From: Obrimoposthia wandeli
Lineage: Eukaryota
Direction of reading: 5' to 3'
Length of the DNA stretch: 64,000 bases
NCBI GenBank assembly: GCA_977020255.1
Contig: CDROCS010002224.1
Location: 372,001 to 436,000, forward strand
The notes under the pieces were generated by a model. The model saw only the letters and a list, made by a program, of their open reading frames with translations, did not search any database and was not told the origin of the DNA. Every line of letters begins with the position of its first letter. The stretch's first letter is position 1. Of this stretch, positions 1-64,000 are shown piece after piece. The translations under genes and the position numbers were made by a program.

Positions 1-226
1 TCGCCTATATTTTCTCGTTGAAAAATTTGTATCGGGTTTATCGGGTTTTAAACTTTGCCGGTACCAGTACACATTTTTTCAATTTTTAGACTAATTTCTT
101 GGATTTTCACAGTTTGAATCTATTTAGAACATATTTTTAAATACAATACTAGGCAATCAGTCTTCCGTTATTAGTTGTTACCAATGAATTATTAAGACGC
201 GTCATAAAAAGTATATAGGTTTATAA

Positions 227-1330
227 CAATCGTTTCCAAAGTGGGCGATATCGCCTCCTTGGGGCGATGAAATTACATAAGTTGAAATTATGAACAGGGA
301 TGAGAGGCAGTGATATCACTTTCCTTAACAATTTGTATTTGTTTAAAAATCCAATCCTAATTAAATAAATATTTATTTCTTGTTTCATGACGAAATTTTA
401 AATTTTATTAAAAGTTCTGCATAATATTTGATTTTGTGGATAAAATTCAAAATTATGAATATAATTTATTATTTGAAAATTTCAGCTTTTATTTAAGTTT
501 TTTTAAATTATTTAACATAAATACTAGTTAGCTGCATTATTTTCAATGAGTATCTTAACAATTATTTTAAAATTTTTATTTACAAATCTATGTTTAGCCT
601 TCATAATCCATACATAATTTACTTTAAAGAAAAACATGTTATAAAAATCCTCAGAATCCAAGAAGAAATGTAGACAATAAAGAATATCTGAAGTATGGAT
701 TTATATATTCACCAACAAACAATCAGCTCCCAATGAGCTAAAAAAGCAAAAATATAACCTCCAATGAAACAATGAAACTTTCCAGATTGAAATTTTTTTT
801 TAGAATTTGTACAGTGACCCGGTCGATGAGAACATTAGTTAATTTGACTTTTTGTGCAATCGTTCTGAAAGGGATTGAAAATAGGTTCCAATGCTTCCAA
901 ACGAAACATTGACGGTTTGGTGCACCTTACAATATTTTTTTGCTGGTTGCAAAGTCTGGCAAACCACATGCAATTGGCGAAGAATTAATTCTTCCAGCAA
1001 TTAATGAAGTTCTGAGTACTCTTTTTTCATAAATCACCACATGATACAATTAAGATAATTTCTCTGAGCATCAAATCAGTTCGAAAATACATTGATGGAA
1101 TGCGTCAGAAAATTGAAGATTAATTGTGAAATATGCTAAGAACAATAGAATTTAAATTACAGTTAGGCGAATCAATATTTTCTGATAATTAATCCCTCCT
1201 TCTCGATTATGTTCACTTTATAAAATACCAAAATGTATCCCAAAAGTTATTATTTATGAGACTACATATTCTAAAGATGAGTTAATATTTACTAATGTTG
1301 ATCAGTTTTTCAAAGAAAATGAAATTTGGT
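227..1330 (+). mobile_element. Decayed hAT (Buster/ZBED8-FAM200-like) DNA transposon relic
   Basis: Charlie-type end (caatcgtttccaaagtgggcgatatcgcc) at 227. Broken frames give EYLKYGFI.SP.N.QLPM, IAKSGKPH.IGEELILPAINEVLST and ISLS...IDGM, typical of ZBED8/SCAND3-like transposases. Many stops and frameshifts. Confidence 0.7.
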
Positions 1331-2823
1331 CACTATCGAGGCTGGGTTGCTTACTTGGTAATGTTTCTACTTGAACGAATTAATTCTGTACTATTGAAGC
1401 TTCCAAATTGATTCCCATATGGTACTGTGTGATATGTAACTTTTCAGCTTATGTATTGATTATTGATCCATGTGAACCCAAATAATCTTACTAGAGTAAT
1501 GAGAAAATATTATCACTCATTGGTAGTTTAGCACATTCTAGTTATACATAGATCATAACGCAGCTCTTTCTAATTTGAATTAGCTATTTAAGATAATTAT
1601 TTTCCAAGCCTATGTTTTAAAAATGTTGGGGATAAAGTTTGTATACTGGTCTTACTGAAGAAACTGTTCAAATTTATGTTATCCAAAGGTTTTTGAAAAA
1701 AGATCAATTCTAATTTAGATCACTAAATTGAAAGTAAATTCCAACGTTACTAAACAATCCTTGAATATACAAAACAAAGTTTATTAATATATCAGTACCA
1801 TAACGGGTCTGTAAGTTTAGATTGTGTTTGCTTTTCTCGATGCTTCTTATATAATATAATTCTACGCATATGATAATTATCTTTCTTCTAATTGGTTATT
1901 TCTCTGTTGAGCTGCTAATGGCAGCTTCTCTACTGACAATGACTCACTAGGGAGATTATAAAGCTCTACAATTTCTATTAACAACATACATGTGACTAAA
2001 CAATATTTGTTACTAAATTACAGACTAAATCGTTGCGTTGTCCTTAATTAATTATAACACTACATAGTCATGAGTAATTGACATTTATTACGGCCTTAAT
2101 TTTCATAACTAATGTTTATAATTTTAACTCTTATAATTTTCTAATTAAAACTACTTAATACTAGCATCTCGTTTATGAGACGGTGAGTTTTAAGCTTAAT
2201 ATCTATATAAATATATATACTTTCATAATTTTATCGCTCCAAAATATTTATAAAAACGTGAATTAGTAGGAACAAAATACAAGATTTTTGTATTATTTAC
2301 TGTTTTAGTAATATTCCAATATATCCCAAACATGTCATTAAAGCATGCATTTATTTGTAGGATGTAATAATAATTAAAAAACAAAATATAGATCTTGATC
2401 ACACATAAAAGACTTATATTAGACATGCCGATTACCTGAATTGTTATGAGGCTGAGAAAATTATTAGCGTTAATCAGTTTCGTATCGCTTCTTTAAATCA
2501 TCAAGTTCTATCCTATATACAATTCTAAAATAGCTTTAAAATGTTTTGATTATAAACGGAGATGGATTAGCAAGATTGAAAGTTTAGCTTATGGACATTA
2601 TAGTTTAATTCGATAATCTTTTTGTTAATATAATTTTAATAAGTTTTTATCCTGAAATTTGTAAGTCAATTTAATCCCAAAATAATTTAAAATTATACTA
2701 TTCATTTTTGGTTATGAAAATATTTATATCTGCACACACTTATACACAAATATAATGTTATGATGACTTAATGAATATTGTATATAAAAATTGTGTGTAT
2801 GTCTTGTCTTTTTCATCACATAA

Positions 2824-3260
2824 CAGGTGTGGGTAAACTGCGGCTAGCGAGCTTCACGATGCTCTTTCATATCTTGAATGCAGCTCATAATTGCAACAGA
2901 GTAAATATTGGTTTTGATTTCAGTCATTTTCAATATAAGGACATATTCATGAAATATGGGTATAAATATTGAAAAACTAATTTAAAAAAAGTATAAATCA
3001 AAGCCATATTGTAATTCACTGATTTTTTTAAATCAAAGGAAAAATGTTATTCACAATTACAAAATGACGAGTGGACTAAAAATTTAATTTTTTTTCTGAT
3101 TTAATACTACATTTATAAATGCTTAAAGATTAAAGATAAAAATATTCATGATTTAAGTCAGACCAATAACAGCTTTCAAAACAAAATAAAGCTCTTCCAA
3201 AATGATGTAATTACGAAAAAATTTATAATTTTCCTATTATGAAGGATAAATTAAACAATG
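2824..3260 (+). mobile_element. hAT (SPIN/GTF2IRD2-like) relic
   Basis: hAT-type terminus caggtgtgggtaaactgcggctagcgagc. Degenerate coding WTKNLIFFSD..LH....KI.....IHDL...I.AF..KIKLF.ND at about 3070-3205. Confidence 0.45.
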
Positions 3261-3466
3261 TACAGTTTCAAAAACTTAAAGCCTGATATATAGGATATAA
3301 AGGATTAATTTGATTAGTTAACCAGTGAAATAATTATTTTATTTTTAAGCATTTAACTTTAATCATTAATTCATTTCATGGTATTTTAAAATTATCTTGA
3401 CATGTTATGTGCTATGAGATTGAAAATTCTGGAAAATATTTTCCAGATTTATACAAATCGATATTT

Positions 3467-4510
3467 CTAGCAGTAACTCTTTAAGTTCTGGCTGGTAGAT
3501 GCTGATGGCAGAGGAGAAGCAATCTCCCAAGCCCTGGCTAAATTTTGGCTTATACTCAATGAAGCCGGTGCCATCTCCTGTAGACGTCGTTGACTGTGAG
3601 GCGGACTAATCTCGATCGGAGAGACTGGTATCGTCTCGTACAGAATTGGCCCGTCGACCACTGGAAATTGGAAAATCTCCTGCAGGCCAAACATCGCCTC
3701 AGAAGAATTGAGCATTGTGGTGCGACATTTTCTCGAACGTTTCGTCTTTCGCACCTCTGCTCGCTTCGTCCGTTTCTTGGGGAAAGGAGCACTTTCTCCC
3801 CATGCCTCCTCAATTATCTGGACGAGTTCCTGAAACAACAACAAAAAATAATTAAATTTTTAATTAAATTTTTAATTAAAAAATTATAATTAAATATTTA
3901 AAAATTTACCTCAATAATCGGATATGGAAGTTTTTCCTGCCGCTCCATCAACACCTCGATAGATTTGAGCTGACAAGATTTCACCTTTTTAGGGCGCCTC
4001 GTCTTCCGCACAGCAGCCCGCTTCATTTGTCTCTGCGAGAAAGGGTAAATTTTTCCCCACGTCTCCTCAGTTAATTCTATTAGTTCCTGCAACAAAAAAC
4101 ATCAATAAAATTTAAACATATAAATAATTTACCTCAATGACAGGCAGATTAGCTTGTTTCACCAACTTGGCCTTCTTCCGATGGACCGTCTGGGTTTTGA
4201 CCCGATGGCGTCGCGGTTACCTAATCGCCGCTTGCTTTCTATCCACCGGTTGAATAGGCGACGCTTCTTCGAGAAAGTTCTCCACATATGTGAATTATTA
4301 AATTTGATATCTAATTAAAATATAATTTACCTTAACATTATCTGGAGACGCTAGGTATTGGAGCTCACTTCTTGGCAGCTACTGGCTACATTGACTCGCC
4401 AAATATTTCGGTTCTATGAGCCTCTCCCCCGTGGTCACTGACGTTGCCAAATCGAGTTGAAGTTTCTGAAAATGAAATTACAAAACATTTTAAATAAATT
4501 AATAGACTAA
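3467..4510 (-). pseudogene. Relic paralog of the Polinton multi-exon accessory gene (exons 2-4, with exon 4 duplicated)
   Basis: Clear nucleotide similarity to 20780-21510 with the same intron positions. Shares GPILYE.IPVSPIEIS.P.SQRRLQE with ORF 20401-20970. Contains in-frame stops. Confidence 0.85.
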
Positions 4511-4699
4511 CCTCAGCGGATTTTTTCGCGATTCTGTATATATGTATTGCTCGTCAGGCCACTGCGGCCCCGAAGGGCAAGCGTTGACCCTTAGATGGCC
4601 TCTCAGGCCCTTCCTCACTCTGAGGAGCACTATGAGATTTGCAATTTTAAAGGGTGTTAAATGGGATTAATTAATTTTTAGGGTGTTGGGGGGAGATAG

Positions 4700-4792
4700 A
4701 AAAAATGAACTCCACACACATGCACGGCTTTAAAGGACAGTGGTAGCCCCCTCGGGGGAGGGGAAAAGGGGTGGATTAGACTGGACACATCC
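4700..4792. repeat. Polinton TIR-end remnant
   Basis: ctccacacacatgcacggctttaaaggaca...ggattagactggacacatccac matches the right terminus at 23610-23685, but the final CTACT is missing. Confidence 0.8.
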
Positions 4793-4794
4793 AC

Positions 4795-5271
4795 ACACAA
4801 AATATATTTTCCAAATCGAATCAACAATGTCTGGATAATCAAAATGTTTCCATCCCAAAATCATAACTTTACCACTGGAAAATATATTTACACATAGCGG
4901 TTTAAACTTCAAATAACTGAGAGCAGGAAACATTCCGGTTCAAACATGCATTATTTTTTCATTTTCTCTGCAATTTTATAAAGATTTATTTGTTTCCGGA
5001 GATTAGCTGAAATCGTGATTGATTGTATTGCAGTGATTTGAATTCCAAATGGTAAATTGAACTTAAGCAAAGGTATTTTGCATCCTATAACACGACAACT
5101 TCCTAAAAGAATTCAATATGAAATAAAATAAAAACTAACCTGAGGGCAAAATAACAATTATGAAATCATAAAACATTTTCACATATATTGTCTCGGCTTC
5201 CATTCATTGAATGGTAAGTACAAAACATCATCTTCTATTCTGCCTTTATCATTTATATTTACGAGTTTCAT
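4795..5271 (-). pseudogene. Second copy of the Polinton TBP-like gene, uninterrupted but decayed
   Basis: Reverse complement of 8221-8415 joined directly to 10080-10350. Same intron position (about 5103-5139). GAA>TAA stop and a frameshift near EPE.FPAL. Confidence 0.85.
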
Positions 5272-6182
5272 TCAACTGGATTGTATTCTGTAAATTCTTC
5301 TTTATGTATGTCTGAATCTGCTTTTTTATTGAACAATTTTTGTAATTATCTTGCAAACCTATTATAATTGGATGATATATTTCTTCCAATCAATTTTGAT
5401 TTTTAAAAATAGATTTAGTCCAATCAAAATCAATACTTTAGTTATATTAACCAATGAGATTCATGTCCATGTTACAAATTAGTAACAAACATGCACCATT
5501 GAGTATTTAAGGGATTTTAGACTTTACCAAAAGGCCCCAAAAAACAGAAGAACTTAATTAAGAAAACAGAAGTACAATTAAGGAAAAATCGAAAAGGAAT
5601 CAAGGTAAGAAAAATTAGCACTTAGCTAAATTAATTTCTTCCGTATAGAGTGCTCGACAAGGAAACAAACAGCAGACAGGAGTCCATTAGCCGTAAGTGG
5701 GAGCCTCGTATAAAAGGAAAGTGTCAAATTAAGAAGGACAATAATAAAATTCGAGGATCAACTCTCAGACAGCAATAAAGTACGTTTTAGCCATATTTAA
5801 TTATACTATATTAAAAAAGAAGTTGCAACCCCGAAGACAACAGACGCGATAGAAGAATACGTGGCCGACTGGAAGAAGACATACCGGAGGACCAAAGAAC
5901 TTAACGGGAATAAAGGAAGGACCGTATTACGCGAGGTGATTCGGACAAGGAGTCCTACCAATCGGACTACAGTTTATTTGAGGTAAGGTGAGCCTGACTT
6001 GATTAGAGGGAGGAAGTCGTAATTGACATCCATCGTTTCTTTAAATTTGAAAAGTTACAAAAGTCGATTATATTTATCAAAGTAAATTTGAAAGTTAATT
6101 GGAAGTTAAATTGTCCCATTTGTATTCTACATTTTATCAAAGTAAATTTGAAAGTTAAATTGTCTCATTTGTAATTCTATAT

Positions 6183-6830
6183 AGTAGGTGGATGTGTCCG
6201 GTCTAATCCACACCCCCTCTCCCCCCTTGTCCTTTAAAACCGTGCATGTGTGTGGAGAAAAAATTTCGTGTAGGTGTGTGGAGTGAAATTTCACTCCACA
6301 CACATGCACGGTTTTAAAGGACAAGGGGGGGTCCCAAAAAAAAATTATCTCCGCCCGGTGCGAAAGGCTCGGGACTCGTGTATATCACTAACGACCTTGG
6401 GTGATGGGCGAATGTCTCGGACTGCTGTATATCACAGACTACCTTGGGTGATGGGCGAATGTCTCGCTCTGGTGTATATCACAGACGTCCTTGGGTGATG
6501 GGCGAATGTCTCGCTCTGGTGTATATCACAGACGTCCTTGGGTGATGGGCGAATGTCTCGGACTGCTGTATATCACAGACTACCTTGGGTGATGGGTGAA
6601 AGTCGTTGGGTGTTGGGTGAAAGTCGACGGGTGATGGGTGAAAGTCGACGGGTGTTGGGTGAAAGTCGACGGGTGTTGGGTGAAAGTCGATGGGTGATGG
6701 GTGAAAGTCGACGGGTGTTGGGTGAAAATCGACGGGTGAAGGGTGAAAGTCGACGGGTGTTGGGTGAAAGTCGATTGGTGAAAGGTGAAAGTCTCGGTCT
6801 GGTGTATATCACAGACTTCCTTGGGTGAGG
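6183..6830 (+). repeat. Left TIR: nested palindrome, 5 x 47-bp units, 10 x 21-bp units
   Basis: 37-bp perfect inverted arms at 6221-6257 and 6294-6330. TATATCAC recurs at 6381, 6428, 6475, 6522 and 6569. GAAAGTC-type unit recurs every 21 bp from 6598 to 6787. Confidence 0.92.
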
Positions 6831-6972
6831 GATGAAAGTGATGATCAAATATCCTTACATGTTAAATATCTATGTCAGTTTTAGAATTTATAGGATAAAA
6901 AATCGGTCAGACCTATATAATTTAGAGGAGCAAAAACAAAATACGAGACAAAATTATTTTTCAAAATATTTA

Positions 6973-7377
6973 TTAAACATAAAACAACATATTGGCTTCA
7001 CTCAAAGTCCAAAGAGGCTGCATTTTCCCGTCATCAGCAAAATATCCATTGAGACGTATTGGGATATTCCATAGTTCTTCATCTAGAATTCGAGCAATCA
7101 AATATCCTAGATCATCTTTAAAATCCAGACTGGGATCAGTTTCAAGCTGGAAACAATTTCCTTCATATAAATAATCAGGAATGTAAAATCCCAAAATATT
7201 TTTCAATTGATCAATATCAGATGTTGTTAAAATTGCGATGAGATATTTATTCTCCACTTTTGATATTTTCACAGAATTCATAACTTGTATAATTTGATGC
7301 CTCTTTAATATATTACATAGTTTTCCTTTTGAAATTCTTTCTGGATAATAAAAATTTGCTACACATCTCTTATCCAT
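6973..7377 (-). CDS. Polinton accessory protein of unknown function (134 aa from MDKRCVANFYYPER)
   Basis: Open frame. TATAAA lies 32-37 nt upstream of ATG 7377. A homologous copy at 24244-24590 shows it is conserved between element copies. Confidence 0.7.
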   Translation of the reverse strand: MDKRCVANFYYPERISKGKLCNILKRHQIIQVMNSVKISKVENKYLIAILTTSDIDQLKNILGFYIPDYLYEGNCFQLETDPSLDFKDDLGYLIARILDEELWNIPIRLNGYFADDGKMQPLWTLSEANMLFYV

Positions 7378-7521
7378 TCTAAAATAAGGAAACTTATTAA
7401 AAACAATGTTTATAAAAAATACACATAAGATACATATAAGATACAAATATTTAAAAAATAAAACTGATTATTAAATGAAAGAAACTTAGTAAAACCGATT
7501 ACAATTTATTACACGCAAAAG

Positions 7522-8004
7522 TTAAAACATAGAAATATGAGCACGTTCAATTTTCCACATAGGCAACTTTGTTCCCATTTCATCTTTCTTGTAACCATAA
7601 AGTCGAATTGTTACAGTCCATTGCTTCTTTATCGGAAATGCATCAATATCAACATATCTTCCATAGTCATCTAGAAATGCTTCATTGGGTCCTCGGATAT
7701 AAAATTCATTCTTATTGAAAGTAAAATTCGGAACTGACTTTTCAATTTTCTGTTTAAGATATTGAAAATCTGGTATTTGAATATTTGATAGATAGTAGCT
7801 GAACTTTCTTCTTTCAATTGTCACAGGATTTACTAAAGCAATCAGTTGAGCCTTCTTCAAGAATCTGACTTTGTATTTGAAATATTGTTTCACTTCTTAA
7901 TACATATCCTTATCCGATTCTTCAAACATTTCCGAATCTTCGTCACCGCTTAATACCCGTTGGCTATCCTCCATCGTTGATAATTGTCTTTGATATGAAT
8001 GCAT
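7522..8004 (-). pseudogene. Polinton accessory gene with acidic N-terminus and one in-frame TAA; possibly SSB-like
   Basis: ATG 8004 (MHSYQRQLSTMEDSQ...DKDMY*EVKQYF) is in frame with ORF 7522-7893. Upstream TATAAAA and CCAAT. C-terminus WTVTIRLYGYKK...PMWKIE. Confidence 0.6.
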
Positions 8005-8220
8005 TTACTATGATTTGTCCTCCAATGGCGCATTATTTTATACTAATTTCTAACAAAAACATGAATCTCATTGGTTAATATAACAAAAGCATTGAATTGG
8101 ATTGGACTAAATATATCATCCAATTATAATAGGTTTGCAAGATAATTACAAGAAACGTGCAATAAAAAAGCAGGTTCAGACATATATAAAGAAGATTTTA
8201 CAGAATACAATTTCAGTCTA

Positions 8221-10396
8221 ATGAAACTCGTAAATATAAATTATAAAGGTAGAACAGAAGATGATGTTTCGTACTTACCATTCAATGAATGGAAGCCGAG
8301 ACAATATGTAGAAAAGTTTGACAATTTCACAGTTGTTATTTTTCCTACAGGTTAGTTTTTTTATTTCCATATTGAATTATTTTAGGAAATTGTCGTGTTA
8401 TGGGATGCAAAATACTGTTGGGTCTTTAATTAAGGTTAGTTAATTAAATTAAAGTCAATTTAAATTGACATTCTTTAAAATTATCTAAAGTGCCCACAAT
8501 TAGGGAGGTTTATCAAATCTCAGCCTCCGACGGGTTGTTAGCCCGTTTCGCCCTGCCGGGCTCGTCAGGAAGGCGGCGGTAAAAAAATGCAAATTTGACA
8601 GCAGATTATTTTTCCGCCCAGTCTACCAGCCTTGCAGCAGATCACCGTCGACATTCGTCCAGTCGGCAACAGTCAGCGGATCCCGGCTACCCACTCTCTT
8701 CCGCCATCCTTCCCCGTCGTTTTTCCGTCATCCTGATCGGTCATCCCGCCTGCCCATACCAATCTAGTAGCCACCATGGATCGGCTAGTCTACTGCTGTT
8801 GTATATCTCTCTTCTCTCTCCCTGTTCCCTTTCCCTCGCTCTATCTGCCAACAATGCTCGTTATGACGAGTCGATTTCCCTACCAACCAGTGCAGCCAAT
8901 CTAGTGCTGATGTCACTTACTTACTCTCCCTGTTCCCTTTCCCTCGCTCTATCTGCCAACAATGCTCGTTACGACGAGTCGATTTACTGCTGTTGTACAT
9001 AGCAGACAGTACTGACCAGTGGCTCGCCGTCAGCAACCACAGCAGCACCTCTCACATAAAAAGGTGTGCCTCTGAAGATCCCTTGCCTCTGAATGGCCTG
9101 GCAAGTGACAGAGCGGGATCGTCGACAACAACATACGTGTGTGCACATAGATCTGCACCAAGCTGGCCTGCATCGACCAGACAGATTTCTCGCCTTCCTC
9201 TCTCTTAGTTTCAGACTCCCTTGTTATGTCTCTCTTCCCGACAGTTTACCATGCTGACCGGTGTTACAAATCTCCAGCATTCTTCGCTGCCGGCCCGCAA
9301 TTCAACAGCAGCCGTAGAAACAACAACGAGCCACTACCGCCAATCACAGTAGGGCCAGAATAACAGATCGAGTTGGTCCAGTTCGCCAAGCTACCTAACC
9401 GATCTAATGTGGACTGAAGATAACGCATATCGCCTATACTGTTGCAGCCACATCTTCTGCCTTTCTATCGGCATCTCCATCAGCGGCATGGATCAATCAC
9501 GACACCAACAGAAGTAGTACTGGTCACCTGATGTCAGCCTGACACTCTAGCAAAGTCGGCTCCTCCCTACATCTACAAACTAGTCTTCTACCTTACTACA
9601 ACAGCAACATGTACTTTCTGCTGTGCCTGTAGTTTATGATTACACAATGCTCTCTCTATATTTGTTGTATCCCACTTTATTTTGTAGAAATTAACTGTTG
9701 TGTTCACATGATTCGGGTGTGCTGTGTGTGCAGTTGTCTAATTGACATTTGACATTTTTGCTATAAATAGCACTCGTCGTTGATCTGGATATTGATGTTT
9801 GTCACGCTTACAATTTATCTCTATTTCATTTTGGATACAATTTATTGAAAACGTTTATGCTTGAAAAAATAAATATTTGATTTTGAATTATTGGATCGTG
9901 TTTATTAAAAAGGAAGTTACGCTCTAACTATATTATAACAATTTGGAGAAATTATTAACCGACAATCCATTACATAACAATTGAATTATTGGATCGTGTT
10001 TATTAAAAAGGAAGTTACGCTCTAACTATATTATAACAATTTGGAGAAATTATATTGAGATATCCATTCATAACAATACCAATGCTTGGGTTCAATTTAC
10101 CATTTGGAATTCAAATCACTGCAATACAATCAATCACGATTTCAGCTAATCTTGGGAAACAGATAAATATTTTTAAAACTGCAAAGAAAATGAAAGAAGA
10201 ATGCATGCTTGAACCAGAAATTTTTCCTGCTCTCAGTTATTTGAAGTTTAAACCGCTATGTGTAAATATATTTTCCTGTGGTAAAGTTATGATATTGGGA
10301 TTGAAAAATTTTGATTATCCAGACATTGTTGATTTGATTTTAGATAATATATCTTATTACATCTTGTTATTTTTTTCTATAAACAAACCCGTTTAA
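8221..10396 (+). pseudogene. TATA-binding-protein-like gene (158 aa reconstructed; 35-nt intron; split by an LTR-like insertion)
   Basis: Join of 8221-8350, 8386-8415 and 10080-10396 is 477 nt and open. Repeat 1: LVNINY...FTVVIFPTGNCRVMGCK. Repeat 2: IQSITISANLGKQINI...LEPEIFPALSY...VNIFSCGKVMILGLK. Compare eukaryotic TBP IQNMVGSCD...YEPELFPGLIY...LLIFVSGKVVLTGAK. Confidence 0.85.
8416..10075 (+). mobile_element. Solo-LTR-like insertion (1660 bp)
   Basis: TGTT...AACA ends. 4-bp TSD ATAC at 8412-8415 and 10076-10079. TATAAATA near 9763 and AATAAA near 9868. Two internal direct duplications of about 70 bp. Absent from the 4795-5271 copy of the gene. Confidence 0.8.
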
Positions 10397-10407
10397 ACTT
10401 ATTGTTT

Positions 10408-10683
10408 CAAATGAATAATACTATAAATAGAGACAATGAAGTGGATCGACTTACCGACGAAATATTTTCTGGAAAAATTAGGGGTAAAGAAATTTTATCA
10501 GAATTAAAAAATAATGATATAACAAGAGATAACATTGAAATATTGGTTAGATCACACGTTATTCGAGAATTTAGAAATCGTACACAAATAAATAAAATTA
10601 TAGCCAAATATTCATTAATTAATTTTTGTATTTCATCTACAATAGCTCTAACATTGTATATTTCAATAAGGAAACTTCTATGA
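10408..10683 (+). CDS. Small protein with C-terminal hydrophobic helix (tail-anchor-like)
   Basis: Open frame of about 90 aa ending LINFCISSTIALTLYISIRKLL, located between the TBP-like and ATPase genes. Confidence 0.55.
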   Translation, partial: QMNNTINRDNEVDRLTDEIFSGKIRGKEILSELKNNDITRDNIEILVRSHVIREFRNRTQINKIIAKYSLINFCISSTIALTLYISIRKLL

Positions 10684-10720
10684 TAATATAAACAATATTA
10701 AAAATGAAAGAGTACATGTA

Positions 10721-11368
10721 ATGGAGCTAAATAATAATGCTGTATTTCAAATAGTTGGTCCCAGTGGAAGTGGAAAGACACATTTCGTATGTAAATTGTT
10801 GCAAAATGAATCTCTTTTCAAATCTAGTTTCAAAAATATTGATTGGCATCATGGTGGAGGAGGGGAAAGCGGATTAACCAAAACATAAGTTTGCAAGTTG
10901 AAGGGAATACAATTTATTGAAGGATTTGATGCAAATTGGTGTGAAAGATTGAAAAAAGAAGATGTAATAATAATTGATGATTTGTATCAGGAAGCTAACA
11001 AGGAATCGGACTTTAATTATTTATTTACAAAGATTGCAAGACATCGTGAAGTAACAGTTATATTTATCACTCAAAATCTTTTTCTCCAAGGAGGTCACCA
11101 TAGAACTAGAAATCTTAATGTGCATTACTTAGTTTTATTTAAAAATCCTAGAGATCAAACAGTTGTTGATTTCGTGGCCAGACAGGTATTTCCCCAAAAT
11201 AAGAACTTTTTAGTTGATTCATTCCACGATGCTGCTAAACAAGCACATTGGTATATATTTATTGACTTTACACAAGCTTGCCCAGATGATTTACGTGTTT
11301 TAACCGACATATTTAATTCTAAGGGAGTAACTGTTTATAAACAAATAGAGAATAATCATAAAAGATAA
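10721..11368 (+). pseudogene. A32/FtsK-like genome-packaging ATPase
   Basis: Walker A GPSGSGKT, Walker B IIIDDL, KIARHR and FITQNLF...R.LNVHYLVLFKNPRD. One in-frame TAA at 10886. Confidence 0.93.
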
Positions 11369-11375
11369 ATTTATA

Positions 11376-11531
11376 ATGCCTTTTAAGAAGTTGATAGTAA
11401 AACATAAAACAAAGCCTAAGAAATCAAAAAAAAGAATCATTAAGAAAAAAGAAGTGAAAAAATTAATCAAATCTGTAGTTAGAAATAAAAAAAAATTAAA
11501 TGTCTTCGAATATAAACAATATTTAAATTGA
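11376..11531 (+). CDS. 51-aa lysine-rich putative DNA-condensing core protein
   Basis: MPFKKLIVKHKTKPKKSKKRIIKKKEVKKLIK..., open, within the virion cassette. Confidence 0.5.
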   Translation: MPFKKLIVKHKTKPKKSKKRIIKKKEVKKLIKSVVRNKKKLNVFEYKQYLN

Positions 11532-11546
11532 ACCATTTTTATAAAA

Positions 11547-11874
11547 ATGAAGAAAATACAAAGAAGCATGCCCTATTTTAAAGCTTTGGTTAAAGCCTCT
11601 TTTATAAGAGAATGAGTATTCTTAAAGTATTTCCATCTTTTGTTGTATATGATTTATTGGAAGTTTTCTATACTATAGTTTTGGGTCGAGTAAAAGATGG
11701 AAACAGAAAAATGTATTAAAGAAATATAGAAAAACTCTTCTAGATATTGCTAATGTAAAAAGTAAAAAAAGGAAACGAAATATTATTCTTAAACAAAATG
11801 GTGGTTTCATAGGGGCTGTCATTCCAGTCGTTGCTTCAATTATCAGTAGTATTATAGCTGCGACACGATCATAA
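11547..11874 (+). pseudogene. Polinton virion core protein with adenain-type cleavage site
   Basis: Frameshifted. Basic body ends KRKRNIILKQNGGFIGAVIPVVASIISSII, the QxGG^F plus hydrophobic tail pattern seen in Polinton core proteins. Confidence 0.7.
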
Positions 11875-11960
11875 ACAATTATTTATAAAATCAGCTAAAG
11901 ATATGGGTGCTAACCCTTCTTTACCTAAATTTAAATTTTCTTTCTATTCAAATTGTTGTA

Positions 11961-12956
11961 ATGGAGAAGATATGGTTCAACCCAAAAGATCCAATTGGCT
12001 ACACAGGAGTTTCAAAATTAGCAAAAAGAACAAAACAAAATTACAAGAAAACGCAGAAATGGCTGAGCGACCAGTTAGCCTACAGTCTGAACAAGCCGAT
12101 GAGAAGAAGGTTTTCAACTAGAGCTTACAAAACCAGCGGTCCCAATAATTTATGGCAAATGAATTTGATGGAGATGATCCCTTATTCTTCCATTAATAAG
12201 GGATATCGATATATTTTAACATGTATTAATGTATTTAGCAGGTTTGCTCGTGAAATTCCAGTTAAAGCAAAGTCTTCAATACCTATGCTTGAAGCCATTA
12301 AAGAAATATTAAAATGGAACAGAATTTTATAATAAGCAAGTTCAATCATTATTTAAACAAAATAATATAAATCACTACTCAGTGTTTTCACAGTACAAAG
12401 CAGCAGTAGTAGAAAGATTTAATCGTACTTTAAGAGATCGAATAAAAAAGTATTTCACAAAAGAAGGAAATAAAAATGGATCCAAGTTTTACCTAAAATA
12501 ATACATGCATATAATCACTCGGAACATAGAGGTCTCAAGGGAATGAGACCTGTTGATGTTACTAATAAAAATTCTATGGATATTTGGATGAACAAGAATA
12601 AAAAAGAAAATATTAAAAAAGCTAAATATAAGAAAAACGAATATGTCCGAATTTCGAAAATTAGCTCTACTCCATTTATTAAAAACTTTGATCAGAATTG
12701 GAGCGATGAAATATTTTGTATAAGTAAAATTGATCAAAAGAGTAATCCAATAATGTATACTATTAAAGATGCTGACAATAATATCGTTCACGGTAAATTT
12801 TACGAGCAAGAACTACAAGTAATATCAAATAAACCTAGCGTTTTCCGTATTCAAAAAATATTAAAATCTAAGGGTGCCGGTAAACATAAACAATACTATG
12901 TTAAATAGCATGGTTATTCAGATCCAACTTGGATATCAGCATCTAATATAATATGA
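11961..12956 (+). pseudogene. Retroviral-type (rve) integrase with C-terminal chromodomain
   Basis: LWQMNL, YILTCINVFSRF, NGTEFYN, VVERFNRTLR, MRPVDV and YYVK*HGY...TW. Two Asp>Asn changes, deletion of the QTD motif, frameshifts and TGG>TAG. Confidence 0.93.
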
Positions 12957-14017
12957 AGTCTACGTATATGGTTTTATCTAGTAACGGATGCCCGAAGACT
13001 CAACCAGATAATTACGCTAGTAGCTTTATTTATCGATTGGGAAAATCCTATAAATCTCCAAGGAGAATGGGAAGCGGCTTTAACAGAATTTTCCTTTTAT
13101 TATTCTCCAATAACTATCAGAAAAAACTCACATATTTCGTTTACAAAAGACGTTAATCATGAAAAATCAATTGAAGTTGTGATTGGGTTTGATAGTAAAG
13201 GAAAATTCTATTACAATTGTATAGATAAAGAAGTGAAAGTAATATATGAAAAAAACAAAGTCAGATTTAAAAATAGACTAAAACATTTTTTAAAACCTAT
13301 TCAAATTATATTTGGATCTGATAGAGAAGCTCTTCAATTCGGGTTTGACAGTGGACATGTAGTAGGTATGAAGAGATCTGATATAGCCTCATCTAAATCG
13401 TTTAAAAATGTTCCTGATAGAGTAACAAAAGTGTTTTTAGTTGAAACGACACCAAAGTATGTAGTGGAACTGAAAATGTTTTCAAAAGATTATAAATTAG
13501 ATAGTGAAGTGAATTTCTGTAAATTAATACAGAAGGAATGTAGTGAATATTTCGATAAATGTGTAACATTAAAAAATGGTTAAATAACGTTTACAGTAAA
13601 GAGCAATATAATACAAGTTTTATTTGATGATAAACTCGCTAAAAACCTTAGTTAAACTGTAATACTTTTGAAACCCATACAATAAAAACCATAAAAGCTA
13701 AAAATAAGGCAAAACTTTTAAATGCTGTTAATCATTTATATATTTATACTAATTTAATAGAACCAACGCTTGTAGGAGGACAGCGAGTTCCACTTTTGAG
13801 AACAATATGGATATCTAAAAATGAAACTAGAGATGGGGACGCTGTCGGTATGTGTATAGATCAATCAATGTATCTTCCAGTTTCTCTCTTTTCTATAAAC
13901 AATATTGAAGTAAATATTAGAGATGATTCCGGACAACTAATAGATTTCACGTACGGGGCCAAGACAAGTTTAACAATACATTTAAGAAAACAAAATGGCG
14001 AATACAGCAATAATTGA
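12953..14017 (+). pseudogene. Minor capsid protein (penton, PX)
   Basis: N-terminal MVLSSN...P.NYASSF..WENPINLQGEWEAALTE. C-terminal YIYTNLIEPTLVGGQRVPLLRT...IEVNIRDDSGQLIDF...LTIHLR. Frameshifts and stops. Confidence 0.85.
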
Positions 14018-14372
14018 AGCTTATAGTCAAAGCCAACAAGGTGGAGAATTACCATATTTTGTTGGTAAACAATATGGATCTGGCTGGCTTAGAACATTAG
14101 GTAGATTTGCCTTTCCTCTTTTAAAGAGACTCGGGCGATTTATATCAAAATTAGGAAAGGATTACCTTTCATCTAAGGACAATAAACTAATACCAACTTT
14201 TAAGAAGCATGCGCTTGATGAACTTGATAATGTTTTACCTGAAGTTGCTAATTTGATTAGAAAACGTAAATCAAATAAAAACCAAGGAGGTAGTGGATTT
14301 AAAAGTAAAAAGAAGCAAAAAATCAATATAAACAAACGTAAGAATGTTGAAGGAACAATATTTGCAAAATGA
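13995..14372 (+). CDS. Virion core / amphipathic (adenovirus pVI-like) protein, 125 aa
   Basis: Intact. QQGG^E, QYGSG^WLRTLGRFAFPLLKRLG amphipathic helix and basic C-terminus. Sits directly upstream of the MCP. Confidence 0.75.
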   Translation: MANTAIIEAYSQSQQGGELPYFVGKQYGSGWLRTLGRFAFPLLKRLGRFISKLGKDYLSSKDNKLIPTFKKHALDELDNVLPEVANLIRKRKSNKNQGGSGFKSKKKQKININKRKNVEGTIFAK

Positions 14373-15599
14373 GTTGCGCCAAAACTGAATTGTGTATTTT
14401 TGATAAACCACTTCCACAAGTAGTTGTAGATAATGCTATCTTTGAAGAAATATTTCCAGTTAACTCAGTTTCAGGAACCACTTTAACCGATTTAGAATTT
14501 AATATTAATGGTTCCAATAGCGAGTATTTAGATTTGAATGATACTTTGCTTTATGTTCAAATAAAAGTACTAAATCGGGATCGTACTAATTTAGATGAAA
14601 ATGCTGATGTAACACCTGTAAATTATCTCTTTAATTCTTTATTTAGTGATGCCATTGTTACTCTTAATAATGTCAAAATTGAAGGTGGAAATTCTTCCTA
14701 TGCTCATAAAGCTTTGATTGAAAGTCTTTTGAATTATAGTACTGATACTCAAAATACCAATTTGGCAACCATTGGTTATGATAAAACGGTCGCAACTCGC
14801 AAAGAATGGATTGCGGGTTCTAAAGCTTACGAAATGTGTGGGTCTTTGAGATTGAATTTCTTTGAACAACCGAAATATTTAATTCCCGATGTTAATGTAC
14901 ATCTTCGTTTGAAACGTAATAAATGGAAATTTTCTTTGATAAGCACAGTACGTTCTAAAACCTAGACTTGATATTTTGGATGCAAAATTGTATGTCCGAA
15001 GAGTTAAAACCGAGCAATCAGTTTTAATGGCACATAATATAGGAATGGAAAAAAACAATGCTTGTTATCCTATTAGAGAAACTAAACTTATATCCTATTC
15101 TTTAGGTACGGGTACACAAGCTTTTAATAAGGATCAAATATTTGGTGATGTAAGATAACCGAAATTCATTTTAATTTCTTTTCAAAAAACTGCAAAGTTT
15201 CTAGGAAATTATACGACAGATGCAACTCAATTTGACAATCTTAATGTAGGTTCAGTGACACTTTCAAGAAATACTGATTATCGCGAAACATATAAGACAG
15301 ATTTCAAAGGTAACGCGTATGCTTTGGCTTATACGCAATCTATTATTCGGAATTTGGGTCAACTAGATAAAAATATAAACAATGATATTTCTTTCACTGA
15401 GTTTAAAAGCAGCTGACCCTTCTTCACATTTGTTTTGGCACCAGACTTTGATATAAACCAATGCCAACTACCAAAGGATGGAAATTTACGACTAGAAATT
15501 AAATTCAATGCAGCTTTAACACATGCTACTACGGTGCTTATTTACGGAGTGTTTGATTCCGAAATACAAATCAATAAAAACAGAACTGTCATATTATAG
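14369..15599 (+). pseudogene. Double jelly-roll major capsid protein (hexon, PY)
   Basis: MSCAKTELCIFDKPLPQ...LEFNING...YLDLNDTLLY, YAHKALIESLLNYS, F...APD and GNLRLEIKF...LIYGVFDSEIQINKNR. Frameshift near 14960 and internal stops. Confidence 0.92.
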
Positions 15600-15600
15600 A

Positions 15601-15981
15601 ATGAAGTAAGACATTTTTAAAATTTATATTTATTAATTTTTATTTAGTTCAGTACAAGTACAAGAATCAGCAGAGAAGGTCTTGGGTGATAAATTCAATG
15701 GAGTTTATCCTATTGATATGATTCCATTTTTTCAATCTGGAGGATACATTATCAATACTAATACTTCGAATTTACCAGGAGAACATTGGATAGCTATTTA
15801 TGTTAGAGAGTGGACAATACATGTATTTGATCCACTTGCAATGTATTATCCACACAAACTTGTTTCAACTATTCAAAAAGGACGAAGAAGAGTATTTTAC
15901 AACAAGATACAATATCAGGATCCTGCAAAGAGAAACTGTGGACATTTCTGTATTTTATGGTTATCGTTGCAAAATGATTAG
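15601..15981 (+). CDS. Adenain-type cysteine protease (maturation protease), two exons, apparently intact
   Basis: Join of 15601-15605 and 15648-15981 gives MNSVQVQE...FNGVYPIDMIP...IINT...PGEHWIAIY...FDP...QYQ...NCGHFC (His, Asp, Gln, Cys). 42-nt GTAAG...TTTAG intron. Confidence 0.9.
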
Positions 15982-16087
15982 TGTGTTATAAAAATTAAAA
16001 TTTTAAATGTTTTATTTTGAATTTTTTTTTAAAATCCCTAAAAATATAAGGGTAAAATAATAAAAGACATAAGACGAAATTTTTTTT

Positions 16088-16099
16088 AATAAATTTATT
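16088..16099. terminator. Bidirectional poly(A) signal (palindrome AATAAATTTATT)
   Basis: AATAAA on both strands, between the convergent protease and pPolB 3' ends. Confidence 0.5.
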
Positions 16100-16124
16100 A
16101 AAAACAACATCACAATGAGATCTG

Positions 16125-19035
16125 TCAGCAAAGATAAGGTCCATCCTAAAAAATGTTTTGAAATAACAAAAAGTTAGAGTCAAGGTGCCATAGGGATTTA
16201 AAATTTTAAAAAACTAGACTTACACTTTCAAATTCAGTTATGGGTGGGATTTCTGTAGTATTTTCTAAATCTGCAAAGGTTTTCGCAAATTTATACGGAA
16301 AAATCCCCTTATCATTAACCGAAGCTGAGAACACTGACTGTGTGATAGGCCTTGCATTTAAAGATGCCGTTAAATTTTTTAAAGACCCACTCAAAAACTA
16401 CAGAGAATCTATGAATCTTAAACTGCAGAATTCAGTATATGCAGTTAAAGATAAATATTTCTCTGAAGTTTGATGTATACATGAAATTTCCCAAGAGCTT
16501 AATGTACCCAACGCATATTTAAGTATATGATGTAAATGATATCCTCTGAGGTTATGAATCACGATGGTAATTCGTGGTTTTTAGGGAGACGACGCCCAAG
16601 GTTACAGAGGTTGCACACCGCTCCCAAGTATCGCCCCGTAACATGATCGTGATCTCTGACTAACTTAGACTGGGTTCCACACAAATAACATAATCTGCAA
16701 GAATTAAAATTAACCTAGTCTATGCCTGTCATGATCATTGCTTGATGAGCATTAAGATCATACCACGGTTTGACAATTGTTGTTCCTAATTCTTCTAATT
16801 TTAACATAAAATCTAAAATACAATTTGGACCGGAAAATTTATGAAACTGGGTAATATTGGGGCCTAAGAATAGTAGTCCTGCCGAAGCCGGTAGGTGAAT
16901 ACTCTCATACTGGTCGTGCAATGCTAAAATTGACTCAAAATCTGCATACACCCTGAATTCCACGGGTATGCATTTTACCCAATCCCTGAATTTTAAATCC
17001 TTATCCTTAGGCATGCTATATAGCGTATTGTCATCAGGATTCAGTGAACATAATGTCAGATGTTTGCTGTAAGAGAGCTCGGATCGGAATCCATGCAAAC
17101 ATATATGACACCACTTACACCTTATCCTAACCGGTAATGCTCCATTATCCAAATTTAGAAGACGATCTAAACTTGGAATTGCAGCATAACGGAATTTATT
17201 TTTCTGTTAGAACAAAAATAAGATGACCTGAGTCCCCTCATTTTTGCTCCTATAAATTACATCTACAAAAGGATTTTTAAATATTTCATCATCTGTTACA
17301 TTAACTGGGATATCAGTATTATATATGAATACATTAATACTCAAGTTATTAAGATGTTCAAATCTTGATATCGCAGTTAATTTAACAGGAAAATCTATTC
17401 CATGATACTGCAATTCATTTTAAAAAGGGGTATACTTACTTACACTCTCTCTATGTTCAGTAATTACACCCCTTTGGAGGATGGCCAACACGCTATACAG
17501 AAAGCAAAGGTTATCACTGTTTTGTATGTTAACAATGGAACGTGAAAGTTGAAGAGATCTAGGTGAAGGAATGTATGAACTCCCCGAAAGATATATCATG
17601 TCAGTGAACTTTGTTAGAACAAAGCTAACATCGTGAATTCTAACTAGATTCCATCCACTACTTAACTCGCTATAATTATCAATTTTTTCATCTAGGTTTC
17701 TTCCAATTTCAGTTACAAAATTATCATAGAAAACAGTTGCTTTATGTGAAATTACCCAAGTTTTAGTCTCCTCATTGACATTTTTAAACTGCACTGTTGC
17801 ACAAAATTGAACCATAGCCTGTCCTAATTTAGTCACTTCTGATTTTAAAAGATTTTCAATATTTGAATCTACACCTACGTTTAATAAAATTTCATTTCCT
17901 TATGGCACCTTAACTATAACATATTTATTATTTAGGTTATACTCTATAATAGCACCGTTTTCTCTACGTTTTTTTGGTGGGACCTTATTAAGAAATTAGC
18001 CTCGCCTCTTTCTTCCTACAGTAGCTGACAAACCTCCCCCTAATTGAACGGGAAGACAACTATTTATATTAACAGTTGAGGTGTAAGGTGCTGCTATTGG
18101 TGATGCTGCCGATGTTGAGGCAATCGCAGCTGATGTAGTAGATGCTGCTGTAGTAGATGCTGCCGCAGTTGTAGATGCTGCATTTGAGGTAGGAGCTGAC
18201 CTTGCCGATGAAGAAGCGGCTGTTGTAGAACATGATGCTGCTGAAAAAATATATTAAAAAATTAATATATTTTTAAATATTATGACCTTTAAGACGTGCT
18301 AACATCGCGATGTAGGCACTCGCGATGGGGGAGGCAAAGCTGTCGTAACGGATGACGGCTGTATCAGGGTATTTAAAAATATAAAGTAATAAAAATAAAA
18401 TATATATAATTACAATTTAAAAAAGAATCTGAAAAAATAAAATTAAAAAATACCTAATGAAGGCAATCCAACTGGAGCTGGAATGAAGTCCTCTTCATTG
18501 ATGGAATCCATCCAGCTGTCGTCCGTTATCTCGACGAAATCAGATTCCTCGATGGTCTCCAACCATGAGTTATCGCTCCATTGCTCTATCTCGAAATCTG
18601 ACTGGGATATGTCATTCATCCACTCATTGTTAGTCATTGGAGTGGATGGGACAGAATCAGGAGCCGGGAGACCAATCACAGGACTGTAAACGGGTTGATC
18701 GACTGCAACTGGAATTGGGGCAGGTGCGGCCTGCGAATCGCGCACCAATTGCACGATATCCCTCTTCTTGTTGTTGGCCGTGAAACACGATAGATGAGCT
18801 CGATGTTCACCGAAGAAGTCACGTAACTCCTTCTCCTCCATTGTTCTGCAGAAGAGGCAGACGAAGAAGTGAAGCCCGCGAGACTTTGTCCGATAGTAGG
18901 CGGACATTATCTCTATGCAGGTCTCTCCTCCATGCGGAGCCGAAGCACCACAATATGCTGGAAACAGGATACAAGTAATCTGAAATAATAAATATTAATA
19001 ATGAAATAATAAGTATAGATTCTTACCATAGTCAT
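16125..19035 (-). pseudogene. Protein-primed PolB gene: N-terminal extension, endonuclease VII-like and exonuclease regions; polymerase domain absent
   Basis: Exons 19027-19035, 18454-18979, 18287-18358 and 18240 to about 16224. Motifs SGWNL..I, GSSYIP...IVNIQNSD.LCFLYSVLA, GIDFPV...FE..N.LSINVF, C..CL.GF...H...C, VYADFES, VRDHDHVTGRY.GA.C..CN, HNLRGY, LRFIDS and FPY. The homology stops at IPPITEFES. Confidence 0.88.
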
Positions 19036-19236
19036 TATTTCAAATAGTCGGGGATTTTAATGAAGAAAGTGTTTGCTTATATACTAAAATTTATGCACAC
19101 ATGCTCTTTTCCTATTGGATTAAAAAAATTGAGAAGGATTGTTTATCTGTTAAATGGTCGAAAAATATATTTTTTATTACTCCAATCAAAAATAATTATT
19201 TGTAATTGAATGAAAATTATGAATTAGAAGAATTGT

Positions 19237-19722
19237 TTATCTACATGTCAAGTAATAATAAGATAGACTTAAACATTTTTTATATGCGCAATGGTCACCA
19301 TGATTACGATATGGACAGCAAATATTTTCTGGAATTTTTAATATATGATCAAGTGAAATATTTAAAGTATTCAATCTCAATTTGGGAAAATATTTTTTTA
19401 AAGTCTTATACTTTTTGCCATCCATTTCATCTAAAACATAAAAAATTCCATTTTCTATATCAAAATTAGATGTTATTGTATCGAAAATACATATTTCACA
19501 AAAAGCCTTATGTCCTTTCCATTTTAATAAATGAAAGTAATTTGTTAGATATAAATTAGTAAATTTTTTCTTATAATCTAAACTTTTAAACGGGATATCT
19601 ATTTGAAATATGAAATGCGAAGGATGAAAAACGTCGCATACATCCATAATACATAATTCTTTTATAATATAATCACCATTTTTGTTAATGAAAGCCTCAA
19701 AATCTATAATTTATTCTTGCAT
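19237..19722 (-). pseudogene. DEDD-family 3'-5' exonuclease-like accessory gene
   Basis: MQE*IIDFEAF....DYIIKELC...HFIFQ..., ending CPYRNHGDHCAYKKC. ATG 19722 is in frame with ORF 19237-19647. Upstream TATAAA and CCAAT. Confidence 0.7.
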
Positions 19723-19868
19723 AATTATCTAAATTTGCAGAAAATCCCGTTGTTTATAACGAAAAAATTTATTAAAATAACAAAGTACTTTCATGTTAAG
19801 ATTGGTATATATTGTCAATTCTCCTATAACATAACATAATCAATAAAGACAAAATAATAATCAAAATT

Positions 19869-20189
19869 TTATTTTTTTGTAGAAGGACCCTCTTCCGGTT
19901 TAATCTGGAGGATTCTCTTTCTTGCTGCTCGCCGAACATCCTCCATCTCTTCTCTTCTTTTTTCATCCACCTTCCTTTTTTCCAATTCGATCTTCTTATT
20001 CCACTCCACGATTCGACGGCGTTCTGCTAGCCTCCTATCCTGTATCTCCACCTGATGATTCCACTCGGTCGCGACAGAAGTATACAAATTTTGATTGAGG
20101 ACCCTCTTTCTTAAGTCCCCTTTCTTCTCATTTATTCTGATGTTTGCTTCAATCTTCGTTACCAGACTCTTCATTTTAATGAATTCCAT
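19869..20189 (-). CDS. 106-aa charged coiled-coil protein
   Basis: Intact E/K/R-rich ORF with upstream TATA and CCAAT. Confidence 0.6.
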   Translation of the reverse strand: MEFIKMKSLVTKIEANIRINEKKGDLRKRVLNQNLYTSVATEWNHQVEIQDRRLAERRRIVEWNKKIELEKRKVDEKRREEMEDVRRAARKRILQIKPEEGPSTKK

Positions 20190-20400
20190 TTTTTAATTAT
20201 GAAGAGGTTAATAAATTTGAACCTATATATATAAATTTAAGATATTTTTTAATCCAATTAAATGATATATTTTTATTTATAAAATGAGAGTTTAATAAAT
20301 CTATAACTTATCATTGCAAATAAACCTAATAAACTTAAAGATAGTATTTCTAAATTTTAATTTTTAAAAAAAATAAATATTAAGAAGAAAACATATGAAA

Positions 20401-22191
20401 TTAATTTTTATAAATTATATTCTTAAACATCTTTACAAAGTCATCATTGGGATCATCCTGATCGAAATCCCTCCGACTAAGTATTATTGGAGAAAGCGGT
20501 ACTGGTTCCTTCATATTTGGCCGGCGCGGTTTCTTTTTCGCCTTCACCGGTTCTTTTGTAGCAATTTTCCTTCCCTCAGGTTTTGGAAATAGTTGCCGCA
20601 ACTTTTTGGGAGGAGGTGCAGCCGATGTTGATGGCCCTGACATAGAAGTCCTCTTCCTCTTCTGCGGAGCTTTCTTCTGTTTCTCCTCCTTCTCACGCTG
20701 AAGCTGGAGTGAGATGGCATCCTGTTGGCCTCGCGAATCTGGAAGCATTGCCGGTGTATCCAGTTCCGCCAGGAATTCGTCCAATCCAGCTTCATCCCAG
20801 GCCCTCTTTAAGTTATGGCTGGTTGTTGGACGAGGAGAAGCCGGTGATGTCTCCTGCAGGCGTCGTTGACTTGATGGCAGACTAATCTCGATCGGTGAGA
20901 CTGGGATCCTTTCGTATAAAATTGGCCCGTCGTCCACTGGAGATGGGAGAATCTCCTGCCGTCCAATCACCGCCTCAGAATAATGGCAAATGAGGTGCTA
21001 CATTTTCTCGAGCGCCTCGTCTTCTTCACCTCTGCCCTCTTTGTCCGTTTCCGGGAGAAAGGAGTAATTTCTCCCCGAGTCTCCTCAAATATCTGGACGA
21101 GTTCCTGCAAAAATATTAATAAAATTTAAAAATATAAATAATTTACTTCAATGATGGGCAGGTTAGCCTGTTTCACCAACTTGGCCTTTTTCCGAGTGAG
21201 GGTTTTGACCCGATGACGTTGCGGTTTCTTAACTGCCGCTTGCTTCCTATCCACCGGTTGAATAGGCGTCGCCTCTTCGAGAATGTTCTCCATCTATGTG
21301 AATTATTAAATTTAATATCTAAATAATTTACCTTAAAATTATCTGGAGACGCTAGGTATCGGAGCTGACTCCTTGGCAGCTCTTGGCTGCATTGACTCGC
21401 CAAGTACTGCGGTTCAATCAGCCTCTCCGTCATGGTCACTGACGGTGCCATATCCAGTTGAAGTTTCTGAAAATGAAATTAAAAAACATTTAAAATAAAT
21501 GATGTCTAACCTCATTCGTCACTTTTATTCTCCTAACAGGAGATTTCGGCCTTTTGAATGGTTCAGGCGTTGTATTATCTGCTTTCAGAGTAGCAGAGGG
21601 AGTGAGACCATCCCAATCGTCGGTGAACAAGTGCCATTCGTCCTCGTCCAATTCTGCAACTATCGAATCGTTGGCTCCTGGGGCTCCGATACTTGGCTGT
21701 ATCCATTCGTCGATGAATGGAGTCAAGTCCTCCTCCCCATCCGACGGTACATCATCGGTGAACAGCTCCTCGTCTGAGTCTGGTGCGAGGACTTTCTCCG
21801 GCTGAGACAGCGGGATCAATTTCCATGGCCAGGATCTCCTTGCTGCTACTGCTGAAGTTGCCGGACGATTGGGTTTTGTGTTTTGCCTGGGAGTACAGTC
21901 TTCACAATTCTCAATCGGATCCTGACTAGTCAGGTCAATATATTGGGATCTCTGTACCCCGCCTCTCACGTCCATTGGTTCTTCTCTTGGAGTTGAGCTG
22001 GCCAATGAGGCTTCTTCTTCCAACAGGTTCGCTCTTGCTGCTGCTTCTCCTTCGCTCACCACCGATGAGTCTTGACTATCTAAGTCAATGTATTGCGACG
22101 GTGGTGGCGTTCGCTGCTGCACTGGAGAGAGATCCCCATAGAGTTGAACCTCCGTCTCTTCGTCTAGGTCAACGTTGTTGTAGAATGGCAT
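20401..22191 (-). pseudogene. Four-exon, low-complexity (acidic/Pro-rich then basic) regulator-like accessory gene
   Basis: Exons 21511-22191, 21332-21466, 21147-21293 and 20401-21104. GT-AG introns of 44, 38 and 42 nt, also present in the paralog at 3.5-4.5 kb. Two frameshifts relative to that paralog. Confidence 0.75.
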
Positions 22192-22502
22192 TGTTAATTT
22201 ATGAAAAATAATGAACGGAGGTATCTTTATATACACAAACATCTTACTAACTCTTTTTTATTGTCCAATGAGAGCCTCTTATTCAAATAATTTATTTTTT
22301 GTAATTTTTTCGTGCCTGGAGATAAAGAATGAAGCCCTAAGGGGTGGGTAGTGTATGTTAGGGTCTTGGGTATGACACGGGTCGTTTACATGTGTAGTTG
22401 TGAGGGGTAAAGTGATACTGTAACGCATGTAGTTGTAGTTATTTTCGTGAGAATAGAGCCCGCCACTAAAGGGGCGGGTGGTGGTCGGTGGGTGTTTCCG
22501 TA

Positions 22503-23685
22503 CAACACCCATCGATTTTCACCCATCACCCGTCGACTTTCACCCATCACCAGTCGACTTTCTTCCATCACCCCAAAAAAGTCTGTGATATACAGCAGAG
22601 CGAGAAATTCGCCCATCACCCAAGGTAGTCTGTGATATACACCAGAGCGAGACATTCGCCCATCACGCAAGGTAGTCTGTGATATACACCAGAGCGAGAC
22701 ATTCGCCCATCACGCAAGGTAGTCTGTGATATACACCAGAGCGAGACATTCGCCCATCACCCAAGGTAGTCTGTGATATACAGCAGCCCGAGACATTCGC
22801 CCACCACCCAAGGTAGTCTGTGATATACAGCAGTCAGAGACATTCGCCCATCACGCAAGGTAGTCTGTGATATACACCAGAGCGAGACATTCGCCCATCA
22901 CCCAAGGTAGTCTGTGATATACAGCAGTCAGAGACATTCGCCCATCACGCAAGGTAGTCTGTCATATACACCAGAGCGAGACATTCGCCCATCACCCAAG
23001 GTAGTCTGTGATATACAGCAGTCAGAGACATTCGCCCATCACGCAAGGTAGTCTGTCATATACACCAGAGCGAGACATTCGCCCATCACCCAAGGTAGTC
23101 TGTGATATACAGCAGTCAGAGACATTCGCCCATCACGCAAGGTAGTCTGTCATATACACCAGAGCGAGACATTCGCCCATCACCCAAGGTAGTCTGTGAT
23201 ATACAGCAGTCAGAGACATTCGCCCATCACGCAAGGTAGTCTGTCATATACACCAGAGCGAGACATTCGCCCATCACCCAAGGTAGTCTGTGATATACAG
23301 CAGTCAGAGACATTCGCCCATCACGCAAGGTAGTCTGTCATATACACCAGAGCGAGACATTCGCCCATCACCCAAGGTAGTCTGTGATATACAGCAGTCA
23401 GAGACATTCGCCCATCACGCAAGGTAGTCTGTCATATACACCAGAGCGAGACATTCGCCCATCACCTAAGGTAGTTAGTGATATACACGAGTCCCGAGCC
23501 TTTCGCGCCTATAGGCGCGAAAAAAATGTTCGGGACCCCCTTTCCTTGTCCTTTAAAACCGTGCATGTGTATAGAGTGAAATTTCACTCCTCACACCTAC
23601 ACGAAATGTCACTCCACACACATGCACGGTTTTAAAGGACAAGGGGGGAGGGGTGTGTGGATTAGACCGGACACATCCACCTACT
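22503..23685 (-). repeat. Right TIR: 3 x 21-bp units, 20 x 47-bp units, nested palindrome
   Basis: GT(G/C)ATATA core every 47 bp from 22585 to 23478. A/B variants alternate as a 94-bp dimer from about 22807 to 23460. Inverted arms at about 23543-23648. Confidence 0.93.
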
Positions 23686-24194
23686 CTATTTTTCTATCAA
23701 CTTAACCTGCCCATAATTTTAGAGCAACCAGCTCTCTAAAATCAGTCCCTATTTTTAGAGGAAAGACTCTAGTAACTAAACAACCCTAAAATAAAATCGA
23801 TACGTGGATCATCCCCACTTTTTAGAGAATTGTGTAACATAACTAAAATTGTGTAGTGGTTTTTAGAACGTGTTTAACGTAAAGTTGTGTGTTTAGAAAT
23901 AAAGATTTCCTACAGTAAACCGTGTTTTACCAAACCGAACCCTTACCAGCAAGTAGTTGTTAACAACTTTACATACAACACCACACTGAGGGAACTTTGC
24001 AGCAACCACATACACAGCTCTTCACACATTTCACCACACCTAACCTTAGTAAACCTTCAGATACAAATTGAGATAGGCAAGCATAACACAAGTAGCCCAC
24101 AAACATCTACAAGTCCTGCTTCTATAGAACTCACGTTGGGGCCCTCCGTCTGAGGATCTATATTAGAAACAGTTTCATATAGAAACCCCAACAT

Positions 24195-24951
24195 ATGTAT
24201 TTTTTTAAAAACATTATTTTTTAATCAGTTTCCTTATTTTAGAATGGAGCCTCTTCTGAGATATGTAGGACATTTTTATTATCCAGAAAGAATTTCAAAA
24301 GGAAAACTATGTAATATATTAAAGAGGCATCAAATTATACGAGTTATGAATCCTGTGAAAATATCAAAAGTGGAGAATAAATATCTCATCGAAATTTTAA
24401 CAGCATCTGATATTGATCAATTGAAAAATATTTTGGGATTTTACATTCCTGATTATGTATATGAAGGAAATTATTTCCAGCTTGAAACTGGTCCCATTCT
24501 GGCTTTTAGAGATGATCTAGGATATTTTCAATGACGGGAAAATGCAGCCTCTTTGGACTTTAGTGAAGCCAATATGGTGTTTTATGTTTGATTTAATAAA
24601 TGTTTTGAAAATAATTTTGACTCGTATTTTGTTTTTCTCTTCTAAATTATATAGATCTGACCTATTTTTTCTATAAATTATAAAACTGACCTAGATATTT
24701 AAAAAAATGTAATAATTTATTCATCTAAAATCTTTCTTAAAAATAGTAGTAATATATTCACATAAACATATTATTTGAAATATCGTCTGCGATAAGCCGC
24801 CGGGGTCAATATGGATTCACATGGTATTCTCTAATCACCTTTGAGATTAGCGGTAAAATTTAAAGTAAAATAAAAAAGTGCACAGTTTAAAAGGACATTG
24901 GTAACTCCCTCGGGGGGAGGGGTTGGATTAGACCGGACATATCCACCTACT
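24195..24951 (+). mobile_element. Inverted left-end fragment of a related Polinton
   Basis: Copy of the 134-aa gene (24244-24590, frameshifted) and its downstream flank, ending in the intact terminus ggattagaccggacatatccacctact at 24951. Confidence 0.85.
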
Positions 24952-25049
24952 ATGCAACAAATGTATTATTTACTTCAATAAATATTATTTTAATTATCTT
25001 ATAATTAATCACTTCCTAGTATAATTATTCCTTTTTATTTGAAGAAATG

Positions 25050-25535
25050 GATCGCTAATGGTGAAATGTTGCGAAACACTGATGTATATGAAGAAAATTC
25101 TTTTCAGCTTGAAACTTTCCCTGATTAGCTTTTAGAGATGACCTAAATTATTTGGTTACTCCACATTTAGATGATGAAATATGGAATATTTCAATACGAC
25201 TTAATGGATCTTAATACAGACTCTTTGGACTTTGAAGGAAACTAATAAGGTGTTTTTATTTGATATTTTTAATAAATGTATTGAAATTCATTTCTGTTTA
25301 ATACATTGTTTTTTCATAAAATACATGAGTGTGACTACATATTTGTGTGCTACCAAAATTCATAAAGGATGTAGTAATTTATTCAATCAAAATTATCCTC
25401 TAAAATCTCATGTACGATAAGTCGATGGGGTTAATATGGATTCATAAGGTATCTTTAATTACTTTGAGGTCGGATATGAAATTCATACTCACATGCATGA
25501 AATTTTACTCCACACACGGTTTTAAAGGACAGGCG
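25050..25535 (+). mobile_element. Further, more decayed Polinton left-end fragment
   Basis: Fragments of the 134-aa gene (YEENSFQLET...FRDDL) and of the TIR (ttactccacacacggttttaaaggaca). Confidence 0.65.
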
Positions 25536-27105
25536 TACCATTCCCTCGATGTTGTTTAGATCCTCGAACAATGTCCTGTGCGACTTTTTTGATTGAATAG
25601 TTTGTTTATTCCTAAAATTATTTAAAGGATCGATTTTTGTACCTGTTTTCTCTCCTAGTCGCTTTTCTGTGTTAATAGACTCACTAATAAATTTAACTGT
25701 AAAATAACTTAATATCTGGAATATTTTGTCTATTTTTGAATGAAATATTCTTATTGGATACATAATGCAGACACTGGGATTTGAAATAAAATTTAATTGG
25801 TTCACATTGTTTTTAGATAAGAAATTAAAATATGATTAAATAAATAATTATTTAAAGTAAAATTTAACCTTAAAATAATAAAGGTTAAGGAAATAGATTA
25901 AATAAAAATTAATTGTATGAAATTAAATTTTTTTTAAATAAATTTAAATTTAAATAAGGATCTTGAAGAGATCATAAAATATGTATATAAAGTAGACAAT
26001 AGTGGGGAAAAAGCCAAAGAATATAGAATAATCGAAAAGCCTGATTTTAAATGCGTTACATCACAACACCGCCAACAACCAATTATATTTTCCCGCTGAT
26101 ATTAAAGTGAGTGACCTCAATAGACAGTCACACACATATTAAGAATTTTCCGCGACAAACACCTGACCAGCTGCAATACGCGACATTATCTCTGTCTCTC
26201 TCTTGTACACTGGGTTCGAAGTTGCCATGTTAAGACAAATAAATTCAGAAATCTGAAAAAACTATATAACAATCACTACAATAAAATAACAATAATTTTC
26301 ATAAACTGTGAGTGCAAATCAACTTGGCACTATTTAGTTGAAAACGTCATACTCAAGTGTAGTCAATCAAAAAGCAGATTTTATAGTTTCAGATAATCAC
26401 AAATTTGCATTAATCATTTAAAAAACGAGTAGTTTAAAAATGTGATCGTAAGTTGAATAGCAAATTAATTTGTACTTTATAAACTGAAATTTTGCAAACT
26501 GATTATAACATCTGATCCACTCAGCACCATTTTTGTGAACTTATGACAAGAAAATAAATCTATCGTTTAACATTATTCTGGAACATATGCGTCATATATT
26601 AGGAATTGTGCATAGTGCTACAGACAAATTGATTTGTAAAATCATTAACATTGTTCACAATTATATTACCAATTGATAGATGAGCTTCAAATAGTAAATA
26701 TTTTCTACCTATTTTCTATAAACATACACACATACTCAAATACAAACTTAATTTATATAATTTAGATCGTACTTATATTATCAAGCATGATTCCTAATGT
26801 ATGTCGCATATGCACAGTAACTAGACATTTAGTGTTTACATCATGCGGTTTTCACTCGCTGGCTTTCTTTAACACTATCTGATTCACTAAAACGTCGGGT
26901 AAATGCATAAATTTATCGACACACACTAACTCATGTTAGAACAACTCAAATGGTTAATGCAAATTTGTGATAATTTGAAATCACAAATCTAAATTTTGAT
27001 TATGTTCGAGCAAAAGTAGATAAGATGCTGAGTCAGTGAAAGTCAAATCGAGACCTAATAAAAATTAGAAAATGTGTGTATGTGTGGAGTGAAAGAGAGC
27101 CAAGG

Positions 27106-27483
27106 TCAGGACAGCGGGAGGCGGTTGGCGCACATTGAGAAGAGGTCATCGGAGGAGTTGCACTGTCTGACCGTAGGAACAGGTTGAACTAGGAGCAGAG
27201 TAGCGGGGGCTGCGGCTAGCGAGGTTGATGATGATGTAGGCACAGGCTCGACGGTGTCGGAGAAGCAGCACATGCAGCCGCACCCGGTGGCACACACACC
27301 ATATGACAATAGGCCACCGTCTTGCTGCTGCTGTCGGGAGAACCACAAGCGAATGTGGGAGACGTGGCCACCGTGATGGCACTCACTACACAGGAGAAGC
27401 AGTCCGCGAGCAGGTAGACGACAAACACTGCACACCACCACGCCACAGCCGCTCTGAGCCTCTTCTGCAATGGTAGTAGTCAT
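27106..27483 (-). CDS. WDR59: Terminal exon: WDR59-type C-terminal RING/zinc domain
   Basis: CSVCRLPARGLLLLCSECHHGGHVSHIRLWF...CATGCGCMC. The WF and TGCGCxC pattern fits WDR59 better than WDR24 or MIOS. Confidence 0.85.
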   Translation of the reverse strand: MTTTIAEEAQSGCGVVVCSVCRLPARGLLLLCSECHHGGHVSHIRLWFSRQQQQDGGLLSYGVCATGCGCMCCFSDTVEPVPTSSSTSLAAAPATLLLVQPVPTVRQCNSSDDLFSMCANRLPLS

Positions 27484-30400
27484 CTACTAGATCAGAGGGA
27501 CTACCAATGTCTTCTTTAATATTCTTCTTGTTAGACGTATTTTGTACCGACATGATAAACTATCTATATACAATTATTGCTGAGGTAAAATTAATCAACA
27601 AATTAATTGAATAAAATAATATCCTAATATGTTGAGTTTATAACAATTCGAAAATTAACAATATAACAATTTAAAAATAGTAGGGAGGACAAGTTAAAGT
27701 CATGATGAGGTAAACTTAACCCATTATAAGCCAGGTTCACAATTTTTTGATTTTTTAAAATGCTTTTTCCCACAATATAGTTTAAAAGGCGTAGAAACAT
27801 TTTGTACTAGTCAGAACTAATTTATCTAAAAAAATAGCTGAGATATGGGCTGATCTCATATGAGATCACTGGGATAATAAGGTACTAAATGTATAGTTAA
27901 TTCAAACAAAAACACCAATTTTTGAACAATGTATCACATTCTGTGATACGGTAAAAAACAATAGACACATAATGAGATATTGCATTTTGAGCCATATGTT
28001 CTTGGTCGTAAAGAACAGGGCTTGTATTGACATCTTCTTTGATGATCCCGTTTTCTTATAATGTGACCTTTGGAGTCAAATCGAATACTTGGTTCATTTT
28101 TTGATGGTCCGGGAACTGATTTTTTTCAACCAAGCTGACATCTAGGACTTGCCAATTTTAAATATGACATGGTAATAGCTCTTCTAAAAAAGACAACAAA
28201 TACATAGATTCTTTTGGATCATCATGTACAAATTTGTAAATTATCCATGAATTTACCACTGCCATATCAATAATACGAGTAAAAAGAGGCCAATACCACT
28301 TTTTACCTCGAATTGATGTTGAGTATTTATTTGCTAACCAATCATGTTTGTCAACACCTCCATGTAAACATTATAGTTTTTCACTGTATTTGGTTGAGAA
28401 ACATACCCTCTTATCTTTATGTCTTTTTGCCAACGTTGTACTTTTCCTAATGGCTCTACTGTGTCGTAATTAGTCCCAACAATTACACATTTGTTATCAA
28501 GCCATTTAACATTTAGAATTTCCTCATTCGAGTCAAATCTATAGTCGTATGACCCCCTTTTCTGTTTTTCGTTTCTTTTGATTCGATCAACGGACAATTA
28601 TTTAATCTATTTTCACGCTTTGTCCCAGTTGCTTGAAAACCAACGTTGCAAAGGTGTACTAACAATTCATATCCGGTGAACAAATTATCAAAAAATACTG
28701 TATGTGATTGTGGTATTTTTACTACATCCAACATATTTAGTAAAACTTTGAAGCCCAGTAAAAGATCTGCCCTTTTATCATCGGTGGCGCCTTTACCACA
28801 ATAAAGATCTAAATTGTAGCAGTGGCCAGACACACCACATAATGCCCAAAGTTTGTACCCAAATCTTTCAGGCTTTCCTTTTATAAACTGATTTAAAGGA
28901 TTGTGGCCAAAATATTTTACAATCATTTCGTCCACTGCAAGACACTCTTCAAACATCCCAAATTTCATAAACGATTTTTGTGTTGATGATATTAGTTTTC
29001 GGATTTTGAACTCTCCATCATATTTATTGTTTTCTGCATCATCATTGTCACAAAAATGTATAATATTTTTCAATGTTTGAAATTGGGATCTTTTCATAGC
29101 ATTCTTTACAACTTGTATTCCCAAATCTTCATCATTTGACCAATAATTTCGTTCTGTCGGTAACTTATGGTATCCAGAAAATATAAGTATACATATACAT
29201 TTTTTTATGTCCTCTAAGTTTATTGAAACATCCATTTTGTTTTTACATAATTTTGCATACCTAACAGTTTCTCTTATTATTAAATCCTATATTTCCGTTG
29301 AAAATAATTCTTCGAACAATTCAACTGGAGTGGAAAATGCATGATTTTCTTTCAGGTCCTTTAAATTATTATTATATGTTTCCTCCCGTTTATATCCCTT
29401 GGTATATCTAGGTTCCTTATATCTCCATATTGGTACCGAATCACAAAGCTTTCGTTTTTTTCTATGCAAAAGCGTTTTTTTAAGATTTCAATAGATTGAT
29501 TAAAATTTAATTTAATATCATTACCTATAACTTGGCTGCTGTTGAATCAGCCACATGTAATTCCAGTATACCTGGAACATCTTCAATTATTGCTTCTGCA
29601 GTACCTTCGTCATCGGCATCGTCATTGTCTGTCAACTCATCCACTTCGGGAGGAATAATAATGACTTCCGCCGAATCGATATATCCATCTTCAACAGCGT
29701 CCTTCAACCGAACTTTGATCTCATCCAATGTCAAAGATTTGATACTTAGATGTGACATGTTTGTAATATATTTAAATAAAAAGGATGGTTTCATATATTT
29801 ATTGAGAACTATGCAGATCTTATCGTATAATATGTTTAATCCCCTACTAAAATCATTACGTAATATGACTAAATACCCTACATTATCCCAGTGATGCCAT
29901 ATGAGATCAGTAAATTGTAACAACGTTTTCTCTTGACAAACAATACATTCTCATGTATTTAAAAAAGTAGATGATTACTGTATTTCTTATTTATTAGTCG
30001 AACTAAAATTCAACTCGTTATTTTAATTTATACTATACAAATACACTCTATTTATACTACCATCCCTAATTTTGAAATTTTCAACATTTTAAATTCATGT
30101 TTAGACCAATTAATTTTTTTAAATTATTAAATTAATGACGTATATGTATAGAAAAATATGTAGTCTATTTGTAAAATCTATAAAAAGTACATAAACCTCT
30201 ATAGTTGTTTATATGGGGTGATCTCATATGAGATCATTGGGTTAATATGGATTAAGGTCATCAGGTTATGACACCCACGAGGTCAAATTAAGGTCATTAC
30301 CTCATGAGGTCACGGCCAAAGTCACAAAGACATCGATGACTCATGTCCTTTGTTCTTTATATTTACAATTAAAAGTTGAATATTTTTAAATAACTGCAAC

Positions 30401-33400
30401 GTAGAATATTTAAACCAATCAAAATTAGGATAGAAATTGATATATAAGTAAAGTCAAAATTCAAAAGTCATTATAAATAATTGGTTATATCTTTTCCCCT
30501 TATAAACGCAGCATTATGTCTGTTATTCCACTTTAATGAATGAGGTACCGTTATTTAACATGGCTACTATGTTAAGCCATTATAAATATTTATCAGTTTA
30601 AATAATAGATGTTTCGTGCTTGATAGTAGGATGCTTTCATGGATTCTATGCTTTTCTATCACAAATTCTCTTAAAGCCTAATACTTGTTATTTTTCTCTT
30701 CTTAAACCTTTCAACCACCACGAAATTATCCTCTTTTCAATTTTCTGAACTTCACCACATATATCGAATACATCAATAATTTCCTTTTAGATCATAATTA
30801 GTAGATATATCCTAATTTTACATCTTATACCTTCAGTTTCTTCGATATTTATCAGAAAGCTATAGTTGTTATTATCTTATGATAAACAATATTGATATAC
30901 AATATGGAATTGAAAATATGAAAAATAATAAAGAGATAGAAATAATGTAATGTTTTATAATTAGATACATTTTTGTAGGTAATACCAGGTACATATTCTA
31001 TGAGTATTGTACATATATTTTTTGTAAGTATTCACACACACACACACAATATTACTATTTGTTCTATTTCCTTGATCTATTCAATCAATTGCGAATCTTT
31101 TACATTAATCAATCAGAACACATTCAAACTATATTCCAATTTCCAATGGATTACTATGTTTCTAATACCAATTGCTCCATCTAATCATCCTCCCAGGTAT
31201 GTTTACTATATTTATATTTTCTATACGTTGCCTTTGAAAAAGTGAATTATGCCCCGCAAAATTGGATATTTCAGATGAAAGGTATAGAAAATATAAATAT
31301 AGTAAACATATCTCACAATCAAAATATCCTAAATCTCTTATAAATCACATTGATTTCTCTTCAACAGCATCTCTTCTAAATCAAATAAAATTTTATTAAT
31401 TTATCACTCAAACATTACTTCTAATATTCTTATTGGATATATATATTCCAAGTTTCAATTGAATACTAGATTAGAAAAATCAATTCTTAACAATAATTGA
31501 CTCTTAAGTTCTTGAGATTTAATGACTAATAATCGGTGAAATTTTATTTGTATAATAATAAACAATAACATGTAGAATATTCATGATTGATCTATGAAAA
31601 ATCGTTAATCTCAGTTTAACATCTCTGTAACTGAAGATTTCATAATATAGTTTTGAATAAGTTTCTTTAGAAAGCATATGCTTAGTCTTATAGTATGTTG
31701 AAGAGTATAAGGAGAGATGAGGAAGTTATGAAATTGATTGTGAGGAGATAAGATGAAATATGAAATGACTTATGAAAGATGAAGTGATGCCCACATTTTA
31801 GTACGCTTAAGTACGCTTAGTATATTAACCTCTTTTGTTATTTTATTTTATGATGCATTAAAATAACTTTTCAAATACTCGTAACCATAGCAAACATATA
31901 TTTAGAATAAAAATTTTGAATTTGCACGCATTGAAATTGATACATTAAAACAAAACTTCTTGTTATTTTATGATGCAATAAAATCACTTTTTAAATATTC
32001 GTACCATAACAAACATATATTTAGAATATAACTTTTGAATTTGCGCGCATTGAAATTGATGCATTAAAACAAAACAACTTCTTTTACTTTGTGATGCAGA
32101 AAAATCCCTTTTCAAATCACGTTTCACTATATAATACATGATCAGCTTTACACATGTAACTACATAAAGTTGCATGTTTTTGTAATATACATACATACAT
32201 GATTAAGCTTTATTAAACACTTACAAACACGTACATATATTATTTTGTTTCAACTTAATTATAAAGGAAATACATTTAGTGGCAAATTTTTACAAAACAA
32301 TAACATATACAAGCATGATTCTTCTTTGTTAAACATATATATGTTACTAGTAATCAAATACGCTCACATACACAGATATTCTTATAGCTTTATTAAAAAG
32401 AGCAAATAAATTTACCTTTGATTCTATAAGTTATTTTATAAAATATATTTTAAGTTAAAAAGTAAATCATGTGTAAATACTTATAAAACTTGATTGATAT
32501 TAGTTACTTATAAAATATAAGTAAACTATTTTTAAATAAAATTACTTTGATATTATTTATATTAATAATTTAGATTTTAATAAACTTTATTTAAATTTAA
32601 TTAGTTATAAAAAAAGTAGTAAAATATTAAAATATTTATCTTATATACTCTTCCTGAATTAATTAGTTTTTTTGATGCAGTGAAACAAATTCTAATGTTA
32701 TAAAATTCCAATTTAAATAATATATACATTAAAAAACCTAGATACATTGACGTGATTAAAATTATATTATACATTATGCATTTAGTTAAATGACTTTTGT
32801 TTAAATAATATCTTACGAAATTGATGTATTTTAACAAAATGACTTTATTTTGTTATCTTTAGATAATATTATAAATTGTTTAAAAGATACTTTGTAAATT
32901 CTATTTTTTGGAAACACTTCGTAAGAATAATTTTTAACTTATCTAATTTGAATTTAGAAGTAGAATTTAAAACATTAATTTTAAATTTTGATAAGTGGAA
33001 ACATCTGCTTAATTATACACCCACATGCTTGAGTGATCTATCCAAGTGGAAACATCTATCTAATTATTTACACACACGTTTCTTGAGGAATGTATCCAAG
33101 TGAAAATATATGTTTAATAACATAGAAACATATCAGATGGAATTTACATCATCATCCTTAGTGATAAAGTTAATAATAATATCCGTCTTTGTTACACACA
33201 CGTATAAGAAAAAATATTTTTAAAAATACTTAGCAAATTAAATAATATTTATTTTTATGACTAGATAATTTAATTATATTTATAAATTTATTTTTATAAC
33301 TAGATAGTACGGTTAGCTACTTTTAATAGTAAGTGACTAATTTTTTTTAAAAAACTTTTTTTATGACGTTTAAAACAGTTTTGTAAAAACTCTAACTAAA

Positions 33401-36400
33401 AGTTAGAGTTTTTCCCTCCCACCCTGTTTTATGTATTGTTACCTTGGCTGTGACCTCATGAGGTCATGACCTTGAGTTTACTTCATCATATCCTTAACTT
33501 GTCCTTGGGGGATACCAATGTCTTAGTTCCGAAAGACACACATCCCCTATTCAAAATATTTTAAAAAAATTAATACCATGGTATTTATTTATGACTAAAT
33601 ATAGGTATATATGCAGAATAATAACTGCAGCTAGCCAATAAGAAAGGCAACAAAAGAAATTCTAGATAGTTTAAGAATCTCAGAATCTATTTGCCAGAGA
33701 GGCTCTGCGAAAAGGAGAATGCAACTATCTAAAAAAACGAATCTATTTACTTAGAACTTAGAAACATATCAAAATATCCAACCCGATATAATCTCAGCCT
33801 CGAACTGTTATATAAATCTACCTACGTTACCCAATGCGGTAATCAGTTGTAACATAGACATAGGTATACCACCAAATACATACAACTTTTATAAACTTTG
33901 GTTGGAGTGTTATATTCGAGTTTATTTGTGGATTGATACGGACTTGAATAATCTATGTGTATGCAATATATTGTTACATTAGCTATAAAGTTATTTTGAA
34001 TCATCGAACTTTAAGCATATCCTCACAGGAAGAACATTAATAAAACATTATAAAATAAGCTAATCTTGGATGAACCAAGCTGTGAAGCATTTGGCACATA
34101 TACTGAATGCTAGGTTCATTCATAATCGCCATGTTCAGCTTATCAAAAATGAATCTTTATGCATTCGTATTAAATCGTACGATTTCAATAAAGAATCCTT
34201 GTAAAGTTTGAAAATAAGTTGGGACATTCATATTGATACATCTACGCTATCCTGAGAGTAACTTTGGAAGAAACCAGCTAGTAGATGGTTCGATTAGTCT
34301 TTCGCTCCTTAATGCATGTATGACGATCGATTTCACCAGAGTATCACCCGGCATCAAGGTAATCAGATTTTAAGTCTATAAGTTCCAAAAAATTGCCTTT
34401 AATATTGACTTAAATAATTCCGGGGTTTTCGTAAATTAGTTCTTCCATGAGAATCAGTTGTTAAAATTTTAGTTAAATGATGAATAAAATTTAGTTATAC
34501 ATTTTATTGTTCTTTGTGTTTTTAAGGACCACACATACATTTATATTTATACAATTTTAATATAAAAGATAAGATAAGATAAGTTATCAATACGCATAAT
34601 TTTACAAGGCTTGATTCATATATACATTCTTAAATTATATTACAGTTCATTTCATTTCATTTTGCTAGCTTTAATACTCTAAGTATATCGATGCCTTTTA
34701 GAACCACAAAACCACAACAAAAAACATTTTAAAATAAATTGATAGTAAATTTGGAAGAATATCAATAAATTCCTATTTAAGTAATAATTAGATTCTAGCA
34801 ATACATACAGGAGTTCGTAAATGCCTCTTTTCCTTGTTATCAATTGTGATATATTTCATATATTTGTGATCATAAAAACATTGTAGTATCGACAAATGAA
34901 ATTTAATATTAACACAGCCCGACAACATCTCTATAAATACAGTACTATATATGGCGAAGAAGAATATTTAGAAATTCCATCAAACACATTTTGGTTAGAA
35001 AAATGTAAGAAACAGGTTGTGTGAAGAATAAAATATTGTTGCATAATTAGTGTCGATTTTTAATTTCAGAATTTTAATATAAAGAGACTTACGTAATATG
35101 CCGGACACTGGCAGCAGAGTGACAGAGAGCTCATCACGCTGAGGCCCCAGTCGGAGATGGGCCGGGACGTATTTGCCGGTTATACCCCGAGAGACGGTGA
35201 GCAGTTGCTGGGCAACGAGGATCTGCGAGTAATGGAGCAGCAGCAGGCAGTAGTGACCAAGTTTGTGATCCGGGATGAGTCTATGAATGGGACAGACGAT
35301 GGCTGTGGATCAACATCGAGATAAAGGAAGATTTTGGAGTAAAATCAGCTTTACACTTAGACGACCGAATATTTTACTTTTAAATAAAATTTAATTATTT
35401 GCTTTACAGTAAAATCTATCAAAGCTAACTTGAGAGGTAAATAGATACATCATGCTGATGATGAATATTAGAACCTATTTAATAACCATATAAATAACTA
35501 CAATGTACTAACTGACATCGGGATCTGTGGGTCATTATTGAGTCGCGTAAGAATGGGTCGATTGGTGCAACTTTGTCTCGATCTTCCCAACTATTATGGA
35601 GACGCGACTTCGTGTTGCCTAGACGGTTAGATGACGATAATTAAGATGATGGCGACGAGGAGAATGAAAATAATAATGAGAATAATGAGGGTGATGATGT
35701 TGCTGGCGATGGTGATAAGACCTATCAATGCAACACACAATTCCACCTAATCATACGGTGTCCGACTCACCATAGTTGGTGGACTTCGGCACTTGATGAT
35801 CACCAAACATAGAGGAAGCAGCGGAAGAAGGTTGACAGTAATAATCATAGCCAGAAATCTGCAAAGCAATATCACATACTACAGTCACTACAGTCATATG
35901 ATGCCAACTCGTATTACATATATATCGATCATGGGGTCCCCAATCATCGCACCATAATTTCAATTGTAGGATACCCAATAATTCATCTAACCCATCACAT
36001 CGATCGTGTTGCTCGTTATTGACGAAGAGATTCCGATCGTCACCGAGCTTGCAGTTCCCTCCTCCACTATTCGGAATCGGCGCCCACACTCAGGACCATC
36101 CGAAACAATGTTGACGAACCCCAAAGGCAGCGATTGCTGTGTCCAAGTTATGGTGGTTGACCCTATACATGATTTTTTCCCAAATACGCTATATTCCTCT
36201 TCTATTAGAGTGCGCAAACAAAATATAAAGTTTTATCTGACTTTACGTCAGTGATAAGGAAACGATTTAGTGTCAACTATTTTCAGAACCAATAGTACGT
36301 AGATTTTTTGAGTCAATACTTATTTAATTTCTATTGCGTTGATTATGAAATAGCTAAATGCTGGTTACGGTAATTTCTTTAATCAAAATATTTGTCACAA

Positions 36401-39400
36401 TATAAAGTTTCATTTGATTTTTTATTCTTTAAAGGTTTATATTGTTAACCTTAATATAATTAATTAAAAACTATAAGAGTAAAAGTCAAAGATTTGAATC
36501 TTTCTATGATATGTTCTAAATAAAAATGAGTATAAACTTCAACAACATTCAATATATAATAATAAACTCTATATTATATGAGTAATAAAAAAGTCAAATA
36601 TTGCAATAAAATAATATTTCTGTACGATTTTTCGGAACTTACTGACAAAAGTAAAATCTGAAGAATTTCAATTATTGCCATTTACTTAAAGTAAATTAAT
36701 ATATTATTACTTAATTTAAAATATTGAATAATTAGAAAAAAAATAATTAAATTGTATTAACCCAAGTCAGATTAAGTCAAAATTTCTTATAAAGTCAAAA
36801 TAAAGTCAGAATATCAGGTATTTCAAGAAAATATTTTATATAGTTTTAAGATATAGTGCTCAAGCAACTTCCGCGAAGGTTGAACGATCATTTTCGATGA
36901 TAAAAAATCTGATTTTAATTTAGATTTTATAGATATTTTTATTTCGTGTTTAACTTTCTGATATTTGTGGCAGACATTCATGAGTGAAGTTTTGTTCCTG
37001 TGTTTTTTGATTCTCATATGTAACTCTCAAATGTTGATTGATTCATTGTCGTATTTCTATATTCTTTTTAATATAAATTCATTTCAAGTTAATTTTTAAA
37101 AAAATAATATTATTGTTTTATTTTGGAAATTATTAAGGCTATTTCAATGAATAGTAACAAATAGTAAGGAAATATAAAAAAATCTGTAAAGGTAAAATAT
37201 TTATCAAAATAAACCTCTCATATTTATGAAATCGGCTTTTACGTCTAGGCTACACTTCCACAACTCTTTTGTTCAATATTCCAGAATTACTAGTACGCAG
37301 CAAGGATTACTTACCAAGCATCTATAAAAGAAAGAAGGCAGAAGAACGATACATTGGAACTGAATATGCTGCCAATAAATTCCAATTGAATAGAAATCAT
37401 GATAGTTTTAAAGTTATCTTCATATTTGCATAAGCTTATAGAATTTGACATTAATTTGAAAGGAAATGACGGTAATAGGAGACTCGCAACTGGAAGATCT
37501 TAATCAAAGACAATGGCGTTTACCAAACATATGCACACAAGCTGTACAACAGTTTGTATTGGGAAAAGTAGTAATGCAGAAGAATTTAGAAGACACATAA
37601 AACGTTTTTGTTTAGAAAATATTACAGATACTCACAGTTGCTGATTTGTAAAACTTCTTTGATTATATATTATGTAATATGTGATTTGACTCACCAAATC
37701 AGTGGTAGTGGAACTGGTTCCATCGCAATGTATACCGGTATCCATAGAACATGGGTCAGGAATGGATGCTCGTAGGTTGGCATCGAGTACAAGCATCACG
37801 AGTACAAACATGGCCGCTGATTGGATGTCTCCAAGACGAGAGAAGTGCTCCATCCTGATTGATAATGATGGGTTACGTGAGAATGAGCAAGTGAGTTAGA
37901 GTAGGTGAGTGAAAGTTAACAAAATTTGAGATTGAATGTATTGAGTGTTTGAATTGTTGTTAGTTCAGCTGGAATGTAGGTGCGCTACCAACCATGAATC
38001 GCACATGGGTGACCCCATAAGCTGACTGGACCATGGCCTCGTATACCCGTACATGTCGTTGATGGCAGGTTGGCAACCGCTAGCCAGGATACTGCAGAAT
38101 TGCCAGAACTGCCAGAAACGAAATTTAGTATATCACGCAAAACAATCTATTTTAAATAATAAATTAATAAAACACCAACAAAAGAATTCAAATGTATCTA
38201 AGTTTCTAAATACAAAGATTTGAAGCTTACACAGTATTTGATATAATTATATATACACAAGTCAACAGTATTAATCAAAGTTATTCAAATGATTAATACG
38301 ACTGTTTGTACAGTTGTCAATATTTTTTTCAACAAATTTATTATCAGGTTTAACTATTGGACTAAATACCAAAAATTGTCTCAGAATATAACCTACATTG
38401 TAGTTCGCCTTTTGTCGACAACAGACTATTACTGTGGGATAACGTGGGGAAAAGTCAGTCAACCATTAAATCTACACAGTACATCACATTACAAATTTAG
38501 CAACATTAACAAACAAATCTCTTAAAGTGCATTTATAATAATACTCGACCTGATTGGTCAATTTGAATATTTGAAATTATAGTGATTCAAAATTAATGAT
38601 AATTCAATTTATAATTGAAACTTGAGTACCTGTTGTATTCCAAATATGCATGTCAATTCATATAAATAAATCAAATTATTTAAAAAGTCTTAAATCGAGG
38701 TTTTTTTGTATAAAAATGTGTAAAATATTTGTATTCATTGCTAAAAAATAATATTCAATGTTTAATATTTTCGAATGTTTATCCAGATTGACTTAAATAA
38801 AATCAATAAATTGAGTAGAGTAATCGAGCCGGAAAGGAAGTCAGATATAGTAACTAAACTTGCACTGAGCTGACCTCTATCAAGTCCTTGCGACCGGAAT
38901 CCAAAACACAGCTGTAGTTGTTCTTGCACATTGTCTCTACGTTGGAGGCATCCACACTGCGCATGGGATAACCTTTCAGCACTGTGTCGTTTTAGAGATT
39001 CCATCACTCCAAGCAACACACAAGTATGATTTTTTCAATATATATTAATATATATATTGAATTCCAAAGTGTTCTTGAGTGGGACAGTGCGCATGACACG
39101 GAAGGGATTTAGAATTATGAAATGAAGATATATAGATGGTTATTCAAATTAACTATTGTAATTTCATAATAATTTACGAAATATAGTTAGTATGCATGGA
39201 TAAAATCATGACATTCTTTAAATATATACACACTTTTTTCACGAATGACTAAGAATTGAAGTTGTAATAGTTATTTTGAATTCCCATTTATATATTACAC
39301 TATACACTAGATTATTTGTTCATTTTAGTAACAAACGCATGAAAGTAGTATTAAAATAATGTCATTTAAGTCATGAAATGCGCACAACTGTCAGTTTAAC

Positions 39401-42400
39401 AAAAATATACATATAGCAGTAAACTCACGTTCATACTAATCATTACAAATCCTTTCGTTCGGGATGGTCAGAAACTTCATGAAACAGGCAATTTTACACG
39501 GCCCGTAGATAATATGTAACTATATTTGAAAAAGTACAGGCGAATAATATTATGTAGACGAAAAACAAAATATTACATAAATATGCATTATTATTTGCTT
39601 ATATCACCAAATAATTTACATTCTGGTTTAAAAAAATATTTATTTCCGAGGTTGAAATATTTTAATGAACTTATTTTCCAATATCGAATTTTCTTATGTT
39701 TGTGCATATTACTATTTTATACAAACCCCAAAGACCTATTTTAAATGTAAAAAGGTATTCTATCACAAACAACCTAAATATTTATATGATTTTCATGAAT
39801 CTGATACAGTTAGCATGTATACGCATTTTAAGAGCAATCATGATGACAGCAGATTGGTTAAGAAATTGTCATATTATAGAGATATTACGAAAGATAAAAT
39901 ATACATTAGAACAGAAAACAGCTGCGCTTTGAGTAAAAAATTATAGATTTATTGGACATTGGCGCTATTTTAAATGTTATTGTTAAAATAGGATTTATGT
40001 TTTAAAATCGAGTTGAAATCATTTAGCGATAGTTAAACAGCATGTACATACCTGTATGAACGGGCTAAATCCAAATCGAACAGAGACAGATCAAGGAAGT
40101 TGTACACGTGAAGAAGCTGAGTTTGTTTGAACCCATCTGACAAAGTAAATTATCAAATGGACTTTATTGAATTGTACACAAACAAAATTGATTTAAACAG
40201 AAACTTTGTAAGATGTTTTGCAATATTTTGTATAGCAGAAACTCACTTAAAAGGCACCTTACAGTGAGCCATTTATTAAGGAGATCTTTTGTCGGTCTCA
40301 AACAGTGTCTTAAACTTATATACATAAATTAATTTCAACCTCGGTTTACTGGATTGCGGTCAGTGAATTTAACCCAACACAACGCAACATGCCGATTTCC
40401 CCTAATAAAAATCACGTTAAAAATGTTAAATTTGATTTTTGTTTAGAAAATGCAATATTTCAACAGTTATTTCAAAGTTTACATATAAACTCAAAAACAC
40501 GCCATTCGAAGCGTCACATTAAAATCAATGCAATAAACTTTATTCTTATCAAATATTCGCATTCGCATTCACACACATCTTAATTAATCTACACAATTTC
40601 TTTAAATTAGCTAATACTATTAAAGCTTCTTTATTGTTAAGAAGTGATATTTCCAAATTATTGTGGTCTTGTCATCCTTTTTATTGTGATTTTTCATTTC
40701 TGCAATTAATTCATTGTATTTCGTCACCATCGTTTTCATTGTTCATACATGTACTAAATGAATTATCAACACGTCTAGATCGTGCCGCAATGCCAGGGAG
40801 TAGCCAATTTTGGACTTTTAGACTTATGCTCATGGACTCTCAGACAATTGTCATGATTTCAAATGCTTTCTTTATTTAAATTTCAATTCATAAATTCAAT
40901 TTAATAACACAATTCAATTAAAATTATTTTTTAATTTCAATCGATTTATTAAAACAATTAATTAAGTTCAAATTATTGAAATCTCAAAAATATGTAGTCA
41001 TATTTTTTCAAAATAAAATATTTATTTTAGTTAAAAATAAAATTTTCAATATATACACAAATAAATATTTGAAACTAATGAAGAATTTTGTTTTGTTTAT
41101 ATCCTATACTCAATTTTTATTAGATAAAATTTGCGATTAATCCTTATGGTTAAACTTGTATTATAGAACGAGTTCCTATATAAAACTAAACATATTTTAG
41201 TATTGATTTGTTTATACCATGTGTTTGTTAGTGTGTTAAATATAAATTAATACACATTTGTTAAAAAGTTTCCGTTAAGAAATATTTATTATTATAACGA
41301 TAAATAATTTAATTTACTACTAAAATTTTCTTTTTGAAAAATGTGAACTATCTAACTTTTAAATTAGGTTGTATTTTTGGCCGTGGCGTAATTACAATTC
41401 TCAATTTGACACGGGAGATTTTTCCAAATGTCATTTTTCATAATAATCATATGATACTGGAAAAATCGACATTTCCCGCATGACCCGCCTAATTTCGTGT
41501 TGTTATTGCAAATATAGTGCATCCTAAATTAAAGGGTGAAATATTTTAAATGTTGTATGATAATCTCAATATTTGACACAGGAAATGTGCAATGTCACAT
41601 TTTAGAATCATATTGGTAACATGACACAAAATGACCGTTTTTAGAGTATATAAGTAAAATAAACTTCTATCATTTCGCAATGTCCAAAATCTATAAAACT
41701 TTATAAAAAAAATTTGTCAACTTACTATTATGTTTTGAAGGCCCGAAGTCTCCATTCAATTTCTTGGGCACCTTCTTACCAGACTTCTGAACATGAAAGT
41801 TCGAATAAAAAGCAACCTATTAATTTAAAACAAAAACTATATATGCTTAAACAACACTAAAATACAGTCCACTATAATTCCATGTATGACGAGCATCTTA
41901 AATTTTAAATTAAAATACTTTTATTGTAAAACAAAAACCTTTCTTTTTGATTTTTGTTTAATGATTATAAAAACCAAAACAATTATACATTTTAAATAGC
42001 GATAATATCTAATAAATCTATGATTTAATATTCAAAATCGTTTCCAACTTTCAATTAATCTCAGTAATATATTCAGAATAATAAACCAAAATAAACCAAA
42101 TATATAAATATGAAATTTAACAAAATTAAAGAGCAAATAATTCATAAATTTTACAGCCAATATTTTTAGAAACTTACAAAGCTATCAAAATGGAAATCCC
42201 TGATCTACAAAATACTTTCCAAAAATTGATAATAATGTTAAATTGTGAAATTTTTACATAATAATATTATTTAAATGTTACGTTGCTAAGGATTATAAAC
42301 ATTGCTATATTTGGAAACAATTTTAAATGAAAATAAGTCTACATATGTAAGCTGAAGGCCTATGTTGCCATTAGTTTGTTTATATTTTTAAAAACAACAG

Positions 42401-45400
42401 CTGTTAAATTCATTTAATTTTGCTGTGTTTAGTAACCTACATGTTTATAAAATTTATTCTTTTAAAATATCAACTATTGAGAATTTGTAAGTAAACTTTT
42501 GTATTACTTTATTACTTAAATTATTATTCATAAATATATTTATTAATTATTAAAAAACTATTATTAAAAACTAAACATAATATATAAAAACATATATATA
42601 TTTATATAATTTCGAAACATCGAGAGCAGTCCACAGAACTTCTTAGAATTTTTTGCAAAGCTGCCTGTCTTGGTAATTTTTTGTGCTTTAAAAGCCACAT
42701 TTTGCCCAGAGATATTCTGGAACAAATTTTCGGCGAACATCACCTTGGCGCAGACCATCCTTGAGAACCTTTAAAATCATAAAATAAATATAACTTTACC
42801 TTCCACGTTGATTCAATATGGTTTGTGCAGGCTCCAGTGTTCGGATCCACAAAGGTTCGGCTATGATTAACTGTTAAGTGACGGTAGCCAAGATTTTAAA
42901 CATTATTATAACCACCATGGCAATCTGTAATGATGGTGGTTCCTTGTCTAACATATCTGTAGATTAAAAAGGAAATAATCTAAAATACCTTTGTATTAAA
43001 CAATCCATTGTTGGCATATTACGCCGTTTTACTACTTTTTAAAAAATTTGGATTGGTTCAGAGTCTCGAACTACTCCTTCAACGATCCACATCTCTTTCT
43101 TCAATCGACCACGATTGTATTTTCTTTTTACAAAAAGTGAATCGTCGATTTCTACGATGGTCCCATGACCACCGATCATTCTGTTGGTTGTCTCTAACAA
43201 ATCATGAATGACATGCAGTCTTATCCTATGATACCTGATCAAAATTTATTTAATATTTAATATGTAATTTAATTGCCAGAACTGCACTGTGTGTCGATGG
43301 ATACCTAACATTTCGGATGTTTGAATTGATGTTAGCCTGCAAAGCCACCCGTACACTATGGCCATGCCCTTGCAAATTTCCAGCTGCATGCCTTCAAAAA
43401 ATGTGTAAGAATAAGCACTTATTTCATGCTGTTTGGTACACATCCATCGAACAGAATCTCTGTCAGCTTTATACTTTAATTTCATCTTTTCTCTGCATTT
43501 TCGGCAGGTTTTTTCCTTATGAATAAACTCTAAATCGTCAAATTTGATAAATTAAAATATTAAAAAAATACCATAATTTTGTAGCTATTCGGATGTTTTC
43601 AAATTATTGTTCTTAAATATATCATAATTAAATATTATGAGCTCCATTCCAATATAATTCCATTTTTAAATAAATTAAAATTCTATAAATTATAAAAGCT
43701 AGAATAAATTATCTCTTTTAAAACTTGTCAGGGATTTTTAATGTTCATAATGCTAAAATTTCATATAATAAAATGGTAAATTATTAAAAATATACTATTA
43801 TTTTATAAGTTAAAAAATATTTTTAATAATATTTCTATATATTTCTTATCTAATAATTAGGATTTAATTTTTTATATTAAGAATGGAAAATAAACGGTTG
43901 TAGGAAAAAATGGCAACGGAAAAATGGCAACGGAAAAAATGGCAATGGAAAAAAATGGCAATGGAAATAATGGCAATGGAAAAAATGGCAAAGGAAATAA
44001 TGGCAATGGAAAAGATAAAATATTATTTTTGCTTTTGTTATTATAAATATTTTGCCAAATTATTTGTATTATTTAAAAAAATATTACTGGTGTTTAAATT
44101 AAATTGAATATTAAATATGTGTGTATTAGACCCTTACATTTAAAACAAATAAGGTTGTTAATTGTTGCAAGAACTTAACTAAAAAGAAGTATAAAAATGA
44201 TGCCTTGAAGTCACAACAAATGTATACAGTAGTTCATAAGACTTACAGCAAAAATTACTAATTGCGCTTTTCAAAGAGTGGCTTCTGTAACATATTTAGA
44301 TATTAGGCAGCGAATTGATTATTTGTTAAAATAAATTTGTTAAGTACATGTATGTGTCAATATTTAAAAAACATGAAGCCATGAAGTCATAATCACAGTA
44401 AATTTAGATAACAAATGCACCAACAATAACTAATTGCACTTCTGAAAGAGTGGCTTCTCTCAAATCTCAAATGTAGGCAATCATATTCCTTTGAAAATAT
44501 TAGCAATTCACAATTGAGCACAGATAAAACATAATTTGTTAGTGTAATTATTCCTTTGGAGGTTGAGCAGTTCTATTATAAGCAGATTATTTATATTATA
44601 AATATCTTGTAATTTCATAATGATTTATTCAATTTTTGAATTCTTTTACAATGGAAGTCATCACTAGCAACAAAGGTGGTCAAAAGTTAATTCTCGGAGG
44701 TTTCATGTACACTAAGCAGTTAACTCAGCCTCGCAAGATTCGATGGAGATGTGTTAAACGTACTACTAACTGCAAGGCATCACTAACAACAACATTAGAT
44801 CTCGAAAATCCTCAGTTATTGTCCTCGCATAACCATGATCCTTCTGATTCTAGTGTGTCTGCTGTTAAGTGCCGTGCCCAGATGAAGCAACAAGCTAAGC
44901 AGAGTTCTGAAAAACCAAGCCAAATCTACACTCAGGCGGCGGCTGAAATCGACGTTGACGCCAGGGTTCAGCTTGGTCGCGAGGAATCTGTCAAACGTAC
45001 ACTACGCAACCAGCGTCTTAACCTCCTCCCTGCTGTTCCAGATTCTCTCCATGATCTCGTCATTGACGGGATATGGTCCCAGACTTCAGGACCTCATCCT
45101 CAACAGTTCCTTATCTACGATAACGGTCCAGACACGGACTCTCGAGTGATTGTATTTGGTGCCAGTGACGCTCTTCGGCACCTGTCTACTGCCGAAGTTT
45201 GGTACATGGACGGTAACCACTTACTTTGATGCCACTTACTGTACTGGGACATACAGAAGGATTCAACGTCACGCGGATGATGCTGTCGTGCGCCGTCGTA
45301 TTCCTCCCCTGTTCCAACCCGCCATGTGGAACGTACATCAAGTTACGCTTGAGGGTGAGCAGAGAACCAACAATCTCTGTGAAGCCTGGAACTACAGAAT

Positions 45401-48400
45401 AGAACATTTGTGCGGCGTGAACCATCCTTCTGTGTGGAAACTCATCCACTGGCTCAAAGGTGATTCTGCTCAAGTTAGTGCCACTTTACTGAACAATGCA
45501 CGCGGTTCACCTCCACGCAAACGTGTCAAGCGGGTCTATGTGCAACTTCAGGCTCGCTTGTACCAGTTGTGCCTTGACCGCCAGGATGAATCCAAGAGTG
45601 TAGAACAGTTTCTGCGAGGAGCCGGCCATAATATCCGCTGGAAGCCCCATGCAAACCAACCCAACCAAGTGGTTGATGAGTGAACTATTTGCCTAATTGC
45701 TATCTACATGTTGATAGGATGTTCTCGAAGACTGCATAGTAATATTAATGTTCATGTGTGAATAATATTAAACATGTGCTTCTGGTTATATATAATGTGT
45801 AAATAAAATGGCATAACTGTACTATGTTTTAATGTAAATAAATGTGAGAACAACAAATGTATCTTTGTTTATAATAATTTTTTGGTTTTACTTATTAATT
45901 TATTTTATTTTTTATAAAATAAAATAAGTTTGCCATTTCTTCCATATTTTGCATATTGCCATTTTTTCCATTACCATTATTTCCATTGCCATTTTTTCCG
46001 TACCCCAAAATAAACAGATGTAATCGCTATTTTTTACAAAATGGCGACTTTTTCAATGTTTACATTGGCAACTTTGGCCTAATGCCCATATGTAACACTA
46101 GAATTACTTATTTTTTAATTTAATAACTTGCTAAAGAGTCGTTTTTGACTTCTATTATTACTATATCATAATTACGTGATTAATTACATTTTTAAACATG
46201 TACATAATGCCAAACTAATTTCTAATCCTATTTAACAATTTATCATACTTATTAAATTAGACAAACAATAAATAATGACTACAACAGACATACAACAATA
46301 TTAGGCACGAAAAATATATACACTATACTATTCGACAGTTTTTACAATAGACACAGGTAATTTCGAATCGTTACATGAGCATATATCACACATTGGATGT
46401 TTAAAAATTATGCATGAAGTCAGTTATATTCCTACAACCTGCAAAGTAACATTTACGTCATTTTCTAGATGGAATAATAACAGACGTTGTGGGTTCTATA
46501 TTACAACTGGTACCAATTAGTTTTTCAATTGTATCAAACCACCATTAGCTATTCTCTCGTAGCATAGCGAGTTGAGTATAGTCTAGATATCTGATCACAT
46601 ATATCCACACCGGTTACATAACAAAGAAATATATACATCTTTGTTATGTACAAATCAATGTATTTATAATGTAAATTATGTAATCAGTTAATTAACGGAA
46701 GGACTTTAGTAATCCTCTTTATTTTAAATATTTGCAAACATGCTAATGCAAATAATTCCATTATAATTCATATTGTATTCCAAAGTCGAAAAGGACTCCT
46801 TCATAATTGAAGGATTATAACTTTTAATTAGTAAAAATATATGAAAAATAATAATTTTTTCCAAGAAAATTATACACAAAGAGTTAGGAAAAGTCATCAA
46901 ATATTTGCTTTCAAAACATCTCCGTTCTTTCACAAAGTGTATTCTAGTTTCTTTACGTCATTCTCGAACACGAGTTCAAACCATTTATTTTTTACTTAAG
47001 TCACTTTGATGTTAAGCAAAATTTAGAAAATGTATAAACTCTCAAATATTATTGAAAATTGAGAATTGTTACAACTTTAATTGAATCAAATAAATAAATT
47101 ATTTTAAATGATACATATGATGACGAAATTTTTTTTAATCAAGTCCTTTTATGATAAATAAGTCAAATTTAAAATATTGTGAAAATCTTTCATTTCCATT
47201 TTCGATCATTCTCTTTGTTAGTTCAAGTGGAAAATTTTCAACTCCGTGACTTGTGACCCTCACCATCTGGTGCGGCATGTTGACGGCCAGCGACTTCTTC
47301 TTGGCGTGCTCAAACTGGTAGGTGGAGGCGGCTCCTGTTAATAGAGAGTCGCTACCGCCGCTGGTTAAGCTGGACATACCAATCAGGGTGGTAGCACGTC
47401 TCGTGAGCAGGCCGTCATGCGTTGCCCCTCCTGAGACGACAGACGCAGAGGCCACCACAGTCTGCCCGGGGCTTACCGATTCACGACCGTGGCCCCCGCT
47501 GCCTCCACTCCCCACCACTCCCACGGCCACAGCTGCCATCGTGTAGCACACCAACCGACCTGTCGTAGTTGATCCGGTAATTTAATGGAAACCAGCAGTA
47601 TTATGGAGTGGCTGGAAGTCGCGTAGTAGAGACTTTCTCAAATTTAATTAAATAAAAAAAGATTCCAACCCCATTATATGTTTTAGTAACTTTGCGGTTA
47701 TTGTATTTAAAATTAGGTTAATTTACGTCAATTATGAAGTCTTCATGAGCAGGTCCACAATTGTATTTGTTCACTGTTACATGAGTAGGGACGGCATGGT
47801 ATGAAAATATCCGTAAAAAGAAAATGCATAAAGCACTGATATATTTAATATTTCGACTGAAAAATAACATGTCACAATTTTATAAAATTATTCTAAGCAA
47901 CAATTACAAAGTAACCAATGATGAGTTATAAAACAAAAGCACGTTTTTTCTCGGAATGGCAAGTATATTAATTAGTCTCCACGCTTATGTACACATTGAA
48001 TCGCAAGTCCCTTTACCCTGTTCTTGGACATTTGTGATCATAAGTACGACTTCAAATATTTCATGGATGAGAATGTGCATTCTGCAGTTACAGAAGTAAC
48101 TAGATTAACATAGAATATATTCAAGTACGATCAAATCTCCTACTCGTGGCTGCAATTCTGAGATGAGCAGTCACTTGTTCGTTCTTGGTGGGTGTGGTTT
48201 TCTAATACTCTATATTTTAATAAATACGAATAAGGTACTCACTAAAAGTACACTGTGGATCTCGATGATATCAATAGGAGGAATGGGCAAATTTTTAAAT
48301 GTGCACTTTAAAGTGAAATGTGTCAAGTACTGCTCTTTTCTCAAGGTATCCTCTACCAAAGGGAGGCAAAAATAGTGTTACTATATATTTATTTAGCCAA

Positions 48401-51400
48401 TACTGCATACATTTACTATAATATTAGTATCAACAAAGTTCAAGGGTAGCGAGCAAATAGAGGCCAAAATCGTACCGCTAGGAGAAAAAGAAGCGCGACA
48501 CCTGGCAAGTCCCGGCAACTTTGCCTCGGGCCAGCAGACGTTTGCGAGGTTTCCGGTACCCCCCACTATTGCAGGACCTGAGGCTGTGAAGGCCGCATGC
48601 TCCCTCTGGATCCGCAGAGTTCTGTGGCTCAGGCGCGTCTATGCAAAGGCATTATGAAACTACAATGATTGAAATATTTTAAATTACAAAAAATTAAATT
48701 TTCTGTTTTCATATTTTAAATACTTAAAAACGACATGAGAAACTATGTGCACATGGAGGAACTTAGGAAATATTGTCAAAATTTCTAAATCAATAGATCT
48801 GAATATACCCTAAAGTTTCTTTGACAAAGTGTTCGTTTATTAATCCAAAAAGTTAAATAACTCAAAAATAATTTTTATGTAAAATAATTTATGCATAAAT
48901 TCGAATATTTTATTTAGAAAAATAACTTGAGTTTAAAATTAGTTCATTTTTTTTAAAATACTAGAAATTTTTAAAATGTCATCAATAAATACTAAATGAA
49001 TCATTTCTAATGACTTACATGGTAATTATATGTGCTGATAACAGTAAAAATAGACTTTACAGTTCTTGAGTTTCTAACCTCTTGTGTAGTTTACTAACGA
49101 CTGTACGGTCTCCTTCAATATCAAAACTAACAGGAATTCCCTCCATATTTACTGTTTGTGGTAAATCTATTCTTGATTGATGTTTATTCAGAAAATGTTT
49201 AGAAGTCATTGAAGAACTGATTCCATTACTACACTAGTTCCAACTACATACAGCATTATCTCTCATTTGTTTGCGATCGTGTATAATTTTCTTAATTTAG
49301 TCCTTTTAAATTGATTAATTAAAAAAAAAAGAATTTTATTTTAAAATATGGTCACAGTTAGCTATCAAACGAATTTTCATATTAATTGATTGGCTTTTCA
49401 ACTTTCAACAGATACTCATAATCATTGGGATATTAGGTTAAATAAATTTCAGATTTACTTGGACGTAGAAAAGTGTAATAAGAACTTTGTAAGAGCTATA
49501 AGAGCCATTCATGTTAGACAAACAGATCCAAAATTTGAGATACATAAATCTCAACCATTATCTATGAAACGACAAATGTAATGGTTAAATGATTTAAAAC
49601 AATAAATAAATGAATCAAATTTAATAAGAAACTGTGGGTTTCAGCTATATTCAAGAACTACATAGCGATTAAAGATAACAGTTGTAGAAAAGCTCGTTGG
49701 AAAATATTTCTCAATGTACAATTTCTCATTAGTCATTTGATTTCAGATAATGTAAGCATCAATGGCGGATAAGATATCTTAGTTCCGAAAGTAGCCGCTA
49801 CCAATACATCAAATAAGTCATATAGAAAATATACGGGGGTGGCAAAAAGTTTATGGTAGAATGAAATTTCGGGTATTTTCATAGCTGACTCATCCAGATG
49901 CAGTATGCTTAAATACCGTCACCTTAAAATGGTATAAGGACATCAAGCATATGTGATATAACTTCCAAATTGTTAGTAATCGCGCAGTATTCTCCGAAAA
50001 TCTGGTTGCACTTTAAAGTGTTTGTGTGTGTGTGCGCAATTGTAGATTCCTGGCTATATAAAAGCCAATCATTTGATGTATAGTTCAGTATGTTGCGAGT
50101 TTTTGCCAGAACGTCATGATTGAAGATCGTAAATTTTGTGTAATAGAAATAAAGATATGATCAATTTTGTTACTTGTACGAGTCTTTACTTTAGAGATCT
50201 GCATCCTGTCGTTACTGAAGTAGTTATATAAGATAGATTACAGCAGCATGTAGATCTATTGACTATGCTTATGTGAGCGAAATTTCCAGAACTGAAGAAA
50301 AGGCAGAAATGGATCAAATGAATATGAAGATCAGTCATTTGAAGGAGATTTGAATGGCGAATAATTTTCAATTTATAAAATAATTGCATATCCCATTGAT
50401 TAGAAAAAAGTAGAAAAAACAGTTATAAATAAATTTATATTTTTTAAATAATTTTGTTTTCATTATGAAAATGAATTTTAAAAACTACAAATGCATCCCT
50501 TAAATTTCAAAAAATGTGTGGTTATTATTTTATTCAATTTATTTACCGGACTTAAATGTCTTAATTTGGACTAATTTGTAATTTGTACTGAATTTTTTTC
50601 AAGTGCACTTACTATTAAATATGATTTTAAATGAGACATGAACTATAGAAATATAAATATTCAAAGCATACACAATGAAATATCCATCACACAAGTTCTT
50701 GAAAGTATAAAACAAAACCGTTCAGAAACATGTCCTTGTCACAATATACCATAAACTCACCGACAGGAGGTTTATGTAGTCGAGAGTGTAGTCCACACAC
50801 TTTTCGATGAGGTGTGACTCTCGACCATGCTTTTGTTCTTCGATCAAACTTTTCAGTTTCTGCAAACGGCCGTAAAATGAATAAAACTAAAATCCTGAGA
50901 TCGAAATAAAAGGTAATGCGTACAATCCCATTCGGGAAGTTTTAATGTGTTTGACACAAATTTGAATGTTGCAGATAAGACAGTGTTTTTTATATTTTGA
51001 ATGACAGAAAAATATTAAAGAAGCCATTAATTTCCATAACTCCTTTTCTGCTCTTCAATCTTTTTCGCTCATTCGGGTTAAATCTTGTTGAAGATAGAAT
51101 ACATTGAAAAACAAATAAGTTTCATTTAAAACAGTTTTGAATTTGTATTATTTAATATATTATCTTTATTGGATATAAAATCAAACAAAATACTTTGTGT
51201 AAAGAACTAATATAAATCGACATTATGCGGTCAATTATAAGGTGCAGTGTGAAAACTTTATATAAGCTTATAAGATATCTTAAATTTATGTATTTTTATT
51301 TGGTTATACATTATTAGATTTTTTGTATTTTCACATCGATCACACAGGAACGTAGATTTTTTATTGATACACATTGATATGAAAATCTATAGTTAAGCTG

Positions 51401-54400
51401 CACATCAAACATACACACAGTAAATTCGAAAAAGACTTAACCAAATAAATACTTTCAATTAACCTTGTCAAGCTCCTCAAGGTTTTGAGGTCGGATTTTT
51501 TCGGTTCTGTTAGGCGGAATGAAAAAGTTGAGTTCGTACGAGTCTCCACCGAGAGAAGCAAGATAGGCGAACCGAATGGAGCATTTGATGTTGCTAACAC
51601 TGAAGTGTACTGTCACACTACGGTCCCCTACATTCTTTTCGTAGGATACCTAAATCAAAAAACAGGAGTAAATGATAAACTGAGCTTTGAATTAATGAGG
51701 CAAATAGCACGTCCATTTTTCATTGAATTTCTGTAAAATCGATACTACAGCATTTATCTCTTTTAACTCATTTATTACAATCATGAAATTTGTTATTGTT
51801 TAAATATTTCTTTAACTTGAGTAAATTTTAAATTAAAATGCAAATACTTTTAAAATTTTATTTAATTTATATTTAGCAACTTATTGCTACGAAATGAAAC
51901 ATTTGATGCTTCTTAATTGTCCCAGGTAAGACACTAAGATAAATTTCCAAATTGTTACTTTAAATGTTCAAAACCAAAACACAAATAAAAGGCTGGGGGC
52001 ACTATATAGATTATCATGAAATCCTCTGCACGTATACAGATTGGCAAACGAAAATAAAAAAAGAGTACATAAATTTCCAGGAGATGATAAAAATCAGCAA
52101 ATTCAAATTTTCGAAATACTGAAATGTTAAAAGCAAAATTATTTGATCCATAATAATTTTAAAGTCATTTTCCAAAATCTAGTGCAATTACATCATAATT
52201 AAATCAACTATTAATTTTTAATAGATTCCCATATTTGACAACATATCGCCATGTACAACAATAATAGGACTGTATATTAAAATATATAACAAAGTCATCA
52301 AACTGAGATAAGTAACACATAGCGACCAATATACTGACACAATCACCGTGGGTAAACCCAGCTGGTATCCAGCATGGGCAAATACTGAGGAATAGCTGAG
52401 CATTATTACTTTGACTGCAAAAATGCAGTAAAATGTCTACAGTAGCCCAGGTTTGATACAATTTACTCGTTATTACTGGGTTTATGTGTGTTTTATAAAA
52501 TATATATCGTGACATTAACGTAAATTTTATTCTCTCGCATTCTTCAACAATACAAAGTTATACGATTGTTTCTTAATACTATATTTTTATACTATGTATT
52601 ATTTTATATTAAACTGAATAACAATAAATACTTCGAAATATTTTCCGTTGCAAATGTCAGTAATCAGTTTATTTAAAATGGAAAAAGATCTTTATAACAA
52701 TATTAGGATATACATGTGTAATTGATTTTTGGCTTCCCGCTGAGGACACGACAGTGGGCACATACACGAAGAGACAGAATCAGCAAAAACTTGGTCAACG
52801 AGGACATTGCATCAGCGGAATCAATGCGTTACTACCTAAGGAGTAGTCAACTTGATAAATAATAACTATACCAATAAATATAAGTATTTTCTGTTCATTT
52901 AGTAAATATATATTTCTGGTTAAGTTATTTGTTGAAATGATCAGTTATAGGTTTAAATCTCGAGTTTAAAAGATAGTGTTTATTGTAGAATGTCTAAGTT
53001 GTTATTCCAATGACACCATTACTTCATAACTAAATTCATACGGTGACAAATATCAATTTGAGAAAAAATTAACTTTTCTGCATTTTTTATAATTTTGAAT
53101 TAATCTATCATAATACACCAAAGTTACTTTAAACTTTGTTGAAACGAGGGGCAAAACCTACAGAATTGTAAAATATAATATTAAATTCATTTCAATATAC
53201 AGCAAATATCTCTAATGACTCTAATGGTAGTTCTACTTTCTTTCATTGACATAATTCGAGAGTCCGATTCTATAAACATAAGATGCATTCATTTATAAAG
53301 GAATTGAAAACAAATTGTCTCAGTATGATATTTCTGGATTCTGATTTGTATAATACATAACTCTCCCCCTCAATATTCAAATTTGCACTTCTTCGGCCAT
53401 TCGATTCTCCTGAGGAGGATTCCTTTTGGAAACTAAATTAATACTTGTAAATAACTCAAAAATTGTATTATTTTTTATGGACCTTCATACTGGTCACTAT
53501 GCTTGCTTCTTTTAATTAGATCCTTTTTAACAAGCACATTTTCATTAACTTCAAATATCCTATATTCTCTTCTTTCATAATCTATCTTCTCTAGTATCGA
53601 TAGACCAAATTGGACCTTGTTTTAGAAACATAACTATTAAGAGAAAATGTTCATCCCTCAACATATTTAAAATTATGTCGTTCTTGTATCTACCGTCTAG
53701 CCGAACAATTTCTGAGCCAGAACTGTCGTTTGTCACAAATCTTGACCGAAGAGAGGTCAGCTGATTGCCGAAACATATTCCCAAAATATATACTGTCTCG
53801 TTGAATATCAATGACTCTACTATAAGCCTCTGTCAAGGGCACTTTAATGTATATTCTGCGAGAGGGCCTACCCCGAGTATCCACTACACATTAAGCAAAC
53901 TCCTTGGACTGAGAGGAACTTTTCTAATGGAATTGGTGTGGTTAGAAAACGTCCTAAAGATTAAAGAATAAAAAAATAATAGGCAGTGACTCAAAATATA
54001 TAGAACAAAACATAAATTATACCAAAGGGTCGACACAACTACGTAAGATGCAAGTATTTATTCTAAAAGTGCTCTGAAGTTGAAAGAAGGATAAACTGTG
54101 AAATGACCTTGGGTAGTTTTCAAAAAAGCAATGAATCACAAGAAGTGGAACGAAGCACTGGAAAACGGCGCGAGTAACTACGACTCGAAGTTCAAGGAAA
54201 TAACCGGAGGAATTTATGACTTTCTGAATGACGGTGATGTCACTAGTAGCCTTTATAAAGAATTTATTCTATTAATTGCGAAAAAATTAACGGAGTTAAA
54301 TAATTTAATTAATTTAAATTATTTAAATAATCTAAATGATTTTAATAAATCAAATCAAAAAGATTTAATTAAATTAAATCAAAATGAAATTCAGAATGAA

Positions 54401-55560
54401 ATTTGTTTTAATAATTATTTTAAAAGAAATCATTTTCAAAAAAGCAATGAATCACAAGAAGTGGAACGAAGCACTGGAAAACGGTATCCGGAAGCCGGCC
54501 TGCGGCCGACTTCGGATAATGGAGCGTTACAGATCCCAGTATCTGCGCAGAATAATACGTCAGTTCACGCAAGCCGGAAAAATGAAAGAAAACGTAGTCA
54601 GAGCGTTAAACGAAGCCCTAGTCGAGAAATAAGCCAAAAAGGAAGCAAAGGACCACAGAAAAAGAAATCATGGGTGCAAACTGTTGAGGGCCGTCAACAA
54701 GTCACTCAACAAGAAAAATCGGTATTAAATAAATACGACACATTACTGAAGACAAGCAGTAAAATACCGAAAGCAAAAGCAACGGTATTTGAGGAAGAAC
54801 AGGAACTAAGAGTGTTCCACTTCCATCGAAACAAAGGCCACGGATTCGCTCAAGATCGATCAGGAAAATGGGTGTCACTTAATGCTTAAATCAATTTGGA
54901 TTGAGCAGACCGCTACAAAGCGTTCTAAGTTTAAGTTCCTGATTCCTGAACTACGATTAGAGCCCGTGTGAAACGGTTCGATAATGGTAAAGCTGTGGCG
55001 TATAGTATCGCGTATGGCGCAGCAAAGAGGGAACGCTCATAGAGCACTCAGAGGCTTGGAGGCAATGGTACGATAAGTCCTCAGAGGTCAGCTTCCTCAT
55101 CAGAAAAAGATCGTATGACACTGACCAAGCATACCGAAAATTGACGGATACTACGGACAAGATCGCGAGCCTACTACAGCTCACTTTCCGACCGAGCAAA
55201 TGTGGGGTCCTGAGGATCCCTCATAGAGCAACGAGCGATAACAGGATCACTCTTCGCGGAGAAACCATTCCGGTGGTATCTAAGAACGACCCATACCGCT
55301 ACCTGGGTGGCGACAGGAACGCGGACACAAAGCAGGACTGCGAATCTCTGTTCAAGGAAGTTCTGCGAGTGATACGGACATCAACAGGGCCATTGCACGA
55401 AGGCTATCAAGATTTGCATAGCTCTGAAGACAATCGAACACAGCGCAGCTCAGCGAAGCACTGGAGCGGATTGAGACCTGGACCTACGTAAAGTAGAAGG
55501 GGCCTAAAAAAACCCGTTTTCACTGTTAATACATTTTGAATTTTTCAATTTTTCTTCAGA

Positions 55561-55592
<32 letters not shown>

Positions 55593-58500
55593 TGCATGAA
55601 TGGATTAACGAGATTAATACTGTCCCTATCGTCAATCAAGCGTCTTAATTTTATCAAAAAAATTAAATATCGACCGCTATTAAGAAAGAATCTAAGTCGA
55701 CAATTTGAAGAAGTTGGTTATAAGTGTGGTTTTCGGACAATAATAAATCCCCAAAATAAGTCCAGTAAAAATAGTGGTAGCCCTGAGTCTGTTGTGCTTC
55801 TCTGTGTGCACGTCAGCACCTAAAGAAGCGGTGAACAACAAAATGGATCCGCCAGACCTTGGAGCAGCACCAGAATTCTTGTAATCATACCAAGGTTAAG
55901 GGTTGCATCTGTCTCTGTACTCAATCTAATATAATTTCTGTTTCCTGCTATTTTAAATTTTTATCAACATACAGGCACATTCAAAGTTAAGTGATCCAAA
56001 TTTCGCATTGTAAATGATAATTTTTTATTCATGTATTGAATTTTTTAATAAGTGAAAAACTTTTAGGAAATGCATGTAGAAAAACTGTTTGATATTTCGA
56101 TTAATTGTGTTTTCAAGCATTGTAGTAACATTTTGCAAATTTCGAGTATTCTATTTTATTTTGAAACGATATTGCTATCAAAAAATTATATTACTAAATA
56201 AATTTTACTAAACGTTTTCTGATATCATTGAATATCGAAATATTATATTTAATTTCTTGTGTAAACAGTTTTATATTTTAATAACAATTGTAGGATGCTC
56301 CATCTCACCATACATCAATACATGGAAGAAAGTTTTATCTAAATTGCTTATGTAATTCCGTTCGAATAGTTCCAATGTTTCTGTCGGATAAAATAATAAA
56401 TTAAAGATTTTCAAAAGAAACACATTAAAATTGTACGTGTTGAAAATGTACAAAATCCACATTCTATAAAATATTTATTTTTACGAATGCAATTCAAAAA
56501 CCTAAAATATTGAAGCACATCTATTTTTTCTTCATTTTACTGAACATACAAATAACTTTTAAACAATTTTTTAAAACTATAAATTGTCTTCTTTTTGATT
56601 TGTACTAACATAAAATGAAACAAAATACAAAAATAATTTGATATCGAGGCTCTCAAACGTTTTCCGACAATTACCTTAACATTTTCTTACCTCAACATGT
56701 AAAGTTCTTTCTTACTTAGGCTAACTAACTATGTCATTTATGTTAGTTGTATACTGTTAGTTCAAAATTTTAAAAAATTAATGATAAAAAATAACAGTAT
56801 AATTGTTTGATTCGAGAAGAAAATTATACTATGAAGATTGAAATGAACCAAGAACACATTAAAAATAATTAATAAATAATTTTATGAATACTGTTATATG
56901 TAAATTTAATAATACAGTCTCTCGATCTGTAATACAGTTCCAAGAACAAAGGCGCAGTGCGAAACCGCGCCTTTCGAACCGCAATTAGGGTGAAATTAGA
57001 GTAATTGGTCCTATAAACAAAAATATATATACATTTTGAACACAAATTAATTTTTTCAATCTGCAAATGTATATGAAGAGTCATGCTTTCTCTAAAATAT
57101 CATTGAACTTCCATTGTAATAGTTTTCACAAGATTTTTTTTTTAAATTTACAACAAAACGTGAAATAAAATCAATAATAATAATAAATAACTTTATTCAC
57201 TTATATCATAATCTAAACACGAAATAATTTGACAATTCCATTTCTTCTCATGGTGAAGTGTTTGCTATAGCTGGGGTATACGAAAAAATCATAAAAACTG
57301 GTTTGCTTCCTTGGAATATTTTCCCCCATAATATATGTCTAGCGCTATCTGACTGAGCTAGGAAGCTAATTTTAAAATTTCTGAAACATTTTTTCGTTTC
57401 AGTTTACTTTATGTTGGATCTTTTACATCAGCTTCAGTTTCATGATCTCTTTCTGCTTCCAAATGCATCAAAATATCTTCAGTAGACATTTCTTCATTGT
57501 GTTCCTCAAGAACTTCTCAGATGTATAAAGCAAAATGTGTTTGCATTTAAAATCACCTTTTACATTTCCACATAACAAAAGTGTGAGTCTGTTTTTGAAT
57601 GCTTTGAAACATCGAGCACACTTTTCTTCTTTTGATATGAAGGTTCTATTTGGCATTCGCTTTCAGTATAAGCCAGTCTCATCAGCATTAAATACTTGTC
57701 TAGATAACTTTCTTTATCAATGATTTCCTTCAAAATCAGCTTTTGTATCACCACTAGCTGCTCTCCAGTTAACTTTATATTATGTAAATTTTGACACCTT
57801 TTACAATTATCAAACCAACTTTTGCTTGCCTGAAAAGATTCACCATTTGCTGATTCACCTTCGTCTTGTGCTAAGCTTTTATATAAATCTAATGCCTTCA
57901 TGGTAATAATGTTAGAAGACAGAGCTATACTTTTCTGATTTTGATCTTCAATCCAAATATATAGTAGTTTTTCAGTATTCTATCAAACACGATCTAATTA
58001 TTTTTGTTTTTTAGAAACACTACTCTAATACTTCGAATGTTAGATTCATTTACGCAATATTTTCCTACAAGTGAAGCAACATTGCCACAGTTTTCCAATT
58101 CCTTAATTATTTTTAATTTCGTTTCCAAATTAAAAATCTTCCTCTTGTTAATTACTTTCTTCATTTTTTATATCAGCGGTTATTGATTTTTCACACTAAT
58201 ACTAATTTGACTTATTTTAATGTTAAAATCTTTGAGCTTTAAAATATCTTTATATATTAAGTAATTATCTATTGTCATTTATAAGTAGTCTTGTGTACTG
58301 AAACTAATATAAAAGAAAATGTTTAAAATTTTAATTCTTTCAAAAAAGTAACAAAAAGAAAATAGAATATTTATTTGATCTTTTAAATCCGCGCTGTTCG
58401 AATTTTTTTTGCGCTAAACGAATTTTAGGTTGTAATTACTTAACAGCGCAATAGCGAATCCGCGCATAACAAACCCACGCTGTTCAAGGAACTACTGTAC

Positions 58501-61500
58501 ATGTAATCTTTGATTTTAAATTTGTTGCTTAATATATTTTATTTTAAAAATAAATATACATTTCTTTAAATAGTTTTTAGATTTGGATGTAAAAATAAAT
58601 TTAACAAATAAAATAATTTAAAATTTATAATATTTTTTAAAAAATTTAAAATTAAAAACATGAAATAATTTGTGACTTTTCATTTAAATGTACATGCATA
58701 ACTTTAAACTAAAATGTTTATAATATTCTTTAAAGTAAGAGCTAAGTAGTAGAAACTTTTTTTTTAAATTAGAGTAGAATTCAGTAAAAAAAAAATCAGT
58801 AGATATTCAGACCGATCCTTTTATAACTTGTAATAAATTATCATTCAAATTTATCAGAGTTTGAGACTGACCTGGGTGGTGTTGACGAATCCGGTTATTT
58901 CGCCCTGAATTCGTCTGTCGAGCTCCCCTGGAGACACCTGATTCGAGGGCTTGCGTAAGCTAGTATCTCCATCCACAATTAGCGTGGACTTACCCCATGA
59001 GCTGGACGGCTGCATACGTAATGGAGAACGATAAAAGAAAGTGTGAGAAAGCCAGAATAAATCATTAATGTGGTTTTCATTTCATAATAACTTTTACAGA
59101 CTAATTAATTTTATGTAAATAGTTTGATAGATTTGATGTAAATTGAAAAGTCCCGTTTGTCTTATAAATCAGAGATGGTAACTCTGTGCTTACCAGTTGA
59201 GATGACAAGTGGAGCACATGTACAAGCGCAATAATGATGGTTAGTAGGTCCAGTATTCTGGAGGTTCCAGTACAATACGAAAGACCAACTGACTAATTAT
59301 ACAAAAGAGAAATGATATTTATAATTATACAAAAGAGGACATGAGCTGCTTCTTTAACGTCACCAAAGCACTAATCAAGAGCATTCAGAGAAAGATAATC
59401 GGCCAATTCATGAAAATTGAGAGAAAGAGAAGCTGGCGAAAATGGGTCATAAAGCGTTGTATTTAGTTTTCGGAGGATTCGTGTATGACATTCGCTAGAG
59501 CTGACAGGCAAATGCATTTGGTTCCTTGAAGATATTGCCGAATGAAGGGTGTGGAGGAAAACATGACACTATGCATGTCTTCGTCGGGTGTATAACGGAT
59601 ATTAGGAAGTTTCGGAACGATATGTGATTCCTAGATGACCTTTGCCTTAAATCTGTACATGCACTTTACCATAAAACAAAAATACTAGTAGCATTAACTG
59701 GCTCAGAAAATAAATTTTATTGATATACATGAACACCCAAGTATCTAGCAAATAAAATATTTGGTTTGATTGCCAAATTATCCCATCATGTTCCTGGGAA
59801 AACCAAAATAATGTAACATTCGTTTCTCCTCGAGGGAGAAAAACATCTATACTTGCGCTGAATTAAGAAACACTTTTGCAGGACGTTCCTTATTGGCGAT
59901 ACTTTCTGTTTCTTTAGAGGTACCTTCGAAGATAACGTATATAGTATGTGATGGAGCAACCAACAATTATAAAAATAAATTTTCTTCAGGATGAATTTTC
60001 TTATAAGCCCTCAAAACACGGAACGAAGTTCGAACGAGAGATGTGCTCTAAGACATTAGATGCACCCGATAGTTTTTCCTATACCCTCTGAACTTTTTCT
60101 TGTTTGCGTTTTATGACTCCAGCATCCTGCATAACGCACTCTGTACTTGTTGGAAGCCATAGAAGTCGAGACCTGGGACTCTGTCTGTCGGTTGGAAGTG
60201 CCTCTCCGTAAGCGCTGTTGGTCTTTGAAGTTGCTGCTAACAACTGATGTTCCCGGTATGGTTGTTAGGACATCTGTGGATCGAGTCGAACGCGACTTAA
60301 CTGAGTACTCAGTAGCACTTGTCAATTTGGCCTCCATGTGCCATGACCGCAGACCGTGCTGTCGGTTGAGCGTCACCAGCTCCGCCTCGTCTGCACAATC
60401 AATCAATACAAATGTTAGATGGATCAATGTACATGCATAACAATTTAAGGAAGTTTGAAAACTTCCAAATAGAATTAAGAAAAATACCTACCAAATAATC
60501 ATATATTAACCCTCAATACGCGGGAACCGAGATAACTCGGTCCCGACAAATACGCATACAGTGACGGGAACCGAGTTAACTCGTTTTTAGACAGGGGATT
60601 TCCCATCGATTTCCATCGAAGCCGTTGGCAGAAGGGTACGAGAATATGATGCTGTGCCGATTGACACCGACAACGACCTTCCAAATGATTTATTACTGAA
60701 TTGGTCCCGAGATTAGGATTACTGTATTAAATACATAGCACAGTGAGGGTTAAGTGGAAATCACTAAATTTCACAATATTTTAAAATAATGAGAATTGTA
60801 GGCGATTATTTGACGCATAGTTATACTAACTGGTGGTTCCTATCCTCCATCTGGCGTCTGTGATGTCGTGCTTGCATGGCCAGTGCTTCCAGAGCCGCAA
60901 GAGTCCGCTGCTGGCGTGGTGTTTCCACACTGTCAGTACCTGATGGTCGCTGGGCGGTACATGTACAGGGTGCAGAGTTGTGCTGCCGTCTGACCGCGAT
61001 ATCGTCATGGCGAACTTCCCACTCGGCTGTAAAATTATTGAACTGTCACATTCTAACAGCACCATCAGCATCATGCTACAATTGAACTGCATCCTTTCTT
61101 TGTCTCACAATCAACCAGAACAATATTAATCACTCATACATTGAGCCTCCACAACATGCTCCTTCATGCAACACCAAATCAAAATCAATTACTTTATAAT
61201 TGTGAATATGTTTTTTACAGTTTGACAGTAAGTCAATTTACCACAACCAGCTGGACCGATAACAAATTGAGCATATCAGCTTTCAAATTACATACTCATT
61301 AAAAACAATATGTGAACAATATGTGCAAGAAGTCACACATGCACCTACTGTTATACATATAAAGAGCTAATAAATAAAAAATAATTTAATTATTGCTCAA
61401 AAATGTTTCCTGTTTTCCGTTTTTCTTTGTAATATTTTCTGAATAGGAAATCTTCATCTACTTTTTGGTCTTCTCAACATTATAACAATTTCTTATTTTC

Positions 61501-63206
61501 ATCATTAGATAAATTTAAAATATTATATTACTCTGTTTGTTATTTGAGAGACTTTTTGACGAATCGGCTGTCATCATTGGTACTCATGTTCACTGTACCA
61601 GGCTCGAGATAATCATATAAATATTTGGACTAGTGAGAGAATAAATTTTTTATATGAAGTACATATTTTAATTTAATTCAGACATTGATTGGTAGCTAAT
61701 AGAGCTTCATTAATTTTCTTTAATTTGAATTTTATTTGGAAAGAATAGTTTTAAGTTTTCTCTAAGCGATTTAATTGATAAGTTAGAATATTAAACAATA
61801 AAGAATTTTGAAAATCAAATCTTAATCACATGCGTTAGCGTTGTAGACATCTCAGTAGTAAAAAAGTTTATTTTTAGGTATTACTTTTTCATAACTGTTG
61901 TATATCCTTATCCATTTAAAATTGACAATTCATTATATTTACTTTCCTTCGAGGACGCAGCCAATGTCCGTATTTTAGTTTGTAAATTAATAATATTCTC
62001 ACCAAAATGTATTAGTGGATTACTTTGGTTTCTCTTCCTTTATGACAGATTTATTTCTCACCTTTTATAAGGTATAAATTCATATTTACCAGGTTAATAA
62101 ACCACCATAACACACCCAAAATTAAAATATGGAAAACGCACCCCGAATGCGCATGCTGAAAATTGCTGCTTTTCGTCGAGAGTAGATCCGAACGGTTTAC
62201 TGTTTCCTTGAATACTCCAAATCTGCAGTGAAATGGAAACATCAAAATATAGTCTCCCACAAATATAAGACTTCTTATCGACATCTTTTCTTTCAGATTG
62301 TGCCATTGATACTTTGTTTTAGAGCTTACAATTTGTTTAGCAAATCTTCTCTCCTCATGAAATTTGTTTACTAAAAGAATATAAGAGTCACTGTTTACAC
62401 AACAAATTTAAGTTCAACTGCATTATTTAATAACACAAAACAAATAAAGTAGAAACTGTCAATCAGAACTTTACTAATGTTTGATATTGAAAAATCAGTG
62501 AAAAATGAGAATAAACTCAGTAAACCTGAATTGACAGATGAATTCAGAATGTCGTTTGGTAGTGTCAATAACTTACTCAAATAAGTAAAATAGTAATAAT
62601 GAAAGAATTTCAAAAACATGCTAACCATGAAAAAAGGTTTTAATCAAATAAATTTCTGCTAACATCACTGGTTAAAATTAGGTTTGCTTGACCATATTCT
62701 GAATTTATTTTCTTTTAAACGTATCCAAATAGAGATAAAAATTATAGGCTCAGATATATAAAAAGTCAATCCGCATTTATCCAGACGTCAGAGGTACACC
62801 AATGTAACTAACCTGACTACAATAGACTGTAGACAAAAATTGTAAAGTTCATTGTTTATATGATAGCCTAGGTCCTCTACCTTTTCAGAATTGAAACATG
62901 CAAAGCTCCAGAATCTTTACAAACTGTATGAGTGGACTTCCAAGCGAACTCATCACCACAGCGAAATGAGTAGCATCCGATGTAAAAGACGGCGGCAACG
63001 AACATTTGAGTGAAGAAGCGATTGAGGTGCCAGTAAATGAAATGATGAATGGAAAAACAGCAACAGAGAATGAAGAGCAGGCATAAAATGCTGACAGTCT
63101 CTGGAATAACTAACAGCTTCAACAGCCTGATTGCACGGTTTAACAGTTGAAAAAACGTGCACTCGCTGGAGAAATCAACAGCAACCGAATAAGATGGTGC
63201 AACCAA
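27106..63206 (-). CDS. WDR59: Host GATOR2 subunit WDR59-like gene (multi-exon; 5' end not resolved)
   Basis: Phase-compatible exons 60831-61026, 60140-60390, 58872-59009, 51464-51649, 50761-50859, 48476-48638, 47264-47559, 40773-40836 (weaker), 38875-38981, 37993-38108, 37636-37854 and 35093-35302, plus a terminal region at 27106-27483. Motifs: GDRSVTVHF (RWD), ASFSPSGRLVCY, NVETMCKNN...GRKDLIEFW, PWS.....DSWMEHFSRLGDIQSAAM, HYSQIL, and C-terminal CSVC...RG...C..CHHGGH.SH..LWF...CATGCGCMC. Exons near 36 kb and 63 kb and the junction to the last exon are unresolved. Confidence 0.82.
27720..30241 (-). mobile_element. piggyBac transposon (PGBD3-like transposase pseudogene)
   Basis: TTAA-CCCA...TGGG-TTAA boundaries. 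Motifs VDEMIVKYFG, KPERFGYKLW, VFFDNLFTG and frameshifted MGGVDKHDW, plus a C-terminal Cys-rich region. Internal inverted repeats at 27851-27877 and 29883-29909. Confidence 0.88.
31198..31310. repeat. 29-bp perfect inverted repeat (hairpin)
   Basis: tatgtttactatatttatattttctatac at 31198-31226 and its reverse complement at 31282-31310. Confidence 0.8.
31840..32110. repeat. About 120-bp tandem repeat, roughly 2.2 copies
   Basis: Repeated ttattttatgatgca...catatatttagaat...gcattgaaattgat.cattaaaacaaaac. Confidence 0.7.
34100..34350 (-). pseudogene. Decayed fragment of nuclear 28S rRNA
   Basis: The plus strand matches the reverse complement of the conserved LSU core: gctatcctgagagtaactttggaagaaaccagctagtagatggttcgattagtctttcgctcct, ggttcatt...cgccatgttcagcttatcaaaa and aaagtttgaaaataagttg. 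Confidence 0.75.
42560..43530 (-). mobile_element. Merlin (IS1595/ISXO2-like) transposase pseudogene with mini-introns
   Basis: IGGHGTIVEIDDSLFVKRKYNRGR...WIVEG, GTTIITD, H.TVNHS..FVDP.TGACTNHIESTWK. GT-AG introns of 31-32 nt. Confidence 0.85.
43896..46006 (+). mobile_element. Mutator-like (MULE) element with FLYWCH-MULE transposase, internally deleted
   Basis: Perfect 9-bp TSD AAAATAAAC at 43887-43895 and 46007-46015. TIRs built of about 15-bp GGAAAAAATGGCAA repeats. ORFs 44651-45229 (FLYWCH; WYMDG) and 45230-45683 (YFDATY...WN.....RTNN.CEAWN). Confidence 0.92.
53361..53900 (-). mobile_element. Gypsy-type integrase 3' relic with polypurine tract
   Basis: Minus-strand NENVLVKKD...DQYEGP*KII (GPY/F-like) followed by TTGAGGGGGAGAG. 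Degenerate EIVRLDG upstream. Confidence 0.5.
54131..55491 (+). mobile_element. Non-LTR retrotransposon relic (R2/R4/NeSL-like reverse transcriptase fragment)
   Basis: LQLTFRPSKCGVLRI...ITLRGETIPVV...YRYLG (RT subdomains 6-7) at 55141-55330. The upstream 252-aa ORF has a 48-bp internal duplication and Asn-rich filler. Confidence 0.6.
56935..58497 (-). mobile_element. Tigger/pogo (Tc1/mariner superfamily) transposon relic
   Basis: FQASKSWF....LHNIKLTGE, ADETGLY..RMPNRTFISKEEK.A..FKAFKNRLTLLLCGN..GDFK. TA-CAGTAGTTCC terminus at 58497; the other end is approximate. Confidence 0.85.
60510..60749. mobile_element. piggyBac-type MITE (240 bp)
   Basis: TTAA-CCCTCA...TGAGGG-TTAA boundaries and internal gggaaccgag...ctcggtccc palindromes; non-coding. 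Confidence 0.7.
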
Positions 63207-64000
63207 ATATTAACCTCTACCCCGAGTAAAGTTGGGTAGATGGCGGGGCGGCTACGTTATACAGGAGTGAGGTCCTCATACAGGGAACGCTAAAATAATG
63301 CAAACTCACAGAAATAGATTTTAAACTATGTTTTTTTATTATACAGATATTTTTGTTATTCGGATGACCCACAAGAAGAAACTGACGTGAAAATGAAAAT
63401 TTACTGTGTAAATGAATTGATGAGACATCCAACTATACAACTATAAGAAAAAACGAAGAATTTAAAATTTTATTTAAAAAAACTGGAAATATTGAGTGAT
63501 TGGGAAAATTTCCAACATTAGTGTGAAAAAATTAAAGTAAAACGATGTATAGAAGAGGGAATATAAAACTGACGCGTGTCTGAGTTAATGAAAATGCAAC
63601 ACTTATCTGGAATATATTTACCATGATAAATTCCGCCACAATTTTAACCATTTATGAAAACATTATTGTAAAGGGTGTTAAAGCATATAGTCAGATACTT
63701 TTCCAATTTTAACCGGGTAATTTGAGCAAATTTAATAAAAGTTGTTTCACATGAAATCCTAAATTAAACCTTTTCTAAAAATGGGGAAAAATGGGAAAAA
63801 AGGATAAAATTATGTATTTCTAGTTTATCCTCATTTAACTCTCTTATTCAGGAACAAAAACAAGACAATTTGTGTATTGCAGTTTATCCCAATTTAATTG
63901 GAGCGCAATTTCAATTTTTAGTTTCTTCTTTTAAATAGATTTAATAATAGTTTTACTGAAACGTATGTTTTACTAATTAGACGTAGTTTGTATATATGCA

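Follow-up and report, generated by a model that had tools for sequence, protein, structure and literature searches.

Inherited spliceosomal-type microintrons predicted in core genes of a Polinton family from Obrimoposthia wandeli

The element and its genes

The window, a stretch of 64,000 nucleotides from Obrimoposthia wandeli, contains a decayed 17.5-kb Polinton that belongs to a high-copy family, here family A, one of at least five (A to E) in this single host genome. The element and its intron-free core genes are the following:

6183..23685, no strand: Polinton/Maverick element, with terminal inverted repeats and target duplication
10721..11368, + strand: packaging ATPase (A32-like), no intron, broken; PF04665 E 1.2e-5, over the cut-off, on copy L047
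11961..12956, + strand: retroviral-type integrase, ends approximate, no intron seen, broken; weak rve match, E 0.003
14369..15599, + strand: major capsid protein, double jelly-roll, no intron, broken; stop 1 nt before the protease ATG

Regarding its structure, the element ends in AG...CT, and the first 40 nt of its two ends are identical at 36 of 40 positions; the terminal inverted repeats hold 47-nt and 21-nt tandem arrays, and the 6-bp target duplication is near-perfect, its flanks agreeing at 5 of 6 bases. Such termini and duplication are those of animal Polintons or Mavericks (Eupolintoviridae, "adintoviruses") in the available excerpts of PMC8097293, PMC8502044 and bioRxiv 10.1101/2022.07.12.499685, and the likeness extends to the gene set: an rve integrase, an A32-like ATPase, an adenain-like protease and a double jelly-roll capsid were each recognized, a pPolB gene is predicted, and the protease start lies beside the capsid stop. 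The element also carries a TBP-like gene.

Eight GT...AG segments are present where a preliminary description of this DNA had placed introns; they measure 35, 42, 47, 95, 46, 44, 38 and 42 nt, and their A+T content is 82-91%. The same description had the capsid, ATPase and integrase genes free of introns. This holds for the capsid, which is a single frame of 409-410 codons in unbroken copies, and for the ATPase, a single frame of 212-215 codons; as for the integrase, the only single frame seen is that of the relative L261 (351 codons, rve E 1.6e-11 plus a chromodomain, 52-56% identical to the window pieces), and no unbroken family-A copy was seen. The Pfam search returned nothing for the capsid, the accessory gene and several small genes; the modelled capsid of copy L033 (pLDDT 69.5) matches the capsids of PBCV-1, iridovirus and mavirus, with a best E of 3.6e-14. 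The putative minor (single jelly-roll) capsid gene has no Pfam match and is identified by its position alone; a candidate intron in it (13727-13760) was rejected because one copy has the gene as a single 436-codon frame.

The protease intron

15601..15605, + strand: coding portion of protease exon 1, made up of the start codon and the next 2 nt
15606..15647, + strand: 42-nt protease intron in phase 2, found at this site also in families B and C and in metagenome relatives
15648..15981, + strand: protease exon 2, 110 codons, adenain-like; PF00770 E 0.0036, below the cut-off

The second exon of the protease has invariant His, Asp, Gln and Cys residues, and profile searches gave weak matches, to ASFV pS273R and adenain only. 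In three divergent host families, as in 5 of 11 metagenome relatives, the intron comes after the fifth base of the gene; in seven lineages it keeps the same site and phase with lengths of 42, 40, 39, 38, 43, 40 and 41 nt, which cover all three classes modulo 3, and its interiors reach an identity of 0.65 across lineages, against 0.61 in shuffles. GT..AG ends occur in 29/29 family-A copies, 17/20 family-B copies and 16/18 usable family-C copies.

Removal of the segment restores the frame, as had been proposed, and yields a junction that intronless relatives encode directly: L257 and L258, with proteases 46-48% identical, lack the intron and have a direct M-D-S start. Among 150 protease homologs, 62 begin with M-x-x-x-[QE]-[ILV] and 45 with M-[ND]-[STG]; the nearest database proteases have either an internal-Met start or intron-like N-termini. 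The second exon offers no alternative start in two families, given that in family B its first in-frame Met is downstream of the catalytic His (10/10 open copies) and in family C an in-frame Met is absent (10/10 copies). In family A there is a Met at codon 24, upstream of the His, from which a shortened protease could be made without splicing.

A protease tree of 45 rows left most branches without resolution, and a word-indexed protein search returned one homolog only. Seven loci on viral contigs were dropped, each having a 21-residue motif match and no other element gene.

The TBP-like gene

8221..8350, + strand: first TBP-like exon, of 43 codons and 1 nt, 49-56% identical to families B, C and D
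8351..8385, + strand: 35-nt TBP-like intron in phase 1, located likewise in families C and D
8386..10396, + strand: TBP-like exon 2; PF00352 E 1.5e-9, downstream part
5103..5139, - strand: relic TBP-like intron, 37 nt, same site

The TBP-like intron measures 34-41 nt in other family-A copies and 38-39 nt in families C and D, and its interiors are unrelated among the three families. It is absent in families B and E, where eight B loci and two E loci read through the junction, which falls within a conserved I-F-x-x-x-x-C-R-x-M-G stretch; the claim that this phase-1 splice restores the frame is thus borne out by the junction that intronless families encode. In the window copy, exon 2 is split by a 1.66-kb TG...CA insertion (8416-10075) with a 4-bp target duplication, whose edges were set against copy L047.

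The polymerase gene

19027..19035, - strand: pPolB exon 1, coding part; finishes at the start codon
18980..19026, - strand: pPolB intron 1, 47 nt, phase 0; directly after the ATG
18454..18979, - strand: pPolB exon 2; Cys/His-rich N-terminal domain, then acidic stretch; homologs in families B, C
18359..18453, - strand: pPolB intron 2 as first drawn, 95 nt; donor common to the family, 3' boundary copy-specific
18241..18286, - strand: pPolB intron 3, 46 nt; in a Ser/Ala/Thr-rich linker
16115..18240, - strand: pPolB body; stops, frameshifts, internal deletion near 16220

In pPolB, intron 1 recurs with 43 nt in family C and 51 nt in the metagenome contig L262, and it is absent in L258; in family C, exon 1 has the ATG at its end in 20/20 copies, followed by an intron of GT..AG type in 19 and GC..AG type in one. 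Exon 2 bears 55, 78 and 148 substitutions at codon positions 1, 2 and 3, a bias that is absent in exons 3 and 4. Intron 3 measures 46-48 nt across copies and was not seen in family C; for the linker introns, no intronless homolog was found.

As for intron 2, its reported frame restoration fails beyond the window copy. The 95-nt version leaves an exon 3 of 72 nt in the window copy only; in 13/13 other copies the same acceptor yields a 70-nt exon that breaks the frame and contains a stop. A YAG located 17 nt further upstream, present in 11 of these 13 copies, gives instead an 87-nt, frame-keeping exon 3 that is stop-free in 10, with an intron of 74-79 nt (98 nt in one copy). Intron 2 itself thus appears to be real, and its first-drawn 3' boundary is a peculiarity of the window copy. 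The reading of exon 3 as a skipped or "poison" exon was discarded; the upstream acceptor is simpler, and skipping would keep the frame as well.

The internal deletion of the window copy removes the polymerase core: 28 of 29 copies cease to align at 16215-16232, and one earlier. The Pfam search of the window pPolB pieces gave no match; an endonuclease VII domain was detected in a family-C copy. The host genome also has PF03175 frames of up to 1255 codons, and the two that were checked belong to the related family E, which has the N-terminal domain in common. In family E, the polymerase frame is preceded by an AT-rich, acceptor-like stretch that lacks an adjoining ATG and lies partly in the region where the TBP-like gene starts.

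This last arrangement raises the question of whether the AT-rich segments are acceptors for a distant upstream leader, spliced in cis or in trans, with the adjoining ATG and donor not being the main first exon; spliced-leader trans-splicing is described for flatworms in the excerpts of PMC6530080. Such a leader is an unlikely explanation. The protease donor keeps the ATG and the next two bases beside it in 19/20 B copies, 17/18 C copies and all five metagenome cases, these five bases give the M-[ND] start present in intronless relatives, and the introns lying mid-gene in the TBP-like and accessory genes would be left unaccounted for.

The accessory gene and the relics

20401..22194, - strand: accessory gene, family unassigned, four exons; acidic N-terminal exon; exon 4 frameshifted in the window copy
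21467..21510, - strand: accessory intron 1, 44 nt, phase 0
21294..21331, - strand: accessory intron 2, 38 nt, phase 0
21105..21146, - strand: accessory intron 3, 42 nt, phase 0; 41 nt in 10/19 copies
about 3561..4500, - strand: relic accessory gene; same three intron positions, plus one extra exon-intron unit

The accessory gene has neither a Pfam match nor an intronless homolog among the sequences searched. Its exons 2, 3 and 4 are each stop-free in 19 of 20 copies; exon 4 lacks codon-position bias, and the intron interiors have diverged less than the flanks (1.8% vs 3.4%). The relic has a decayed acceptor at one of the three introns.

The preliminary description held that intron positions are shared with relic copies; this is so for the TBP-like and accessory relics. 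Relics of the protease and pPolB were not seen in the window, the intron positions of these two genes being supported by other copies instead.

Age and origin of the introns

Within family A, the splice dinucleotides differ at 3 of 592 positions, and indels per kb are more frequent in introns than in flanks in all four genes (18.9/2.2, 0.9/0.07, 7.8/0 and 5.2/1.6). Each aligned family-A copy contains every intron; these counts are not independent events, since the copies are best-scoring matches that were all set against one reference. Two marks of U2-type introns are found, namely GT-AG ends that are kept while the interior drifts and, for the protease and TBP-like genes, a colinear protein as in intronless homologs once the segment is removed.

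A chance filter, devised after the introns had been seen and applied to the sense strand of 16 element regions, gave six matches, where base shuffles would lead one to expect about 0.95; five are introns of the preliminary description and the sixth is the false one of the minor capsid. Two introns, of 46 nt and 38 nt, escaped the filter, and the 95-nt intron is beyond its range. That false match, the heavy decay of the window copy and the coincidental boundary found in it would fit AT-rich spacers or post-insertion decay with GT-AG ends arising by chance. Such an account is very improbable: site, phase and GT-AG are kept among families about 50% identical in protein and unrelated in intron interiors, and relatives that lack the segment have precisely the spliced junction in their coding sequence.

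A recent arrival of mobile, introner-type insertions from the host after integration is equally hard to credit. According to the excerpts of PMC12166617, dinoflagellate polinton-like viruses and eupolintoviral elements carry mobile introners, mostly acquired after integration and with about 25% in coding regions, and accessory introns 2 and 3 do start alike. However, the presence of every intron in each aligned family-A copy implies that the introns were copied along with the element, the interiors of orthologous introns are no more similar than shuffles, and the accessory likeness fits duplication of an exon-intron unit, of which an extra one exists in the relic and in L202. A recent introner origin is contradicted by this evidence; an ancient one may apply.

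Consequently, the view that inherited spliceosomal-type introns predate the window insertion is supported, and they appear far older than first supposed, being common to families about 50% protein-identical and to metagenome relatives. The host does use very short introns, as had been stated: introns of 38-58 nt, fitted by reading frame and not from RNA, occur at 9 of the 25 host junctions examined. The host is probably a flatworm, judging by the best matches of a single protein. Long coevolution with a short-intron host was also proposed at first; the presence of these introns in metagenome contigs that have no assigned host weakens the case for coevolution with this one host.

Taken together, the comparisons make it highly probable that the segments are genuine microintrons of U2 type which one Polinton clade has inherited, and which would be removed by the host spliceosome. 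The element would be transcribed in the host nucleus, where the spliceosome would remove its introns like the host's own of 38-60 nt; neither the protease nor the polymerase would be produced unless splicing took place, since their start codons sit on tiny first exons. Gain inside the clade is suggested by the lack of introns in distant Polintons, with some lineages being without them gene by gene; purifying selection would favor retention, given that damage to a splice site would destroy an essential protein. The extra introns of the pPolB linker and accessory gene, seen in the window's family only, would be younger. A capsid tree of 11 rows (L256, L257 and L267 left out) joins the intron-bearing lineages and the intronless L258 in one clade (99/99), within which the order is not fixed; a grouping of the intron-bearers is not rejected (p-AU 0.417), and the tree does not decide between gain and loss.

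Comparison with known systems and a possible switch

Polinton genes are usually described as intronless, and for core genes the literature agrees (excerpts of PMC8097293 and PMC10120064). In the available portions of these sources, vertebrate Maverick core genes are intronless and "intact" Mavericks are defined by intronless ORFs (PMC8097293), and a nematode Maverick has introns in its cargo genes only, with intronless core genes (among PMC8097293, PMC8502044 and bioRxiv 10.1101/2022.07.12.499685). Surveys of endogenous polinton-like viruses use prokaryotic gene callers, the elements being held to be intronless (PMC10120064). No spliceosomal intron in a Polinton core gene is reported in the excerpts of PMC8502044, 10.1101/2023.08.22.554363, PMC12220804, PMC8547959, PMC5718144, PMC4028283, 10.1101/2024.03.25.586562 and 10.64898/2026.10.13.758929. 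The window's element departs from animal Polintons, as reported there, by its conserved introns in the protease and pPolB and by having a TBP-like gene. It shares spliceosomal-type introns within a polinton-type element with the dinoflagellate viruses, as excerpted from PMC12166617, and differs in that its introns are fixed, inherited and orthologous, have unrelated interiors and occur in an animal-associated clade. In size, clustering and 5' bias they resemble the flatworm microintrons of PMC6530080, whose length peaks at 37 nt and which are, in the excerpts, described for host genes and not for viral or transposon genes.

The place of two of these introns, immediately behind start codons, invites a regulatory reading. 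In adenoviruses, the start codon of the polymerase and of pTP is supplied by a short exon lying upstream. Adenoviruses are relatives of Polintons that share pPolB and adenain, use host splicing and have introns mostly at their 5' ends (PMC7851563, in excerpt); these 5' introns are comparable by analogy only, since adenovirus leaders are long and undergo alternative splicing and the viruses do not integrate, whereas the window's element has introns of 35-80 nt. By this analogy, introns after the start codons might act as a switch that times or limits the polymerase and the protease, the latter sharing a message with the capsid, in addition to the inheritance set out above. This is possible, though on the doubtful side. 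It would fit that the two most widely shared introns each part an ATG from an enzyme, that the capsid and ATPase have none, and that in all seven lineages an unspliced protease message runs for two codons and then meets a stop. That stop, however, is automatic with a phase-2 GTAA/GTGA donor; the close relatives L257 and L258 manage without both introns, a 5' bias is in any case a trait of flatworm microintrons (excerpts of PMC6530080), and the protease ATG adjoins the capsid stop in intronless Polintons as well (L257, L264 and L266). Somewhat more speculative is the proposal of a widespread animal polintovirus clade in which protease and polymerase start codons sit on micro-exons and splicing switches between dormancy, replication and virion maturation; if true, a relative that integrates would possess, on a small scale, a splicing control like that of adenoviruses, which ORF-based virus surveys would miss.

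Conclusions

Spliceosomal introns in polinton-type elements were already known (excerpts of PMC12166617); their conserved, orthologous occurrence in Polinton protease, pPolB and TBP-like genes is not described in the excerpts cited above. A clade with obligatory microintrons would be misannotated or scored as dead by intron-free gene calling, an outcome to be expected because surveys, as far as the excerpts describe them, use prokaryotic callers (PMC10120064) and intronless-ORF criteria (PMC8097293). The presence or absence of introns at orthologous sites, with at least five families in one genome, offers a manageable system for studying how a mobile virus-like element gains and loses introns. 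Finally, conserved introns would imply long-term expression through host nuclear Pol II and the spliceosome, which bears on how Polintons replicate.

The Polinton element and its copies

The element of family A and two lesions of the window copy lie as follows (forward-strand coordinates):

6183-23685: Polinton element of 17.5 kb, bounded by inverted termini ending in AG...CT and flanked by a near-perfect target duplication of 6 bp
8416-10075: insertion of 1.66 kb inside exon 2 of the TBP-like gene, with TG...CA termini and a target duplication of 4 bp
16215-16232: internal deletion in the protein-primed family B polymerase (pPolB) gene, removing the polymerase core

The element carries a TBP-like gene, an ATPase, an integrase, capsid genes, a protease, pPolB and accessory genes. 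A double jelly-roll fold is predicted for the capsid protein of one family copy, the ATPase of a family copy matched PF04665 (A32-like ATPase), and the integrase of a relative matched the retroviral-type rve domain. The window copy is dead, with stops, frameshifts, the TBP-like insertion and the polymerase core deleted; the insertion looks like a solo LTR or a non-autonomous LTR element, and two other copies hold ∼0.85 and 1.3 kb of extra DNA at the deletion site. Two neighbouring minus-strand genes at 6973-7896 are paralogs (26-29% identity to each other in copies) with no Pfam match, and a piggyBac-type transposase likeness was noted by eye at 28000-29300.

The host genome measures 1.35 Gb. 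Four parts of the element, used as DNA queries, gave 1,904 to 6,022 first-look candidates, 40 being scored per part. The Polinton load is huge, with first-look candidates, which are not copy numbers, reaching 19,768 (TBP family) and 24,442 (PF03175). The TBP-like gene occurs in at least five Polinton families (A-E), and uninterrupted polymerase frames above 1,200 codons are many. As for gene order, pPolB and the TBP-like gene diverge from one another in families B and E (loci L175, L192, L268); in A and C, pPolB is found downstream of the protease and is encoded on the other strand. Polinton copies frequently sit inside or next to copies of another family (L195, L198, L201, L202, L206), which suggests insertion hot spots.

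Evidence across close copies

The eight GT-AG segments proposed as introns in the preliminary description, one each in the TBP-like and protease genes and three each in pPolB and the accessory gene, are all present as described. Their positions were also said to be shared with the relic copies, as is seen in the TBP-like and accessory relics. Across 11, 29, 29 and 19 close family-A copies per gene (window locus excluded), splice dinucleotides are nearly invariant, with 3 of 592 positions differing; the copies are the best-scoring matches to a single reference, and the counts do not represent independent events. In the same copies, indel density is several-fold higher in introns than in flanks, and length changes are not multiples of three; the accessory intron interiors are less changed than their flanks. 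A filter chosen after the fact and applied to 16 element regions recovered five of the eight segments plus one false match, vs ∼0.95 expected from shuffles.

The protease and TBP-like introns

The protease intron follows gene base 5 in the three host families A, B and C, among which exon 2 identity is 48-52%. It is 42 nt long in A, mostly 40 nt in B (GT..AG in 17/20 copies) and mostly 39 nt in C (GT..AG in 16 of 18 usable copies, two being skipped). A metagenome scan gave 13 loci, and the gene start was reached in 11: five carry this intron (L255, L256, L261, L262 and L263, with L256 and L263 near-identical) and six lack it (L257, L258, L264-L267). Across seven lineages the intron spans 38-43 nt and all three length classes modulo 3, always in phase 2, with interior identity of 0.65 vs 0.61 in shuffles. 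Intronless L257 and L258 have an M-D-S start exactly at the splice junction, and an M-[ND]-[STG] start occurs in 45 of 150 protease homologs; several of the closest homologs begin at an internal Met or carry F/L/I/Y-rich N-termini, the gene-caller output expected from an unrecognised intron. The unspliced message meets a stop after codon 2, and the next in-frame Met is at codon 24 in family A and only after the catalytic His in B; C has none. The capsid stop adjoins the protease start in intron-bearing and intronless elements alike.

Regarding the TBP-like gene, a TBP family search supplied 30 loci, to which the relic in the window (intron at 5103-5139) was added; among these, eight family-B loci are open across the junction, and two family-E loci are as well. 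A phase-1 intron occupies the same site in the other families, with differing sequences and lengths of 34-41 nt in A, 38 nt in C and 39 nt in D. In B the junction reads AG/GT, a typical proto-splice sequence. The genome also holds intronless two-repeat TBP-family genes (L165 and L166, frames of 231 and 241 codons) and, apart from these, an intron-split TBP-family pair on contig C238.

The pPolB and accessory introns

Directly after its ATG, pPolB has an intron of 47 nt in A, 51 nt in L262 and 43 nt in 18/20 copies of C. This intron is absent from L258 and apparently from family B. Introns 2 and 3, observed in family A alone, are located in a low-complexity linker. The 95-nt intron first proposed restores the frame in the window copy, as claimed, but the boundary fails elsewhere, leaving a 70-nt exon 3 with a stop in 13/13 other copies; an acceptor 17 nt upstream, present in 11 of these 13, gives an 87-nt exon 3 and keeps the frame.

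The accessory gene has three phase-0 introns (44, 38 and 41-42 nt), and almost all of the 20 copies compared agree in exon lengths. Its relic (3561-4500, extra unit at window 3780-4140) and copy L202 carry one further exon-intron unit, absent in the window's lineage. Neighbouring accessory introns have flanking sequence in common, which suggests that phase-0 units were duplicated and lost. The gene had no family match and was not found in the family B or C stretches examined.

Genes without introns

The capsid and ATPase genes are indeed intronless, each being one uninterrupted frame in copies of A and B (409-410 and 212-215 codons). Two integrase segments stand 616-636 nt apart in families A, B and C and in L261, vs 624 nt in the distant L264, and in L261 the gene is one 351-codon frame.

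Host introns, history and mechanism

The host was said to use very short introns, and this holds: 9 of 25 junctions in myosin and proteasome genes, with lengths fitted by frame, are 38-58 nt, two are 76-85 nt, nine are longer and five have no fitted length. Most host proteasome subunit genes (L093-L105) fit the family model in one frame and are thus intron-poor, and the myosin genes have many introns; the assembly also includes bacterial contigs, with hslV-hslU operons of several bacteria (L110-L118). One host proteasome subunit has its top full-length matches in flatworms, which makes a flatworm the probable host. Flatworm microintrons have a length peak at 37 nt, are clustered and favour 5' ends (PMC6530080), and the viral introns fit within this class.

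The GT-AG segments are orthologous and constant in phase, and their excision yields the junction encoded by intronless relatives; on these sequence comparisons they are very probably true inherited introns. In the capsid tree, families A, B and C group with the intron-bearing metagenome loci and with intronless L258 in one clade (support 99/99). Three distant intronless elements fall outside it; the order within the clade is unsupported, and the outgroup branches are long. Most simply, the introns were gained within this clade; L258 and families B and E may be primitively intronless or may have lost them.

The element would be transcribed in the nucleus and its introns removed by host splicing, which would be needed for protease and polymerase because the ATG is on a micro-exon; purifying selection would then hold the introns. 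That they act as a regulatory switch is unlikely.

Comparison with other Polintons

Core genes are stated to be intronless in papers on vertebrate Mavericks (PMC8097293) and a nematode Maverick (10.1101/2022.07.12.499685); endogenous viruses of the Polinton kind are stated to contain no introns (PMC10120064), and for mavirus-like elements none is stated to occur in any gene (PMC8547959). Introners are described in dinoflagellate elements, acquired mostly after integration (PMC12166617). The literature searched on Polintons and introns gave no account of core-gene introns conserved among animal Polintons, although multi-exon annotations may exist in Repbase reports or supplementary files.

In conclusion, as judged from sequence, Polinton core genes carry real inherited microintrons, with one boundary corrected. 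The presence/absence controls for them are unusually clean, and these microintrons would contradict the working assumption of the field that the core genes are intronless.
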